From the NCBI GenBank assembly GCA_002011125.2, contig MTMF02000009.1:1288989-1352988 (forward strand): a DNA stretch of 64,000 bases, in the 5' to 3' direction. Shown here one piece after another: positions 1-64,000 of this stretch (its first letter is position 1; each line of letters begins with the position of its first letter). The notes beneath the pieces were generated by a model. That model had not been told where the DNA came from and made no database searches. It was given only the letters and a program-made list of their open reading frames with translations. The position numbers were made by a program, and so were the translations under genes. This stretch comes from Candidatus Hydrothermarchaeum profundi (lineage in GTDB: Archaea; Hydrothermarchaeota; Hydrothermarchaeia; Hydrothermarchaeales; Hydrothermarchaeaceae).

Positions 1-20
1 AAATCTAGGAGGAAAATGAG

Positions 21-644
21 ATGAGGCTTATAAGTGACTTTCCCTCTTACTATACAGTACTTCTCTTGGGTCCTCCAGGGGTTGGAAAACGCGAGTATTG
101 CCTGTATTTACTTAAAACTTGGCTGGAGCGAGGGGAGCGGGTTATATATATAACGAGCGAAAGAAGTCCGGAGGAAATAAGGAATGAGGCAAAAATTGAT
201 TTAGAGAAAAATCTCCTTTTCATCGATTTATATTCTCAAGAGGGGGGTAATAAACACAGGGGATATCAGTTACTGCTCCATCTTAGGGATATAGAAATCG
301 AGATCGAAGACGCTGTAGAAAAGCTAGGAGCGCCTGTTAGAATAATTTTCGACTCTTTGTCTATGGTGTTCATTTATACTGCGACATCATTGATGGTAAG
401 TTTTATACAGAATTTGACTGAGAAGGTTAGGAGGGAGTATGGCTTTATAATGTATACCGTCCAGGAAGGAGTACATGACCCCCGTTTCATAAATACTATA
501 CTAAGCTTTGTCGACGGTTTCCTCCAGATGAAGTTTGAGGAGGGAGAAACCGTGGAGAAGAAATTTAGAATACATCATTTGAAAGGTCTACAATATGATT
601 CTTCTTGGATGCCATTTAACTTAAAGATGAAATCGTCTATGTAA
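21..644 (+). CDS. RAD55/KaiC-like single-domain RecA-superfamily ATPase
   Basis: Walker A-like GPPGVGKR, YITSE motif, Walker B IIFDS, C-terminal DGFLQM...KFRIHHLKG typical of archaeal RAD55/KaiC-like proteins; GGAGG upstream. Confidence 0.8.
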   Translation: MRLISDFPSYYTVLLLGPPGVGKREYCLYLLKTWLERGERVIYITSERSPEEIRNEAKIDLEKNLLFIDLYSQEGGNKHRGYQLLLHLRDIEIEIEDAVEKLGAPVRIIFDSLSMVFIYTATSLMVSFIQNLTEKVRREYGFIMYTVQEGVHDPRFINTILSFVDGFLQMKFEEGETVEKKFRIHHLKGLQYDSSWMPFNLKMKSSM

Positions 645-785
645 CTCGTCAATCTCATATTTTCAGGAAAAATCAGTAGCAATTACCAAGACGCTTACAC
701 TAAATCTCAATTAATAAAAAGAAGCTAGGAAAACTATTGAATTACGATATTATTATATAAAAGGCTAGAGTAAGTTTGAGGCGTT

Positions 786-2045
786 ATGATATTGTCAAGA
801 CTATCTGAGTTGGGTGGTGATACGCTTTCACGTTTATTAAATAGATCGAAAGCTACTCAACGTAGAATTATAGCGGATGTCGAAAAGATAGTTGAAGATG
901 TAAAAAATAGGGGAGATGAAGCTTTAAGGTACTATACTCTGAAATATGATGGAGTAGAGTTAGATAACTTCCGTGTAACTGCGAACGAGTTTGAAGATGC
1001 TCTCTCAAGCGTGGGGGAAAATGTTTTAGAAGCCTTGCAGGTATCAGCCCATAATATTAAAGAGTTCCATGAATATCAATTAAGACGTGACTGGTTCTAT
1101 GAGAAAGATGGGATTAAGCTGGGTCAAATAGTCAGGCCAATAGGCAGAGTTGGTTGTTATATTCCAGGGGGTAGGGCAGCATATCCCTCGACGGTTTTGA
1201 TGACAGTGATACCGGCTAAGACGGCAGGCGTAAGGGAAGTAACTTGCATTACTCCACCAGGAAAAGGTGGAAGCGCTAACCCATATGTTCTCGCTGCTTG
1301 CCATGTGGCGGGGGTGGATGAAGTTTATAAAGTTGGTGGTGCGCAGGGCATAGCTGCATTAGCCTATGGAACAGAAAGCATTAGGAAGGTCGATAAGATA
1401 GTGGGTCCGGGCAACATATATGTTCAGGCTGCTAAGAGAATTGTTTCCGAGGATGTGGCAGCTGATTTTCCTGCGGGTCCGAGTGAAGTTCTAATTATAG
1501 CGGATTCAACGGCGAAGCCTTCTTTTGTAGCTTTGGATATGATTGCGCAGGCAGAGCACGATCCTAATGCGAGCAGTGTTCTTGTTACAACGTCTGAGAG
1601 GCTTGCAAAAGAGGTCAAAGACTTAATAGAAAGAGAGGATAAGACTGCTGAAGCATCTGCCTCCCTAAAGGAAAATGGAGCTATTATAATAGTTGATTCT
1701 TTAGAGGAAGCTGTAGAGTTTTCCAATACGTATTCACCTGAGCATCTTGAGATTATAACTCAAGTGGATGTTCTTTCGCAGATAACTAATGCAGGATCTA
1801 TCTTCATAGGCTCCTATACCCCTGTAGCCTGCGGAGACTATGCCTCCGGTACTAACCATGTCTTGCCAACGGCAGGCTATTCCAAGTTCTATTCGGGGTT
1901 GAGTGTTAATGACTTTATAAAAACTATTTCGGTTCAAGAAGTGAATAAGAAAGGCCTTAAAAAGCTGGCGCATACTATTATAACCCTTGCTGAAGCAGAA
2001 GGTTTAAGGTTTCATGCTGAAAGTGTTCGTAGGAGAATAAAATAA
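786..2045 (+). CDS. hisD: Histidinol dehydrogenase
   Basis: Motifs YIPGGRAAYPST, GPGNIYV, PAGPSE, AQAEHD, PEHL, GDYASGTNHVLPT. Confidence 0.97.
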   Translation: MILSRLSELGGDTLSRLLNRSKATQRRIIADVEKIVEDVKNRGDEALRYYTLKYDGVELDNFRVTANEFEDALSSVGENVLEALQVSAHNIKEFHEYQLRRDWFYEKDGIKLGQIVRPIGRVGCYIPGGRAAYPSTVLMTVIPAKTAGVREVTCITPPGKGGSANPYVLAACHVAGVDEVYKVGGAQGIAALAYGTESIRKVDKIVGPGNIYVQAAKRIVSEDVAADFPAGPSEVLIIADSTAKPSFVALDMIAQAEHDPNASSVLVTTSERLAKEVKDLIEREDKTAEASASLKENGAIIIVDSLEEAVEFSNTYSPEHLEIITQVDVLSQITNAGSIFIGSYTPVACGDYASGTNHVLPTAGYSKFYSGLSVNDFIKTISVQEVNKKGLKKLAHTIITLAEAEGLRFHAESVRRRIK

Positions 2046-2067
2046 GCATCTAATTCTTGGTGATAGG

Positions 2068-3375
2068 ATGGAGAGAAAGTATTCGGATGAGATAATCCCT
2101 GATATGGATGGACGGAAGGTCAAGATAGCGGGATGGGTGCATGATAGAAGAAAACTTGGCGGGCTTCTATTTCTCCTAGTGCGAGATAGAGGAGGACTTA
2201 TTCAAGTCACTCTTCCAAAAAAATATGTTTCTGAGGATGTGTTTGAAAAAGCCCGTACAGTTAGCAAAGAAAGTGTGGTGGCAATAGTAGGCGAGGTAAA
2301 GAAAGAAGAGCGGGCACCTCGGGGCTACGAGATCATACCTGAAAAGATAGATATCCTAAGCAAGGCAGCGGCACCTTTACCTCTTGACCCTACCGGAAAA
2401 GTCGGTGTAACCTTAGACACCAGGTTAGATAACAGGGTGCTAGATCTTCGTAGGCCAAATGTGAGTGCCATATTTAAGATAAGAGATGTCATGTTATCAG
2501 CGGCTAGAAATCACCTTAGAAGTAAGGGTTTTATCGAGATCCAAACACCGAGGATTATCTCTACTTCATCTGAAGGGGGTACCGAGCTGTTTCCAATAAG
2601 CTATTTCGAGAAGGAGGCTTTTCTTGCACAATCTCCACAGCTTTATAAGCAGATGATGATGGCTACAGGTTTAGATCGAGTATTTGAGATCGCAACTTAC
2701 TTCCGAGCAGAAGAGCATGACACGATTTGGCATCTAAATGAGATCACAGCTATAGACTGTGAGCTTTCTTTCATAGAGGATGAGAACGATGTTATGGATG
2801 TGGTTGAAGAACTGGTTCTTGCGATAATAAGGGATATAAGAGAGAATTGTAGTGAACACTTAGAAGGCTTTAACATTGAGATTAAAGAGCCTAAGACTCC
2901 ATTTCCAAGGATAACGTATGAAGAGGCCCTAGAAATGCTTGATGAGGCTGGTCTAAAGGTGCCTTTTGGCGAGGACTTGAGCACAGAGAGCGAGAAAAAG
3001 TTAGGTGAATTAATGTTGGAAAAAGGATGGTCGATGTATTTTGTTACAAAGTTCCCTCTTAGGATCAAGCCTTTCTATACAATGCCAGATAGAGATCCTC
3101 GATTCTCGAATTCTTTCGACCTAGAATTCAAGGGTAGAGAGATGGTTTCAGGTTCTCAACGAATCCATGATTATGATCTACTGGTTAAAATGATAAAAGA
3201 AAAGGGACTGAATCCGCAAGGATTTAAGACATATCTTGAAGCATTTAAATATGGCATGCCCCCGCATGGAGGCTTTGGCCTCGGAGTAGAGAGATTTCTA
3301 ATGCTCTTATTAGGCCTTCCTAACATAAGAGAGGCAGTGCTTTTCCCAAGGGACCGAAAAAGGCTAGAGCCCTGA
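2068..3375 (+). CDS. aspS: Aspartyl-tRNA synthetase, archaeal type, probably non-discriminating (Asp/Asn)
   Basis: OB-fold GWVHDRR, LAQSPQLYKQ, FRAE, motif 3 GMPPHGGFGLGVER; His in GWVH and Pro in ERAPRG are the non-discriminating signature residues. Confidence 0.95.
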   Translation: MERKYSDEIIPDMDGRKVKIAGWVHDRRKLGGLLFLLVRDRGGLIQVTLPKKYVSEDVFEKARTVSKESVVAIVGEVKKEERAPRGYEIIPEKIDILSKAAAPLPLDPTGKVGVTLDTRLDNRVLDLRRPNVSAIFKIRDVMLSAARNHLRSKGFIEIQTPRIISTSSEGGTELFPISYFEKEAFLAQSPQLYKQMMMATGLDRVFEIATYFRAEEHDTIWHLNEITAIDCELSFIEDENDVMDVVEELVLAIIRDIRENCSEHLEGFNIEIKEPKTPFPRITYEEALEMLDEAGLKVPFGEDLSTESEKKLGELMLEKGWSMYFVTKFPLRIKPFYTMPDRDPRFSNSFDLEFKGREMVSGSQRIHDYDLLVKMIKEKGLNPQGFKTYLEAFKYGMPPHGGFGLGVERFLMLLLGLPNIREAVLFPRDRKRLEP

Positions 3376-3689
3376 TTTCTCTATCTCAGTAATTCATAAA
3401 GCTCAAGCAATGATATAAATTAACTCTTTTGTTTAAATTTTGGAGGATAATCAACTTTAGGGAGTAAAACTACTTTTAATTAGATACCAATGTCACATTA
3501 ATATCGGCAGTTCTTGGCTCTATTCTAATATGACAGTAATCTTGCAAAACTTCTATAGAACCTATTATTATATCGGGGTCCAGGACATCTAATTAAATTG
3601 GTAGGTTAAAAAATGTTTAGCGTTTCTTTTCCCCGAATTGATCAAAAGTCTGGATTAAAGGCGTTCTGCTGTGATTTTGGTTAGTTTAT

Positions 3690-3703
3690 GATAGCCCCGG
3701 GCG
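3690..3703. repeat. Candidate distal att site (degenerate copy of tRNA-Thr 3' end)
   Basis: gatagccccgggcg vs gatagcccccggcg at 15498-15511, one mismatch; lies at the core/accessory boundary. Confidence 0.4.
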
Positions 3704-3923
3704 AACATCTCTTAGCCACATCAAAAGCCTATATCCTTCTTCGTTTTTCTAACATATAAATTTATTTTTAATACTTATTATATTTGGAGGTATCATAGTT
3801 AAGGAGAAAAGGTATAAAGTGAGCAGGCGAAGAAACTCATGAAGATTCCGAATAGAATAGCTGGAGACTAAATTTATAAACCGATTTTACAAATTTATTA
3901 CTTGAAAAACCTCCATAAGTATT

Positions 3924-3952
3924 TGTTCATGAACATTTTTTGTTTATGAACA
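3924..3952. promoter_or_regulatory. Tandem palindromic operator-like sites
   Basis: TGTTCATGAACA (perfect palindrome, 3924-3935) and TGTTTATGAACA (3941-3952), 17 bp apart, downstream of a TTTATAAA box. Confidence 0.5.
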
Positions 3953-4237
3953 AAACTATAGGGTCGTTTATTCTGCCGGAGGTTGACGCCTTATGAGAGG
4001 TTAGTTAAAGTTGAGTTCTCGCCTTTTAGCGGGTTTATCATCATGGCGGCGCTACTAAGAACATAGGGAAGGCTGCAAGACTCTAATATCTTTATCGCTT
4101 TAATACAAATGATATTCTTGGCAACCAGAAGGGTATCCCGTTCCTTATCGCTGAATTCCTGAGGGCAGGAAGAGCGAGCATGAGGGGTAGAAGGGGTTTA
4201 TATACCGTTTAGTACGAGTAATTTTTTATTCTAACCT

Positions 4238-4591
4238 TCACTCCCTCAATAAGTGAAGTGTCACCGGTCTATTGGAGTACGAAATGTAGGGGAGCTTGTT
4301 TAGAAGTGCCATAATTATAGCCTTCCTTCCGTGAAGCCTCGGTGCCAAGTCCTCCATATATAACTTTCCCTGAGATTCTAAGACTTCCCACGCGTATTCA
4401 AAATCTTCCTTGGAGATCTCCCTTTCAACTAATGTATCAATGTTTTGCACGGTGATGGATGTTTCAGTGACTTTTACTATTCTGTTGATGTTTCCCCTTG
4501 AAAGAGTCCTCACCTCATCCAGACCCTGAATTATGTCTCTCAGTTCCTCCCACATGTTTTCGAAGTTCTTGATTCCCTCTTTTCTAGACAT
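4238..4591 (-). CDS. Hypothetical protein, possible DNA-binding domain of the type fused to restriction nucleases
   Basis: Clean 117 aa ORF with AGGGAAG upstream; pattern RTL...IVKVT...ISKEDFEYAWEVL...IIMALLNKLPY. Confidence 0.55.
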   Translation of the reverse strand: MSRKEGIKNFENMWEELRDIIQGLDEVRTLSRGNINRIVKVTETSITVQNIDTLVEREISKEDFEYAWEVLESQGKLYMEDLAPRLHGRKAIIMALLNKLPYISYSNRPVTLHLLRE

Positions 4592-4707
4592 CTTCCCTTA
4601 ACATTGTTTCTATCCTAATTTTGTAATTATAACTATTCTAAGTTCCGGTGAATATCACTTTTTTCCACCACAAATACAACCTCATTTAATCCCGTATTCT
4701 CCATAAT

Positions 4708-5421
4708 TCACTGATGCGATTTATATTTTTTCGTTTTATCAATTATTCTAACTATTTTATGCTTATCCTCCTCTTGTATCTTGGAGCTATCAAGGTGCTG
4801 GTAGAGCCACAGTCCACTCGTCCTAATCCGCTTTACGGGGGAGTAATTTCCTAACCATTTTTCAGAGGGCTTGCATAAAGGACACTGGGCCAGTGTAGCG
4901 ATGAGTTTGCTCTCAAGTCCTTTCTCCCCAATCCTCGCTTCCATGTCCTCTAGGACTATATACTTGAAGAAGAAGTTCTCTCTGAGAATCCTGCTTATCT
5001 CCTCTTCAATCTCAACTTCCAGCCTCATGTTCCTCAAATGATGGTTCTCTTCCCTGTTTTTCCTACTGGTGAAGTCTATATCCCAGACATCCAAATAAGG
5101 TAAACCCCGTTTTTTCAAAATAGCTCTTCCCAAATTTTTTCTGAAAATGCTCCGATCCTTAGGAGCTGGTTTCATCGGGTCTAAAACAAGGTTTCTACCT
5201 AGTAGATAGTGGTCTGCTATCCTGCTCCTGAAATTCCCTTGCCTGTGGGTCCCAACACGCACAATCCTCGGTTTTTCACCCCCATGACCCCAGACCTCCC
5301 CATTCTCGTAGAAAAAGTATATGCCGTTTTTCGGCAGCTCTTCTAATCTAAAGGGATATCTCACGCTAGGCAAAGCCTCTAGTTGCTCGTGCAACCACCG
5401 GCATAGATCAGACTCTAACAT
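4708..5421 (-). CDS. GIY-YIG superfamily nuclease-like protein
   Basis: NGIYFFYE...RIVRVGTH...FRSRIADH matches the GIY-YIG core with its conserved Arg, plus a later conserved Glu helix (LESKLIA). Confidence 0.7.
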   Translation of the reverse strand: MLESDLCRWLHEQLEALPSVRYPFRLEELPKNGIYFFYENGEVWGHGGEKPRIVRVGTHRQGNFRSRIADHYLLGRNLVLDPMKPAPKDRSIFRKNLGRAILKKRGLPYLDVWDIDFTSRKNREENHHLRNMRLEVEIEEEISRILRENFFFKYIVLEDMEARIGEKGLESKLIATLAQCPLCKPSEKWLGNYSPVKRIRTSGLWLYQHLDSSKIQEEDKHKIVRIIDKTKKYKSHQ

Positions 5422-5425
5422 CCAT

Positions 5426-6256
5426 CTACCTCGGCAATCTGTATCTGATTCTTAGGGTAGCGCCTTTCCCACTTGAAGGGCTGTATAATATCTCATCACC
5501 AAGCCTCATCTCGCTGTACATCGTCTTACAGCACAAAGACATCCTATGATTTGGCCCCGGGTAACCCCCAACTATTCTATGAAGATCTCCGGAAATCACA
5601 TCCACCCATTTTTCCCCTCTTTTCTCTGCATCTTTAAGTACAGCTCGCAACGCAAACTCAAAATCTCTACTTGTAGGAAATCCCCGCTCAGTAGCTGGAC
5701 GCTTCAACCTACAGGGGGGCTCTCGTTGTTTTTCTCTCAGGCGACCATAAACATCGCCGAGCCTTGTATTAATCCCCGGAGACTCTAGATAGGTAGTTAT
5801 GCTAAAGGGACTATTGTTGTCTATAGCGCGTCTAACAGCCCTCATCATATAACCGATACCTCCTAATCCTTCAAAGGGTTTTATTACTAATGTCTGACTA
5901 TCTGAAAATGCCTGAGTTACAAGGTCAGCGTATTCCTTTCCCGCAAGGACGATTACAATGTCAAAGTTGTGAAGTTTCTTTTCCAATACTTGATTTTTAA
6001 GCTTCTCTATGCCTATAGGATTGGTTTTAGGGTCGCTGAAGGTCGCATTGTAATTCTCATGTATAACAAACTCTGGTTCTATAAACCCATACTTGGCGGA
6101 GAGTATCATCCACTTATCTCCGAACCTAATAGCGTACTCTTTATTCAGCCTAAAAAATATCCCCTGATAAGCATCTCCTGCCTTAGTTGGACCAGAATCT
6201 GGAGCTAGATCCCATATCTTTTTTGCCCCACAAGAGATAATAACTAGGGTCCTCAT
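5426..6256 (-). CDS. DUF6884-like domain fused to a small C-terminal domain
   Basis: LVIISCGAKK...A.DAY.G...WMILSAKYGFI signature; C-terminal SGDLHRIVGGYPGPNHRM.LCC domain; ends in TAG. Confidence 0.7.
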   Translation of the reverse strand: MRTLVIISCGAKKIWDLAPDSGPTKAGDAYQGIFFRLNKEYAIRFGDKWMILSAKYGFIEPEFVIHENYNATFSDPKTNPIGIEKLKNQVLEKKLHNFDIVIVLAGKEYADLVTQAFSDSQTLVIKPFEGLGGIGYMMRAVRRAIDNNSPFSITTYLESPGINTRLGDVYGRLREKQREPPCRLKRPATERGFPTSRDFEFALRAVLKDAEKRGEKWVDVISGDLHRIVGGYPGPNHRMSLCCKTMYSEMRLGDEILYSPSSGKGATLRIRYRLPR

Positions 6257-6378
6257 CCTCTTAATCTCCTTTTTGAAAAGCAGAGGTATTAAGGTTTTGT
6301 CAAGGCGATAGAGGGTCGCTGTACTGTCCGATACCAGCCTAGACGAACTAATTGTCCTCTCGATTATACATACAACGG

Positions 6379-7980
6379 TTAACCGGTCTCCATGTGAACA
6401 TGTTTTAGCTCTATCCTATCGATTGCCTTTTCTATAATATCCTTAAGATATAACCAATCGTCCTTCACACCAATAACTCTATCGTCCTTCTCTTTCTCTA
6501 ATAATTTTTTCAGAGGATCCAAAGCGCTTAGATGGCCAATTTTCCCCAACGCCTCGGCGGTTAAACCCCTGACAAGTTCGTCTGGATCGTTTATTTTCTG
6601 AATGAGAGTTGGAAGCCCGTTTTCAATTAATGATGGAGCATCTTGACAGATATTACCAAGAGCGTAAGCAGACCATGCTACCACGCCTCTATCGGTGCTC
6701 TTTAGAAGGCTAATAAGGGAAGGAACTGCATCTATTACTAATTTGGGGTCTTTCATTCCTATGCTTCCTATGGCATCGGCTGCCCAAGCTTTATTCTCTT
6801 CACTAGGGTCATCAAGCATTTCCATAATCTGCGGGATTGCTTCAGTAACAATATCTGGATAAACACTGCCTATCTCTCCCAATGCTCCTGCTATCCAGCC
6901 CCGGTTTTTCTCATCGGCTTCAGACAGCAATTTCATCAGTAATGGAGCTATTTCTCTCGCTAGGTCAGGATGGTTAGCTGCCATATCAGCAGAAATGTAT
7001 GTTGAATCCTCTGGAAAATCATGTAACGTCTTCCTCAAAAAAGGAATTGTTTCTTTTATAAGCTCAGGATCTTTACCCCCTATAGAGCTTAGAACTATGA
7101 TGGCCCCAGACCTAACATGAGCATCTTGGCTATTTAGCATCTCTTGCAGTTTGGGTATTGCGTCTTTCACCAAGCCGGGGTTCTTAGAGGCAACCTTAGC
7201 CAAAGCTTCAAGAATCAAAACGCGGTCAGCTTCTCTAGACTTTTCCAATAGTTCTATTATTTTAGGAACAGCATCTGCTATCCTTTCAGGATATTTCGCA
7301 CCTATATACCCCAAAGCACTAACAATAAAAGGGGTGACCCCTTTTTCCTCCCTCAGAAGCTGTTTTAGCGTTGGAGCAGCATCCTTAATCAGGTCTGGGT
7401 TACCCATACCAATGTCACTAAGAGCTTTTGGAAGAAGCCAAAAAAAGCTCGCTGATTCATCCTCTTCTAGATTTTTTATAAGCATTGGCACTAGATGGCT
7501 AACCATACAAGGGTTTCTTGAACCTATAACCCCGATGATCTCTATAATGTGGTTGACTATAAACCAATTCTCTTCACCTCTAGACTTGAGTAACTCAAAA
7601 TTATTCCACATCTCGTTGACCAGATCTCTCACAAATTCCTCTGAATTCCCTCTAGCTTCACCCAAAATTTCTCCAACATAGCTCCTTGTTTCGGCGTCTT
7701 GCTCAGGCAAGAAAGATACTAATGCTTCCACAATTACATCGCTTAATTCAGGATCTTTTTCTTTAATAACACCTAAGAGCTCAACTGAAACACCTTTCTT
7801 ATCTAAATGCGGAGTTGACATTAACGTAATCAGAGGTATTAAGGCGTTAAAGTCTCCTTTCATAATGTCTCTTTTATTTTTTTGTATATATCTGAAACCG
7901 TACTCAATTCCACCCTTTTTTAACCTCCATGCCTCTTTTCTAGCAGGCTTATTTTTTATTTCATATTTTTTCTTTGGCAA
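6379..7980 (-). CDS. HEAT-repeat protein
   Basis: About ten tandem repeats of type A..ALG.IG...P..V..A.P.L..LL; TTG start after GGAGGG. Confidence 0.85.
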   Translation of the reverse strand: MPKKKYEIKNKPARKEAWRLKKGGIEYGFRYIQKNKRDIMKGDFNALIPLITLMSTPHLDKKGVSVELLGVIKEKDPELSDVIVEALVSFLPEQDAETRSYVGEILGEARGNSEEFVRDLVNEMWNNFELLKSRGEENWFIVNHIIEIIGVIGSRNPCMVSHLVPMLIKNLEEDESASFFWLLPKALSDIGMGNPDLIKDAAPTLKQLLREEKGVTPFIVSALGYIGAKYPERIADAVPKIIELLEKSREADRVLILEALAKVASKNPGLVKDAIPKLQEMLNSQDAHVRSGAIIVLSSIGGKDPELIKETIPFLRKTLHDFPEDSTYISADMAANHPDLAREIAPLLMKLLSEADEKNRGWIAGALGEIGSVYPDIVTEAIPQIMEMLDDPSEENKAWAADAIGSIGMKDPKLVIDAVPSLISLLKSTDRGVVAWSAYALGNICQDAPSLIENGLPTLIQKINDPDELVRGLTAEALGKIGHLSALDPLKKLLEKEKDDRVIGVKDDWLYLKDIIEKAIDRIELKHVHMETG

Positions 7981-8048
7981 TTTCTTCCCTCCCTTTCTTC
8001 ATGCTACACTGTTATAATAATATACATAACTCTCTTTTTTAAATATGC

Positions 8049-8340
8049 ATTGAAAAAGATCTTGAGAGATTTATTGAAAAACCTCTCAGAAAAGGTTCTC
8101 TCAAGTTGAAAAAAAGACAGGCGCAGACAATTGATGGCGGTACGATTGACTTGCTTTTCGAAGATAAAGAAGGTAATCCCGTAGTTGTTGAGTTAAAACT
8201 TAGTAGAATTGGTAGAGGCGCAGTAAATCAATTGAAGCGGTACATGAAATGGGTGAGGGGTGAAACCAAAAAAAGAGGTTACCGGAGTTATTGTATGTAA
8301 AGGAGTAATGCCGGCGTTTGAGGAAAAGGTTCTACCTAGT
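8049..8340 (+). pseudogene. Fragment of a NucS/EndoMS-like (DUF91) PD-(D/E)XK domain, frameshifted
   Basis: IEKDLERFI...GTIDLLFEDKEGNPVVVELK...AVNQLKRY; removing one A from the A7 at 8268-8274 continues as KEVTGVIVCKGVMPAFEE; no proper start. Confidence 0.7.
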
Positions 8341-9135
8341 TTTCTTTACGAAGAATTCATCTATTCTTCTTTTGAGTTTTTCTTTATCTTTATATGGAAG
8401 ATATTCATTAGTCCATTTAGACTGTAAGTTTGCGTCAGTATTTTCATTCTTCCACTTGCCTAAGAAATTGTATCCATCCTCATTCGGGGAGTACACTACA
8501 CATAGAAAATTTATCGAGCTATATTTCTTATTACTTAAACAAACGTTGAACGCTTTTCTTAAAGACGCTATAGAATTCTTTGCTTTGAGGCGGCTTTTAT
8601 AGCTTGAACTCTCTGCCTTAGCCTTAACTGGCTTATCAGTATAATAAATCAGCATCCATTTTTCCCTACCCCCCCTTTCTAGAAGTTTTTCGCAGTCATC
8701 CTCCAGGCATTTTTCAAGACTTTTCGTTGTGTTTCCAAAACCTTTTCGGGTCTTAAATTCCAAGGCTATTAAAGGATCTAAGAATTTCTTCTTCTCTTCA
8801 CTTTCATGGGATTTCTTGATATCAAATTTATCAACTTCCTTGAACCGACTTGGGTCGAGAATCACCACGTCGATTCTAATATTTTCGCCTACTCCATACT
8901 CTTGGTGCAAGACGATGTTTCTAAAAATTCTATTTCCACTGTTATCGGTATATCCTGTTTCGTATGCTTCAAAGAAATTTTTATCCACTTCAATTAAGTA
9001 ATGGCAAAATATCCAATGGAAATCTTTTTCTGAGAAAAATATCATTGGGTCATCTACAAATTTTAGGGTCAATTTTTTTTTACAGCCAAGCTGCATTTTT
9101 TGATCATTTCTTCTGATATAAAGCCTCTCATTCAT
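8332..9135 (-). CDS. PD-(D/E)XK nuclease-like protein
   Basis: FFSEKDF...LHQEY...RIDVVILDP...IALEFK motifs; start refined to the ATG at 9135 just after the upstream stop; A9 tract near the 5' end; ends in TAG. Confidence 0.6.
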   Translation of the reverse strand: MNERLYIRRNDQKMQLGCKKKLTLKFVDDPMIFFSEKDFHWIFCHYLIEVDKNFFEAYETGYTDNSGNRIFRNIVLHQEYGVGENIRIDVVILDPSRFKEVDKFDIKKSHESEEKKKFLDPLIALEFKTRKGFGNTTKSLEKCLEDDCEKLLERGGREKWMLIYYTDKPVKAKAESSSYKSRLKAKNSIASLRKAFNVCLSNKKYSSINFLCVVYSPNEDGYNFLGKWKNENTDANLQSKWTNEYLPYKDKEKLKRRIDEFFVKKTR

Positions 9136-9136
9136 A

Positions 9137-10471
9137 TCACAAAGAAAACTTCTTTTCAAATTCTGGTAAGATGACTTTTGAACCTACTCCTTTAAATAAC
9201 TCCGGCTCTTCTGTGTGAACCGGGAACACTTTTTTAGGATTAATCTCGTTTACAACGTCAAAGATCTCCTCCTTGGAGCAGTGCCCGCTCGCATGGGCCT
9301 GATGCCTCTTCATAGCGAAGCGCCTGCACCAGTTAGACTTCACCCTGTCCTCGGGGTCCTCGTCCTCGAAGGGCTCGCTCATAGAGTGTATGAAATGCGC
9401 CCCAGGCTCTGGCTGTATGTCGATGAGCTCGGTAAAATGCGTGAAGTCCAGGTGGAGTATCAGCTCCGGCTGATGCCTGTGGACATACTCGGCGTCCACC
9501 GCCTCTTCAAGGAACTTCTCCTCCCACCTGCTGTACCTGTTCATCATCCTCTTGTAGACGAGCATGTGCTCATCTCTCAAGGGGTCCGGCACCTCTATCC
9601 CCGGGTCGTCCAGCAGGCTGCAGAGGAGGTGGGCCACCTTAGTCGAAACAACAAGCCTCCGGCCAGTCTTCTCTGCGAGCCCGTGATACGTCTTAATCCT
9701 GTCGATGTCCTTCGGGTAGAAGCAGGTGACCACCAGCCTGTCTGTACCTGATATCACGTCGTAGCAGTACTCCCATACCTCTTGCTCTGTGAAGTTCTTC
9801 CTCTTCTCAACCCTGGCTACCCGGGTTCCCTCGCATATCATGGCGATGGGCCGCTCCTCCTTCGCCTTGTCTATGAAGTCCCGGGTCATCCTCGCCATGG
9901 GGCCATGCATCCTGAAGTCGCCAGTGTAGACGACGGGGCCCTCGGAGGCGTATATGACGAAGCCATAGGCCGAGGGCGTAGAGTGGTCGACGTGTATAGG
10001 GTATACCTCTATGTCGTCGATCTTGATGCAGTCCCCCGTCTTAAAGGTCTTGTAGTCATGTGGCCCGAAGTTGACTGACGTGCTCGTGGTCTCCCAGGAC
10101 TCGATTATCCTCTTCGCCGTCGCCCCAAGGTAGACGGGTATGTCCTCGTCAACGTATGAGATATGAGAGACGTGGTCTCCATGGGGGTGAGACAGGAATA
10201 CTCCCTGGAACTCTGGCTCGGAATAATTAAGATTTGTGGGCTCCAGCATCCTCCTAGAGTAGAGCCCCCTTATCTCTGGCATTAGGCCGAGGGCGAACAG
10301 GTCTCTTAACCCGAACCTAGAAGTCCTCGGGGTCAGCCAGCCCGTGAAGTACTCGCCTCCGAAGCCGAAGGCTTCGCCGTGGTCGAGGAATATCTTGGTG
10401 TCACCGTCCTCTAGGAGGAACTTGTTACCCCCTATCTCGCCCACCCCGCCATAGAAGGTGAGTGACACCAT
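9137..10471 (-). CDS. RNase J-like metallo-beta-lactamase/beta-CASP hydrolase
   Basis: LTFYGGVGEIGGNK, SHPHGDH, VDHS, YTGDFR, HASGH, PVHTE; start refined to MVSLTF. Confidence 0.9.
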   Translation of the reverse strand: MVSLTFYGGVGEIGGNKFLLEDGDTKIFLDHGEAFGFGGEYFTGWLTPRTSRFGLRDLFALGLMPEIRGLYSRRMLEPTNLNYSEPEFQGVFLSHPHGDHVSHISYVDEDIPVYLGATAKRIIESWETTSTSVNFGPHDYKTFKTGDCIKIDDIEVYPIHVDHSTPSAYGFVIYASEGPVVYTGDFRMHGPMARMTRDFIDKAKEERPIAMICEGTRVARVEKRKNFTEQEVWEYCYDVISGTDRLVVTCFYPKDIDRIKTYHGLAEKTGRRLVVSTKVAHLLCSLLDDPGIEVPDPLRDEHMLVYKRMMNRYSRWEEKFLEEAVDAEYVHRHQPELILHLDFTHFTELIDIQPEPGAHFIHSMSEPFEDEDPEDRVKSNWCRRFAMKRHQAHASGHCSKEEIFDVVNEINPKKVFPVHTEEPELFKGVGSKVILPEFEKKFSL

Positions 10472-10701
10472 ACAAGAACAGGTAGAGTTCATAGTATTTT
10501 ATTTTTATGAGGATATGGCGCAGACTAAGAAATAAAGCTTGACTTTTACTTTGCTCTTGGCAAAAAGATAAATACCCGTAGGCTCTAGGATCCTTTATAG
10601 GAGTACCTTAGCTAACCTTCCCGTAGAACATGGGTGTCAGGTCCCTCGCTGTTAAGGGGGAATTGTAAGAGGAAGGCATATCGGAGGAGGCGTCTAAAAA
10701 A

Positions 10702-11166
10702 ATGATGAGGTACTGGCAGGTTTCCGCTGGAGACGGGGGAAGAGACTATACAGACGTATTCTTAAAATACGGGGTAATGCTTCTTGCTCCAGGCGACTCG
10801 GGGGAATACTTCCAGAATCGAGAGCATTATTATAGTGATGTAAGGGCGCTTGCGGAGGAGGTTAAAGAGGGCGATATCGTTGTATTAAAGAGGCGTCATG
10901 GGAGGCTGTGGAAAGCGGTGGCTATAGGCACTGTTATAGGGGAATACGACTACCTACCTGTCTTCGAGGATGTTGACGGATGGGATATGCAGCACTGTAG
11001 ACATGTTGAATGGAGAAGGCCCAGACACCCGGTTACGGTTAGTGGCTTAGCAAGAGGCGCGTTTAAAGAGATTAAAAGACCGGACGTGATAGAGAAGGTT
11101 GACAGGCTGATGAGATCAGAGGCCCTAGAGACTCTTATGCGAGAGCCTATACCTGAGAGACTTTAG
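10702..11166 (+). CDS. PUA/EVE-like domain of the type found N-terminal in McrB/Mrr proteins, probably truncated
   Basis: YWQVSAG...VKEGDIVVL...AIGTVIGEYDY...RHVEW; ends at TAG TAG followed by non-coding AT-rich DNA. Confidence 0.55.
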   Translation: MMRYWQVSAGDGGRDYTDVFLKYGVMLLAPGDSGEYFQNREHYYSDVRALAEEVKEGDIVVLKRRHGRLWKAVAIGTVIGEYDYLPVFEDVDGWDMQHCRHVEWRRPRHPVTVSGLARGAFKEIKRPDVIEKVDRLMRSEALETLMREPIPERL

Positions 11167-11365
11167 TAGCATGAGTTTGAAGGATCTTTTTTAGAGAATA
11201 CTATTTCCTCCAACTCCTTCTTAACACTCTTAATTCTTACATAAAATCGAATATTTTAAACTGCTAAGAGTTTTTTCCTAATGATTAAACAATGTCATAG
11301 CAAAATTTTTTATTTTTGAGAAAGTTTATTAAAAAATACTTAAATTACTATTATTAGTACTCTGA

Positions 11366-11381
11366 CCGAAAAGTTTATATA
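11366..11381 (+). promoter_or_regulatory. Archaeal BRE-TATA promoter of the 11439-13660 operon
   Basis: CCGAAAAG-TTTATATA; GAGGTGA SD at 11425-11431. Confidence 0.7.
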
Positions 11382-11438
11382 TATCAATTGCTCATACAAT
11401 TTTATAAAGATGCTTTATCAAAAAGAGGTGATAAAAAA

Positions 11439-11915
11439 ATGAAACTGAATCCTATTACTTCTAGAGTTAGGAGATGGGGGAACATGTTAGTGCTACCTAT
11501 CCCAGAGCCTGTGGCAGAGCTTTTAGGAATTGAGGAGGGGGATCAAGTCAAGTTTTTCCCCGAAAAAGTAGAGCCACAGAAAAGTCTGCCGCCTTTAGAG
11601 GTCAGAGATAAAACAGGAGAAGAAATAAAGATAGAATTAACGGAGGCTGCTATCAAATGGCCTCATCTCCCTCTGAAAAAGGACATTAGGAGCTTATTCC
11701 CTGATGACAGCGTGGACTTTTTTTTGGAGTTTGAGGGCGTGGTAGAGAGAGTGCACGTTGCCGCTAATAAGATAGCGATAGGTAAATTCAAAAACCTGCT
11801 TAAGAGCCACAATTTTCGGCCTAAGAGTAAAGTGATTATAAGAGTGGTTAAACCATGGGAGGAATACAAGCTGGTCTTCCCAGAAAAAATAGTATCGCAA
11901 GGGGAGAATGAATGA
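11439..11915 (+). CDS. AbrB/MazE-type DNA-binding domain fused to a B3-like beta domain
   Basis: SRVRRWGNMLVLPIPEPVAELLGIEEGDQV is a typical AbrB/MazE motif; start refined to the ATG after GAGGTGA. Confidence 0.75.
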   Translation: MKLNPITSRVRRWGNMLVLPIPEPVAELLGIEEGDQVKFFPEKVEPQKSLPPLEVRDKTGEEIKIELTEAAIKWPHLPLKKDIRSLFPDDSVDFFLEFEGVVERVHVAANKIAIGKFKNLLKSHNFRPKSKVIIRVVKPWEEYKLVFPEKIVSQGENE

Positions 11916-13453
11916 TCGATATAATCCCTAGGCTTAAGACCTTGTGGCTTAACCGTGTTGGCTGCATTGAGGAAGCCTCTATAAGGTTCAATAGCCGTGT
12001 GAATGTTATATGTGGCCCAGACGCTTCCGGGAAGACAACATTTGTTAGGTCGATCCTATCTGTTCTCGGCGAGGATAGAGGCTCGCTGAGCGCATCACGT
12101 GGGAGAGGTAGGAAGGGGTGTATAAGGCTGGAGGCAGATTCGTTTTCAGTGGAAGGAGTCTTCACTGAGGCGGGTTTACTTGTAGGCTGGGAGAAAGGGA
12201 GAAGGGATGCCGTGGGTGGAGCATTGTTGATAGATGACGCTGATCTCATGTTCAAGGATCCACGGGCGGTATGGGAGCTGGGTGAGGCGCTTGGCATGCA
12301 GGTCATCATGACGGCTGGCGATCAGAGGTTCGCAGGGATACCCGGGGCGAGGGTGTTCAGATTAGAGAGGAGCCCTGAGACGGGGCTTAGCAGGGTGAAC
12401 CATCCATCGAATAATGCGGTAGGGAGAATGTGCTACCGCTATGTTCCCCTTACGGTGGATAGGCGCGTCAATGAGGCCCGTATACATAGGTTTGCTGAAA
12501 AATGGGCTGCCGGGGATACGGTGTTCTCTAGGCGTTTCATAATCTTTAAGCGCCATGGCCTGGAGTATCGCTTCGGGGTGGAGGAGGCATGTCTGGCTGA
12601 TTACTTGGACATGGGGCGCCGCCATAGGGGTGACTTGGGGCTGCATTTCTTCAGGTGCCTCTGCATCCATCTCCCAGCAGGCGTCTATAGGCTTTGGCTT
12701 GGGCTGTTTAAATGCAACCTAGAGATCAAGGACGAGGACCACGGGAGGACATGGATACTAGGTGGAGTGGACTTAAGGGGCCTTGAGGTATGGTATGTCC
12801 TTAGAGAGAGTTATAGATTCGAGGATGGTGAGCGCTTCATCGAGTTCGTTAAGGAGGTCAGGAAGAAGCCTGAGGTGGCTCGAAGGGCCCGGGAGATACT
12901 TAAGGCAATGGATAGAGGGATAGGCCTGCCCTTGGGTAGGCGTGTGCGGCTTCAAGTCAGAGCAATGCTTGAGGGGGGCATCTGGCGTCTTGTGCCCTAT
13001 AATTTCGAGGGCGATGCGGTAACGCTGGAGGGCGGCCTAGGGGATCTTCTCATGTTGATTGACACGGCGCAAAGAGGCAGGGAAGCTTTTTCAATGCTTA
13101 GAAGACTTGTTCCCGGTGTGGTTCTGGAGGAGTGGACGCATAGGTGTCTGGAGGTTGAGGAGGAGGCTTGGAAGCTGGTGGAGGAGCTTCAGCTGGCCTA
13201 CAGCAGTAGGATAAGTCGGTATGCAGACATGGGCAGGCGTGGCTTCTTGGTCGAAGGCGAGAGTGGGAGGACGTATTTCGTGGACGAGGACTCCCTCGGG
13301 GTCTATGTCTACCCCGGGTTCCGTGAGGTCTGCGTCCAAGACGTGGAGGAGCAGGTGATGCCCTGGGGAGATAGGATCGCCTCTAGGATCCTTCTCTTGA
13401 TGAATGACTTGAAGCTGGGATCGAGTGTGCATACGCTCTTTGAAAGGAGGTGA
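11912..13453 (+). CDS. Minimal ABC/SMC-type ATPase domain fused to an uncharacterised region of about 340 aa
   Basis: Walker A GPDASGKT, Walker B LLIDD, QVIMT; C-terminal FLVEGESGRTY...EVCVQD...GDRIASRILLLMND; possible internal start at 12428 after GGGAGA. Confidence 0.6.
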   Translation: MIDIIPRLKTLWLNRVGCIEEASIRFNSRVNVICGPDASGKTTFVRSILSVLGEDRGSLSASRGRGRKGCIRLEADSFSVEGVFTEAGLLVGWEKGRRDAVGGALLIDDADLMFKDPRAVWELGEALGMQVIMTAGDQRFAGIPGARVFRLERSPETGLSRVNHPSNNAVGRMCYRYVPLTVDRRVNEARIHRFAEKWAAGDTVFSRRFIIFKRHGLEYRFGVEEACLADYLDMGRRHRGDLGLHFFRCLCIHLPAGVYRLWLGLFKCNLEIKDEDHGRTWILGGVDLRGLEVWYVLRESYRFEDGERFIEFVKEVRKKPEVARRAREILKAMDRGIGLPLGRRVRLQVRAMLEGGIWRLVPYNFEGDAVTLEGGLGDLLMLIDTAQRGREAFSMLRRLVPGVVLEEWTHRCLEVEEEAWKLVEELQLAYSSRISRYADMGRRGFLVEGESGRTYFVDEDSLGVYVYPGFREVCVQDVEEQVMPWGDRIASRILLLMNDLKLGSSVHTLFERR

Positions 13454-13660
13454 ATGAGGATGGTGAAGGTTAAGATATTGGATGGCAGGGGGCATGCCCT
13501 GCTTGAGCTGGGCCCTGAGGAGGCCCTGCATGAGCTTAAGGCCCGGGAGGGCAGATGGGTCTTTGTGGACGGTGAATACACGCCATGCAGGGAGCTCTCT
13601 GTAGAGCGCCTTAGAGGCGCCCTTGAGGTGGTGGTCACCTATCCGCTTCAGGGAGGATAA
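13454..13660 (+). CDS. Ubiquitin-like (beta-grasp/SAMP-like) small protein
   Basis: 68 aa, N-terminal beta hairpin, WVFVDG strand, terminal VVVTYPLQGG-stop; SD GGAGGTGA overlaps the upstream stop. Confidence 0.75.
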   Translation: MRMVKVKILDGRGHALLELGPEEALHELKAREGRWVFVDGEYTPCRELSVERLRGALEVVVTYPLQGG

Positions 13661-13713
13661 AAAATATCAACTGGAGGAGAACGAGCCGCTGGACTCCCTT
13701 GATGAAAATTAGC

Positions 13714-13742
13714 GAGCGGGGGATGCTCCACTGCCCCCGCTT
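13714..13742 (+). terminator. GC-rich hairpin downstream of the ubiquitin-like gene
   Basis: GAGCGGGGG-N11-CCCCCGCTT inverted repeat. Confidence 0.35.
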
Positions 13743-13850
13743 CTCCTTAGGTCCATACAACTACTTATTTGGACTTTTAAGTGTTCTACATCCCTTTCAG
13801 CTAAAAAATAAGAAACGTTATGTGAGGTTCTTGAATTCTTGGTATAGGAG

Positions 13851-14573
13851 GTGAAGGATATGGAAATAGAACATAGTTTGGACGACAATACCCAAATAAA
13901 ATATGGGTTACTTACATGGAAAAAACAGGAAGACGACAAATATAGACAAGTCCTACCTGACGGCGAATTTACAATAGACTTTCTCGGCAAGAAGATCCCA
14001 AGCCGCAGGGTAGATTGGGAGAGGCACAGATTGTCAATCGGTCCAAAGAATATGGAAGGGTTAAAGCCGGAGGATAAACTTCTTATTTCCAGAACGCCTG
14101 ATGGCACTGTGATTATAAAGAAAAAAAAGGAAAAATCATTACCTAAAAAAGTTCTTTTTGTTACCTATTGTAGCAGAAAAAAGAGGACTTATCCTGAGAG
14201 ATATGCTCCCGCGATAAATAGATACGACTCCCTGAGGATTGAAAGAGTCTATGAGGAAAGCCTTAAGAGAGGGAAGGATTTCGCAATTTTATCTGGCAAG
14301 TACGGTTTGATTAGAGCGCACACTATGATTCGTTGGTATGATAAGAAACTAGAAGATAAGGATATAAATCGGGTTTCAGAATTGGTTAAGGATTTCTTAA
14401 GGAGAGAAAGAATAGAAAAGGTTGTTTATTACACCGAGCCACTAAACGAGGATGAAAACCTAAGGCATTATTATAAGTGCATTAGGAAGGCGTGTAAAGA
14501 ACTTGACATATCATTCCAAGAAGTAGAGATACCTAGATTACCTGTAGAACCGGAGAATCAAGGAACTTTGTAA
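13851..14573 (+). CDS. B3-like N-terminal domain fused to a DUF6884-like domain
   Basis: VLFVTYCSRKK...PAINRYDS...FAILSGKYGLI...WYDKKL signature shared with 5426..6256; GGAGGTGA SD. Confidence 0.7.
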   Translation: MKDMEIEHSLDDNTQIKYGLLTWKKQEDDKYRQVLPDGEFTIDFLGKKIPSRRVDWERHRLSIGPKNMEGLKPEDKLLISRTPDGTVIIKKKKEKSLPKKVLFVTYCSRKKRTYPERYAPAINRYDSLRIERVYEESLKRGKDFAILSGKYGLIRAHTMIRWYDKKLEDKDINRVSELVKDFLRRERIEKVVYYTEPLNEDENLRHYYKCIRKACKELDISFQEVEIPRLPVEPENQGTL

Positions 14574-14673
14574 CATGATCCAAATCCGTGGATAAATGAT
14601 TAAAAAACCTAACGCTTATTGATATCTTGCGACGAAATTACCTGAAAGATAAACGCAGACCTTCTCCTATATA

Positions 14674-15441
14674 TTATTTTCCCGCCTTCTTTGCTAGCTC
14701 ACGGAGAAGCCTGCAGGTGAATCCATAGGACAAGTGATTGTTCTTCCACTTCGGGTTATTCGGCGATGGGATCTTACACCAGACAAAGCTATCAGGGTCC
14801 TCCTTACGTGGATGCTCCTCAATCCAACGCTGCAAAGCCAGGCTAGAGGCTACCAGCCTTACACGCCTGTCACCCGTCTTACCGCTGACCCTCAGCACGG
14901 CCCCATACCTGTCAAAGACTACATGCCTAAGCCTAAGTGGAAGAAACTCCCCGATCCGACAACCAGACTCATAGAGAGCCAGCACCAGGGCCCTATCACG
15001 AGTAGTATAGGCAGCCTTTGATAGCTTTTTTACCTCCTCCTCAGTAAGGATCTCTTGCGGAAATCGGCCGTTCTTAACGCTCTTTACCTTAAGCCAGCTG
15101 ATGGCCTCTCTCTTCCCTATGAAACGCATGTACTTCCTCAGGACAACCTTGTAGTCATGCTTGGTCCAGTTGCTATAGTTGGACTTCTCTATCTCAGCCA
15201 CTAGAGCCTTAATGTCTTTTTCTTCCGCGTTCAGGAAAGGCTTGCCAATCATTCTGTTAAGCACCTGCAAGGTTGCTAGGTATTTAACCACCCTTCCAGC
15301 GCTAATTCCATTAGCTACAGCGTCCTGATAGAACCTTCTTAGATCCTCTAGGTCTTCATCGAAGAACCTCCCCCCTTCGGATAGGTATTTCTCTGCGCTC
15401 CTCTCTAAAGTCTTTTTCAAGTTATGTATGTCCTCGGCCAT
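14674..15441 (-). pseudogene. Tyrosine recombinase/integrase, C-terminally truncated
   Basis: RDRALVLALYESGCRIGE and GKTGDR present; ORF stops at LAKKAGK before the HxxRH box and catalytic Tyr; no continuation seen in other frames. Confidence 0.85.
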
Positions 15442-15500
15442 ATCTCAAACCTCCAAATTCAATGCTAATAAATGCTAAGGCTCAAGACGTGGCCAAGGAT

Positions 15501-15574
15501 AGCCCCCGGCGGGATTTGAACCCGCGACCTGCGGTTTACGAGACCGCCGCTCTGGCCAGCTGAGCTACGGAGGC
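15501..15574 (-). tRNA. tRNA-Thr(CGT)
   Basis: GCCTCCG/CGGGGGC acceptor stem, GCGGT-CTCGTAA-ACCGC anticodon arm, GGTTCAAATCC T arm; CCA not encoded. Confidence 0.95.
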
Positions 15575-15618
15575 ATTTCTTTTATTTATAGGAAGTGATT
15601 TCAATAAAAAAATTAGGG

Positions 15619-16032
15619 TTATATGATTTCTATCCTCATCTCGAGCTTCTGATTATCCTTCTTTAAAAGCTCTACTAATCTCCTATCTAACTCCGCTGAG
15701 CTCTTGTTTGCTTTTATCATGAGGGTCCTAGGGCAGATAAATTTACTTTTCCTAACTACGATATCAGTCTCATGGGAAAATGTAAGTTCTGGATGCCCTC
15801 TTCCATAAATGGTCTCTTGAAGACCACCTACATTCAATATAACTTTAATAACGCTGTTTTTATCCCTTGCCCTCTTCTTGAATTCCTCGCTGAGGTCTTT
15901 TAAGCCTTTATTTGCTTTTACTCCTATTATACAGTCAGCTCTCTTAGAGATCTCGCTGTCTTTTGTTATCTCAAAGGTTGTCTTATGTTTAGAGGTGATA
16001 TTTGGGTGTCCTCTTGCTATGATTGTTTCCAT
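15619..16032 (-). CDS. DUF371 family protein
   Basis: ARGHPNI...HKTTFEITKD...DCIIGV...VRKS.FICPRTL. Confidence 0.9.
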   Translation of the reverse strand: METIIARGHPNITSKHKTTFEITKDSEISKRADCIIGVKANKGLKDLSEEFKKRARDKNSVIKVILNVGGLQETIYGRGHPELTFSHETDIVVRKSKFICPRTLMIKANKSSAELDRRLVELLKKDNQKLEMRIEII

Positions 16033-16073
16033 AAATTAAAGGTTTAAATCTAACGATATTGAAATATATACGC

Positions 16074-16715
16074 ATGTATGAGAAAGAAAGGGGGGAGATG
16101 GTTGATCGACTTATAGCCTTCGGATACCTCAAGGACCCCCGGGTTGCTGAGGCAATGAAAAAAGTTCCCAGACATTTATTTGTCCCCGAGGATGTTAGGC
16201 GGTACTCCTATGATGATGCGCCATTACCAATAGGCGAGGGACAGACTATCTCTGCGCCCCACATGGTAGCGATGATGTGCGATCATCTCGAGCTTGAAGA
16301 AAACCATAAGGTTCTGGAGGTAGGAGGAGGATCTGGTTATCATGCATGTGTTATAGCACATATTGTCAAGAAGGGGATAGTTATTTCGATTGAGAGAATG
16401 GAAAAGCTCGCAGAAAAAGCCCGGGAAAATCTTTTGAAGGCAGGATGTAGCCGGGTTAAGATTATAGTTGGAGATGGAACTGAAGGCTATCCGCCAGAAG
16501 CGCCCTACGATAGAATATTTGTAACAGCAGGAGCTCCGAGGGTACCAGAGCCGTTGATTGAACAGCTTAAAGAAGGTGGCAGGCTTTTAATACCTGTTGG
16601 TTCGAGATATACTCAGGAGTTGTTAAAGATCGATAAGTTGCCGAGTGGGCGTTTGGTTAAAAAGAGGGTTGGGGGATGTGCCTTTGTTCCTCTTATCGGG
16701 AGATATGGATGGTAA
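16074..16715 (+). CDS. pcm: Protein-L-isoaspartate O-methyltransferase
   Basis: VPRHLFVP, GQTISAPHMVA, VLEVGGGSGY, APYDRI; start refined. Confidence 0.95.
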   Translation: MYEKERGEMVDRLIAFGYLKDPRVAEAMKKVPRHLFVPEDVRRYSYDDAPLPIGEGQTISAPHMVAMMCDHLELEENHKVLEVGGGSGYHACVIAHIVKKGIVISIERMEKLAEKARENLLKAGCSRVKIIVGDGTEGYPPEAPYDRIFVTAGAPRVPEPLIEQLKEGGRLLIPVGSRYTQELLKIDKLPSGRLVKKRVGGCAFVPLIGRYGW

Positions 16716-16747
16716 AGTATAAGTATCTAGCGACCATCCCTTCTCAT

Positions 16748-17470
16748 ATGAAAAAAATTCTAGCGGTACTTTTTTTAATGGCGCTACTCACAGGCTGTCT
16801 TCAGCCATCAGAAGAAGAAAAGTCTACGCTACAAGTGAATGCCATAGGAACCTTAAAGGCGACCCCAGATATTGCGGTTATCTCTTTTGGTGTTATAACT
16901 CAAGATGAAGACCCAAACAAAGCGCTAAAAGCTAATTCTGAGAAAATGAATGAGGTTATTAGTGCATTGGAGAGGCTTGGAATAACCGATGAAAACATAA
17001 CGACCTCCCAAGTGGCGCTCTATCCAGAATATGAGGAGGATAAAATACGAGAAGGCGAGATGAGGAGGATAGTTGGGTATAAGGCAGTAAATACGGTAAA
17101 AGTAACTGTTTCAAGCGGAGATGATATTGGAAGGATAATCGATGAAGCTGTGCGCTCAGGCGCAAATGAGGTTAGAGGTCTTTATTTTAAGCTTAGCGAG
17201 ATAAAGAGTGCGATAGTTTATCGCGAGGCTCTTAAAATCGCTGTTAGTGAAGCTAAAGAAAAAGCAGAAATTATCGCGGATTCTATGGGAATTAAATTAG
17301 CTGGCCCATTAAAAGTTTCAGAGAGTGGACCAATAATGCCTGCCAGAAGCAAAGCTTTGGCAGTTGAAGAACTTGTAGGCACATCTACGCCAGTTAGCCC
17401 CGGTGAGCTAGAGGTATCTGCCTCGGTGTATGTTGAGTTCGAAATAAAAAGGGGGGTAAAAGACGGGTAA
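16748..17470 (+). CDS. SIMPL domain (DUF541) lipoprotein
   Basis: Signal peptide with lipobox LLTGC; PDIAVISFGV, GY.A.N.V.V, SGANEV, A..KAE.IA; start refined. Confidence 0.85.
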   Translation: MKKILAVLFLMALLTGCLQPSEEEKSTLQVNAIGTLKATPDIAVISFGVITQDEDPNKALKANSEKMNEVISALERLGITDENITTSQVALYPEYEEDKIREGEMRRIVGYKAVNTVKVTVSSGDDIGRIIDEAVRSGANEVRGLYFKLSEIKSAIVYREALKIAVSEAKEKAEIIADSMGIKLAGPLKVSESGPIMPARSKALAVEELVGTSTPVSPGELEVSASVYVEFEIKRGVKDG

Positions 17471-17531
17471 TTTGAAAAATAGGAGAGTTAAACACCCGTC
17501 ATTAATTTTCTTATGTTTAGAGGTTATATAA
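17446..17531 (-). ncRNA. Candidate small RNA gene (TATA, hairpin, C-rich tail)
   Basis: Minus-strand TTATATAA at 17524-17531, stem GACGGGT/ACCCGTC, loop CUCUCCUAUUUUU, tail UUUUACCCCCCUUUUU. Confidence 0.3.
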
Positions 17532-17656
17532 TGGTTTCTAGAGGATTTATTATCTCATATCTAAAAATAAGTTAGAAATTCTATCTAAAAAATAAAAATT
17601 TAGGATTTTTTAGGAATTAAGTTAGATTTATTAACTATATCTAATACCGTAGTGAC

Positions 17657-18757
17657 ATGCGAGCTAACATTATCCAATTCCTATCAAATACATCTATAAT
17701 GGCATCTGCGTTATTCATACCTAACTATGCGCAGGAATTGGGTGCATCTAATGCTGACATAGGCTTAATAGGAGCAGCGTATGGTTCAGCGATTTTCCTT
17801 TCCTCCTACATCTTTGGAAGAGCATCCGATATGAGAGACAGAAGAAGTTTTCTAAAATGGGGGCTTTTCGTATCGACTATAACATTTCTTCTGCAAGTGT
17901 TGGCGTATGATGCTCTCTCGCTTATGTTCCTCAGGGCGTTGGTCGGCTTTTCCATGGGAATATTTATGGCACCACTAGTAGCATATACTTTCGAGTCTGG
18001 GGGGAGGTTAGGGGCTTTTAGCGCATATGGATCACTTGGCTGGGCGGCAGGGAGCATACTCGCAGGCGGAATAGCTCAAGTGGGAGAAAACTTTAGCCAC
18101 ATTCATAAACTTTTACCTTATTGGGTAGTATTCATATTCTGTTCTATATTCTTTTTAATATCCCTAATAATATCTCTAAACCTCCCAGAGGTCACTATAA
18201 AAAGAACCCAGGTCCCCCTTTTTCCGTTTCATTTGATACGTAAAAATGCGTTCGTCTATTTCCCAGTTCTACTACGACATCTTGGTGCATTCTCGATATG
18301 GATAGTCTTTCCTCTATATCTTACAGAGCTAGGAGCGAATAAAATGTGGATAGGTGTCCTTTACTTTATTAACATGGGAACCCAGTTCATGGTAATGCGC
18401 AAGCTTGACCTAAAAGATGATGTAATGCTTATTAAATCTGGATTAGCATTATCTGCGTTCACTTTCTTCTCTTATTCATTGGCTGGAAGTTTTTATCAGG
18501 TGATCCCTATCCAAGTTTTATTGGCATTCTCATATTCGTGCTTGTATGTGGGCTCACTTCTGTTTTTAACTCGGAATAATGAAGAGAAAGCCACTACAGT
18601 AGGGATACTTAACTCTTTCATGAGTATCTCTGCATCTGTTGGCCCATTGTTTGGGGGATTTATCTCGGAGTTATGGGGGTATACCTCTGTACTTTACTTT
18701 GCTACGACTTTGGCCGTCTTTGGTCTATTTACAAATCTAATTCAAAGACATTCTTAA
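17657..18757 (+). CDS. MFS transporter
   Basis: About 12 hydrophobic segments; motif A FGRASDMRDRR. Confidence 0.9.
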   Translation: MRANIIQFLSNTSIMASALFIPNYAQELGASNADIGLIGAAYGSAIFLSSYIFGRASDMRDRRSFLKWGLFVSTITFLLQVLAYDALSLMFLRALVGFSMGIFMAPLVAYTFESGGRLGAFSAYGSLGWAAGSILAGGIAQVGENFSHIHKLLPYWVVFIFCSIFFLISLIISLNLPEVTIKRTQVPLFPFHLIRKNAFVYFPVLLRHLGAFSIWIVFPLYLTELGANKMWIGVLYFINMGTQFMVMRKLDLKDDVMLIKSGLALSAFTFFSYSLAGSFYQVIPIQVLLAFSYSCLYVGSLLFLTRNNEEKATTVGILNSFMSISASVGPLFGGFISELWGYTSVLYFATTLAVFGLFTNLIQRHS

Positions 18758-20180
18758 GGGAATAGGGGATTTCAGTTGCCAAATCGCTTGCATTAAATGC
18801 GTATCCTTTAGTTTTATATAATTCATCGCCAGCAAAACCATTAATGAAAGCAGCACAGCATGCAGCATCAAAAATATTAAGCCCTTGAGCAATAAAACTC
18901 CCTAAAACCCCTGCTAATACGTCACCTGTCCCGCCCACAGTCATTCCTGGATTTCCAGTTGAATTATACCTTACTGTCTTCCCGTCAGAGATTATATCTA
19001 TAGGTGATTTAAGCAGTATGGTACACGAAAGCTTTTTGGCCCACTGGCCCACTACTCTCCCTTTCTTCTCAAGACTTCCCTGAAGATTTTCCCCAGTAAG
19101 AATTCTAAACTCGCCTGAGTGAGGGGTAATTACAGTGTTCCCTTTTTTTAATACATCAGTATTGCTTTTTAGTGCTTTTATCCCATCTGCGTCTATTATT
19201 ACTGGGATCTTTAATCGTTTAAGCACTTCTAAAAAAGCGACCGCCGTTTCTTCTCTCATACCTAAGCCCGGTCCGATAACAATTGAGTCACATTCTTCAG
19301 CTAATTCTATGATCATGTCGACAGCACCGGAATTCAAAAATTCTCCAGAATACTTTCTAACTATTAAATCTGGTAAAAATGTTCTAGTTACGTGGAAATT
19401 GCATTCAGGGACAGCCAAAAAAACCAAATCTGCACCTGAATTTAAAGCACCTAACGCACTAAGAATAGGCGCTCCATAATATAATTCGCTTCCTCCGATG
19501 ACTAAGACTCTACCATAGTCTCCTTTATGGGACTCCTTTTCTCTTTTACCAAGATTTACAATAATATCCCCCGGACCTACATAACTCTCTGCTTCCGTTG
19601 GGATTCCTATATCCTTCACTACCGTTTTAAATTTCTCTAGACCTTTCTTCTTTTTATGTAAAGCAACAACTAAATCGGCATTAACACAAAAACCCTCTCC
19701 AGTATCTGTATTAAGTCCGCTGGGAACATCGATACTTACCTTAAATGCGTTCGAGGAGTTGATCTTCTCTACTAAAGATTTTACGGGCTCACGGAGCTGT
19801 CCTTTAACTCCAGTACCTAGGAGGGCGTCAACTATAATATCGGCCTCTGTGTCTACATCTTCTAAAATAAAGATCCCTTCATGCTTCTTGGCTAATTCGT
19901 AGTATTTTCTAGCTTCTCGGCTTTTAGGCGTTTTTCCAGCGAGGTAAATGTATACTCTAGCCCCTGCATCCGCAAGGTATCTCGCAGCTGCAAACCCGTC
20001 CCCTCCATTATTCCCTGTACCACAGAAAAGCAAGACTTTTTTATTTCTTAAGTCGATTCTATCCTTTATGACATCTGCTATTGCCCTACCCGCATTATCC
20101 ATGAGTCTTTCAGTAGGAACTCCAAGATAAGCTGAGTTTAGGTCAATTATCTTTGTTTGCTTGTGTGTGATGTACTCCAT
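18729..20180 (-). CDS. nnr: Bifunctional NAD(P)H-hydrate epimerase/dehydratase
   Basis: GTGNNGGDG, DALLGTG, DVPSG; HKGDYG, IDADG, TPH.GEF, GGTGDVLAG. Confidence 0.95.
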   Translation of the reverse strand: MEYITHKQTKIIDLNSAYLGVPTERLMDNAGRAIADVIKDRIDLRNKKVLLFCGTGNNGGDGFAAARYLADAGARVYIYLAGKTPKSREARKYYELAKKHEGIFILEDVDTEADIIVDALLGTGVKGQLREPVKSLVEKINSSNAFKVSIDVPSGLNTDTGEGFCVNADLVVALHKKKKGLEKFKTVVKDIGIPTEAESYVGPGDIIVNLGKREKESHKGDYGRVLVIGGSELYYGAPILSALGALNSGADLVFLAVPECNFHVTRTFLPDLIVRKYSGEFLNSGAVDMIIELAEECDSIVIGPGLGMREETAVAFLEVLKRLKIPVIIDADGIKALKSNTDVLKKGNTVITPHSGEFRILTGENLQGSLEKKGRVVGQWAKKLSCTILLKSPIDIISDGKTVRYNSTGNPGMTVGGTGDVLAGVLGSFIAQGLNIFDAACCAAFINGFAGDELYKTKGYAFNASDLATEIPYSLKNVFELDL

Positions 20181-20315
20181 GCTAAATAGGTTACTCTACC
20201 TAAAAAATAAAGACTTCGCTAAAAACTATAAGTAAAATTTAAGTAGCCAAAAGATTCAATACTTGAAGTTCGAGGTATATCCAAAGAGGAGTCTGCTATC
20301 TGCCGAGGTAATATA

Positions 20316-20807
20316 ATGAATAAGGTAAGCTTTACTATGAGCTTTGTTATTCTTTACACTTTCTGGATACTTCTCTCTGGGTATTTTGATTTCGTGCATT
20401 TATCCCTTGGGGTAGTAAGTGCTCTATTAGTATCCTACACGTCTCATCATCTTTTAACTGGGGATGTACGGGCTGAAGATGTAAGTATCGAGATGAAAAG
20501 GATTATACGCTTTTTTTTATATTTACCTTGGTTATTCTATCAGATTACCCTTGCAAATATAGATGTTGCATACCGAGTCCTCCATCCCAAGATGCCTATT
20601 GATCCGAGGATATTGAGATTTAAGACGGACCTGAAAACGGATATTGGGCTTACCACTCTAGCAAATTCTATAACGCTTACTCCTGGGACAGTAACGATTG
20701 ATATAAAGGATGGAGAGTTTTTTGTACACGCGATCTCTGAAGAGTCGGCCGAGAGTTTACTCTCAGGTGAAATGCAAATGAGAGTGAAAAATATAGAGGG
20801 TGACTGA
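20316..20807 (+). CDS. mnhE: Mrp/Mnh antiporter subunit E
   Basis: ANIDVA, LANSITLTPGT, FFVHAI. Confidence 0.92.
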   Translation: MNKVSFTMSFVILYTFWILLSGYFDFVHLSLGVVSALLVSYTSHHLLTGDVRAEDVSIEMKRIIRFFLYLPWLFYQITLANIDVAYRVLHPKMPIDPRILRFKTDLKTDIGLTTLANSITLTPGTVTIDIKDGEFFVHAISEESAESLLSGEMQMRVKNIEGD

Positions 20808-21063
20808 AATGTTCTTACAGGTTGCGCTTGTAATTGTTTTTTCATCAATTATAGCACTTTATAGGGCTATCTCAGGGCCTACGATATATGATCGAGTTCT
20901 GGCTGTGAATGTTATAGGCACAAAAACAGTTCTAGTACTTGTATTGGTTGAATTCATTTATGAGAGACCGGAGTTTTTAGACATAGCCCTAGTATATGCG
21001 ATCATAAACTTCATTGGGACCATTGCATTTCTCAAATACATTGAAAAAGGAGGACTTACATAA
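20800..21063 (+). CDS. mnhF: Mrp/Mnh antiporter subunit F
   Basis: GPTIYDRVLA, LDIALVYA. Confidence 0.92.
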   Translation: MTEMFLQVALVIVFSSIIALYRAISGPTIYDRVLAVNVIGTKTVLVLVLVEFIYERPEFLDIALVYAIINFIGTIAFLKYIEKGGLT

Positions 21064-21380
21064 TGGACCTAGTAAACGTTATCTCATATTCCCTCTTCGC
21101 TATCGGAAGTTTTTTCCTTGTCGTAGCAGCAATCGGTATTGTTAGACTGCCTGATTTCTATACTAGGATGCATGCAGCTGGAAAATCTGATACGCTAGGA
21201 CAATCCTTAATTCTTTTAGGCTTGATAATTCATGAGGGAGCGTCTTTTATAAGTATTAAGATATTCTTCATTATTCTATTCATTTTTATTGCTAATCCCA
21301 CGGCCACTCATGCAGTAGCAAAAGCAGCATTCCTCTCAGAGTTAGCGCCTTGGAAAAAAGATGGAGGAAAAGAGCGATGA
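21063..21380 (+). CDS. mnhG: Mrp/Mnh antiporter subunit G
   Basis: RLPDFYTRMHAAGK.DTLG, NPTATHA. Confidence 0.92.
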   Translation: MDLVNVISYSLFAIGSFFLVVAAIGIVRLPDFYTRMHAAGKSDTLGQSLILLGLIIHEGASFISIKIFFIILFIFIANPTATHAVAKAAFLSELAPWKKDGGKER

Positions 21381-21619
21381 TTTGGGGAATAGATTTGCCG
21401 TTGCTTTTTTTCCTTGTAGTTTGCGCAGCGGTCGCTGTGCATGTTAAGGATCTTTTAGGTTCTACTCTTATTTTGTCAGTTTACAGCCTTATTATGGCAA
21501 TTATATGGACGGAGTTGAACTCGGTAGATGTAGCGTTTACAGAAGCAAGCGTAGGCGCTGGGATAACCACCATACTATTTATTGCTGCAATTAGCAGGAC
21601 TAGGAGGATGGAAGAATAA
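21377..21619 (+). CDS. Mrp-associated DUF4040 subunit (split MnhA/B piece)
   Basis: DVAFTEASVGAG motif; start refined to the ATGA overlap. Confidence 0.85.
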   Translation: MIWGIDLPLLFFLVVCAAVAVHVKDLLGSTLILSVYSLIMAIIWTELNSVDVAFTEASVGAGITTILFIAAISRTRRMEE

Positions 21620-21897
21620 TGAAATTACTCCCAATTTTTGTTGTTATTATAATGGGCGCGGCTCTAATATATGGCACGATTGATATGCCTAATTTCGGGG
21701 ATCCTAATGCGCCTGCAAATCTGCATGTAGCACCGAGATATATCGAAAAGTCTCTTGAAGAAACAGGAGTCCCTAATATGGTTACAGCAGTACTCGCTAG
21801 TTACAGAGGTTATGATACCCTTGGGGAAACTACTGTTATATTTACGGCAGGAGCTTCTGTAGGGCTTTTGTTGAGGAGGAAGAAATGGACGAGGTAG
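21619..21897 (+). CDS. Mrp subunit B-like N-terminal piece (MbhE-like)
   Basis: PNMVTAVLASYRGYDTLGE motif; ends in TAG. Confidence 0.85.
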   Translation: MKLLPIFVVIIMGAALIYGTIDMPNFGDPNAPANLHVAPRYIEKSLEETGVPNMVTAVLASYRGYDTLGETTVIFTAGASVGLLLRRKKWTR

Positions 21898-22367
21898 ATG
21901 AACATGTTACTGTAACCGGGGAAAGTGTTATCGTAAGACCCGTAGAGGAACTTTACATAATTAGGAGAATAATTGCGAGGATAATGGTGCCTCTCACTCA
22001 ATTATACGGCCTTTATGTGATAATGCATGGTGAGGGGGGTCCCGGCGGAGGATTTCAAGGGGGGGTAATCCTTGGTTCCGCTACGATTTTATATGTTTTA
22101 GTCTTCGGAGTGGACGAAGCTAAAAAAAGGATCTCTGAAAGTCTAAATAATCTTATGAAAAGTACGGGAGTATTAATATACGCAGGTATAGGATTACTTT
22201 GCATAATTTTTGGTGGATACTACTTAGAATATTACGCCCTTCCTTTAGGTCACCCAGAAAAAGCGAGCGAGCTAGGTATCCTTGGGGTTGAGATAGGGAT
22301 AGGAATAACAGTTTCTGCTGTGATGATATCGATATTTTTCGACTTAGCTGAGAGGTTTGAGAAATGA
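21885..22367 (+). CDS. mnhB: Mrp/Mnh antiporter subunit B
   Basis: HGEGGPGGGFQGG, EIGIGITV. Confidence 0.9.
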   Translation: MDEVDEHVTVTGESVIVRPVEELYIIRRIIARIMVPLTQLYGLYVIMHGEGGPGGGFQGGVILGSATILYVLVFGVDEAKKRISESLNNLMKSTGVLIYAGIGLLCIIFGGYYLEYYALPLGHPEKASELGILGVEIGIGITVSAVMISIFFDLAERFEK

Positions 22368-22726
22368 TTGAGTTTATCCTTGGCAAGTATAATTACTGGA
22401 TCTACATCATACTTATGATGATCGGATTTTACGCTATGATTGCCAAGAATAACCTAGTAAAAAAGATTATTGGCATGAATATATTTCAAACGGCCGTGTT
22501 TCTTTTCTATATATCTATTGGCGATGTCAAAGGGGGAACTGCTCCGATAGTATGGGAGGGCATGGAGAAGGTTATATATGTAAATCCTGTACCGCATGTG
22601 TTAATTCTAACGGCGATAGTTGTAGCTGTTAGCACGACTGCGGTCACACTTGCTGTTGTAATCAGAATATATGAAGAATTCGGCACTATCGAAGAAGATC
22701 GAATATTGGAGGCTTTGGAAGATTGA
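22364..22726 (+). CDS. mnhC: Mrp/Mnh antiporter subunit C
   Basis: NLVKKIIG, NPVPHVLILTAIVV. Confidence 0.92.
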   Translation: MIEFILGKYNYWIYIILMMIGFYAMIAKNNLVKKIIGMNIFQTAVFLFYISIGDVKGGTAPIVWEGMEKVIYVNPVPHVLILTAIVVAVSTTAVTLAVVIRIYEEFGTIEEDRILEALED

Positions 22727-24213
22727 TTACTGAACACTTCCCCATATTACTAATAGTTGTCCCGCTCACCTCGGCCTTGTCTACTCCCCTAATAGGTACT
22801 TTAAACAAAAAATATTGTTGGTATACCGCCATTTTCAGCATTTCTTTATCCCTTTTTATGTCACTTTATATTTTGAACGCAGTTATGCACACAGGTAGAA
22901 TAAGTTACTGGCTTGGTAATTGGGAGCCCCCATATGGAATCGAATATGCTATAGATTACTTGAATTCATATGTACTCGTTATAGTTACTTTTATCGCTTT
23001 AGCTGTAACAATTTATTCTAAATGGAGTGTAGAAAAGGAGCTGCCTGAGAAAACAGTTCTATTTTATACTGTATATCTTCTTTTAATAACAGGATTATTA
23101 GGGATAACTATAACAGGAGACATATTTAACCTATATGTATTCCTAGAGATAACATCTTTATCCGCTTATACACTAGTTGCTATCGGGAAAAAGAGGAACG
23201 CGTTAGTTGCAAGTTATAATTACGCTATTTTAGGCACCATATCCGCCACTTTCATACTCATTGCTATAGGGTACCTCTACATGGTTACTGGTACACTGAA
23301 TATGGCGGATTTGTCAACAAAACTCCCTCCTCTATACGATTCAAAAGTTGTCCTTACAGCGCTGGCATTTTTCATGGCAGGCTTCAGCATAAAAGTAGCT
23401 TTGTTCCCACTCCATGTTTGGTTGCCAGATGCATATACTCATGCACCCTCCGTGGTCAGTGCTATACTTGCAGCTACCTCTACCAAAGTAGCGGCCTATG
23501 CGATGATACGGGTAATGTTCACAGTCTTTAGCCCAGAGTTTATTATAGTGAGAGTTAATATAACTCACATACTCTCTTGGATAGCGGCCTTCGCGATAAT
23601 AGTTGGTTCTGTATTGGCGATTGCCCAAGTGGATATCAAAAAAATGCTTGCATATTCTAGCGTAGCACAGATAGGCTACATCATGCTTGGAATAGGTCTC
23701 TCTACAAAACTTAGCGTCACTGGGGGCATACTCCACATTTTGAATCACGCATTAATGAAAGCAACGCTTTTTTTAGTTGCTGGAGCTGTCATATATAAAA
23801 CCGGAATAAGAAACATAGAGGAATACAGAGGTTTACGTAGAGAAATGCCGCTGACAATGCTTGCATTTACTATCGCAGCTCTCTCTATGATCGGAGTACC
23901 CGGAACGGTGGGTTTTGTCAGTAAATGGTATCTCCTTTTAGGAGCATTACACGAAGGTAAGTGGGTATTTGCGTTAGTTCTGATTTTGAGTAGCTTATTA
24001 ATGCTTGTTTACTTTTGGAGAGTTATAGAAAATATATATTTCCCGAAAATGCATGTTGCAGTTGCGATGGATGGAGGAGATAAAAAGAAAGAATTACCAT
24101 ACACTATGTTAGTACCAATATTGATCTTAGCGCTACTTTGCATAGCCCTCGGGATACTTGCGTTTATTCCTCTAAAAATTGTAGGTATGATCTCTCAGAT
24201 GTTGGTGGGGTAA
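22723..24213 (+). CDS. mnhD: Mrp/Mnh antiporter subunit D (copy 1)
   Basis: TGDIFNLYVFLEI, KVALFPLHVWLPDAY, KKMLAYSS, NHALMK. Confidence 0.9.
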   Translation: MITEHFPILLIVVPLTSALSTPLIGTLNKKYCWYTAIFSISLSLFMSLYILNAVMHTGRISYWLGNWEPPYGIEYAIDYLNSYVLVIVTFIALAVTIYSKWSVEKELPEKTVLFYTVYLLLITGLLGITITGDIFNLYVFLEITSLSAYTLVAIGKKRNALVASYNYAILGTISATFILIAIGYLYMVTGTLNMADLSTKLPPLYDSKVVLTALAFFMAGFSIKVALFPLHVWLPDAYTHAPSVVSAILAATSTKVAAYAMIRVMFTVFSPEFIIVRVNITHILSWIAAFAIIVGSVLAIAQVDIKKMLAYSSVAQIGYIMLGIGLSTKLSVTGGILHILNHALMKATLFLVAGAVIYKTGIRNIEEYRGLRREMPLTMLAFTIAALSMIGVPGTVGFVSKWYLLLGALHEGKWVFALVLILSSLLMLVYFWRVIENIYFPKMHVAVAMDGGDKKKELPYTMLVPILILALLCIALGILAFIPLKIVGMISQMLVG

Positions 24214-24214
24214 A

Positions 24215-25693
24215 ATGGAGATAGTTTCAATTAAACCACTATTGGCAATTCTGGTATCATTGGTCGGCTCTGGGCTTATAATAGCTTCTAGTAGAAATCC
24301 AAATCTAAGAGAAGGATGGACTATTCTTATATCCCTGGCTAAGTTCGCGATAGTTGCATCGATGGTTCCGACGGTTTTATCTGGAAATAAAATGGTTTAT
24401 ACTCTTATTGAATTATTTCCCGGTATTGAAATAAAATTCAGAGCCGATGCGTTTGGTGTATTCTTTGCTGTAACGGCTTCCTTTTTGTGGATTATTACTT
24501 CTTTGTATTCCATTGGGTATATGCGTTCACTAAATGAACATTCTCAGACACGTTATTTTGCAGCTTTTGCTATAGCTTTATCAGCAACCATAGGAATCGC
24601 CTTCGCAGCTAATCTTGTAACTTTGTTTATGTTTTATGAGCTTCTCACTCTAGTTACCTTTCCATTAGTCACTCACAAGGATACACCTGAAGCTCGGCAA
24701 GCTGGAAGAAAATATTTGGCATATCTCCTTGGAACTTCTATTGCGTTCCAATTGTTTGCAATTGTTTTGACATATACATTTGCTGGTACACTCGAATTTT
24801 CTGAAGGAGGGATTTTAAGGGGTGCTGCACCTCCTTTAGTGTTAACACTCATATATTTCCTATTTATCGCAGGCTTTGCAAAGGCCGCTATAATGCCTCT
24901 CCATTCTTGGTTACCAACGGCCATGATAGCGCCAACCCCTGTAAGCGCATTGCTCCATGCAGTAGCCGTTGTCAAAGCAGGCGTATTTTCTATACTTAGA
25001 ATAATATTCTACATATATGGGGTAGACCTAATGAGCAGTCTAAATCTAGGTATACTCACTGCTTACTTTGTTTCTTTCACTATAATAGTAGCTTCTTTAT
25101 TTGCATTAACTCAGGATAACTTAAAGCTCAGGCTTGCTTACTCGACTATTAGCCAGCTTTCTTATGTTATTCTGGGAGCAGCTTTGTTAACAACTAGTGG
25201 TATGATTGGGGGGATTATGCATATAGCGGTTCATGCTTTTTCAAAGATAACCCTCTTCTTCTGTGCAGGCTCTATATACGTAGCATCCCATAAAACTAAC
25301 ATAAGCGAGTTGAGTGGTATTGGTAAAAAAATGCCATTAACTATGCTCGCTTTTACCGTAGGTTCTCTTAGCATGGTAGGTGTACCACCAGTAGCAGGGT
25401 TCATCAGCAAGTGGTATCTTCTGTTAGGGTCTGCCGAAGCACATAATATGTTGCTAATTATCGTATTATTATCTAGTTCGCTGTTAAATGCGGCTTACTT
25501 CTTTCCCATTGTCTGCAAAGCATTCTTCGAAGAACCAGCTGAAACTTTTGATGGAGAAGAAATTAAAGAAGCTCCCCTGTTTGTAGTAATCCCATTAATA
25601 TTAACGGCGATAGGCTCAATAATCCTATTCTTCTATCCTCAACCTTTCCTCAGAATAGCTTACGTAGTCGTTCAAAATGTTATAGGGGGCTAA
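24215..25693 (+). CDS. Mrp/Mnh antiporter subunit D-like (copy 2)
   Basis: PLHSWLP.AM.APTPVSALLHAVAVVKAG, RLAYSTISQLSY. Confidence 0.88.
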   Translation: MEIVSIKPLLAILVSLVGSGLIIASSRNPNLREGWTILISLAKFAIVASMVPTVLSGNKMVYTLIELFPGIEIKFRADAFGVFFAVTASFLWIITSLYSIGYMRSLNEHSQTRYFAAFAIALSATIGIAFAANLVTLFMFYELLTLVTFPLVTHKDTPEARQAGRKYLAYLLGTSIAFQLFAIVLTYTFAGTLEFSEGGILRGAAPPLVLTLIYFLFIAGFAKAAIMPLHSWLPTAMIAPTPVSALLHAVAVVKAGVFSILRIIFYIYGVDLMSSLNLGILTAYFVSFTIIVASLFALTQDNLKLRLAYSTISQLSYVILGAALLTTSGMIGGIMHIAVHAFSKITLFFCAGSIYVASHKTNISELSGIGKKMPLTMLAFTVGSLSMVGVPPVAGFISKWYLLLGSAEAHNMLLIIVLLSSSLLNAAYFFPIVCKAFFEEPAETFDGEEIKEAPLFVVIPLILTAIGSIILFFYPQPFLRIAYVVVQNVIGG

Positions 25694-25694
25694 T

Positions 25695-25934
25695 ATGAGG
25701 GAAATAAATTATTTCGATAAACCAAAAAACATCCGAAAACTGAAGATATTGTTCTATTCTAGTCTTGCATTAGTAGTGCTAATGGACCTTTTCTTCCAAA
25801 GGCATGTTAGATTCTCATGGGACAGGATACCCGGAATATATGCGTTATATGGATTTGTTTCATGTGTTTTGATAATATTCTTCTCAAAAGCATTAGGTAT
25901 ATTGATTAAGAGGAGTGAGGATTACTATGATTAA
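25695..25934 (+). CDS. Small two-TM protein of the Mrp operon
   Basis: FDKPKNI...PGIYALYGF..C...KR.EDYYD; translationally coupled to its neighbours. Confidence 0.75.
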   Translation: MREINYFDKPKNIRKLKILFYSSLALVVLMDLFFQRHVRFSWDRIPGIYALYGFVSCVLIIFFSKALGILIKRSEDYYD

Positions 25935-27741
25935 CTGGGTCCCCCCTGCTGTAATATTCATAGTCGGAGGGCTTTTTACTCCTCTCTTTAAAGGTAGGGT
26001 GAGGAAAGCTTACTTGATGATAGTGCCCTTTGTGGCATTTATAAACCTTCTATTAATGTCCGAAGGAACAAATTGGGTTGTCAATTTTTTAGGCTATGAA
26101 CTAATTTTTGGAAAGGTTGATAAGCTGAGCATGGTCTTTGGGTATATTTTTGTAATTATGGGCTTCTCTGGGATACTTTATGCTCTAAATGTTGAAAATA
26201 TTGGAGAACATATGGCCGCTTTCTTTTATATTGGGAGCGCTCTGGGAGTTGTATTTTCAGGGGACTACTTTTCTCTATTCGTATTCTGGGAAATAATGGC
26301 TTTTGCTTCCGTTCTTCTCATATGGTATAGAAAGAGAAAGGCTTCTTTAAGCGCAGGATTCAGGTATATCCTGGTTCACATAGTTGGAGGACTTTGCTTA
26401 CTTGGAGGGATTATATTACATTTTGTCAGTACCGGCTCTATTGAATTTGGAAGCATCGCTGAAAAAACCTTGGCAAGTTATCTTATTTTAATAGGATTTC
26501 TATTGAACGCGGCGGTACCTCCCCTATCTGCATGGTTACCGGATGCGTATCCAGAGTCAACTTATAGTGGAGGAGTGTTTCTTAGCGCTTTTACGACAAA
26601 AACCGCTGTTTATGTTCTCCTGAGAGCATTCGTAGGTTGGGAGTTACTCATATACCTTGGTACAATCATGACCCTCTACGGTATTGTATACGCTATACTT
26701 GAGAATGATATGAGGAGGATACTTGCTTACAGCATAATTAACCAGGTAGGATTCATGGTTGTGGGAGCTGGAATTGGAACACAAATGGCGATAAATGGAG
26801 CAGCTGCCCATGCCTTTACGCATATACTCTATAAGGGGCTTCTCTGGATGTCAGCGGGCTCCGTACTCTATATGACTGGGAAGAGCAAATGTACTGATCT
26901 TGGAGGGTTGTATAGGACCATGCCTCTAACCCTTATTTTTTGTATGGTTGGTGCTTTATCTATTTCTGCGTTCCCTCTTTTTAGCGGTTTTGTTAGTAAA
27001 TCCATGACTATAGAGGCTGCGGTCGAAGAGCATTTAACATTTATTTGGATTTTACTTATGGTTGCCTCGGCAGGTGTCTTCTTACATGCTGGTATAAAGT
27101 TTCCATACTTCGTATTTTTTGCAAAAGATTCTGGAATAAGAGTGAGGGATCCTCCAGTAAACATGTTATTGGCTATGGGTTTTGTATCGTTTCTTTGTAT
27201 ATTCTTGGGGGTTTATCCAAAGCCTCTTTACAATATTCTCCCATATCCTGTAGATTATGCGCCTTATACTGCTGATCATATTATTGAAACATTGCAACTT
27301 TTGTTATTCTCAGCATTAGCGTTTTTCATATTTTTAGGTTATCTTAAAAGGACAGAAACGATTACTCTCGACACCGATTGGTTCTATAGAACAGGTGCTA
27401 AGGCTTTTCTCTGGTTCGTTAACTATCCGTTATCTACTTTTTCAGCGAGAATTGGAGAGATTTTCTTTAAAACCTTACCTTCTGCTCTCGGAAAAATCGG
27501 TAGAAATCCTGTAGCAGTAGTGCAAATATTAATTGATGAAATCTATTTAACATTCTTAAAAGCAGTACACCATTTTTCAAGGACATTTTTAAGGAGAGAA
27601 TGGATTGAAGTAAAGAGAAGACTTGCAAAAGAAAGAAAAGTCTATCCAAGAGAGGTTGTTAGAAGAAGCCCCATTGGAACTGCGGTTTTACTAATTACTC
27701 TTTTCCTCTTTATATACCTCTTGGACTTGGTTGTAATTTAA
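25927..27741 (+). CDS. Mrp/Mnh antiporter subunit D-like (copy 3)
   Basis: WLPDAYPEST..G.VFLSAFTTKTAVY, RRILAYSIINQVG; start refined. Confidence 0.88.
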   Translation: MINWVPPAVIFIVGGLFTPLFKGRVRKAYLMIVPFVAFINLLLMSEGTNWVVNFLGYELIFGKVDKLSMVFGYIFVIMGFSGILYALNVENIGEHMAAFFYIGSALGVVFSGDYFSLFVFWEIMAFASVLLIWYRKRKASLSAGFRYILVHIVGGLCLLGGIILHFVSTGSIEFGSIAEKTLASYLILIGFLLNAAVPPLSAWLPDAYPESTYSGGVFLSAFTTKTAVYVLLRAFVGWELLIYLGTIMTLYGIVYAILENDMRRILAYSIINQVGFMVVGAGIGTQMAINGAAAHAFTHILYKGLLWMSAGSVLYMTGKSKCTDLGGLYRTMPLTLIFCMVGALSISAFPLFSGFVSKSMTIEAAVEEHLTFIWILLMVASAGVFLHAGIKFPYFVFFAKDSGIRVRDPPVNMLLAMGFVSFLCIFLGVYPKPLYNILPYPVDYAPYTADHIIETLQLLLFSALAFFIFLGYLKRTETITLDTDWFYRTGAKAFLWFVNYPLSTFSARIGEIFFKTLPSALGKIGRNPVAVVQILIDEIYLTFLKAVHHFSRTFLRREWIEVKRRLAKERKVYPREVVRRSPIGTAVLLITLFLFIYLLDLVVI

Positions 27742-27758
27742 TTAAGTTGATATCCTGT

Positions 27759-27944
27759 CTACTTAGTTTCTGATCTCAGAACTTCATATCCCGGCCAACA
27801 GCAATTGCATTTTCTTTTTAAGAAAACTGGAAGGAACTTGTGATAAAGTTCTGTTTGGACTCCTTTTTCTTGTAATATCTCTATTTCTTTCTCCTCTGCA
27901 ACACGTCTTCTTATTTCGTCAACATAGACCCTATTAACACCCAT
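27759..27944 (-). CDS. Hypothetical small protein with CNCC motif
   Basis: 61 aa ORF, GTGA SD-like upstream, follows 27956..28213; TAG stop. Confidence 0.5.
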   Translation of the reverse strand: MGVNRVYVDEIRRRVAEEKEIEILQEKGVQTELYHKFLPVFLKRKCNCCWPGYEVLRSETK

Positions 27945-27955
27945 TCTTTATCACT

Positions 27956-28213
27956 CTAAATTGGACAATATTTCTGTATAATCTCTTTTTTAAGCCTATA
28001 TGCGATATACCTGTCATACCGTCCTTCCATTACATTATAAATATATTCGCTTATATCATTCCATTCGCATTTACCATCGAAGGTTTTCTCAAACTCTTCT
28101 AGCAACCTACTGAGTAGGGATGTGTCAGATTCTTCACCGCATCTAAGTTGACGCTTTCTCATTTTTCTAACTGCACAATCATCTTTCAATGGTTCTTTCA
28201 AATATAAGTCCAT
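27956..28213 (-). CDS. Hypothetical small protein
   Basis: 85 aa ORF downstream of pylD, TTATATA box upstream; TAG stop. Confidence 0.55.
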   Translation of the reverse strand: MDLYLKEPLKDDCAVRKMRKRQLRCGEESDTSLLSRLLEEFEKTFDGKCEWNDISEYIYNVMEGRYDRYIAYRLKKEIIQKYCPI

Positions 28214-28289
28214 ACCAGAAAGAAAGTATATAACAAACTAAAATTTTTTAAAAAATGCAATACAATTGGTAGATAAATAAATTTTGAGT

Positions 28290-29093
28290 TTAAAGGCTTG
28301 CGGATTTTACAGCCATAACAGCTACTCCGATCTGGAGGGGATCATGGATTAATCGGGTATCTAACTTTTCAATCCCTCTCTTGCTTACACCTAGAGGAAC
28401 TCCAGGAGCTGAAAGAACTGTTTCAGAGTTTATCCAGTCATCTTTTATAGTAGCTGGTGAGGCATTAATAATCAGATTAGTTTCTTTGATTGCTTCTTCT
28501 ATAGACCTATACGCTAATATTGATGGGCCCTCTAGCATTGATGCCTTAGAGAAATCCTTATCAACTAACAGGATTTTAGCCTTCTTTATCTTTAGATATC
28601 CTACTAGGCGTTTTCCTACCTTTCCTGCTCCTATAACCAAGACTTTTTTGCCTTGAAGTCCCCCTGCAGCTATTTCTAACGCAGTGGAATACCCTAGGGC
28701 CGTTGCATCGGCATTATCCACATATTTTCCGGATAGAATGTTTAGTGCAATAAAACGTAAATCATCAGCAATAAATAAAATGTTTGCGCCTCTGTCAATA
28801 GCTTCCTCTATTCCCGTGATATCTCTATTTTCAGTCACAAAGGATTCCATTCCTATATGAGATATGATTGAAGAAACAGCATAGCTAAATCCTGGGATCA
28901 CACCCTCTCCAAAAGTCATAGGTACAACACCAGCTATAGCGTTGTTTATATCAGGTTTTCTTTTTATATCCCCTTCTACTGCAGTAAAAGCCAATTCTCG
29001 TAAAGTACACTTTATTTTGTTCTTCAATTCTTTATCGTAATCGTTCAATCTTTGTGGGATACTCTTTACTATCTCTGAAGTCAATCTTGTCAT
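28290..29093 (-). CDS. pylD: 3-methylornithyl-N6-L-lysine dehydrogenase PylD
   Basis: MTRLT start, G.G.I.GFS, ADD.RFIA, DN..ATA.GY, Rossmann GAGKVG, PGVPLG, IHDPLQIGVAVM. Confidence 0.95.
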   Translation of the reverse strand: MTRLTSEIVKSIPQRLNDYDKELKNKIKCTLRELAFTAVEGDIKRKPDINNAIAGVVPMTFGEGVIPGFSYAVSSIISHIGMESFVTENRDITGIEEAIDRGANILFIADDLRFIALNILSGKYVDNADATALGYSTALEIAAGGLQGKKVLVIGAGKVGKRLVGYLKIKKAKILLVDKDFSKASMLEGPSILAYRSIEEAIKETNLIINASPATIKDDWINSETVLSAPGVPLGVSKRGIEKLDTRLIHDPLQIGVAVMAVKSASL

Positions 29094-30250
29094 TTTAAAT
29101 ACACCTCGGGATACGGATCTGAAAACTCTTTGATATCCAATTCGTTTATAATATTATCTAACACCTGATTTCTTTTTTCCCAAGTTTCTTCTAGGGACTT
29201 TTCTTTTACTATAAGGGTCGCGACCCATTTACCCCTACTACTCCTATAATTAGTAATCATTTCAAAAGAGCCAAAAAGACCCTTATGGATGCTTAAATTA
29301 TCAGCTGAAGCCATCAGATGCTCTCCTCCGACTTGGATGCATGATTTTGAAACAGTTATATGTTCATATAAGATTGCACTTTTTGGCGATGTCACCACCT
29401 TCGGGAGTGTATTGTTAGTAAACAAATTAACAAGAAGCTCTAACATATTTACACCACTTGAATGGTAAACGGCTGTCGGAGTTTGACTTGGAAGTCTAGC
29501 ATCGATTTCTATTACTTTTGGTTTTCCCTCCAATACTATAGCCTCAACATCTGTTATTCCTGTTAGATGTAATCCGTCAGCTATTTTTGTCCCTATTTTT
29601 TTGATCTTTTCTTCAATTGAAGAAGATAGAGTTAATGGAGCTAAAACTCTTTTACAGTCAAAATTTGAATCAAATTCTAGCATAGTACATAAAAGAGGGA
29701 CTCCCTCTCCCTCTTTTGCAATAATCTCTATAGATACTGAAGGCCCTTTAATGAATTCTTGAATAACCTTGTTCGATGAAGGGGATATTCTCCCTACCGT
29801 ATTCTGAAGTTGAGCTTTATTCCACACTATTGAGACATCCTGGCTTCCGCTAGAGTTTGATGGTTTAATTATTAATGGAAAATCTGCATTAGGATACAAT
29901 CGGGGTATTGGAATACCTATTTTCTCGAAAAACTTGTTAGAACGGATTTTAGAACTCGAGATGTAATATGAGTTTGTGTCATGTATAAGGGGAGTCCCCT
30001 TTGCGTCTTTAGTAATCTTTCTTAAAGTTGCCTTGTTTTCAGTTGCCGGCAGGATAACATCTGCGGTTCTATAAATCTTTTTTGCTTCTTTAGCATTCTT
30101 GGTTATATCTATTATATGGGTTTCATCTGCAAGACTTGCTGCAGGTACATCGGGATTTTTATCGATTAAAATACTTTCATAACCGGCTTTTTTTGATAAA
30201 TATACAGCTTCTAGTCCTTGGAGCTTCCCCCCTACTATGCATATCCTCAT
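29090..30250 (-). CDS. pylC: 3-methylornithine--L-lysine ligase PylC
   Basis: IVGGKLQG.EA.YL, ATP-grasp IIKPS..SGS, DCKRV, EIDARLPSQTPTAVYHSSG.N, GEH. Confidence 0.96.
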   Translation of the reverse strand: MRICIVGGKLQGLEAVYLSKKAGYESILIDKNPDVPAASLADETHIIDITKNAKEAKKIYRTADVILPATENKATLRKITKDAKGTPLIHDTNSYYISSSKIRSNKFFEKIGIPIPRLYPNADFPLIIKPSNSSGSQDVSIVWNKAQLQNTVGRISPSSNKVIQEFIKGPSVSIEIIAKEGEGVPLLCTMLEFDSNFDCKRVLAPLTLSSSIEEKIKKIGTKIADGLHLTGITDVEAIVLEGKPKVIEIDARLPSQTPTAVYHSSGVNMLELLVNLFTNNTLPKVVTSPKSAILYEHITVSKSCIQVGGEHLMASADNLSIHKGLFGSFEMITNYRSSRGKWVATLIVKEKSLEETWEKRNQVLDNIINELDIKEFSDPYPEVYLK

Positions 30251-31401
30251 GAAGACACCTTATGGGGCGAGAATTTCTTATATTTCTCTATCCATCTGAT
30301 ATAGTCTTTCACAGTTGCGCTCTTTAATTTGAGTTCTTTTAGATAGGGCTTTATCCCGTCAACCGTTCTTTTACCTATTCGGATATCTAAATCATGCTGA
30401 GCAACTCCTGCGAGGTCTCCTTGGGGGGGGATAATAGATGTAACTACATTAGCTCCAGCCATTAATCTGGCTTGAAGTCCGGCTACGCCTTCTATATCCA
30501 AGGAGGCGGGTATCAACTTGTCTTGATGTACGAGTCTCATTACAGCAATGGTAAGAAGCTCTTCTTCTCTGGGCGGAGTTCTCCAATTTTCCATAGGCGT
30601 TCCGATCTGAGGTATAAAACTCATAGCTCTTATCTGGTGGGCATTAATTTTTTTCATCTCACTAATTGAATATGCCCTATCTTTTAGCGATTCTCCGACT
30701 CCTAGAAGAATGCCCTCCTCTATCAGCATACCTTCCTTTACAGCTATTTCTTTAACTCTCATTCTAGTATCGTAGTCTTGATCGATTCTTAGCTTAGAGA
30801 ATAAATCTCTATTATGAGTTTCTTGGTAGCATGCGTACCAATCTGCTCCAGCCCTAGATAAGTCCCCAAGGATTTTATGAGGAACAACGCCTGGGGATAC
30901 CATTATAGGGATGTCAACTTCATTTCTAACTCTTTTGAGTAAATCCAGCAATTTTGAAAAATCTTGTCTACCGTGGATTAATGGATCTTCACTCATAGTA
31001 AGATCTATTAAATGGACTCCAGAATCTTCTAGGTCTTTTGCAATTTTTATTACTTCTTCCGGAGTTTTCCGGTATCTAGGGCTCTTTAAATTTGGTTTCC
31101 TATAAAAACAGAAAGTACATCTGTTACGGCAGTATGTTGTAAAGTATATGAAACCATAGAAAAAAATCTTGTTACCAAAGAATTTCTCTCTTATTCTTTT
31201 TGCTGCGGAAAAAACGCCTTCTATATCAACTGGATCCCTTAGCCCTAATAAATACTCAGTCTCTACTCTGGATAGAGTGTTTAGGTTTAAAGCTTTTTCT
31301 ACAATGCTCTCAGCCTTTTTATCATTAAATTCTAACTCATTGTTCACGCGTATCTCTCCTATGTAAAACGCAATTCCGCATTTCTTTAAGTACTTTGTCA
31401 C
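30247..31401 (-). CDS. pylB: Methylornithine synthase PylB (radical SAM)
   Basis: YGFIYFTTYCRNRCTFCFYR (CxxxCxxC), VHLIDLTM.ED, WYACYQETH, LIPASLD.EG, AGANVVTSIIP; true start may be the GTG at 31347. Confidence 0.96.
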   Translation of the reverse strand: MTKYLKKCGIAFYIGEIRVNNELEFNDKKAESIVEKALNLNTLSRVETEYLLGLRDPVDIEGVFSAAKRIREKFFGNKIFFYGFIYFTTYCRNRCTFCFYRKPNLKSPRYRKTPEEVIKIAKDLEDSGVHLIDLTMSEDPLIHGRQDFSKLLDLLKRVRNEVDIPIMVSPGVVPHKILGDLSRAGADWYACYQETHNRDLFSKLRIDQDYDTRMRVKEIAVKEGMLIEEGILLGVGESLKDRAYSISEMKKINAHQIRAMSFIPQIGTPMENWRTPPREEELLTIAVMRLVHQDKLIPASLDIEGVAGLQARLMAGANVVTSIIPPQGDLAGVAQHDLDIRIGKRTVDGIKPYLKELKLKSATVKDYIRWIEKYKKFSPHKVSS

Positions 31402-31445
31402 TCCTGCAAAACAACCTCAAAGTATCCCTAAGAATCTTGTATTAT

Positions 31446-32279
31446 TTAAATTATATCGAGCCTCACGCAATCAAGGTAAATTAGACTTCTACCAATTTTC
31501 TTTATATTAGCGAAACCTTCCTTTGCCAAGATAATTCTCTCGATCCCAAAACCTATCCCTGCCCAGGGATCGTATATCCCCCAGTTTTTATCGAGCTCAT
31601 GAGGGCCTGCTACACCAGAGCCTATTTCTATACCTCTCGAATGCACATCAAGAGTTTTCCCATAACATTCAGCATCTTCATAAGAAAGCTCATATTCCAT
31701 CTCAAGGGCGTCCATAATCTTTGTTATCAACTCTTTTAAACGTTCTTCCGGATCTTTCTCGGGTGATAGTTCAACTAGGTTTAGCATGGTAAATTCCGGC
31801 AAATGGCGAGCTCCTTTGGACTCCTTACGGAAACATGGCCCAATCTCGAAAATCCTGATCGGTCTTGGCCATAATCTACCGAGATGCCCAAGTAGAAAAT
31901 AGAGGTTTGGAGCTAGCATAGGTCTCAGGCAGTGATCTCGATCAATCCAAAAGATTTGGTTCCAGAGATGGTCTCCCTCATGGATATTCATACGTTCTAG
32001 GAGTCCTCTACTTAAAATAATTGGAGTAACGACTTCCGTAAAACCTATCGATGTAAGTAAGGATACCAGTTTTGATTCAATTTTTCGTAGATCGGGTCTC
32101 TTTTTATAACTCCGAAGAAGTTCAAGTCTTTCCTTGTTTTTGGTTGTAAGCCTATAACTGATTTTCTTGAAAACCTCTTCCCTTTCCTCGCTTGATTTAA
32201 ATTTGAGTATAAGCTCTTCCTCTTCCAGCATTAGTTCTTTAAGCCGTTGTTTTTGAGCATCTGTAAAAGTTAAATCCAT
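31446..32279 (-). CDS. pylSc: Pyrrolysyl-tRNA synthetase catalytic subunit
   Basis: CLRPMLAPNLY, FEIGPCFRKES.G..HL.EFTMLN, YG.T.DV, PWAGIGFGIER. Confidence 0.97.
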   Translation of the reverse strand: MDLTFTDAQKQRLKELMLEEEELILKFKSSEEREEVFKKISYRLTTKNKERLELLRSYKKRPDLRKIESKLVSLLTSIGFTEVVTPIILSRGLLERMNIHEGDHLWNQIFWIDRDHCLRPMLAPNLYFLLGHLGRLWPRPIRIFEIGPCFRKESKGARHLPEFTMLNLVELSPEKDPEERLKELITKIMDALEMEYELSYEDAECYGKTLDVHSRGIEIGSGVAGPHELDKNWGIYDPWAGIGFGIERIILAKEGFANIKKIGRSLIYLDCVRLDII

Positions 32280-32294
32280 TTCTATGTCCCTTCC

Positions 32295-32588
32295 TTAGGA
32301 TTTCTTACCAGCAAATCTCTTCAACTTCCAATCAGGTATTTTGCATTTCTTGCAAGGAGTTATGTATCTTCTTTGCCGTAGCCATCTAGCCCTCCTACTA
32401 TTCTTCGAGTTCCTTCCTCTAGAGACAGCATTGCAGTGCGTTCTTACAATAATAAAAGATCCTCTTTCTTCGATTTCTTTAACTCCATGTAAAGTACCTT
32501 TTTTAGATACCCACAGATTTATTTTTTTTACAAGATCTAACAACGGAACACGTTTATCGAAAATATCTTTCTTGCTCATTTGAATCAC
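32295..32588 (-). CDS. pylSn: Pyrrolysyl-tRNA synthetase N-terminal tRNA-binding subunit
   Basis: LW.S..GTLHG, THC, NS.NSR.ARWLR, C..C.IPDWKL..F with Zn ligands H/C/C/C. Confidence 0.95.
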   Translation of the reverse strand: MIQMSKKDIFDKRVPLLDLVKKINLWVSKKGTLHGVKEIEERGSFIIVRTHCNAVSRGRNSKNSRRARWLRQRRYITPCKKCKIPDWKLKRFAGKKS

Positions 32589-32595
32589 ATATTAG

Positions 32596-32664
32596 CGGAG
32601 GGCCCGAGAGTCGAACCCGGCTGCATGGAGTTAGAGTCCATGCGGTCTCCCCGACCTGCCCTCC
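32596..32664 (-). tRNA. pylT: tRNA-Pyl (CUA, amber suppressor)
   Basis: GGAGGGC-A-GGTC GGGGA GACC-G-CATGGA CTCTAAC TCCATG-CAG-CCGGG TTCGACT CTCGG-GCCCTCC-G: one-nt acceptor/D linker, 6-bp anticodon stem, 3-nt variable loop, G73. Confidence 0.96.
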
Positions 32665-32703
32665 TATGGCGTACTCTACTAAAGTAAAATGGCTTTTTCT
32701 AGG

Positions 32704-32788
32704 ATATTTAAATTTTTGGCTAAATGGTATTGATGCTATGGTTATACTTTCTATGAAGATTAGAAATTCTACCGTAAAGGTTTTATAG
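32704..32788. promoter_or_regulatory. Divergent BRE-TATA promoters for pylT (minus) and mtaA-like gene (plus)
   Basis: Minus strand CCAAAAA-TTTAAAT at about 32706-32719; plus strand CCGTAAAGG-TTTTATA at 32773-32788. Confidence 0.6.
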
Positions 32789-32822
32789 TTCTTGCGTGTT
32801 TCTTTTGTCTTGGTGATTTTGT

Positions 32823-33830
32823 ATGGATGTAGTGGATCGTTTTTTTAATGCACTTAAGGGTAAGGAGGTGGATAGGCCTCCGGTAACATGTGCTAATCAG
32901 ACGGCTACAGTTGAGCAGATGGAGAAAGTTGGAGTATTTTGGCCTGAAGCACATAAAGATGCAGAGAAAATGGCTGTTTTAGCAGCTCAGGCATGGGAGC
33001 AACTAGGGCTGGAGGTTGTTGGTGTTCCTTTTTGCCAGACAGTTGAGGCTGAGGTTTTGGGATGTGAAATTAAGTGGAGTGATAAGAAGGACGCTATTCC
33101 CAGCGTACCTTTCGAGGGTTATGCCAGTCCAGATGATGTCACGGTTCCTGAGAACCTTCTGGAACAAGGAAGGATTCCTGTAGTCTTTAAGGCTTTGGAG
33201 ATTTTGAGGGAGAAATATGGTGAGCAAGTGCCAATCATGGGCCACGTTAATGGGCCTTTTAGCCTTGCGTCACATCTTACAGATCCTAGCAAGATGATGA
33301 AACTTATTCTCACGAAGCCGGATGTTGTTCCAGAGTTCTGTCGTATTTCAGTAGATGTTATTTCAGAGTATGCTAATGCAATGTATGATCATGGAGCCGA
33401 TGTGGTAGTTATAGAGGATATGATCGCAAGCGTTGACCTATTAGGTCCAAAGTTTTATGAAGACTTTAGTTTTCCTTTTGAGAAAGAGCTTGCAAGCCGT
33501 CTCAAGGGACCATCGATTTTGCACATTTGTGGAAATGCTACTTCAGTATTAGACAACATGATCGCTACAGGTTCTGATGGTATTAGTATTGATAGTAAAG
33601 TTGATGCCAGTTTAGCGGTTGAAAAGAGTAGGGGAAAATGTGCGGTGCTAGGGAATGTAGATGCATTAGTATTACTAAATGGCACTGTAGATGAGATTCA
33701 AAAAGAGACGATGAAGTCGATTGAAGCCAATGTTGACCTCGTTGCGCCGGCTTGTGCGATTTCTCCTCTTAATAGTAATAAAAATATCAAAGCTATGGTG
33801 GACACCGTAGTTGAATATGGGGGTAAGTGA
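32823..33830 (+). CDS. MtaA/CmuA family methylcobamide:thiol methyltransferase (UroD fold)
   Basis: WPEAH.D.EKMA.LA, VPFCQTVEAE.LGC, GRIP, GPFSLA, Zn motif LHICG and C-terminal APAC. Confidence 0.9.
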   Translation: MDVVDRFFNALKGKEVDRPPVTCANQTATVEQMEKVGVFWPEAHKDAEKMAVLAAQAWEQLGLEVVGVPFCQTVEAEVLGCEIKWSDKKDAIPSVPFEGYASPDDVTVPENLLEQGRIPVVFKALEILREKYGEQVPIMGHVNGPFSLASHLTDPSKMMKLILTKPDVVPEFCRISVDVISEYANAMYDHGADVVVIEDMIASVDLLGPKFYEDFSFPFEKELASRLKGPSILHICGNATSVLDNMIATGSDGISIDSKVDASLAVEKSRGKCAVLGNVDALVLLNGTVDEIQKETMKSIEANVDLVAPACAISPLNSNKNIKAMVDTVVEYGGK

Positions 33831-33859
33831 TTTAGTGTAATGATGACTACAGTTATGTG

Positions 33860-33884
33860 TCCCCCCCTTCCTCTTTTTTTATTC
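33860..33884 (+). terminator. Pyrimidine/T-tract terminator after the mtaA-like gene
   Basis: CCCCCCCTTCCTCTTTTTTTATT about 30 bp after the stop. Confidence 0.45.
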
Positions 33885-33921
33885 TTTAAAAAATGATATG
33901 AAAGCCTTCTTTTGTTAACTA

Positions 33922-33945
33922 TTTAGGTAATATTCGTTACCCAAA
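33922..33945. promoter_or_regulatory. Inverted-repeat operator upstream of the cbi operon promoter
   Basis: TTTAGGTAA-N6-TTACCCAAA directly upstream of the ATATATATA box; ATG about 25 nt downstream (leaderless). Confidence 0.45.
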
Positions 33946-33986
33946 AAAATAGTGATATATATACCTTTTACAACCTATAAGATTTC

Positions 33987-34670
33987 ATGCACATAATGGA
34001 AGGATTTTTACCGGGACCTTGGTGGTACTTGTGGTTCGTCTTCTCTGTACCAGTTGTCGGTTATGGGCTATGGAGAATGAAAAAGGTTGTTGAGGAGAAT
34101 CCTAATGTCAAAATATTACTTGCTTTAGCTGGCGCTTTTGTATTCGTGCTATCTTCGCTAAAACTTCCATCTGTTACAGGCTCTTGTTCACATCCCACGG
34201 GTACCGGGCTTAGTGTTATTCTATTCGGTCCGAGCGTAACAGCATTACTGTCAAGTATAGTACTTCTATATCAGGCTCTACTCCTTGCTCATGGAGGATT
34301 AACAACATGGGGCGCTAATGTTGCAAGTATGGGCATATTGGGGCCTCTCGTTGGCTGGTTAGTTTTTATTGCCTCTAGAAAAGTAAATCTAAATATGAAT
34401 CTAGCAGTATTCTTAACAGCTGCGGTCGCTGACCTAGCTACTTATGTAGTAACATCGATTCAACTAGCAGTCGCTTTTCCTGCAGCTACTGGAGGTGTAT
34501 TAACAAGTTTCAAGGCTTTTTTTGTAATCTTTGCTGTAACTCAAGTTCCTCTTGCGATAGTAGAGGGGCTTGTAACGGTAGTAATATTCAAATATCTTGT
34601 AGAATTACGAAGCGACCTTTTGGTGCATATGAATGTAATAAAACCAGCTGAGGAGGTGAGTACTGAGTGA
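33987..34670 (+). CDS. cbiM: Cobalt ECF transporter S component
   Basis: N-terminal MHIMEGFLP, GSCSHPTG, LLAHGGLTT. Confidence 0.96.
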   Translation: MHIMEGFLPGPWWYLWFVFSVPVVGYGLWRMKKVVEENPNVKILLALAGAFVFVLSSLKLPSVTGSCSHPTGTGLSVILFGPSVTALLSSIVLLYQALLLAHGGLTTWGANVASMGILGPLVGWLVFIASRKVNLNMNLAVFLTAAVADLATYVVTSIQLAVAFPAATGGVLTSFKAFFVIFAVTQVPLAIVEGLVTVVIFKYLVELRSDLLVHMNVIKPAEEVSTE

Positions 34671-34954
34671 AGACTCCTATTATCTTTCTTCTTATACTCG
34701 TTGTTTTATTGGTACCTTTTATAATTAATGAGAATGCAGAATGGGGGGGCGCGGATGCTCAAGCAGAAGTAGCGATATCGGAGTTTACTGGGGGAACATA
34801 TGAGCCTTGGTTCAGTCCTATATGGGAGCCTCCTAGCGGGGAAATTGAAAGCCTTCTCTTTTCTCTACAAGCTGCACTGGGTGCAATTATAGTTGGATAC
34901 TTTATTGGGTACCATAAAGGTAAAAACTCAGTTGAAGAGGTTCAGGCGAGGTGA
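34667..34954 (+). CDS. cbiN: Cobalt ECF transporter CbiN
   Basis: GGADAQA, YEPWFSPIWEPPSGEIESLLFSLQAA. Confidence 0.96.
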   Translation: MKTPIIFLLILVVLLVPFIINENAEWGGADAQAEVAISEFTGGTYEPWFSPIWEPPSGEIESLLFSLQAALGAIIVGYFIGYHKGKNSVEEVQAR

Positions 34955-34961
34955 AAAATAG

Positions 34962-35753
34962 ATGCATGTACATCATCCCTTTGACATTTATACATACAAT
35001 AATGCCTTAAAAAGAGTACCTCCCCACTTTAAAGTATTAGTCTCTTTGGTTGCATTGCTTATAGTAGTAGCTTCTCCCTCCTTTGTGGCGCCTATCGCAA
35101 TTTTTGGTCTAATGTACTTTTTGACTGTGGTGAAGGCTAAGATCCCTAATAAAGTTTATCTAAAAGCGTTAACTGCTCCTTTGTTATTTACTATTCCCAC
35201 CCTCCCGCTTATGGCTTTCTTCTTTGGTGGGGGTGATGTATTATTCACAGTAAATATCTTGGGCTTTAGTCTTGCGGCTACTAGAGACGGGTTTAACTTA
35301 GCCCTCTTAGTTGCTTCACGGGTTATAGCGGGTAGTGCAAGCCTATTCTTCTTGGCTTTTACTACTCCTATGACTGAGATTTTTGGTGTAATGAGAGCCC
35401 TTAAATTCCCATCCCTTTTTGTCGAAATCGCTATGATGATATATCGATACATCTTCGTACTTATAGAAGAAGCAGAACAAATGATTTTTGCGCAAAATGT
35501 GAGACTCGGGTATAACACTTATAAGAGGAGTTATGAGTCTTTTGGACTATTAGTTAGCAATCTCTTTATAAGGTCTTGGCAGAAAGGTGAGCGAATTTTT
35601 AGAGCATTAGAAGCCCGGGGATATGAGGGGCAATTTGTTTTCTCTGATCAATCGCAACAAAAAATTACTTTTTTGCCTTTGTCTATATTGGGGGCTATAG
35701 GCATAGGTCTTGTTTTATTGGCGTACTACACTAGGGGGCTCACAATTTTTTAA
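34962..35753 (+). CDS. cbiQ: Cobalt ECF transporter T component
   Basis: TTP, MIYRYIFVL.EE, ARGY. Confidence 0.93.
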   Translation: MHVHHPFDIYTYNNALKRVPPHFKVLVSLVALLIVVASPSFVAPIAIFGLMYFLTVVKAKIPNKVYLKALTAPLLFTIPTLPLMAFFFGGGDVLFTVNILGFSLAATRDGFNLALLVASRVIAGSASLFFLAFTTPMTEIFGVMRALKFPSLFVEIAMMIYRYIFVLIEEAEQMIFAQNVRLGYNTYKRSYESFGLLVSNLFIRSWQKGERIFRALEARGYEGQFVFSDQSQQKITFLPLSILGAIGIGLVLLAYYTRGLTIF

Positions 35754-35763
35754 GGGATTGAAA

Positions 35764-37113
35764 ATGGAAGCTATTATAGCTACGAGATCACTGGACTACG
35801 TTTACCCAGATGGTACAAAGGCGTTGAAGGATATCAACGTTTCTATAGAGAGAGGGCTTAAAGTAGCTTTTATTGGTCCAAATGGAGCTGGGAAATCGAC
35901 TTTTCTGTTGCATCTCAATGGTATTTTAAGGCCTACTAGAGGGGAAGTTTTTATTGAGGGGAAGCCTCTAAAGTACGATAAGCAATCTTTAAAAAAGGTT
36001 AGGCAGAAGGTGGGTATGGTATTTCAAAACCCTGACGACCAACTATTCGCTCCTCAAGTATGGCAAGATGTGGCTTTTGGTCCGAGGAACATAGGGCTAC
36101 CTGAAAGTGAGGTAAGGGAAAGAGTTGACAAAGCATTGAAAATGGTTGGAATAGAACATCTCGCAGAGAAACCTCCTCATTTCTTGAGTGTAGGGCAAAA
36201 AAAGCGGGCAGCTATTGCTGGAATATTAGCTATGGATCCAGAGATCCTCGTATTAGACGAGCCTCTTAGCCATCTAGACCCTCAGGGTAGAAATGAACTT
36301 ATAGAAATCCTAGATGATCTAAGCTTCCTAGGTAAAACTATTCTCGTTGCAACTCATAGTGTAGAGTTCGCCTATTTTTGGGCGGATTACATATATGTAT
36401 TAATTTCTGGGACTATAAAATCTAGTGGAACTCCAGATGAAATTTTCAACGATTCAGAATTATTAAGTTCTGCCATGTTAGAGTCTCCAACACTTGTGGA
36501 GATTTATAATGAGCTTAAGGATAGAAAGTCGATATTAGGGAAAAAGACCCCAAAAAGCCGTCTTGACCTTATAAGCATGTTAGATGTGCCATTCTTAAAG
36601 TATATCGAGGCGCCTGAGGGAATAAGAGAAGGAGACACTGTGGAGCTAGCAATTGAAAATGGAAATCTTAAAATTCTTGGTGTGGCAGACTCTTCGTCAG
36701 ATAATAATTTAGGTGAAATAGTTGAGATAGTTAACGGAGAGTTAGCCGCTGTGAAAATACTGAGTCCAGGAGGTATAAAAAGAAGAGGAAAGATATTTAT
36801 CTGTAGTGTTGATTCCTTAGAAAAATCTAAGTTATTTGAGTTCCTAGATAATAATGATATTAAACATATAGGAGCAAAGGGTACCAGAGCGAAGCTATAT
36901 GCGCGTAGGGAAAATATACCTATGGATATTAAGAGAGATGTCATTAATGAAACAATGTTAAAAGCGCTTTCCGGTAAAAAGGTGCTACTGATTGTGAGTG
37001 ATGGAATGGTTGAAGCTACAAGAAAACTGTTAGAAGATTGTATAAAAGAGAATGGTTATGATCTCTCGATAGACATTCTTGCACGGGAATTAAAAGGGGA
37101 CCAGGTAGGCTAA
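35764..37113 (+). CDS. cbiO: Cobalt ECF transporter ATPase with C-terminal extension
   Basis: GPNGAGKST, FQNPDDQLF, LSVGQKKR, LDEP; about 190 aa extra C-terminal region; start refined. Confidence 0.9.
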   Translation: MEAIIATRSLDYVYPDGTKALKDINVSIERGLKVAFIGPNGAGKSTFLLHLNGILRPTRGEVFIEGKPLKYDKQSLKKVRQKVGMVFQNPDDQLFAPQVWQDVAFGPRNIGLPESEVRERVDKALKMVGIEHLAEKPPHFLSVGQKKRAAIAGILAMDPEILVLDEPLSHLDPQGRNELIEILDDLSFLGKTILVATHSVEFAYFWADYIYVLISGTIKSSGTPDEIFNDSELLSSAMLESPTLVEIYNELKDRKSILGKKTPKSRLDLISMLDVPFLKYIEAPEGIREGDTVELAIENGNLKILGVADSSSDNNLGEIVEIVNGELAAVKILSPGGIKRRGKIFICSVDSLEKSKLFEFLDNNDIKHIGAKGTRAKLYARRENIPMDIKRDVINETMLKALSGKKVLLIVSDGMVEATRKLLEDCIKENGYDLSIDILARELKGDQVG

Positions 37114-37164
37114 AAGCCTATGAATCTGGGAGGAGAGGTAATCTATAGAAAGCGAGGTGAAAAA

Positions 37165-37569
37165 ATGATAGGCGTTGTTGTAGTTGGGCATGGAAGTAGA
37201 CTACCGCAGAGTAAGGGTATCTACGAGGAGATTGGTAGGAAGGTCGCAGAGAAGTCGGGTTTCGAGGTTAAAGTCGGTTATATGAAACACTGGCGTCCTA
37301 CTCTTGTTGAAGCCATAAACTCGTTTATAAAAGAGGGTAAGAAAAAAATAGTTATCGTGCCTGTTTTCCTTCTCCCCGGATTACATGTTTCTGAAGATAT
37401 TCCAGTCTTACTTGGACTAAAAGAAGGAGAATCGCCCGAGTTTGGCTATGAAAGAATAAATGTCCCAGATGATGTTGAAATCTTCTATGCTAATAGTTTG
37501 GGAGCGGATGAGAGACTGGCCGATATCGTGGTTGATAGGATACATGAGTCCTTGAATGGATCTAAATAA
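37165..37569 (+). CDS. cbiX: Sirohydrochlorin chelatase, short CbiX
   Basis: VGHGSR, VP.FL.PG.HV.EDIP; start refined to the ATG after GAGGTGA. Confidence 0.9.
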   Translation: MIGVVVVGHGSRLPQSKGIYEEIGRKVAEKSGFEVKVGYMKHWRPTLVEAINSFIKEGKKKIVIVPVFLLPGLHVSEDIPVLLGLKEGESPEFGYERINVPDDVEIFYANSLGADERLADIVVDRIHESLNGSK

Positions 37570-37624
37570 GTTAAATAATAGAGGTAGCAAGCATTATAAA
37601 TAGTTTGCAGAGAGGTGATATAAA

Positions 37625-38332
37625 GTGGATCTTTTTATCTTTATCTTCGCATCAATTTCAATTGCGGTACTTCATACGCTTGTTCCAGACCACTATTTAC
37701 CAATAGCTTTGTTGGCACAGGCGCAAAATTGGAGTCTGAGGAAGACAGCTTTGATAACCGGACTTGCAGGGATGGGACATGTAGCGACTTCTATAGTTAT
37801 AGGTATTTTAGCTATGGGGATTAGTATGCAATTTTCTGAAAACTTGGCTTCAAAGGCTGAGTTATTAACTAAGGGGATGCTAATATCTTTTGGTCTTTTA
37901 TATACCCTTTATGCAGTTAAGTCAGGTGGACATCTGCACTACCATCATTCTCACGGCGCTTCTGATGTCCATGAGCATAAGAAAAAAAACGGAATTGGAG
38001 TCACAGGTTATACTATGGCTCTTATCGTAGGGCTAATGCCCTGTGTGCCAGCGATACCAATATTTATTTCAGCAAGTTTAAAGAGCACATATTACGCTGC
38101 CTTATCTATGGTAGCGTTTGCGATTTTCACTTTATTAACAATGTATATTATGGTGCTTGTAAGTATCGCTCCAAAGAAATACGGCTTAATGCCACCTATA
38201 ATAAGGAGGAATATGGATATAATCTCTGGAATTATAATTTTTCTTACAGGCATCATCATCACGATATTTGACCTAAGAAATAAGAAGAGTCCCAAAAGAT
38301 TCTTAGTTGATAAAACGGAGGCTTATGTTTGA
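37625..38332 (+). CDS. Ni/Co transporter-like membrane protein (NiCoT/UreH/RcnA-like)
   Basis: HTLVPDH (HX4DH), G.GH, His-rich loop GHLHYHHSH, GLMPC. Confidence 0.75.
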   Translation: MDLFIFIFASISIAVLHTLVPDHYLPIALLAQAQNWSLRKTALITGLAGMGHVATSIVIGILAMGISMQFSENLASKAELLTKGMLISFGLLYTLYAVKSGGHLHYHHSHGASDVHEHKKKNGIGVTGYTMALIVGLMPCVPAIPIFISASLKSTYYAALSMVAFAIFTLLTMYIMVLVSIAPKKYGLMPPIIRRNMDIISGIIIFLTGIIITIFDLRNKKSPKRFLVDKTEAYV

Positions 38333-38919
38333 AGGGAAAGGAAATAGAAGAAAAAAGCTTTGAGATTATAGAAGAGAGGCTTAAGAATTTTCCTTCGCCA
38401 GAGAGAGAGGTTATAAAAAGGATAGTTCATACCACCGCAGATTTTAGCTTAGCGGACTTAGTAGTGTTTCATAATGACCCAGTTCATAAAGGTATAGAGG
38501 CGATAAAGTCTAATAAGAGAATATTTACTGATGTGAGAATGGTCCAGGCAGGAATTACTCGGTACAAGGGTGAAGTAAAATGTCTCATCGATACTGAGGA
38601 GGTTAAATCATTTTCAGAGTCTTCTGGGAAAACTAGGGCAGCGTCAGCATTTCAGTTGGCTCGCGGAGAATTAGATGGAGCGATTATTGCAATAGGGAAT
38701 GCTCCAACAGCATTATTGGAAGTCTGCTCCCTTATTGAGGACGGTATTTCTCCTTCCCTTGTAGTTGGAACGCCGGTGGGGTTCGTAAGCGCCGAGGAAT
38801 CTAAAGAGAGAATATTACAATATGATGTTCCATCGATAGTGGTTAGAGGGAAGAGGGGGGGTAGCAATATCGCAGCAGCTATAATAAATGCGCTTATTAT
38901 TCTATCAGAGAAAGAATGA
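38329..38919 (+). CDS. cbiC: Cobalt-precorrin-8 methylmutase
   Basis: IEEKSFEII, RIVHTTAD, IGNAPTAL, PVGFV, RGGSNIAAA. Confidence 0.95.
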   Translation: MKGKEIEEKSFEIIEERLKNFPSPEREVIKRIVHTTADFSLADLVVFHNDPVHKGIEAIKSNKRIFTDVRMVQAGITRYKGEVKCLIDTEEVKSFSESSGKTRAASAFQLARGELDGAIIAIGNAPTALLEVCSLIEDGISPSLVVGTPVGFVSAEESKERILQYDVPSIVVRGKRGGSNIAAAIINALIILSEKE

Positions 38920-40022
38920 AGCCGTATGTAATTAGAAAAGGTAAAGTCTTAAGAAGGGGTTTTACGACAGGAACGTATTCTGCCGCGGCAGCAAAGGCCG
39001 CAGTTAGCATGTTGTTTGGCGTCCCTATAGATACAGTAAAAGTAGAGTTACCTATTGGTGCAGAAGTTAAAATAAAGATTTCTAAAGCTTTTAAAGAAAA
39101 AGGCAAGGCTGTGTGTTGCGTCGTAAAAGATGCGGGAGATGACCCGGATGTTACTCATAAAGCAGAAATCTGTGTAAAAGCAAAAAAGATCAGTAAGGGC
39201 ATTGAATTAAAGGGAGGCGAGGGAGTAGGTATTGTCACTAAACCAGGATTACAAGTAAGGGTAGGAGAGCCTGCAATAAATCCAGTTCCAAGAAAAATGA
39301 TTTTTAATGAAATAAAGAAAGTATTGCCTAAAGGCGCTGGAGTTGAGGTTACAGTCTTTGTTCCTAAGGGCGAGGAGTTAGCTAAAAAAACAATGAACGA
39401 AAGGCTTGGGATAGTAGGGGGGATATCTATCCTTGGTACTACAGGTGTTGTGGAGCCTATGTCAGAAGAAGCATTTAAAGAATCATTAGTTCCTCAAATA
39501 GGCGTAGCGTTGGCTCAAGGATATAAAGAAGTAGTACTTACCCCTGGCCGAATAGGAGAAAAGAATGCTTTGAAGCTAGGTATACCGGAGGATGCTATAG
39601 TTCAAATGGGAAATTTCGTAGGCTTTATGCTTCGTGAATGTGCGAAGAGAGGAGTGGAGAAAGCCGTTCTTTTTGGGCATGTTGGAAAATTAACAAAAGT
39701 GGCAGCAGGATTTTTTAATACACATAGTAAGATCTCAGATTCGAGAATAGAGACTATAACGAGACATGCAATCAAGCTAGGTATAGAAGAAGATATTATA
39801 TGTATGGTAATGGATGCTAATACTGCTGAACATGCTCTTCAAATACTAAAGGATAAAAGTAAATTACATATTTTTGATTCTATAGCGGAAGAAGTGGTGA
39901 GAAAAGCAGTAGAATTCGCAGGAGGAAAAATGGAGATTGGTGCGGCGTTGCTTTCCTTGGATGGAGAGATTGTAGGGAAATATAACTTGGAGGCCTGTAG
40001 ATGGGGAAAATATATGTTATAG
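38916..40022 (+). CDS. cbiD: Cobalt-precorrin-5B C1-methyltransferase
   Basis: LRRGFTTG, KDAGDDPDVT, AINPVPR, GGISILGTTG; TAG stop. Confidence 0.96.
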   Translation: MKPYVIRKGKVLRRGFTTGTYSAAAAKAAVSMLFGVPIDTVKVELPIGAEVKIKISKAFKEKGKAVCCVVKDAGDDPDVTHKAEICVKAKKISKGIELKGGEGVGIVTKPGLQVRVGEPAINPVPRKMIFNEIKKVLPKGAGVEVTVFVPKGEELAKKTMNERLGIVGGISILGTTGVVEPMSEEAFKESLVPQIGVALAQGYKEVVLTPGRIGEKNALKLGIPEDAIVQMGNFVGFMLRECAKRGVEKAVLFGHVGKLTKVAAGFFNTHSKISDSRIETITRHAIKLGIEEDIICMVMDANTAEHALQILKDKSKLHIFDSIAEEVVRKAVEFAGGKMEIGAALLSLDGEIVGKYNLEACRWGKYML

Positions 40023-41185
40023 GTACTGGTCCCGGATCGATAGATTATTTAACTCCTGCAGCAAGGAAGGCGGTAGAAAAAGCAGATGTTATCGTTGGAG
40101 GAAAGAATGCCCTGTCTCTATTCTCCTTTAATAAGCCTAATAAATTCATAGATAAAGAACTGCGGAGTGTTCTTGAATATATTTCAGATAATAGGGAAAA
40201 AAATATAGCAGTCTTAACCTCTGGAGACCCAGGATTTTATAGTATACTCGGGCTTTTGACTAAGAATTTTCCTAGGGAAGATATAGAAGTCATACCTGGA
40301 ATTAGCTCGGTTCAACTGTGCTTCGCTAAGTTAAAGGATAGCTGGCATGATGCGAGATTCATTAGTCTCCATGGACGTAATATTGAAAATTTATTGACTA
40401 TCCATGGCGAAAAAATCGTGATTTTAACAGATGAAGCTTCAAAGCCAGAGAAAATCGCTCAATATCTATTGGATAGAGGGATTAAAGGTAGAGCGTGGGT
40501 ATGTGATAGTCTCTGTCAGTCATCTGAGCGCATTATAGAATCAGATTTAAGGGGGATATCAAGCAAGAAGTTTTCTGGAAATGCTATAATGGTAGTTAAA
40601 CCCTCTATAGAGCGAAAATGGAGGCATCGTACTCCGGGTATACCGGACAAGCTCTTTGAAAAAGGCGGGTCTCCGATGACTAAGGAAGAAGTAAGGGTGA
40701 TAACAATATCTAAAGCGAGAATTAATAGGGATAGCGTAGTATATGACATAGGATCGGGTACTGGTTCTATAGCGATTGAGGCCGCGATACAAGCTGATAT
40801 GGGAAAAGTATATTCTATCGAAAAAAACCCTGAAAGGTGTAAGATAATTATGAAGAATATTCTGGCGTTTGGGCTTCCAAATATCGAGGTTGTGCAGGGA
40901 GAAGCTCCAGAGGTTATAGAGAGCCTTTCACCGGCGGATAGGATTATAGTGGGGGGTAGTGGTGGAAAAATAAGAGAAATCATAGAGGCTAGTATTACTA
41001 AACTCAAGAGAGATGGCGTGATAGTAATAAATGCATTTAAAGAAGAAACGATTAAAGAATCAACGAAAACTCTGAAAGACTTAAATTTAAATTACAATAT
41101 TACTACTGTTTCGATAGAAAGAATTCGCGGTGGAAGCGTTGCTAAATTAAATCCAATTTCTATAATAGATGCAAGGAGGCAATGA
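40001..41185 (+). CDS. cbiET: Fused cobalt-precorrin-7 C5/C15 methyltransferase
   Basis: SGDPGFY, PGISS, SLHGR; [21 protein letters not shown]. Confidence 0.93.
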
Positions 41186-41186
41186 A

Positions 41187-42245
41187 ATGAAGATAGAAGA
41201 TGTAGTTTCTAAGATTGGTCCCTTAAATGAAGAAGCTATGAAAAAAGCGAGGGATAGACAGGATAATCTCACAAAGCCTCAGGGAAGCCTAGGTAGACTT
41301 GAAGAGATATCCATTAGAATAGCAGGCGTCAAGGGTGAAGAAAGACCTAAAATTAAGAGAAAAGTGATCTTCACTGCGGCAGGAGACCATGGGGTAGTCG
41401 AAGAGGGAGTAAGTGCTTACCCCCAGGAAGTAACTCCGCAGATGGTTTTTAATTTCCTCTCAGGAGGAGCTGCGATAAATGTTTTGGCTAGACATGTTGG
41501 AGCGGATATTGTAGTAGTCGATATGGGTGTGGCATATGATTTTGAAGCTAATCCAAAACTGATAATTAAAAAAGTAGCTAAGGGCACTAAAAACATGGCT
41601 AAAGAGCCTGCGATGAGCAGAGAAGAAGCTATTAAAGCTATCGAAGGAGGGATAGAGGCTTTCGAAGAAGAATATACTAAAAATCCAATGGACATTATAG
41701 GTATAGGAGACATGGGCATAGGCAATACTACACCAAGTAGTGCTATTGCTGCCGTGATAACTGGAAAAAAGGTAAGCGAGGTAACAGGCAGAGGAACTGG
41801 AATCGATGACGAAGCACTTCAAAACAAAATAAGGGTAATTGAGAAGGCCATAGAAGTTAATAATCCTGACCCAAAAGATCCGCTAGACGTTCTCTCAAAG
41901 GTGGGCGGCTTTGAGATAGGAGGTTTGGCGGGTATCTGCCTAGCCGCTGCATCAAAGAGGGTGCCCGTCGTCATTGATGGTTTTATTGCGACTGCTGGAG
42001 CTTTAATTGCAGGAGAGATTGCACGTAAGGCACGTGATTACATGATAGCTGCGCATAAATCAGTAGAAATTGGGCATATTGCCATGCTGAATCACTTGGG
42101 GTTAACTCCGCTCATGGATCTCGATATGCGACTTGGAGAAGGTACAGGTGCGGCCCTCGGTATGTTTATAGTTGAAGCAAGTGTTAAAATACTGGACGAA
42201 ATGGCAACTTTCGCAGAGGCTGGAGTAAGCGAGAAGGAAAAGTGA
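41187..42245 (+). CDS. cobT: Nicotinate-nucleotide--dimethylbenzimidazole phosphoribosyltransferase (bacterial type)
   Basis: [39 protein letters not shown]; start refined. Confidence 0.95.
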
Positions 42246-42253
42246 TAGTTTAA

Positions 42254-42958
42254 ATGCCGGTAGGAAAACTTTATGGGGTAGGCCTTGGACCAGGAGACCC
42301 CAAGCTAATTACTATTAAAGCGAAGGAAATTTTAGAGGAGGTAGATGTAGTTTGTGCGCCTATATCGAAGGTAGGCAGGAGAAGCATTGCGCTAGAGATG
42401 GTTAAACCATACGTTAAGGGTAAAGAGATTTTAACTCTCCTGTTTCCAATGCACACCGACCCTGATATATTACGGCCTTATTGGGAGAAGGCAGGGGCTG
42501 AAATATGTAACAGGCTAAAAGAGGGGAAGGATGTAGCTTTTATTACTATAGGAGACCCCTCGTTTTATTCTACTTTTATTAATGTGATGGAAATAATAAG
42601 GGAAAGACAACGTGATGCAGAAATAATAACCATACCAGGGGTAGCTTCAATACTCGCGTGTTTCGCTGGTTTAAATGAGCCGCTCGTAGATAAGGATGAA
42701 AAACTCGCCGTCTTCCCTGCGGAATACGGCCTTGAGGAATTAGAAGAAATCTCAAAATTTTTTGATACAATAGTCCTAATGAAGGTTTCCAGGAGTTTTG
42801 ATAAGATTTATAAAAAACTTGATAAACTTGGACTCCTAGATAAAGCTGTATTAGTATCTAAGTGTGGTACACGAGATTTCTTTTCATCACCATTAAGAGA
42901 GGTAAAGGGAAAGGTGGATTTCCTATCCATGATCATTTTGAAGGGGTTAAGAGGATGA
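42254..42958 (+). CDS. cbiL: Cobalt-precorrin-2 C20-methyltransferase
   Basis: LYGVGLGPGDP.LIT.KA, FPM, T.GDPSFYST, VLMK. Confidence 0.93.
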   Translation: MPVGKLYGVGLGPGDPKLITIKAKEILEEVDVVCAPISKVGRRSIALEMVKPYVKGKEILTLLFPMHTDPDILRPYWEKAGAEICNRLKEGKDVAFITIGDPSFYSTFINVMEIIRERQRDAEIITIPGVASILACFAGLNEPLVDKDEKLAVFPAEYGLEELEEISKFFDTIVLMKVSRSFDKIYKKLDKLGLLDKAVLVSKCGTRDFFSSPLREVKGKVDFLSMIILKGLRG

Positions 42959-43707
42959 CAGTTTACATTGTCGGTGCAGGCCCGGGAGATCCGGAGCTTA
43001 TAACCCTCAAGGGTAAGAAGGTCATTGAAAAAGCAGACATTATAATCTATGCAGGATCGTTAGTAAATCAGAGGATTCTGGATTATGCAAGAACAGACGC
43101 AGAACGCTATAACAGTGCAGGTATGACTCTTGAAGAAATCCTCAAGGTAATATCGGAGGGTGTGAAAGAAGGAAAGTCGGTTGTACGTATCCATAGCGGC
43201 GACCCCAGTATATATGGAGCTATAGGAGAACAAATCCGAAGACTGGATGAGCTGGGCATCCAGTACGAGATAATTCCAGGGGTAAGCTCATTTTTAGCTG
43301 CAGCCGCCTCGCTTAAAAAAGAATATACCCTGCCGGGAGTTTCGCAGACCGTGATTATCACTAGGATGGGGGGGAGAACCAAGGTACCTAAAAAAGAAAG
43401 TTTGGGGGATTTAGCGAAACACCGGGCTAGTATGTGTATTTTCTTAAGTGCACAACTCGTTGAGAAGGTTACGGAGGAGTTAAAGAAAGGATATCCTGGA
43501 GATACTCCCGTTGCCGTAGTATATAAAGCCTCATGGGATGATGAGAAAATTATAATGACTAATCTCCAAGAGCTACCTAAAGCCGTTAAAGAATCGGGTA
43601 TAACTCGGACCGCTTTGATATTAATCGGAGAATTCCTACATACAATTGGGGAGGACTCAAAGCTTTATCATAAGGACTTTGAGCATGGTTATAGGAGGAA
43701 GAAATGA
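42955..43707 (+). CDS. cbiF: Cobalt-precorrin-4 C11-methyltransferase
   Basis: GAGPGDPELIT, YAGSLV, HSGDPSIYGA, SQTVIITR; start refined. Confidence 0.95.
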   Translation: MTVYIVGAGPGDPELITLKGKKVIEKADIIIYAGSLVNQRILDYARTDAERYNSAGMTLEEILKVISEGVKEGKSVVRIHSGDPSIYGAIGEQIRRLDELGIQYEIIPGVSSFLAAAASLKKEYTLPGVSQTVIITRMGGRTKVPKKESLGDLAKHRASMCIFLSAQLVEKVTEELKKGYPGDTPVAVVYKASWDDEKIIMTNLQELPKAVKESGITRTALILIGEFLHTIGEDSKLYHKDFEHGYRRKK

Positions 43708-44702
43708 AGATTGCGGTCTTATCTATAACGAAGGGAGGTAAAAAAACAGCGGAAAGGGTTTCTTCTGCTTTACAGGAGCACAATGTCGAATTATTGGAGC
43801 CCTCCTCTATTAGCAGGGAGGTGGCACGAATATTCGGCAAGTATGATGCCCTCGTGTTTGTTATGGCTACGGGAATCGTAGTTAGAGCTATATCTAGACA
43901 TATTAAAGATAAGAGAACGGATCCTGCTGTGGTTGTGTTAGATGAGAAAGGAAAATTTGTAATCAGTCTCCTTTCAGGACATCTAGGAGGAGCAAATGAA
44001 TTAGCGAGACATATAGCAGAAAAATTGAATGCTGTACCTGTGATTACTACCGCTACCGACGTACTTGGACTCCCTTCGGTAGAGGAGATAGCTAAAGGTA
44101 ATGATCTTGAGATTGAAGACTATGTAGATGTGAAAAAAGTAAATGCTGCAATTGTTAATGGAAAAAAAGTTGGTATTGCGACCGATCTATCTTCACTTTC
44201 TAATCTCTCAGATAGATTCCCATTAATAAGACTACAAGATGTTGGCAATACGGATTTGGATGTATTGATTGTAATCACAAACAAAAAAATAGACATAGAG
44301 AAACCATGTGTTTTTTTGAGACCAAAGAATCTAATCGTTGGTATAGGCGCAAGAAGGGGTATAAGTAAAGAGAAGGTATTAGCGGCAATACACAGGGCAT
44401 TTGATCAAGGTAAGTTGAGTATCCATAGTCTGAAGGCTGTATGTACTCCAGAGTTTAAAGCTAAAGAGAAGGGAATCATAGAAGCATCTTTAGAGCTGGG
44501 AGTGCCCTTGATAAAAGTTTCGATTGATGAGATAAAAAGTGTGGAGGATCTTTTTGAGGCATCAGAATTTGTTGCGAGTAAAGTAGGATTAAGGGCGGTA
44601 AGTGAACCTTGTGCTATGTTAGGAGGGAAGTCGGCTAAGTTGATAAGGAAAAAAATGAAATCTAATGGTGTTACTGTAGCGGTAGCGGAGGAAGAACTGT
44701 GA
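43704..44702 (+). CDS. cbiG: Cobalt-precorrin-5A hydrolase
   Basis: MATGIVVR, DPAVVV, LLSGHLGGAN, VITTATD, VSEP.A. Confidence 0.95.
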   Translation: MKIAVLSITKGGKKTAERVSSALQEHNVELLEPSSISREVARIFGKYDALVFVMATGIVVRAISRHIKDKRTDPAVVVLDEKGKFVISLLSGHLGGANELARHIAEKLNAVPVITTATDVLGLPSVEEIAKGNDLEIEDYVDVKKVNAAIVNGKKVGIATDLSSLSNLSDRFPLIRLQDVGNTDLDVLIVITNKKIDIEKPCVFLRPKNLIVGIGARRGISKEKVLAAIHRAFDQGKLSIHSLKAVCTPEFKAKEKGIIEASLELGVPLIKVSIDEIKSVEDLFEASEFVASKVGLRAVSEPCAMLGGKSAKLIRKKMKSNGVTVAVAEEEL

Positions 44703-45430
44703 TAGGAAAAGTTATACTAGTTGGGATCGGCCCTGGAGCTAAAGAGCATATGAGCCTCAGAGCACTTAAGGCTTTAGAAGAGGCAGAGGTGATTATAGGG
44801 TATAAAACTTACTTGGACCTTGTGAAAGAGCTTATTGAGGGAAAGGAGATCATTTCTAAGAGCATGAAACAGGAGATGGAGAGAGCAAAGCTTGCAGTAG
44901 AGGAGGCAAAAAAAGGCAAAAAAGTAGCGGTAGTTAGCAGTGGAGATCCTGGAATATATGCGATGGGGAGCGCTGTCTTCGAGTATCTTATGGAAACAGG
45001 TAGTGAAGTTGACGTTGAGGTAGTTCCAGGTATTACTGCAGCAACAGCTGCCGCAGCTCGTTTAGGAGCGCCGTTGGGTAATGATTTTGCGGTTATTAGC
45101 CTTAGCGACTTATTAACGCCTTGGGAAGTCATTGTAAAGAGAGTAGAAGAAGCGGTTAAAGGGGACTTTGTACTAGTATTATACAACCCCAAAAGTAAGG
45201 GTAGAGTAAAGCAGATAGAAAAAGCAGCGGAGATTATAATGAAGTATAGAGGGGAAGAAACGCCCGTTGGGATAGTGAAGAATGCTATGAGGCCAGGTGA
45301 GGAGTTAGTCATAACTACTTTAGGGGAGATGTTAAATTATCCTATTGACATGCTCACTACCGTTATTGTAGGTAATAAAGAAACTTTCATTTATAAAGGT
45401 AAGATGATAACTCCGAGAGGTTATAAATGA
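44699..45430 (+). CDS. cbiH: Cobalt-precorrin-3B C17-methyltransferase
   Basis: SSGDPGIYAM, GAPL..DF..ISLSDLLTPW, YNP.S..R, MITPRGY. Confidence 0.95.
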   Translation: MIGKVILVGIGPGAKEHMSLRALKALEEAEVIIGYKTYLDLVKELIEGKEIISKSMKQEMERAKLAVEEAKKGKKVAVVSSGDPGIYAMGSAVFEYLMETGSEVDVEVVPGITAATAAAARLGAPLGNDFAVISLSDLLTPWEVIVKRVEEAVKGDFVLVLYNPKSKGRVKQIEKAAEIIMKYRGEETPVGIVKNAMRPGEELVITTLGEMLNYPIDMLTTVIVGNKETFIYKGKMITPRGYK

Positions 45431-46206
45431 TAATGGTCATATCCGGAACCAAGGATAGTAGAGAAATTATTAGACTTATCAAGGAAAATGGATATAAAGT
45501 TCTGGCAACCTCAGTTACAGATTACGGCTCGGAACTTACTAGAGAGTCAGGAGCAGACATTGTTTTAACTGGCGTCTTGGATAGATCAGGGATAGTAAAT
45601 ACGATAGTAAAGAACAATATAGAAGCGGTCATAGATGCTACTCACCCCTTCGCGGTTGAAGCTAGTAGAAATGCTATTCAGGCATGCAAAGAAACGGGAA
45701 TAAGTTATTTGAGATTTGAAAGAAAACCTTCACCTCTTCCGGATGATCCTTTGATCCATTATTCGACAGGATTTGAGGAAGCTGGGCGTATAGCTTCTGG
45801 ACTTGGAGATAATATCTTCTATACAGCAGGTGTAAAAGGTCTTGCTCGTTTTTTAAAAGGCGTAGGGGATATAAACAAGAAAAATATTATCGTGCGGGTT
45901 ATACCTGAGTGTGAATCTATTAGAAAGTGTTTGGAGTGCGGGATACCTATGGCAAACATAATTGCAGTTCAGGGTCCTTTTAGCATGGAATTAAATAAAG
46001 CGATGTTAAGGGAATATAGGAGCGATGTCATTGTTACCAAAGAAAGCGGTAATGTAGGTGGAACTAATACGAAAGTGCAAGCAGCTTTTAAAATAGGGAT
46101 ACCTATAGTTGTTATAAGTCGACCCAGAGTTTCTTATCCAGAGATTGTAAGTACTCCTAAAGAAGTGATAGAATGGATATCGAGAATTTCGTATCAAAAG
46201 AGATAA
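45427..46206 (+). CDS. cbiJ: Cobalt-precorrin-6A reductase
   Basis: GT.DSR, IDATHPFA, GPFS.ELN, VTKESG..GG. Confidence 0.94.
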   Translation: MIMVISGTKDSREIIRLIKENGYKVLATSVTDYGSELTRESGADIVLTGVLDRSGIVNTIVKNNIEAVIDATHPFAVEASRNAIQACKETGISYLRFERKPSPLPDDPLIHYSTGFEEAGRIASGLGDNIFYTAGVKGLARFLKGVGDINKKNIIVRVIPECESIRKCLECGIPMANIIAVQGPFSMELNKAMLREYRSDVIVTKESGNVGGTNTKVQAAFKIGIPIVVISRPRVSYPEIVSTPKEVIEWISRISYQKR

Positions 46207-47282
46207 GGAAATCTAAGAAGGCAGTCCACGGAGGAGATGTCTGGGAGCTTTTTAAAAGTGGAAAGCGAGAGATACTCGACTTCAGTTCAAATGTTAATCC
46301 ACTAGGCCCTCCAAGGGGCGCTATTAAGGCAATAAGGGACTCGCTGTGGGACATTCCTTTCTACCCTGAGAGTGATTCTGATAGGCTGAAGGACGCTATA
46401 GGCGATTATCTAAAAGTGAATAAGGATAACTTAATAATAGGTAATGGGTCAACAGAGATAATCAAAATTTTTTGCGATGTTTTTCTTAGAAAGGGAGTAA
46501 ATGTAATAATAGTCGAGCCTACTTTTTCGGAGTACCAAGTTTATTGCGGATTCAACGGAGCTACTATTAAGAGAGTATATGCAAGAAGTGAGAGCGACTT
46601 TGCATTCCCACACAGAGATCTACTAAAGAATATTGATTCCTCGGTTAGAGCTGTTTTCTTATGCTCGCCTAATAATCCCACCGGAATGCTGGTGGAGACG
46701 GAAACGCTGGAAAATATCATCAAAACATCTGAAAAAAACAACTGTTTAGTATTTCTCGATGAAGCGTATATAGAATTTTCTGACTCAGAAGGATATGTTA
46801 ATATGGCAGTAGAATATGATAATTTGTTGATTCTAAGATCCTTGACGAAATTTTATTCTTTACCAGGATTACGTATAGGTTATGGAGTTGGAAACCAGAA
46901 ACTAATAAAGATTTTAGAGAAAGGGAAGATCCCCTGGAATGTGAATACTCTTGCTCAAGCAGCTGCAATAGCATCAATTAAAGATAACGCTTTCATAAAA
47001 AAGTCAAAGAGTTATATAAGAAAAGAGAGATTATTCATGAGAAGAGAGCTGGAAAAGTTAGGTATTAAGGTCTATGGAGATGAATCAAATTTCCTGTTGC
47101 TAGACTTCCACAAATATGGCCTCAAAGCAAGGGATATAAAATCAAAATTGATAGAAAAAGGTATCCTCATTAGAGACTGCAGCTCTTTTAATGGACTCGA
47201 TGAATATTTTGTTAGAGTGAGCGTAAGAAAGAGGAAAGAGAATATCAAGCTAATCGGAGAGTTAAAAAATCTCATAAGATAA
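46173..47282 (+). CDS. cobD: Threonine-phosphate decarboxylase
   Basis: HGG, LDFSSNVNPLG, GNGSTE, PNNPTG, DEAY, RSLTKFY.LPGLRIGY; last gene of the cbi operon. Confidence 0.88.
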   Translation: MDIENFVSKEIRKSKKAVHGGDVWELFKSGKREILDFSSNVNPLGPPRGAIKAIRDSLWDIPFYPESDSDRLKDAIGDYLKVNKDNLIIGNGSTEIIKIFCDVFLRKGVNVIIVEPTFSEYQVYCGFNGATIKRVYARSESDFAFPHRDLLKNIDSSVRAVFLCSPNNPTGMLVETETLENIIKTSEKNNCLVFLDEAYIEFSDSEGYVNMAVEYDNLLILRSLTKFYSLPGLRIGYGVGNQKLIKILEKGKIPWNVNTLAQAAAIASIKDNAFIKKSKSYIRKERLFMRRELEKLGIKVYGDESNFLLLDFHKYGLKARDIKSKLIEKGILIRDCSSFNGLDEYFVRVSVRKRKENIKLIGELKNLIR

Positions 47283-47399
47283 CCTATTATTAATGCCGTG
47301 TTTATTAAAAATCAAGATATATTCCTTATTTTTCAAAATCAAATTTCCGTAAAACTTTTATAGATGGAAATTTAGGTATAGGGTGGTTGGTGGTTATTA

Positions 47400-47756
47400 G
47401 TGGCGAATGAATACATTTCGGTAGGAGTATTCGCTGTGGTAGGGATAATATTTCCTTTCATCCTGCTAACGCTTTCTCGTCTCCTCAGACCTTCTAAACC
47501 TGAAAAAGAGAAGTATATGACATATGAGTGCAGTATCCCACCTATTGGGGAAGCATGGATACAGCACGATATCCAATATTATATGTTTGCTCTTTTATTC
47601 GCGGTCTTTGATGTAGAAACAGTTTTCCTCTATCCATGGGCCGTGGTATTTCCGAATCTAGGATTGTTAGCAGTAATTGAAATGCTTGTATTCATTATTG
47701 TGCTGGTTGTTGGTTTGGCATATGCTTGGAAGAAGGAGGCTTTGAGGTGGATGTGA
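47400..47756 (+). CDS. nuoA: Complex I-like subunit A (NuoA/FpoA)
   Basis: [28 protein letters not shown]. Confidence 0.93.
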
Positions 47757-48211
47757 TTACAACAACAATGGAAAAGGTCATGCTAAATTGGGCAAGGGCA
47801 AAATCCCTGTGGCCCATGACTTTTGGACTTGCATGTTGTGCTATTGAAATGATGGCCGCTGGCACATCTAGATGGGACACTTTTGAAAGATTTGGAATGC
47901 TATTCAGAGCGTCTCCCAGACAGTCTGATCTTATGATTGTAGCTGGCACAGTTACAAAGAAAATGGCTCCTAATGTCAAAAGACTTTATGATCAAATGCC
48001 TGAGCCTAAATACGTGATAGCTATGGGTGAATGTGCTATATCTGGGGGTCCATATTATGACTCTTACTCAGTTGTAGATGGTGTTGATAAAGTAATACCT
48101 GTCGATGTCTATGTTCCGGGATGCCCACCACGACCTGAAATGTTGATTTATGGAATCCTAGAACTAAGAGAAAAAATCAAAAAGGGAGAGATAAAGAGGC
48201 ACAGGAAATGA
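47726..48211 (+). CDS. nuoB: Complex I-like subunit B
   Basis: [26 protein letters not shown]. Confidence 0.95.
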
Positions 48212-48705
48212 GTCCAGATGAAACAAAGGAAGCAGAAGAGAAACCGGAACTTAGAAGTGAAATATTGGAAAAAGTAAGGGAAAAACTGTCGGATTACATA
48301 TTGGATTCAAAAGTTCAGCGAGAAAGAAGGCTGCTAATTAGCGTAGATGGTAAGAATATACTAGAAGTCTGTTCTGCATTGAATGAAATAGGGTTTGATC
48401 ATCTCTCATGTATAGCTACGGTGGAATACGATGATAGATTTGAGGTGGTTTACCATCTATGGTCGTATTCCAATAATAACTTATTAACCGTAAAGGCAAG
48501 ACTACAAAAGGAATCCCCTAGGATAGACTCCGTTACCTCCATTTGGAAAAGTGCTGACTGGCATGAAAGAGAGGCATATGATATGATGGGTATAGTATTT
48601 GAAGGACACCCGGATCTAAGGAGGATTTTAACTCCAGATGATTTTGAGGGTCATCCTCTCAGAAAAGATTTTCAGCTAACTGAAAGGCCCTGGTTTGAGG
48701 AATAA
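48208..48705 (+). CDS. nuoC: Complex I-like subunit C
   Basis: [25 protein letters not shown]...GHPLRKDF. Confidence 0.95.
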
Positions 48706-48707
48706 AA

Positions 48708-49097
48708 ATGAAAGTCAAAGATGTTATGAAACGTAACGTAGTGAGCGTAGATGTTGATTCCAGCCTCGCTGATGTGAAGAAAAAAATGATTGAAAATAAT
48801 GTCAACTTTGTAGTTGTTAAGGCAGGCGGGGAGATCGTCGGAGTTATTTCAGATACTGATATACTAGCGTATGCCACAAAGGGTAAGAGGCTGGAGGACC
48901 TTAAGGCTGAAAAATATATGACTGCTTGCAAACTTGAAGGTACTAATCCCTGTCTTCAAGTCTTTGAAGACGACCCCTTAGAAGAAGCTGCCACTATAAT
49001 GGCTGCTACTGGAGTGCATCATCTATTAGTGTGGGGTAAGAGCGGTTATCCTGCGGGAGTTATAACTTCTGATGATATTCTTAAGGTGGTAAAGTAA
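48708..49097 (+). CDS. CBS-pair protein inserted in the complex I-like operon
   Basis: MKVKDVM, VGVISDTDI, GVITSDDI; 2 bp after nuoC and 1 bp before nuoD; CX7C insert. Confidence 0.9.
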   Translation: MKVKDVMKRNVVSVDVDSSLADVKKKMIENNVNFVVVKAGGEIVGVISDTDILAYATKGKRLEDLKAEKYMTACKLEGTNPCLQVFEDDPLEEAATIMAATGVHHLLVWGKSGYPAGVITSDDILKVVK

Positions 49098-49098
49098 A

Positions 49099-50226
49099 AT
49101 GGAATCTGCAATTAGGGTGGTTAAAACTGAAAGACCGAATGAAATGATTTTGAATATGGGTCCCCAACATCCCAGTACTCACGGTGTATGCAGGTTGCTT
49201 TTAAAAGTGGATGGAGAAAAGGCGGTAAAAATTGAGCCGGTTATTGGTTATCTTCATCGTGGAGTAGAAAAAATCGCTGAAAACCGTGAATACTTCCAAT
49301 TTATACCTCACACTGATAGAATGGACTATGTAGCTGCATTGCCACATAATCTGGCTTATGCTATGGCGGTTGAAGAGCTGATGGGGATAGAGGTGCCTGA
49401 AAGAGCGGAATACATAAGAGTAATCATGCAAGAACTGCAAAGATTAGCAAGCCACCTACTATTCGTAGCGACGTTTGGGGCGGATTTAGGTGCATGGACA
49501 GTACTGATGTATGGTTTTCGTGAAAGGGAACGGGTACTGGACCTTATTGAAATGGCTTCTGGTGCTAGGCTTACTCCCTCTTATATATGGATTGGTGGTG
49601 TGCGCAGAGATATTTCAAAGGCATTTGTAGAAAGATGCAGGGAGACAATGAAAATCTTGCCGAAATATTTTGAGGATTATGAGAGGTACTTCTATAAGAA
49701 TGAGATTTTTCTCAAGAGATGTGAAGGCGTAGGAATACTTAATGCTAAGGATGCTATAAACCTTGGGGTTACTGGTCCAATTTTAAGAGCCTCTGGCGTA
49801 CCCTATGATATTAGAAGGATTGATCCATATTCTATTTACGACCGCTTTGATTTTGAGATTATAACTGAAAAAGAGGGCGACACTTTAGCGAGATTTAAAG
49901 TTAGAATGAATGAAATGAAGGAAAGCATTAAAATTGTAAATCAGGCGCTTGATGGCTTACCGGAAGGAGAATTTAGAGCAAAAGTCCCAAAGATACTTAA
50001 GCCTCCTGCGGGAGAAGTATATTCGCGGGTTGAAAGCCCGAGAGGAGAATTAGGGTACTATCTAGTTAGTGATGGGGCTAGTAAGGGACCATATAGGCTT
50101 AAAATAAGAAGCCCTGCATTCTGTAACCTCTCAGCGTTTTCCTATTTTGGTGAGGGGGATATTATACCTGATGTTATTGCCAACTTCGCTAGTATAGATA
50201 TAGTTATGGGTGAGGTAGACAGATGA
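49099..50226 (+). CDS. nuoD: Complex I-like subunit D
   Basis: NMGPQHPSTHGV, GYLHRGVEK, ESPRGE, C-terminal GEVDR; no NiFe CxxC motifs. Confidence 0.95.
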   Translation: MESAIRVVKTERPNEMILNMGPQHPSTHGVCRLLLKVDGEKAVKIEPVIGYLHRGVEKIAENREYFQFIPHTDRMDYVAALPHNLAYAMAVEELMGIEVPERAEYIRVIMQELQRLASHLLFVATFGADLGAWTVLMYGFRERERVLDLIEMASGARLTPSYIWIGGVRRDISKAFVERCRETMKILPKYFEDYERYFYKNEIFLKRCEGVGILNAKDAINLGVTGPILRASGVPYDIRRIDPYSIYDRFDFEIITEKEGDTLARFKVRMNEMKESIKIVNQALDGLPEGEFRAKVPKILKPPAGEVYSRVESPRGELGYYLVSDGASKGPYRLKIRSPAFCNLSAFSYFGEGDIIPDVIANFASIDIVMGEVDR

Positions 50227-51242
50227 TTGCCCTACCAGAAATTAATCCAATAATTGTGAATGTGGTTAAAGGCCTTGTAGGGGCACTAGTCATAATTTCC
50301 TTTATATCACTTAATGTCTTGTTCCTGACATGGCTGGAGAGAAAGGTTGTAGCTAGGTTTCAGGTGAGATACGGCCCCAATAGAGCTTGGAAGTTTGGAT
50401 TGCTTCAGCCTTTGGCTGATGCTATGAAGCTTCTTACAAAGGAAGATATAGTGCCGGATAAGGCTGATAAACTGATTCATGGCATCGCGCCGGCTATTGC
50501 GTTTGCAGTAGCGGTTCTGCCTACGGTTGCTTTACCTTTTGCTGCGGGACTAATAGTATCAGATATAAATGTAGGAGTGCTCTTTATAGTTGCTGTCACT
50601 TCTCTTGCTACAATACCCGTCTTAATGGCTGGATGGGCATCAAATAATAAATATACTCTTTTAGGAGGAATGAGGGCTGTCGCTCAGTCTCTTAGCTATG
50701 AGATTCCTATGGTATTGTCTATAATAGGAGTAATAGCACTAGCAGGATCTCTTAGTCTGACGGATATAGTAAATGCTCAGAGAGGTGTCTGGTATTTTAT
50801 ATTACAGCCCCTCGGTTTCATCGTCTTTTTCATAGCTGCAATAGCTGAAATGGCTAGGATACCCTTTGACTTGCCGGAGAGCGAATCAGAGCTTGTTGCA
50901 GGTTTTCATACCGAGTATAGTGGCATGAAATTTGCTCTATTACTTTTCGCTGAGTATATACACATGATCGTAGCATCTCTGCTTATGGTCACTTTATTCT
51001 TTGGGGGATGGCATCTGCCGGTTATCTCTAGCATACTTTCTGGGGTTCCATTTTATATTCGTTGGCCAATAGAGTTTGGCATCTTAATGGGTAAAACTTA
51101 TGCTATAATATTTATCTTGATGTGGATTAGGAGCACTCTGCCTAGGGTCAAGGTAACACAGATACTAGATATTGGATGGAAGAATCTCTTACCCCTCGCT
51201 CTACTTAATATAGCCGTTACGGGAATTGTTTTGGCGGTGTGA
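50223..51242 (+). CDS. nuoH: Complex I-like subunit H
   Basis: ERK..AR.Q.R.GP, QPLADA.KL..KE, PFDLPE.ESELVAG. Confidence 0.95.
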   Translation: MIALPEINPIIVNVVKGLVGALVIISFISLNVLFLTWLERKVVARFQVRYGPNRAWKFGLLQPLADAMKLLTKEDIVPDKADKLIHGIAPAIAFAVAVLPTVALPFAAGLIVSDINVGVLFIVAVTSLATIPVLMAGWASNNKYTLLGGMRAVAQSLSYEIPMVLSIIGVIALAGSLSLTDIVNAQRGVWYFILQPLGFIVFFIAAIAEMARIPFDLPESESELVAGFHTEYSGMKFALLLFAEYIHMIVASLLMVTLFFGGWHLPVISSILSGVPFYIRWPIEFGILMGKTYAIIFILMWIRSTLPRVKVTQILDIGWKNLLPLALLNIAVTGIVLAV

Positions 51243-51249
51243 TGAAAAA

Positions 51250-51666
51250 ATGTTAGGTAAATTATTTAGGATTATGCATACCGCTCCTCATGCGGTAGTT
51301 GGAAAGCATTTTCTAGTTAAGCCTATTACAGTGCAGTATCCTGAGGAGAAACTTACTCTGCCAGAGGGATATAGAGGAATACATGTTTTCGATATTGAAA
51401 GATGTAAGGGTTGCGCTGCATGCGCTAGAGTATGCCCAAATAATTGTATTGAGATAAAGGTTTCAACTACTGAGGATCGGAAAAAAAAGATTGAAAAATA
51501 TGAGATCTTCTTGGGCAGATGCATGTTCTGTGGCTTATGCGAAGAATTCTGTGTGGGGGGGGATGTTATCCGTCTTACAAAAGACTATGAGGTAGCAGGT
51601 TCAACACGAAAAGACTTGGTGTATGATATCAAACGCCTATCCCGACATAAGGAGGAAGAGAAATGA
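51250..51666 (+). CDS. nuoI: Complex I-like subunit I (2x[4Fe-4S])
   Basis: T.QYPEE, CKGCAACARVCP, CMFCGLCEEFC; start refined. Confidence 0.93.
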   Translation: MLGKLFRIMHTAPHAVVGKHFLVKPITVQYPEEKLTLPEGYRGIHVFDIERCKGCAACARVCPNNCIEIKVSTTEDRKKKIEKYEIFLGRCMFCGLCEEFCVGGDVIRLTKDYEVAGSTRKDLVYDIKRLSRHKEEEK

Positions 51667-51920
51667 ATTTAGAATTAGGCGTGTTCTTAGTTATAAGCGC
51701 TATAACCGTAATCTCATCGACGTTAGTATTAACTTCAAAAGAGATATTTAGGAGTGCTCTATCCCTCGCCTTAATGTTGCTTGGCGTTGCCGCAATCTTC
51801 ATAATGCTGGGAGCGGAATTTTTAGCAGCTATTCAAATACTAGTTTATGCTGGCGCTATAGTTATTCTCATATTGTTTGCAATAATGCTTACGCAGAGAG
51901 AGGAAAGGGAGGTATCTTGA
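51663..51920 (+). CDS. Complex I-like subunit J, N-terminal half
   Basis: AEFLAAIQILVYAGAI.IL.LFAIML. Confidence 0.9.
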   Translation: MNLELGVFLVISAITVISSTLVLTSKEIFRSALSLALMLLGVAAIFIMLGAEFLAAIQILVYAGAIVILILFAIMLTQREEREVS

Positions 51921-52162
51921 TGAGAGAGAGGATATCAATTGGTAAGCTAGTTCTATTCATCCTCTTTTATGTGATAATGGCTATCTCTATCCTCCAGGTG
52001 AGATGGTACCAACCTACTGAAATTCCTAGAACGTCGACTGCACTGTTAGGGAAGGTGATATTCAATCTACAAGGTTTTGTCATACCATTTGAAATACTTT
52101 CATTAGTGTTACTTGCAGCAATGATAGGGGCAGTTTATATAGCAAAGGAGGAGGTTAAATGA
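51917..52162 (+). CDS. Complex I-like subunit J, C-terminal half
   Basis: IPFEILSLVLLAAMIGAVYIAK. Confidence 0.9.
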   Translation: MMRERISIGKLVLFILFYVIMAISILQVRWYQPTEIPRTSTALLGKVIFNLQGFVIPFEILSLVLLAAMIGAVYIAKEEVK

Positions 52163-52461
52163 TTCCTTTATCATACTATCTCACTTTGTCGGCTATACTC
52201 TTTAGCATTGGAGTATATGGAGTAATCTCTCGGAGAAACCCTATAAGAATCTTAATGGCAATTGAGATAATGATAAATGCTGCTAATATTAATCTCGCCG
52301 CATTTTCAGCCTATACCCTAGATATTTCTGGGCAGGTGCTAGTGACTTTCTCTATAGCGATAGCTGCTGCTGAGGCCGCGATCGGATTGGCGATATTCCT
52401 CGCCATATATCGTATGTACGGAAATGTTGATATCGAGAAGATAAACTTCATGAGGTGGTGA
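52159..52461 (+). CDS. nuoK: Complex I-like subunit K
   Basis: LMAIEIM.NAAN, AAAEAAIGLA. Confidence 0.93.
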   Translation: MIPLSYYLTLSAILFSIGVYGVISRRNPIRILMAIEIMINAANINLAAFSAYTLDISGQVLVTFSIAIAAAEAAIGLAIFLAIYRMYGNVDIEKINFMRW

Positions 52462-52462
52462 A

Positions 52463-54451
52463 GTGACGTTCGTAGAAAATGCTTATTTAATACCTCTTTT
52501 GCCGATTTCAGGATTCATATTTGAAATGTTCTTAGGAAAGTATAGTTGGAGGAGGGGGGGCATATTTGCAAATCTTCTCATCGCTGGATCTCTAATTATT
52601 TCATTAGGCACTCTCTACGAAGTTTATTTTGCAGGGGTACCTTTCTATGAGCATTCATGGGAATGGTTTTTCCCAGGTATTGTCCTCGGAATAATCGTAG
52701 ACCCTCTCTCCATAGTTATGGTTAGTATGGTGTCTTTTGTGGGGCTATTAATCCACATATTTGCTTTAGGTTACATGGCTGAGGATCCAGATAAGCATGT
52801 CTACTTTGCAGAAACTTCTCTTTTTACTGGGGCGATGCTTGGGTTAGTGCTTTCCAATAACTTCCTTCAACTTTTCATCTTTTGGGAAATGGTAGGACTA
52901 TGTTCTTACCTCTTAATTGGATTTTGGTGGCATAAACCAGAAGCTGCTGCAGCAGCAAAGAAAGCTTGGATGTTTTGCTCTATAGGAGACTTCCTTTTCT
53001 TACTTGGTATAGTGATAACATATAATTTTATGTTTACAGCTCCGGGAGTAACCGAGCCATTGACATTCTCTCAGATATTCACTCACTTGGAGTCAGGAGT
53101 AATACCCGCAGGAGCATTAACACTAATCTGCATATTAATTTTGGCAGGAGTGGCTGGAAAAAGCGCTCAGTTCCCTCTTCATGGATGGATTCCCGATGCT
53201 ATGGAAGGTCCAACAACGGTTTCAGCCCTTATCCATGCTGCAACCATGGTTACTGCGGGGATATATCTAGTGGCAAGGACTTTCCCGATTTTCTTCGCTG
53301 CACCTAATGCCCTTTGGATTGTCGCCCTGCTTGGAGGATTTACAGCTTTGCTGGCTGCTACCATGGGGCTAGTAGTGAACGACTTAAAAAGAGTACTTGC
53401 TTATTCTACTATATCGCAGCTGGGCTATATGCTCTGTATGTTGGGTGTTGGTGCCGCGGTTGGAGCCGTTGCGGTCGGATACTCTATGTTTCATCTGATA
53501 AGTCATGCATTTTTTAAGGCGCTTTTATTCCTCTGTTCAGCATCGATTCTTCATGGACTATGGAATCTCAGGGACATAAAAGAGATGGGAGGACTATTTT
53601 CTCATATGCGTATCGCTGGTATCACAATGTTAGTTGGTTCATTAGCGTTAGCGGGTTTCCCTTTAACATCGGGGTTCTTTAGTAAAGATAAGATAATAGA
53701 GTCAGCATATGAATATGGGGTAACTCATAACAGTGTTATCGCATACTTACCGTGGTTCTTTTTAGTCTTTGGAGTATTACTTACCGCTACATACACATTT
53801 AGAGCATATTTCCTAGTGTTCACCGGAGAGCCACGTAGCCATCTCGCTAAACATCCTCATGAGCCAGGACTATTCTCGTTTATAAATATCCCTCTTGTAA
53901 TCCTAGCGATATTCGCGTTGATATTCGGAGTACTCGCGCAGTCGAGTTTTTACGATTTCCTTGCAAAAACCTTCACTACCGATACACCCTATATGGAAGC
54001 ATTAAACTTTGAGCACTTGGCAGAAATAAGCGGCATACACATGGCGCATGAAAATGCTCATGTTCCTGCGTATATAGTTTGGCTACCTACCGTATTAGCG
54101 TTAGCAGGAATAGGAATAGCGGCTCTATTATATTATAATACCCGCGTGGACGTAGGTAAGTTCATAACAGCTAGGAATCCTCTCTATAGACTTCTTTGGA
54201 ACAAGTACTATCTAGACTATATTTATAAGGATATTATCGCTGAAAAGATCTATATAACGCTAATGACATTCTGGGATGCCTTTGATCTATATGTGATTGA
54301 TGGAGTTGTCAATGGGATTTCATGGGTTACAGTAAAGGTTGGTGGAGTAATAAGAAAGATACAAACGGGGGTAATACAGACTTATGCTACATCTGTTATA
54401 ATAGGGGTTGTTGCTCTAGTGATAGTACTGAAGATTTGGGGGGTGGCGTGA
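52463..54451 (+). CDS. nuoL: Complex I-like subunit L
   Basis: GKSAQFPLH.W.PDAMEGPT.VSALIHAATMV.AG, KRVLAYSTISQLG. Confidence 0.95.
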   Translation: MTFVENAYLIPLLPISGFIFEMFLGKYSWRRGGIFANLLIAGSLIISLGTLYEVYFAGVPFYEHSWEWFFPGIVLGIIVDPLSIVMVSMVSFVGLLIHIFALGYMAEDPDKHVYFAETSLFTGAMLGLVLSNNFLQLFIFWEMVGLCSYLLIGFWWHKPEAAAAAKKAWMFCSIGDFLFLLGIVITYNFMFTAPGVTEPLTFSQIFTHLESGVIPAGALTLICILILAGVAGKSAQFPLHGWIPDAMEGPTTVSALIHAATMVTAGIYLVARTFPIFFAAPNALWIVALLGGFTALLAATMGLVVNDLKRVLAYSTISQLGYMLCMLGVGAAVGAVAVGYSMFHLISHAFFKALLFLCSASILHGLWNLRDIKEMGGLFSHMRIAGITMLVGSLALAGFPLTSGFFSKDKIIESAYEYGVTHNSVIAYLPWFFLVFGVLLTATYTFRAYFLVFTGEPRSHLAKHPHEPGLFSFINIPLVILAIFALIFGVLAQSSFYDFLAKTFTTDTPYMEALNFEHLAEISGIHMAHENAHVPAYIVWLPTVLALAGIGIAALLYYNTRVDVGKFITARNPLYRLLWNKYYLDYIYKDIIAEKIYITLMTFWDAFDLYVIDGVVNGISWVTVKVGGVIRKIQTGVIQTYATSVIIGVVALVIVLKIWGVA

Positions 54452-55963
54452 ATGTACATTTCGTCCATTCTCCTAGTTCTTTTTATAGGCTCGGTAATCG
54501 CATTTTTAACTAGGACTAGAGAGCAGGCGAGAGTTGTAGCTGTTGTGTCTTCTTGGTTAGCTCTTTTGATATCCATTATGATGTTTATTCAGTATGATCC
54601 TAATAAAGGGCTAAGTAACTTCGAGGAACTTTACTCTTGGATCCCCTCAATAGGAATAAGCTATCATGTGGGTGTTGATGGAGTCGGTATGCCAATGGTA
54701 TTATTGAGCACTCTCATTTCTGCCTTCTGTGCTATATATTCTTGGGGAGAAAATAGAAGGCCTAATCAATTCTTTGCTCTCTTACTTCTCATGGACCTAG
54801 CTTTGGTCGGGGTATTTGTATCTCTTGACTTTTTCCTGTTCTTCATTTTCTGGGAGTTGACTCTAATACCGATGTTCTTTTTGATCGGTATTTGGGGAGG
54901 GCCTAGGAAAGACTATTCTGCTATTAAGTTCATAATTTACACACATGTTGGAAGCGTGGTAATGCTTCTAGGTATATTTGCAATGTATACTTTCCATGGC
55001 ATGGCTACTGGAAACTATACTTTTGATATTCCCACTCTTCTAAATGCCTATGGTACAATTCCTCTCTCACCATTTTGGAGAGAATTCATTTTTGCTGCGT
55101 TGCTATTAGGTTTCTTGATAAAAATGCCAGCAGTACCCTTTCACACATGGCTTCCTGATGCTCACGTTGAGGCTCCGACGGTTGGATCTATAATCTTAGC
55201 AGGGGTTTTGTTGAAAATGGGAGGCTATGGCTTATTTAGATTTTTAGTGCCTATGATTCCGTACGCTTCATCTAAGTTCATACTAGTGATCGCAATTCTC
55301 GGACTAATTAGCATACTTTATAGCCCAATAGCTGCGATAGCCCAACCAGATATCAAAAAACTTATCGCTTTTTCAAGTATTGGGCATATGGGCTTTATAT
55401 CGGTTGGTGTAGCAGCTAGTCTCGCATCAGGCCATGAAATCTCTAGGATATTCGCCTCTACAGGTGCTATGTTCCAGCTATTTGCTCATGGAATAATCAC
55501 CGCTGTTCTTTTCGGGTCGGCAGGCGCTATTGAACATCATACTGGTACGAGGATCATCATGGACTTGGGGGGCCTTGCCAAAAAAATGCCTAAATTCACA
55601 TTTTTAATGGTTGCAGGATTCTTCGCTTCTATGGGATTTCCGGGGATGGTTGGGTTTATTGCTGAGTTCTCTATACTTGCAGGATCTTATCCTCAGCTAC
55701 CATGGGTTGTGATTCTCGCGGTTATCAGTATACCTCTTACTGCGGCTTATCACTTGTGGGCTCTCCAGAGGGCTATGTTTGGACCCTATAACGAGTATCT
55801 CGGAGATGTTCATGAAATTACGTGGTATGAGCTATTAGCTTTAGGCAGTTGGGTTATTTTGATTATTCTACTTGGGGTCTATCCTATGCCTTTATTTGAT
55901 ATGATGAAGGCAACAACGGTAGACTTACTCTCAAACTTACCAGCGGGAGGTATAGTCCCATGA
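54452..55963 (+). CDS. nuoM: Complex I-like subunit M
   Basis: PFHTWLPDAHVEAPT.GS..LAGVLLKMGGYG. Confidence 0.95.
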   Translation: MYISSILLVLFIGSVIAFLTRTREQARVVAVVSSWLALLISIMMFIQYDPNKGLSNFEELYSWIPSIGISYHVGVDGVGMPMVLLSTLISAFCAIYSWGENRRPNQFFALLLLMDLALVGVFVSLDFFLFFIFWELTLIPMFFLIGIWGGPRKDYSAIKFIIYTHVGSVVMLLGIFAMYTFHGMATGNYTFDIPTLLNAYGTIPLSPFWREFIFAALLLGFLIKMPAVPFHTWLPDAHVEAPTVGSIILAGVLLKMGGYGLFRFLVPMIPYASSKFILVIAILGLISILYSPIAAIAQPDIKKLIAFSSIGHMGFISVGVAASLASGHEISRIFASTGAMFQLFAHGIITAVLFGSAGAIEHHTGTRIIMDLGGLAKKMPKFTFLMVAGFFASMGFPGMVGFIAEFSILAGSYPQLPWVVILAVISIPLTAAYHLWALQRAMFGPYNEYLGDVHEITWYELLALGSWVILIILLGVYPMPLFDMMKATTVDLLSNLPAGGIVP

Positions 55964-57408
55964 GCTATGTACTTTTGCTGCCTGAATTGTTGCTTGTTGT
56001 TGTTTCGTTAGGTATAGTTATATTAGGGTTATTCATGAAGAAAGAGCACAAAAAGATTTTAGGTTATCTTTCTATCTTAGCACTATTAGCTGCCTTATCA
56101 GTTGTTCTGGGGACTTTTAACATAAGTTCCACATTTTTATATAATGCTTTTGTGGTTGATAAGCTAGCACAGTTTTTCAATGTTTTATTCTTATCAGTTG
56201 GAATACTAGTATGTATCGCGTCTTTAAAGTACTATGAGAACCATCCAAATCAAGATGAATATTTCTCTCTGATACTTATGGCTACGGTTGGTATGATGAC
56301 TGTGGCAATGGCTAATGACCTTATAACTCTTTTTGTGGGATTCGAGTTGGCAAGTATCTCGACTTATATCTTAGCGGGCTTTGATAAAGACAAACGTACC
56401 TTAGAGGCGACTATGAAATATTTCATCATTGGAGCACTTTCGTCGTCACTTCTTCTATTTGGTATCTCACTCATATATGGATTGACGGGTTCTACTAATC
56501 TAACCGCTATCTCTACTACTCTTGTTTCTTCTCCTGTCGCTACAGTGGCGATGATTCTGATACTAGCGGGCTTTGGATTCAAGATGTCTCTAGTACCTTT
56601 CCATATGTGGGCTCCAGATACTTATGAAGGTGCGCCCTCTGTTGTATCAGCCTTCTTAGCCGCGGGATCTAAGAAGATGGGTTTCATAGCAGCCTTTAGG
56701 GTTTTCATAGTTGCCTTAGTTGCAATAAGACTGGAATGGTATCTTCCCTTTGCTATACTGGCGGTAATCACTATGACATTGGGAAACGTTGTTGCGATAG
56801 TTCAGGGAAACATAAAGCGTATGCTAGCATATTCAAGTGTTGCACATGCTGGTTATATAGCCATAGCTTTCGTTGTGGTTTCAAAATCACCTTTGGTAGC
56901 TCAGCAGGCTGTCGCAGGCGGAATTTTGCACGCTTTATCTCATGCTATAGCAACAGCTGGAGCTTTTCTCGTAACATCTTTCGTGGCATCCGTGATCCTT
57001 TTAAACGGAGGTAGTAGAGGCGAAGAAATTGAAAGTTATTCTGGTCTCGGAAGATCTGCTCCGATTACTGCGTTGATGATGGCCTTCTTGTTGGGTTCTC
57101 TTGCGGGGATTCCGCCCACTTTTGGATTTTACAGTAAGTTTGTTCTGTTTTTATCTGCTATTAGAGGAGACCTCCTATGGCTTGCTATTATAGCGGTTCT
57201 TAACTCTGCTTTATCAGTTTATTATTATATCCGGGTTGTAATGAAAATGTATTGGGGGGAGCCTATCGTAGGGAAAGTAGAGGAGCCTAAACATTATGTA
57301 GTCGCATTAGCGTTAGCAGCTCTGGGCGTTATAATATTAGGTGTTTATCCTTCTAAAATATATGACCTCGCTTTGTCAGCTGCTAATAACTTGCTAGGGG
57401 GTCTGTAA
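55960..57408 (+). CDS. nuoN: Complex I-like subunit N
   Basis: FKMS.VPFHMWAPD.YEGAP, KRMLAYSSVAHAG, GIPPT.GF..K. Confidence 0.95.
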   Translation: MSYVLLLPELLLVVVSLGIVILGLFMKKEHKKILGYLSILALLAALSVVLGTFNISSTFLYNAFVVDKLAQFFNVLFLSVGILVCIASLKYYENHPNQDEYFSLILMATVGMMTVAMANDLITLFVGFELASISTYILAGFDKDKRTLEATMKYFIIGALSSSLLLFGISLIYGLTGSTNLTAISTTLVSSPVATVAMILILAGFGFKMSLVPFHMWAPDTYEGAPSVVSAFLAAGSKKMGFIAAFRVFIVALVAIRLEWYLPFAILAVITMTLGNVVAIVQGNIKRMLAYSSVAHAGYIAIAFVVVSKSPLVAQQAVAGGILHALSHAIATAGAFLVTSFVASVILLNGGSRGEEIESYSGLGRSAPITALMMAFLLGSLAGIPPTFGFYSKFVLFLSAIRGDLLWLAIIAVLNSALSVYYYIRVVMKMYWGEPIVGKVEEPKHYVVALALAALGVIILGVYPSKIYDLALSAANNLLGGL

Positions 57409-57409
57409 A

Positions 57410-57826
57410 ATGCTTAAGGAGGCTTTCTATAGAAGGATGATAGATGCTAACACTCTTAGAGCACAATTTGAAACTATCTATGGCGACGTAGACCTAGTAG
57501 TAAACGTTCTGCAAAACTGTGTAAAATATGGTGAGAAACTTAAATCTATAGCAAAAAGGAAGGAAGACGAAGACATGGCAAACGCTGCTATTGAAAGTAA
57601 CACTGCAATGCTATCAGCTATAAAAGGCGAAATATCAGTTGCGGAATTCAAAAAGAAAATGTGGGAGCTTGAGGAACGTTATCCTGAGTATTTCCAAAGA
57701 GGAAGGAGGGATATAGGCACCTCGAAAGATAATGTGAAAGCCATAATTCATAGGATAGAGTATATGATAGATAGATATGATGTCAGGTATCCAAGCTATG
57801 ATCGACATAGGTGCAATGATGCCTAA
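57410..57826 (+). CDS. Hypothetical soluble protein at the end of the complex I-like operon
   Basis: 138 aa, starts 1 bp after the nuoN stop; helical, charged. Confidence 0.7.
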   Translation: MLKEAFYRRMIDANTLRAQFETIYGDVDLVVNVLQNCVKYGEKLKSIAKRKEDEDMANAAIESNTAMLSAIKGEISVAEFKKKMWELEERYPEYFQRGRRDIGTSKDNVKAIIHRIEYMIDRYDVRYPSYDRHRCNDA

Positions 57827-58097
57827 GGTGGTAGAGATGAGGGAACAGATTAAGGAATGTATTGAAGAGTTTGAAAAGGAAAAGACGGAGGTGGCAGCTG
57901 CTAGGCTTATCATATGTTTATATAATAACAAGGAAACTATTTACTGGGATGATGATCTAAAGAGGTTAAAATGCGCTGCAGAGGTTCATGATGAAAAGTG
58001 GGCTCCGTTAATGGAGGAGATAACTAAAGTCCTAGGGATAAAAAATAGGGATGAATACATTAAAATTAAAAACAAGTATAATTTAACGCAATACTAA
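57816..58097 (+). CDS. Hypothetical soluble protein at the end of the complex I-like operon
   Basis: Overlaps the previous stop; AGGTG SD; start refined. Confidence 0.7.
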   Translation: MMPKVVEMREQIKECIEEFEKEKTEVAAARLIICLYNNKETIYWDDDLKRLKCAAEVHDEKWAPLMEEITKVLGIKNRDEYIKIKNKYNLTQY

Positions 58098-58102
58098 TTT
58101 TT

Positions 58103-58315
58103 AGTGGGAGGGGTGCCTGCGGGGGCGTTACTAAAATAAGTATTTATCCCGCAGGCAAGTGGGAGGGAGATCTTTGCTTTTTTGTATAAGTGCTGTATAA
58201 ATCTTTCGGAAAGTGGGGAGGGGGCCTGTAAGACATTTAAAAATAGGTCTTTGTCTTACAGGCGTATGGGGAGGGTAATAATCCATGAAATTTATATCAT
58301 TTATAAATTTTTCCC
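58103..58315 (-). ncRNA. Tandem pair of candidate sRNA genes (TATA, CCCUCCC, hairpin, CCCUCCC)
   Basis: Stems 58114-58123/58148-58157 (10 bp) and 58224-58235/58252-58263 (12 bp), each flanked on both sides by TGGG(G)AGGG and each with a minus-strand BRE-TATA at similar spacing. Confidence 0.5.
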
Positions 58316-58356
58316 TATTTCTGGTTTTATTTTTAATGTAGTGATACTACTCTGAG

Positions 58357-59196
58357 TTATAAATTATTGTTTGAAAGGGCATTTAGCATTGTGGTAAACG
58401 TAAAAACGCAAAATTTTGAAATGTCCTTTTCGCTTATAATTCCAACGACTCTACCTCTATCTATAATTGGAAGCCGTCTAATATTGCGTATATTAAATAA
58501 TCTACTAGCATCTCTGATGGACTTTTGAGGTTCTATGGAAGTATGGAGAGGTGTATGTATAATACCTATCATTACATCCTCTGGTGGTAAGGCCTTAGCT
58601 ACGACTTTTTTCAATACATCTCTCTCAGTTGCGATGCCGTATTTCCCCTCTGCGACTTCAACAATTACTTCTCCTACTCCTTTTTCCTTCATTAGTTTAG
58701 AAGAGTCTAATACAGAGGTTTCGGGGTTTTCAATAATTGCATCATGCATGATCTGTGACACTTTACATTCAAGGCTTCTAGCATGTTCTTTACACGTCTC
58801 TGAAAGGATTTGTATGGACTCATCATACAGGAAGATATTGTATCTAGCGACATCTTTGTTGTCTAATATACCCACGATAGTTCCCTTATCTACTACTGGC
58901 AACCTTCTAATATCGTAAAGATTAAAAAGCTGACAGGCACGTCTAACGTCTCTCTGAGCCTCTATAGTACGTAGTTCAATGCTCATGATTTCTTCCGCTT
59001 TGGTTTGAAGGAAGTCTTTATTTTTAGATACTACCTTGTATAGAATATCTCGCTCTGTGACAATACCAAAATCTTTATCTCCGCGATCTACTAGTACAGC
59101 TCCAGCATTTCCTTCGTCCATCAGTTTAGCGACTTCTAGTACGGAGGCATAAGGTTTTACAACTATTGGGGGATACATTAGTTCTCTGATTTCCAT
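58357..59196 (-). CDS. Protein with four CBS domains
   Basis: Twice GI.TERD.L.KVV and IRRLP.. ..G..VGI. Confidence 0.92.
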   Translation of the reverse strand: MEIRELMYPPIVVKPYASVLEVAKLMDEGNAGAVLVDRGDKDFGIVTERDILYKVVSKNKDFLQTKAEEIMSIELRTIEAQRDVRRACQLFNLYDIRRLPVVDKGTIVGILDNKDVARYNIFLYDESIQILSETCKEHARSLECKVSQIMHDAIIENPETSVLDSSKLMKEKGVGEVIVEVAEGKYGIATERDVLKKVVAKALPPEDVMIGIIHTPLHTSIEPQKSIRDASRLFNIRNIRRLPIIDRGRVVGIISEKDISKFCVFTFTTMLNALSNNNL

Positions 59197-59404
59197 TATC
59201 TTCCCTTCTTACTCCTAGTATCAATTTAGATTATTAACATTCCGAAGAAATCAGGAATTTATCGAGTTAGATTTTTCAAAAAGTATATGGACTATATAAT
59301 TATTCAATAAATTGCTATATTTTATGAATTATAATACGAATATATGATGTATTATTGAATATCAGTACAAAAATTGTTTAAGTCATTAACTTTCTAGTAA
59401 GAAA

Positions 59405-59496
59405 TTAAAAAGGCAAAGGCGGGTGTCGCCCCCCTCACCTCTTGGTACACCTCCTAACTACCTCTTGTTTTTCCCGCCTTTGCCTTTACTCCTTTT
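59405..59496 (+). ncRNA. Candidate sRNA with three anti-SD-like motifs in a 49-nt loop
   Basis: Perfect 15-bp stem 59409-59423/59473-59487; loop has TCACCTC, ACACCTCC, CTACCTC. Confidence 0.5.
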
Positions 59497-59609
59497 ATAA
59501 GAGTCTAATTATAAAAATATTTTTTTAGCTGTGAGAGTAGTGTTGGGTATACTTCTATTTTTTCCCTATTTTTACGTTATGATTATAAATATAGATACAA
59601 ATTTATTTA

Positions 59610-59716
59610 GCATAGAGGCAATGGTGGGGACTGCTTTGGGGATACTCCTCTCCTTCCTCATATGTTCCTATTATAATTCTCCTACCGTTGCCTCCTCTCC
59701 TCTCCATCCTATTTTT
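59610..59716 (+). ncRNA. Candidate CU-rich sRNA
   Basis: TTATAAA at 59583; 14-bp stem 59615-59628/59681-59694 with two G-U pairs valid only on the plus strand; CUCCU repeats; T5 end. Confidence 0.45.
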
Positions 59717-59750
59717 GATTGAAGTTCAGATTTGTTAAGTTGATGAAAAG

Positions 59751-59823
59751 CGCCGCCGGTCAGACTCGAACTGACGACCACGTGGTTAACAGCCACGCGC
59801 TCTACCTACTGAGCTACGGCGGC
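59751..59823 (-). tRNA. tRNA-Asn(GTT)
   Basis: GCCGCCG/CGGCGGC acceptor stem, CGTGG-CTGTTAA-CCACG anticodon arm, TTCGAGT T loop. Confidence 0.95.
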
Positions 59824-59922
59824 ATATCTGTAGGACGTGAATTACCGTCTAAAAGTATCGACAATCGCACATTTCTAAATCTAGTGAAATAAAAATATTA
59901 CGATTACTTGACTATCATGCTA

Positions 59923-60321
59923 TTACTCTTTTTTTAGATAATAGTAGACAGTTGTTAAAGGTATTCCTAGCTCGTCGCTTATTTCCTTTGCAGAGTATCC
60001 CTTGTCTTCTAGCTCGTAAACTTTCTCAATCTTCCAATTAGGGTGTGATCTAGGCCTGCCAGGTGTGAGTAGAAAGGCTTCAAAATTTACTCCTATCTTT
60101 GCTAATGCTTCTCTTATTTTTTTTGGAGTCCTTTCATATAGGCTTGGGGGGCAGGTGATTGTTTTTACGTTTGGTGCGGCTGTCAGTATAGATGCCAGAA
60201 TATTTATCGTGGGTCTCACGCTTAGATGGACTTTCTTCGTGGTTTCATCTAACTTGCGGTTTATTTCTTCGATTAAGACATCTTTTTGACTAGACCTTAG
60301 TACTACTACTTCTTTCATCAT
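59923..60321 (-). CDS. DUF1699-like protein with C-terminal HTH
   Basis: VHLSVRPT...ITCPPSLY, GRPR, SAKEISDELGIPLTTVYYYL. Confidence 0.75.
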   Translation of the reverse strand: MMKEVVVLRSSQKDVLIEEINRKLDETTKKVHLSVRPTINILASILTAAPNVKTITCPPSLYERTPKKIREALAKIGVNFEAFLLTPGRPRSHPNWKIEKVYELEDKGYSAKEISDELGIPLTTVYYYLKKE

Positions 60322-62006
60322 CTCACCAGATCTAAAAACTGTTTTGCTTTATCTGATATCTTGATCTTTTTAATCTCCTCTAGTCCCTCTAGCTTCTCTA
60401 GTGGTATAACGTCTCTTCTCCCTAATCTTATGATGACTTTTAAAACTTCTTTTAGCTCTTCTACCTCACTGTTAACCACTCGAGCAGCCACTTCTAATGG
60501 CAGGTCTGACATTAGGTATAGTGCAATACCTCCTACCGCTCTGCTAGAGGTGACTTTTAGGTAGTCTTGTAGTATCTCCTCTATCTCAAATTTCTTGAAT
60601 ACAACTTTTGGGGCATCTTTGACTAATATTACGTGCTCATCGATAAATCTCCCTACAGCTGAGATTATTTCCTCGTCACTCAATATCTCTAATGCACTCT
60701 CTAATTGCTCTTTTTCGGGAACGGGCTGAAGTCCAGGGAATATACTGGCATATCTCCGCTCTCTGTATGGTTTTATTAGGAGAAATCTAAATATATCCCA
60801 GGCGAAAAGAGTCCTCGGGATTTTAATTAATGTATCTTTCCTTATTTTTTGCCTATACTCTACCGCCATTTCCAGTTCTGGATCCAGATTGCCATATTCG
60901 TCCATCAATCCTATCTTTTTGAGTTCTTCTTCAAACTCCAGCATAAGTTCTCGCCTTTCTTCTGTAATTCTGAAGTCTAATGATACGGAGGGTGATATCA
61001 CGCCGGCCATACGAGACTCCATTTTCTCCCGTAGGTGTTCATACTTTTTTAGCTTATTGAGATCTACTTTTTTGCTAAGTAAATAATCGAGAATCTCGCT
61101 TCTCTTTTCTTTTAATATTTTTGTATACGCTATTGCTAGAACTTGTCGGTTATATCTTCCGCTTACAAGTATTGATCGCTCATGGTGATACCTTATATGT
61201 TCAATTACAATCCTACCGTATTTTTCTCTGAGGATGGTTTCGTAGTCTAATTTTTTTCCTTTCCGGACAGTTACTTGTTCTTTTTTAATGATCCATTTTC
61301 CGTTTTCTGGTGCTCTAAAGGTTACGGTAGCGGACTTAATCCTTCCTTTTTTCTTTTCTCTCAATACTTCTATTAAGTCTCGATATGCCATTCTCTCGGT
61401 TGGAGTGAATTTGCTTATTTCTAGGGTAAATTCCCCCCCATAAGGTAAGTGTGGCAGGATCTCTAGTCTAAAGATCCCTAGATCATTTTCCTTTATACTT
61501 ATGTTTTTTGAGTTGCATTTTTGGCAAATATATCTGCCAGTTTCTTCTATTATCCTCGTAGCGTCTTTCCCTTTAGCTTCTCTACCACATCTGTTACATA
61601 CTAATTGTACAAACTCTTCTAGGTGGCCGACGGCAATGTTGTGCGAAGCGATCGCTGATTTAGTCCTTTCAAATGTGCCTTTTTTCAGAGAAGCATTGGC
61701 TCTAAAAAACATTTTATGGCGGGCTACATCTCTTTGGTCTTCTATATCCTCTCTTTTATAACCTCCTTTTTCAATCGGTGAACCATATCTCCCCATACCT
61801 AGTGCGAAGTAAGGGGAATCAAAACCCCTCAGTTCCATCTCATCTTTTAGCTCTTTAAGTTCGTCTAGATTCCTCTTTAAAGTGTAGTATAAGTTACTAA
61901 AATAGTCTGCATCTTTACGTAGTCTCGCTAAATCTATTTTGATCTCGGCAGATATCTCATCCAGAGTTTGTATTGCCCGGTTGACTAGGGGGGTAACTTC
62001 GGCCAT
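60318..62006 (-). CDS. DUF530-like protein with Zn ribbon
   Basis: ERTKSAIASH.IA.GHL, CNRC...CQKC, LPYGGEF, FPGL, GGIALYL; start refined to MAEVT. Confidence 0.7.
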   Translation of the reverse strand: MAEVTPLVNRAIQTLDEISAEIKIDLARLRKDADYFSNLYYTLKRNLDELKELKDEMELRGFDSPYFALGMGRYGSPIEKGGYKREDIEDQRDVARHKMFFRANASLKKGTFERTKSAIASHNIAVGHLEEFVQLVCNRCGREAKGKDATRIIEETGRYICQKCNSKNISIKENDLGIFRLEILPHLPYGGEFTLEISKFTPTERMAYRDLIEVLREKKKGRIKSATVTFRAPENGKWIIKKEQVTVRKGKKLDYETILREKYGRIVIEHIRYHHERSILVSGRYNRQVLAIAYTKILKEKRSEILDYLLSKKVDLNKLKKYEHLREKMESRMAGVISPSVSLDFRITEERRELMLEFEEELKKIGLMDEYGNLDPELEMAVEYRQKIRKDTLIKIPRTLFAWDIFRFLLIKPYRERRYASIFPGLQPVPEKEQLESALEILSDEEIISAVGRFIDEHVILVKDAPKVVFKKFEIEEILQDYLKVTSSRAVGGIALYLMSDLPLEVAARVVNSEVEELKEVLKVIIRLGRRDVIPLEKLEGLEEIKKIKISDKAKQFLDLVR

Positions 62007-62075
62007 TTCATCACCCAAAAAGAGGATGGGTATATTTTGCAAATATTTTTGTAGAGAAGGGTTATTTAAATCTTA

Positions 62076-62618
62076 TTACTTCCAAAGTGAAAAAGACTTT
62101 TCTTTAAGTTCTCTAGCTTTCCTTTGTAAAATCTTGTAAACTACTCCATGGGGTTTTCCTCTTGCTAGCATGAGTATAGCTTCTCTTGCAGCCTGCACTC
62201 TCTCTAGAGTGCCTACGATAGCAACGGTTTTGCCATATACACTCACGTCCGATCCGGTGCATTCTTCAATTATCTTTCTAGTCTTTCCGCCCTGACCAAT
62301 TATCCTCCCCTTCTGTCTTTTAAGTGCTTTAGGAGATTTTCCGACTATATCTTGCAGGTCTATTACTTCGAGTACGTATTCGTCGTGGCAAAGTTTCATT
62401 GCTTTTCTTGGATTAAATCCACGTCCAATTGCGGTGATGATATTCTTTGCCTTCCACTCGGCAAGTACATCTTCGCCCTTGTTCTGTATAGTGACGGTAC
62501 CCTCCTCATTGTCAACTGTAAGTTTAACATTTAATTTTTCTTCAATCTGTGATTTTACTTTACCTTCCTTTCCGATCAACACTCCTATTCTCTCAGAAGG
62601 TATCCTTATATACTCCAT
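62076..62618 (-). CDS. KH-domain rRNA processing protein (Dim2/Pno1-like)
   Basis: RIGVLIG..G, AIGRGF, KGRIIG..GKTR, G.PH..VY. Confidence 0.92.
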   Translation of the reverse strand: MEYIRIPSERIGVLIGKEGKVKSQIEEKLNVKLTVDNEEGTVTIQNKGEDVLAEWKAKNIITAIGRGFNPRKAMKLCHDEYVLEVIDLQDIVGKSPKALKRQKGRIIGQGGKTRKIIEECTGSDVSVYGKTVAIVGTLERVQAAREAILMLARGKPHGVVYKILQRKARELKEKSFSLWK

Positions 62619-63365
62619 TTAACATCCCTTCACATATTCTAGCGCTTTCTCAAAATCCTCCCCGAAAAATCTTGTAATATTGTATATGTCACGTCTTAAA
62701 AACTCCTCTGCCATTGGATGTTCTCTAATTACCGCAGCGGAGAAGTCTATGAGAATAGGTTCACTATCTTTCATTAAAATATTATACTCACTTAGATCTG
62801 CATGAACTAGGTTACATCCGCAGTAAAGCCTCTTTATATACTCAAGAATCTTATCGTAGACTGCTGTTGGTTTATCTAATTCTACTTCCTTTAGCATGGG
62901 ATAAGGATGCCCTCTCTTGCCTAGGAATTCCATTACCAGTACATTATTCCTAAAAGATACTGGCTTAGGTGCCGGTATACCGCACTCCATAGCTCGTTTA
63001 AGGTTCTTATACTCCTTCTTCACCCACGTATAAACTATACTTCGTCTATTTTTTTTGATACCTCGAAATCTAATATCTCCATCTATATATTTTAGCATTG
63101 AGCGATAGTCACTTGTTCCCACTAAATGTATCTTAACAGCTAGGTTTTTTCGGCCTTTTTTTCCTAGAAAGATATTAGATTCTTTGCCTGATTTTACTAC
63201 TCCGTAAAGGAGGTCTATCACACCTTTATTAGATAAATAATATAAGGAGAGTAATGTAGACTTATCGAATACTTCGTCATATATTTTGAAGTCTTCGACT
63301 CCTTTTATCTTCTTAAGCATGGAGTCGATTTTCTGGTCCAGTAAAGAGATTTTCTTCTCCAGCAC
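62619..63365 (-). CDS. rio1: RIO1 family serine kinase
   Basis: EVFD..TL, SGKES, W..KEYKNL, VHADLSEYNIL, IDF. Confidence 0.93.
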   Translation of the reverse strand: MLEKKISLLDQKIDSMLKKIKGVEDFKIYDEVFDKSTLLSLYYLSNKGVIDLLYGVVKSGKESNIFLGKKGRKNLAVKIHLVGTSDYRSMLKYIDGDIRFRGIKKNRRSIVYTWVKKEYKNLKRAMECGIPAPKPVSFRNNVLVMEFLGKRGHPYPMLKEVELDKPTAVYDKILEYIKRLYCGCNLVHADLSEYNILMKDSEPILIDFSAAVIREHPMAEEFLRRDIYNITRFFGEDFEKALEYVKGC

Positions 63366-63366
63366 A

Positions 63367-63654
63367 TTATAAGACTCCTTTGTTAATAAGCCGATTAACC
63401 TGCGGTTTAGTGTACCGCCAGACGATATCTCCTTTTTCTTCTCCTTGGACGTCCCATGGTTTGACTAGAACCACATCTCCTTCTCTAATCCATATCTTTC
63501 TCCTTATTTTTCCCGGTATCCTGCATATGCGTATTTTATCATCTTTGCACCGGACTTGCATTCTGCTTGCCCCAAGCATTCTTTCAACTATGCCAAACAC
63601 TTCGTCGTCTTTTGGCATTCTTAACCGTTTGAGTTCAGGTGCTTCTTCTACCAG
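63367..63654 (-). CDS. eif1a: Translation initiation factor aIF-1A, probable CTG start
   Basis: [33 protein letters not shown]; in-frame CTG 6 nt after GGAGGT adds [11 protein letters not shown] before the ATG at 63618. Confidence 0.9.
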
Positions 63655-63693
63655 TAAAATACCTCCAAATTTGTTTAGAAACCTTTATCTATA

Positions 63694-64000
63694 TTATCTT
63701 GTTATCTCATATGATGCAACTGTCTCATATAGTTCTTGTGCTTTTGTATTTTTCTCGAAATGATCTCTAATGGGTTCTATCAGTTCATTCAGGCGTTCTG
63801 CGACTGCAATCTTTAGGTCTTGAGGATGTAAATCCCCCGATACAAAAGCTTTTTCTAACTCTGCATATGAATAAAACGTAACGTCGCCCCCGAATTTTGG
63901 AGGCCTCTTAACCTCCAGTTCATGTGAGCTTCTGAAAATTATCTCTTTACAATATTCTAAGATAGGATTTCCTTCAACTACTTTCATCGGACAAAAGGCG
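63694..64000 (-). CDS. tyrS: Tyrosyl-tRNA synthetase, C-terminal part (gene runs off the window)
   Basis: AFCP...GNPILEY, RP.KFGG, LHP.DLK.AVA..L...IEPIR. Confidence 0.9.
   Translation of the reverse strand, partial: AFCPMKVVEGNPILEYCKEIIFRSSHELEVKRPPKFGGDVTFYSYAELEKAFVSGDLHPQDLKIAVAERLNELIEPIRDHFEKNTKAQELYETVASYEITR

Follow-up and report, generated by a model that had tools for sequence, protein, structure and literature searches.

The minus strand of the window (the whole stretch of 64,000 nucleotides analysed here) harbours, at positions 28290-32664, a complete and intact set of pyrrolysine (Pyl) genes, in which a tRNA-Pyl with the anticodon CUA is followed by pylSn, pylSc, pylB, pylC and pylD (Table 1). 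The five encoded proteins, PylSn, PylSc, PylB, PylC and PylD, all exceed the corresponding NCBIfam equivalog cut-offs and all their open reading frames (ORFs) are full length. ARAGORN, a tRNA-Pyl covariance model and the NCBIfam equivalogs all agree with the preliminary description of this DNA, which had reported an amber-anticodon tRNA and five contiguous minus-strand pyl genes. Only 6 nt separate pylT from pylSn, and overlaps of 4 nt occur both between pylC and pylB and between pylD and pylC.

Table 1. Features of the pyl locus and of its flanks, with positions given along the window.
Feature	Positions	Strand	Basis or remark
85-aa ORF, no known family	27956-28213	-	76 nt downstream of pylD
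pylD, 3-methylornithyl-N6-lysine dehydrogenase	28290-29093	-	TIGR03911, 221.9 bits (cut-off 150.05); Pfam PylD_N
pylC, ATP-grasp 3-methylornithine--L-lysine ligase	29090-30250	-	TIGR03909, 380.1 bits (cut-off 248.3)
pylB, radical-SAM methylornithine synthase	30247-31401	-	TIGR03910, 452.2 bits (cut-off 348.2)
pylSc, catalytic class II PylRS subunit, 277 aa	31446-32279	-	TIGR02367, 294.6 bits (cut-off 178.15)
Spacer GGAAGGGACATAGAA, 15 nt, Sn stop codon to Sc ATG	32280-32294	-	Read from sequence
pylSn, small tRNA-binding PylRS subunit	32295-32588	-	TIGR03912, 97.4 bits (cut-off 51.15)
pylT, tRNA-Pyl, anticodon CUA	32595-32664	-	ARAGORN; covariance-model span 32593-32664
Divergent intergenic region between pylT and MtaA-like gene, 158 bp	32665-32822	.	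Read from sequence
MtaA/MtbA-like methylcobamide methyltransferase (URO-D family)	32823-33830	+	NF004889, 374 bits; divergent from pylT
CbiMNQO cobalt uptake and anaerobic cobalamin biosynthesis genes	33987-47282	+	Pfam matches

The synthetase is of the split kind (class S+), the PylSn domain (TIGR03912) constituting an ORF of its own, apart from PylSc. The pylSn ORF opens with a GTG at 32588 and closes with a TAA (32295-32297), the ATG at 32579 being the likelier start, for a protein of 94 aa. When aligned to the N-terminal domain of M. mazei PylRS (5UD5; E 1.8e-12), PylSn had one histidine (H34) and three cysteines (C52, C79 and C82) identical to it. The spacer that follows is purine-rich, has an SD-like start and amounts to five sense codons in a frame common to Sn and Sc; the succession of TAA, 15 nt and ATG in one frame bears out the earlier statement that Sn is separate and lies directly ahead of Sc after a 15-bp gap. 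The top PDB matches of PylSc were the Desulfitobacterium hafniense structures 3DSQ and 2ZNI (270 bits, E 1.4e-79), and the M. mazei catalytic domain scored below them, at about 194 bits. Residues of the Pyl-binding pocket were mapped through a HMMER alignment to PDB 8IFJ combined with published structure-based equivalences between ISO4-G1 and M. mazei (PMC10094482). A123, L126, Y127 and L130 of PylSc correspond to A302, L305, Y306 and L309 of M. mazei, and N167, Y206, V223 and W239 to N346, Y384, V401 and W417. Identity therefore holds at eight of the nine mapped positions, the ninth being V169 in place of Cys348, in agreement at all nine with the preliminary account of a retained pocket with Val at the C348 position.

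According to ARAGORN, pylT is the sole tRNA-Pyl gene both of the window and of the whole genome. The tRNA displays the compact architecture of tRNA-Pyl: beside the CUA anticodon, it comprises a 7-bp acceptor stem, a one-base linker (A8) before a 4-bp D stem with a small D loop of 5 nt, a 6-bp anticodon stem, a 3-nt variable loop (CAG) and G as discriminator, while CCA is not encoded. Its compact cloverleaf folds at -37.5 kcal/mol (z -3.34), a value that 0 of 200 shuffled sequences attained. Because Rfam misses this tRNA (nothing rose above threshold at pylT, where the tRNA-Sec model came nearest with 22.7 bits, its gathering score being 47), we built our own covariance model, trained on 22 tRNA-Pyl genes that all came from other organisms. 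It recovered a single match in the window, at full length and with all pairs standard (81.7 bits, E ~1e-17).

Two sequences of the divergent region could represent archaeal TATA boxes: TTTAAATA, which lies about 41-48 nt ahead of the 5' end of pylT, and TTTATAG, about 45 nt ahead of the ATG of the MtaA-like gene. The product of the latter gene falls below both the MtaA and the MtbA equivalog cut-offs, and 17 of 38 genomes of the phylum encode relatives; it likely performs the second step of the methylamine pathway, and the cobalt uptake and cobalamin genes next to it provide the corrinoid needed by Pyl-dependent methyltransferases. On the other side of the cassette, the 85-aa ORF matched nothing in Pfam, in NCBIfam or in 160 pyl loci, and a search of 1.84 billion representatives brought up a single relative, at 60% identity. 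This ORF may form the tail of the pyl operon, its membership being uncertain.

Four methylamine methyltransferase genes located elsewhere in the genome carry one in-frame TAG each, and in every case the family match extends across it: mtmB at codon 202 of 461 (Pfam MtmB, 767 bits), two mtbB genes at codons 354 of 468 and 352 of 462 (TIGR02368, 678.8 and 463.9 bits), and mttB at codon 333 of 494 (TIGR02369, 706.9 bits). These positions are the usual ones, Pyl in M. barkeri occupying codons 202, about 356 and about 334. Conserved sequence flanks the TAG on both sides in all four genes, which bear no other damage; a corrinoid protein (TIGR02370) adjoins each of them, and RamA is present (790.6 bits). 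An intact cassette together with a single in-frame TAG crossed by the family match in four genes lends good support to the proposal, already made in the preliminary description, that UAG would be decoded as pyrrolysine. McrA (TIGR03256) and MtrA (Pfam) found no match in this genome (2.19 Mb, 97.65% complete), whereas control methanogens were matched, and the host is, by its gene complement, a non-methanogen. Two genes of the MtrH family occur in the genome.

Our analyses thus point to a working chromosomal split-synthetase Pyl system of known type in a deep-sea, non-methanogenic Hydrothermarchaeota archaeon, a reading to which we assign a probability of about 0.85. By homology, PylB, PylC and PylD would convert two lysines into pyrrolysine, which PylSc would load onto tRNA-Pyl(CUA) while PylSn, as a separate small zinc-domain protein, would grip the tRNA in trans, and the charged tRNA would decode the single in-frame UAG of mtmB, the two mtbB and mttB. 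Methyl groups of mono-, di- and trimethylamine would pass to the corrinoid proteins, which RamA would maintain in the active state, and from there would enter C1 metabolism, rather than methane, via the neighbouring MtaA-like enzyme or the MtrH-family enzymes, our naming of these two as methyl acceptors being a guess.

Alternatively, the cassette could have fallen out of use after a transfer and now be silent or in decay, as its absence from all other genomes of the phylum might suggest; no RNA data set for the locus was listed among public runs. This we consider very unlikely, given five full-length ORFs above equivalog cut-offs, the retention of the pocket and His/Cys residues, and tRNA stems devoid of any non-standard pair. 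Furthermore, TAG is retained within conserved sequence in the four dependent genes, which would be truncated if there were no suppression and yet show no other damage. Still more improbable is the recoding of the whole genome (Genetic Code 34), whereby each TAG would specify pyrrolysine and never a stop. The Pyl machinery is indeed complete and such a switch has occurred in certain Pyl archaea (bioRxiv 10.1101/2024.09.30.615893), but TAG closes 366 of 2020 crude ORFs (18.1%), and the same preprint assigns genomes with at least 15% TAG to 'Group A', whose members acquired Pyl recently and have not been recoded. TAG is thus neither rare nor absent as a stop, nor are genes with an internal TAG numerous, and its share of about 18% indicates ordinary UAG suppression. 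Backup stops were not enriched after TAG either, with a median of 14 codons against 12 for TGA and 16 for TAA (Mann-Whitney p 0.81). None of 34 other long TAG-spanning frames had a Pfam domain across the TAG; in each of the 27 that had Pfam matches, read-through added a junk tail or entered the following gene, the other seven having no match. This screen for further Pyl proteins was not exhaustive, since the ORF set was crude (made without a gene caller) and a shadow ORF hid mtmB. TAG codons in the tgtA, GvpN-like and PAS-sensor frames were rejected as Pyl sites, lying inside spurious N- or C-terminal extensions. As UAG remains a stop in the rest of the genome, suppression by the working system that we favour would have to be incomplete, or induced only on demand.

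The adjacency of pylSn and pylSc was assessed against 100 loci holding both genes. Sn lay away from Sc in 81 and directly upstream of it in 19, the latter arrangement occurring also in bacteria (Natroniella, Peptococcaceae and others); the general background on pyl gene orders in the preliminary description is in line with this survey (81 of 100) and with passages of PMC3941956 and PMC9630628. Its further view, that the arrangement is the one expected just before fusion, did not stand: adjacency is general in split archaea and is found in bacteria, the common frame is not conserved, and the data fit a pre-fusion and a post-fission state alike. Sn and Sc share a frame in 4 of the 19 other Sn-upstream loci, not above the one-in-three chance expectation, and in none of the 19 does Sn end with TAG; the common frame was consequently rejected both as a conserved device and as a means of Pyl-dependent read-through.

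That the split pair is a direct intermediate of the fused PylS of Methanosarcinaceae, either just before fusion or with the fused gene newly broken by a nonsense mutation, seems very unlikely to us. Even though the genes are arranged in line with pylTSBCD and a single base change in the TAA, which with five sense codons is all that lies between the in-frame Sn and Sc, would yield a 380-aa fusion, the kinship of PylSc runs nearer to bacterial D. hafniense than to the M. mazei catalytic domain, as seen in the scores given above. In a tree built without Methanosarcinaceae, PylSc grouped with two metagenome proteins, amid Bathyarchaeota, Natroniella and Methanomassiliicoccaceae. That fusion is one small mutation away has been stated, with the adjacency itself, for all split-PylRS archaea, and the idea of an intermediate was raised there for split archaeal PylRS generally (PMC9630628), but the frame is common to both genes elsewhere at chance level. 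No fused form was found among close relatives either: the best 120 PylSc relatives measured 273-331 aa, although the search admitted proteins of up to 485 aa, and a search for PylSn in longer proteins, covering 44 candidates, gave no match, which is weak evidence.

The named matches of the AspRS encoded in the window all belong to Hydrothermarchaeota, Hydrothermarchaeales, Hydrothermarchaeaceae or unclassified archaea (65-73% identity), and the host lineage is, by sequence, Hydrothermarchaeota. Of 38 genomes of the phylum, 21 of them of high quality, just one carries PylSc, and it belongs to the high-quality set; the counts for MttB are the same. The three genomes of the same family are only 62-82% complete. 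This distribution suggests lateral gain, and the Pyl trait was probably acquired laterally by the host lineage, loss in 37 other lineages being the other possibility. The pyl genes bear no compositional mark of recent transfer (GC z -0.97 to +0.22, codon usage ordinary for the genome), so that the case for lateral gain derives solely from the phyletic pattern. The closest PylSc proteins, P0002 and P0003, are 72% and 69% identical to that of the window, and nothing above 54% identity was found among the genome and metagenome contigs returned, which did not include those of P0002 and P0003. Synteny set no insertion boundary: the stretch from PIMT to Mrp (15.6-27.7 kb of the window) also occurs in contig G018:C7, which beyond the last Mrp gene has no match to the window at 27.7-47.3 kb, the contigs of relatives being short and carrying extra Mrp paralogues.

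Ca. Hydrothermarchaeum profundi and Methanomicrobia archaeon JdFR-19 are among the seven archaea for which Guo et al. 2022 (PMC9630628) listed split PylSn and PylSc, and the same authors described the PylSc of Hydrothermarchaeota as nearer to that of bacteria than to the enzyme of Methanosarcina. The present system resembles theirs in phylum, in its separate and adjacent PylSn and PylSc, and in the bacterial-type kinship of PylSc, seen here in the PDB ranking and in the tree; to the passages of that paper on this lineage we add a gene-by-gene description, TAG statistics and the methylamine genes. The pylSnScBCD order has been known in bacteria since 2014 (Borrel et al., PMC3941956). Natroniella sulfidigena and N. 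acetigena share the entire order pylT-pylSn-pylSc-pylB-pylC-pylD and a short Sn-Sc gap, but they are bacteria whose PylSc is 50-53% identical to that of the window, with pylT 0.5-3.4 kb from pylSn instead of 6 nt and with Sn and Sc in different frames. D. hafniense (class S in the nomenclature of the Chin laboratory, PMC11467909), the best solved-structure match, likewise has PylSn in trans, discriminator G and a compact-type tRNA; it differs in being a bacterium with the order pylT-Sc-B-C-D-Sn, Sn lying downstream as in most surveyed loci with both genes. The fused PylRS of M. mazei and M. barkeri (2ZIM, 5UD5) has in common with the present system the cassette order, eight of nine pocket residues and the one His and three Cys. 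In Methanosarcina, however, a linker of 40-155 aa joins Sn and Sc into a single polypeptide (PMC9630628), and the host organisms, unlike the Hydrothermarchaeota host, are methanogens in which few stops are TAG. Position 348, Cys in M. mazei, is Val here as in M. alvus and ISO4-G1 (PMC10094482). The host also resembles the Pyl archaea that Kivenson et al. 2024 (bioRxiv 10.1101/2024.09.30.615893) placed in 'Group A', in which TAG makes up at least 15% of stops and Pyl is used in few genes, and which are phylogenetically mixed with relatives that have no Pyl.

Adjacent split archaeal PylSn and PylSc, their occurrence in Hydrothermarchaeota, the bacterial kinship and the pylSnScBCD order are accordingly already known. 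With the Hydrothermarchaeota split system catalogued (PMC9630628) and a different split archaeal PylSn/PylSc pair tried in E. coli (bioRxiv 10.1101/2024.09.30.615893), the earlier suggestion of a novel orthogonal tool loses its ground. The discovery value is small, published precedents existing for each main feature, and the practical use is that of one more natural PylRS/tRNA-Pyl pair, its tRNA gene at most 78% identical to the 91 other tRNA-Pyl genes compared from fetched loci and its PylSc at most 54% identical to the contig-borne relatives fetched.

The locus would nevertheless provide a clean example of a genome in which UAG specifies Pyl in four genes and yet closes about 18% of genes, and hence a reasonable case for studying life with an ambiguous codon soon after the Pyl machinery was gained. 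One scenario, which we put forward tentatively and hold, taken as a whole, to be less likely than not, is that a nitrate-respiring, non-methanogenic member of Hydrothermarchaeota gained the Pyl cassette and the methylamine methyltransferases laterally, that it oxidises or assimilates the methyl groups via stand-alone MtaA-like and MtrH-like transferases, and that it tolerates Pyl with 18% of its genes ending in UAG, the pyl operon presumably being on only with methylamines. If true, this would allow the expansion of the genetic code to be observed at an early stage in an archaeon that is not a methanogen.

The main inference of the preliminary description, that this organism decodes UAG as pyrrolysine (Pyl), is well supported by an intact cassette and by four client genes that span an internal TAG. 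The tRNA-Pyl and the five-gene cassette are indeed present, as recovered by ARAGORN, a covariance model, and five NCBIfam equivalog matches, all of which exceed the curated cut-offs. The five same-strand ORFs start 6 nt 3' of the tRNA gene, with 4-nt overlaps between pylB and pylC and between pylC and pylD, while the PylSn stop is TAA and the PylSc ATG lies 15 nt further on in the same reading frame.

Coordinates and main attributes of the features discussed (window positions unless a contig of the host genome, G000, is named; NCBIfam cut-offs in parentheses)
Feature	Position	Strand	Match or detail
tRNA-Pyl (pylT), anticodon CUA	32595-32664	-	ARAGORN
PylSn	32295-32588	-	TIGR03912, 97.4 bits (51.15)
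PylSc	31446-32279	-	TIGR02367, 294.6 bits (178.15)
PylB	30247-31401	-	TIGR03910, 452.2 bits (348.2)
PylC	29090-30250	-	TIGR03909, 380.1 bits (248.3)
PylD	28290-29093	-	TIGR03911, 221.9 bits (150.05)
85-aa ORF	27956-28213	-	no family match
MtaA/MtbA-like methylcobamide methyltransferase	32823-33830		divergent from cassette
CbiMNQO and anaerobic cobalamin pathway	33987-47282		beyond MtaA/MtbA-like gene
Complex-I-like operon	47726-57826	+	20-kDa, 30-kDa, 49-kDa, NuoH-like, three antiporter-like subunits
Mrp-type antiporter cluster	20316-27741	+	three large MrpD/NuoL-like paralogues in tandem
XerA-like tyrosine recombinase	14674-15574	-	adjoins tRNA-Thr(CGU)
mtmB	G000:C9:1885113-1886459 (locus L169:11092-12477)	-	Pfam MtmB, 767.4 bits; internal TAG codon 202/461
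mtbB (first)			TIGR02368, 678.8 bits; internal TAG codon 354/468
mtbB (second)			TIGR02368, 463.9 bits; internal TAG codon 352/462
mttB			TIGR02369, 706.9 bits; internal TAG codon 333/494
Second methyl-transfer island	G000:C9:1584752-1600525		two MtrH-family genes, AcsV/RamA-like activase, three MtaA-like genes
Piwi-domain (prokaryotic Argonaute) ORF	G000:C16:6669-9605 (locus L229)		641 aa, TAG-ended

According to ARAGORN, this is the sole tRNA-Pyl of the 2.19-Mb genome. Because no Rfam family reached threshold at the site (the top one, the tRNA-Sec model, scored 22.7 bits where the gathering score is 47), a covariance model was trained on 22 tRNA-Pyl genes from other organisms, the tRNA of the window being excluded. 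Its single match in the window, at 32593-32664(-) (81.7 bits, E ~1e-17), covers 72/72 model positions with 0 non-standard pairs, and the fold (-37.5 kcal/mol, z -3.34) was equalled in 0 of 200 shuffles. The layout is of the compact tRNA-Pyl type, i.e. a 7-bp acceptor stem, a single base, a 4-bp D stem with a 5-nt D loop, a 6-bp anticodon stem, a 3-nt variable loop (CAG), and a discriminator G.

PylSn aligns with the M. mazei N-terminal domain 5UD5 (E 1.8e-12), H34, C52, C79 and C82 being identical, and we take these four residues to be the zinc ligands. The M. mazei domain holds a single zinc ion and grips the tRNA at its T loop and variable loop (PMC11467909); the same paper describes PylSn of class S enzymes as toxic or difficult to clone. 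For PylSc, a HMMER alignment to PDB 8IFJ, gap-free across query residues 105-275, was combined with the structure-based equivalences between the ISO4-G1 and M. mazei enzymes in the 8IFJ paper (PMC10094482); the chain index equals the native ISO4-G1 number + 3, as verified at Ala121, Leu124, Tyr125 and Met128. On this map, A123, L126, Y127, L130, N167, V169, Y206, V223, L229 and W239 correspond to M. mazei A302, L305, Y306, L309, N346, C348, Y384, V401, L407 and W417, respectively, so that the pocket residues listed earlier, including Val at the C348 position, were correctly assigned. PylRS of M. alvus and of ISO4-G1 likewise has Val at that position, as the same paper states.

The client genes mtbB, mtmB and mttB lie within 22 kb on the contig of the cassette, with a second mtbB more distant on the same contig. 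Each of the four contains exactly one internal TAG spanned by its family match, where a Pyl residue would contribute a mass of about 237.15 Da, and a cognate corrinoid-protein gene adjoins each of them (TIGR02370, 235-278 bits). The same island carries RamA (TIGR04270, 790.6 bits) as well as an ammonium-transporter-like gene, and a second MtmB-like gene of the genome has no TAG. Inducible Pyl decoding is known from Acetohalobium arabaticum. The mtmB gene has 49.3% GC (z +2.65 against the ORFs of the genome) and a codon usage more deviant than all length-matched ORFs, which is not the case for mtbB, mttB, ramA or the pyl genes; it terminates in TAG, with another stop one codon on, and may be a more recent arrival.

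The extent of UAG recoding was examined in 2020 non-overlapping ORFs of at least 100 aa, delimited by a simple script and no gene caller, of which 948 end in TAA, 706 in TGA and 366 (18.1%) in TAG. Backup stops are not enriched after TAG, the median distance to the next in-frame TAA or TGA being 14 codons (n=366), compared with 12 after TGA (n=705) and 16 after TAA (n=947; Mann-Whitney p 0.81). Thirty-seven TAG-ended ORFs could be extended by at least 80 codons, three of which are the two mtbB and mttB; when the remaining 34 frames were translated with TAG as sense, Pfam matches were found in 27, whose domains either end ahead of the TAG or are those of another gene further downstream in that frame. 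No domain crossed the TAG in any of the 34 (7 without any match), in a screen imperfect enough to miss mtmB behind a longer shadow ORF. TAG usage and the few Pyl genes match Group A of Kivenson et al., described in their preprint (bioRxiv 10.1101/2024.09.30.615893) as genomes with TAG at least 15% of stops, Pyl in one or few genes and recently acquired machinery. Full recoding (Code 34 as outlined there) is not matched, given the share of TAG among stops and the lack of domains across it. Separately, the TAG-ended Piwi-domain ORF is followed in the same frame by a SIR2_2-domain ORF, and a Pyl-decoding cell that reads through the TAG would make this defence-type pair as a single fusion.

Gene order was surveyed in 160 loci, namely the best 80 of 147 GTDB relatives and the best 80 of 187 metagenome relatives. 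Among these best-ranked loci, 100 contain both Sn and Sc, with Sn away from Sc in 81, mostly after pylD, and directly upstream in 19; the Bathyarchaeota loci are ordered T-Sn-Sc-B, and the complete pylT-Sn-Sc-B-C-D order of the window recurs in two, both from Natroniella, a bacterium of the Halobacteroidaceae. pylSnScBCD figures as one of two usual bacterial layouts in Borrel et al. 2014 (PMC3941956). The shared Sn/Sc frame of the window is not a conserved trait, being found in 4 of the 19 other Sn-upstream loci of this sample, and there is no sign of a Pyl-dependent read-through fusion, because TAG is the Sn stop in 0 of those 19. The idea of an arrangement preceding fusion is conjectural and not new: PMC9630628 already states that Sn and Sc are close, often overlapping, in all split-PylRS archaea, and that their fusion would in many cases take no more than a single-base indel. 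Downstream of pylD, at 76 nt, the 85-aa ORF has one relative only (60% identity, 114 aa) in 1.84 billion representative proteins and is absent from all 160 other pyl loci of the same best-ranked sample; it may close the pyl operon as a lineage-specific gene.

The host genome (19 contigs, 39.1% GC, 97.65% completeness) is placed in the Hydrothermarchaeota by its marker sequences. Named relatives of the AspRS in the window (65-73% identity) are restricted to Candidatus Hydrothermarchaeaceae/-ales/-ota, one Ca. Pyrohabitans and unclassified archaea, the top two matches (81% and 77%) falling outside the named set, and XerA, KaiC_arch and the non-discriminating AspRS are archaeal markers consistent with this lineage. 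Novelty had been made conditional on lineage and falls away, since split PylSn and PylSc are in print for Hydrothermarchaeota (PMC9630628) and the split archaeal pair of JdFR-19 was already tested in E. coli (bioRxiv 10.1101/2024.09.30.615893).

Within the phylum, PylSc (TIGR02367) occurs in 1 of 38 species-representative genomes and 1 of 21 high-quality ones, in both cases the host, and MttB likewise in 1 of 38, three same-family genomes of this set being only 62-82% complete. It is because of this phyletic distribution alone that lateral gain of the pyl cassette is likely. The pyl genes show no atypical composition, their GC and codon usage being usual for the genome, and a relative (G018:C7) is syntenic from PIMT through the last of the Mrp genes, up to the start of the cassette, without this defining an insertion. 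Among 119 non-self matches listed, the closest PylSc are two metagenome proteins, P0002 and P0003 (72% and 69% identity), and all others, mostly bacterial, reach at most 58%; among PDB entries, D. hafniense PylSc (3DSQ/2ZNI, 270 bits) ranks above ISO4-G1 (228) and the M. mazei catalytic domain (~194). In a quick IQ-TREE analysis of 94 rows (the window, the best 80 of 147 GTDB loci and 13 of the 119 matches, without the fused Methanosarcinaceae enzymes; SH-aLRT support only), the window clusters with P0002 and P0003 (support 99) within a group of 18 rows (support 99) that is distinct from a bacterial clade of 76 rows. The 18 rows also include three Bathyarchaeota, two Natroniella, one Methanomassiliicoccaceae, Methermicoccus (P0100) and other rows. 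The lateral-gain reading is in line with Guo et al. 2022 (PMC9630628), who find that the PylSc of one Hydrothermarchaeota species, like that of JdFR-19, most resembles the bacterial PylSc of Acetohalobium and Halarsenatibacter. Elsewhere in the window, the XerA-like gene beside tRNA-Thr(CGU), ~13 kb from the cassette, has the usual look of a mobile-element integration site, and the Mrp genes recur in relatives (L190-L194) with a different paralogue order.

The MtaA/MtbA-like, CbiMNQO and cobalamin genes next to the cassette make a neighbourhood coherent with corrinoid-dependent methyl transfer; in the complex-I-like operon, the genes for the 30-kDa and 49-kDa subunits are separated by a CBS-domain gene. 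MtaA-like genes occur in 17 of the 38 genomes of the phylum, to which Pyl-independent corrinoid methyl transfer therefore seems native; RamA is above cut-off in 3 of 38. A second methyl-transfer island lies on the contig of the client genes. Neither McrA (TIGR03256) nor MtrA (Pfam) was detected in the 97.65%-complete genome, both models matching control methanogens, and two MtrH-family genes are present. This gene content suggests an organism that uses methylamines without producing methane.
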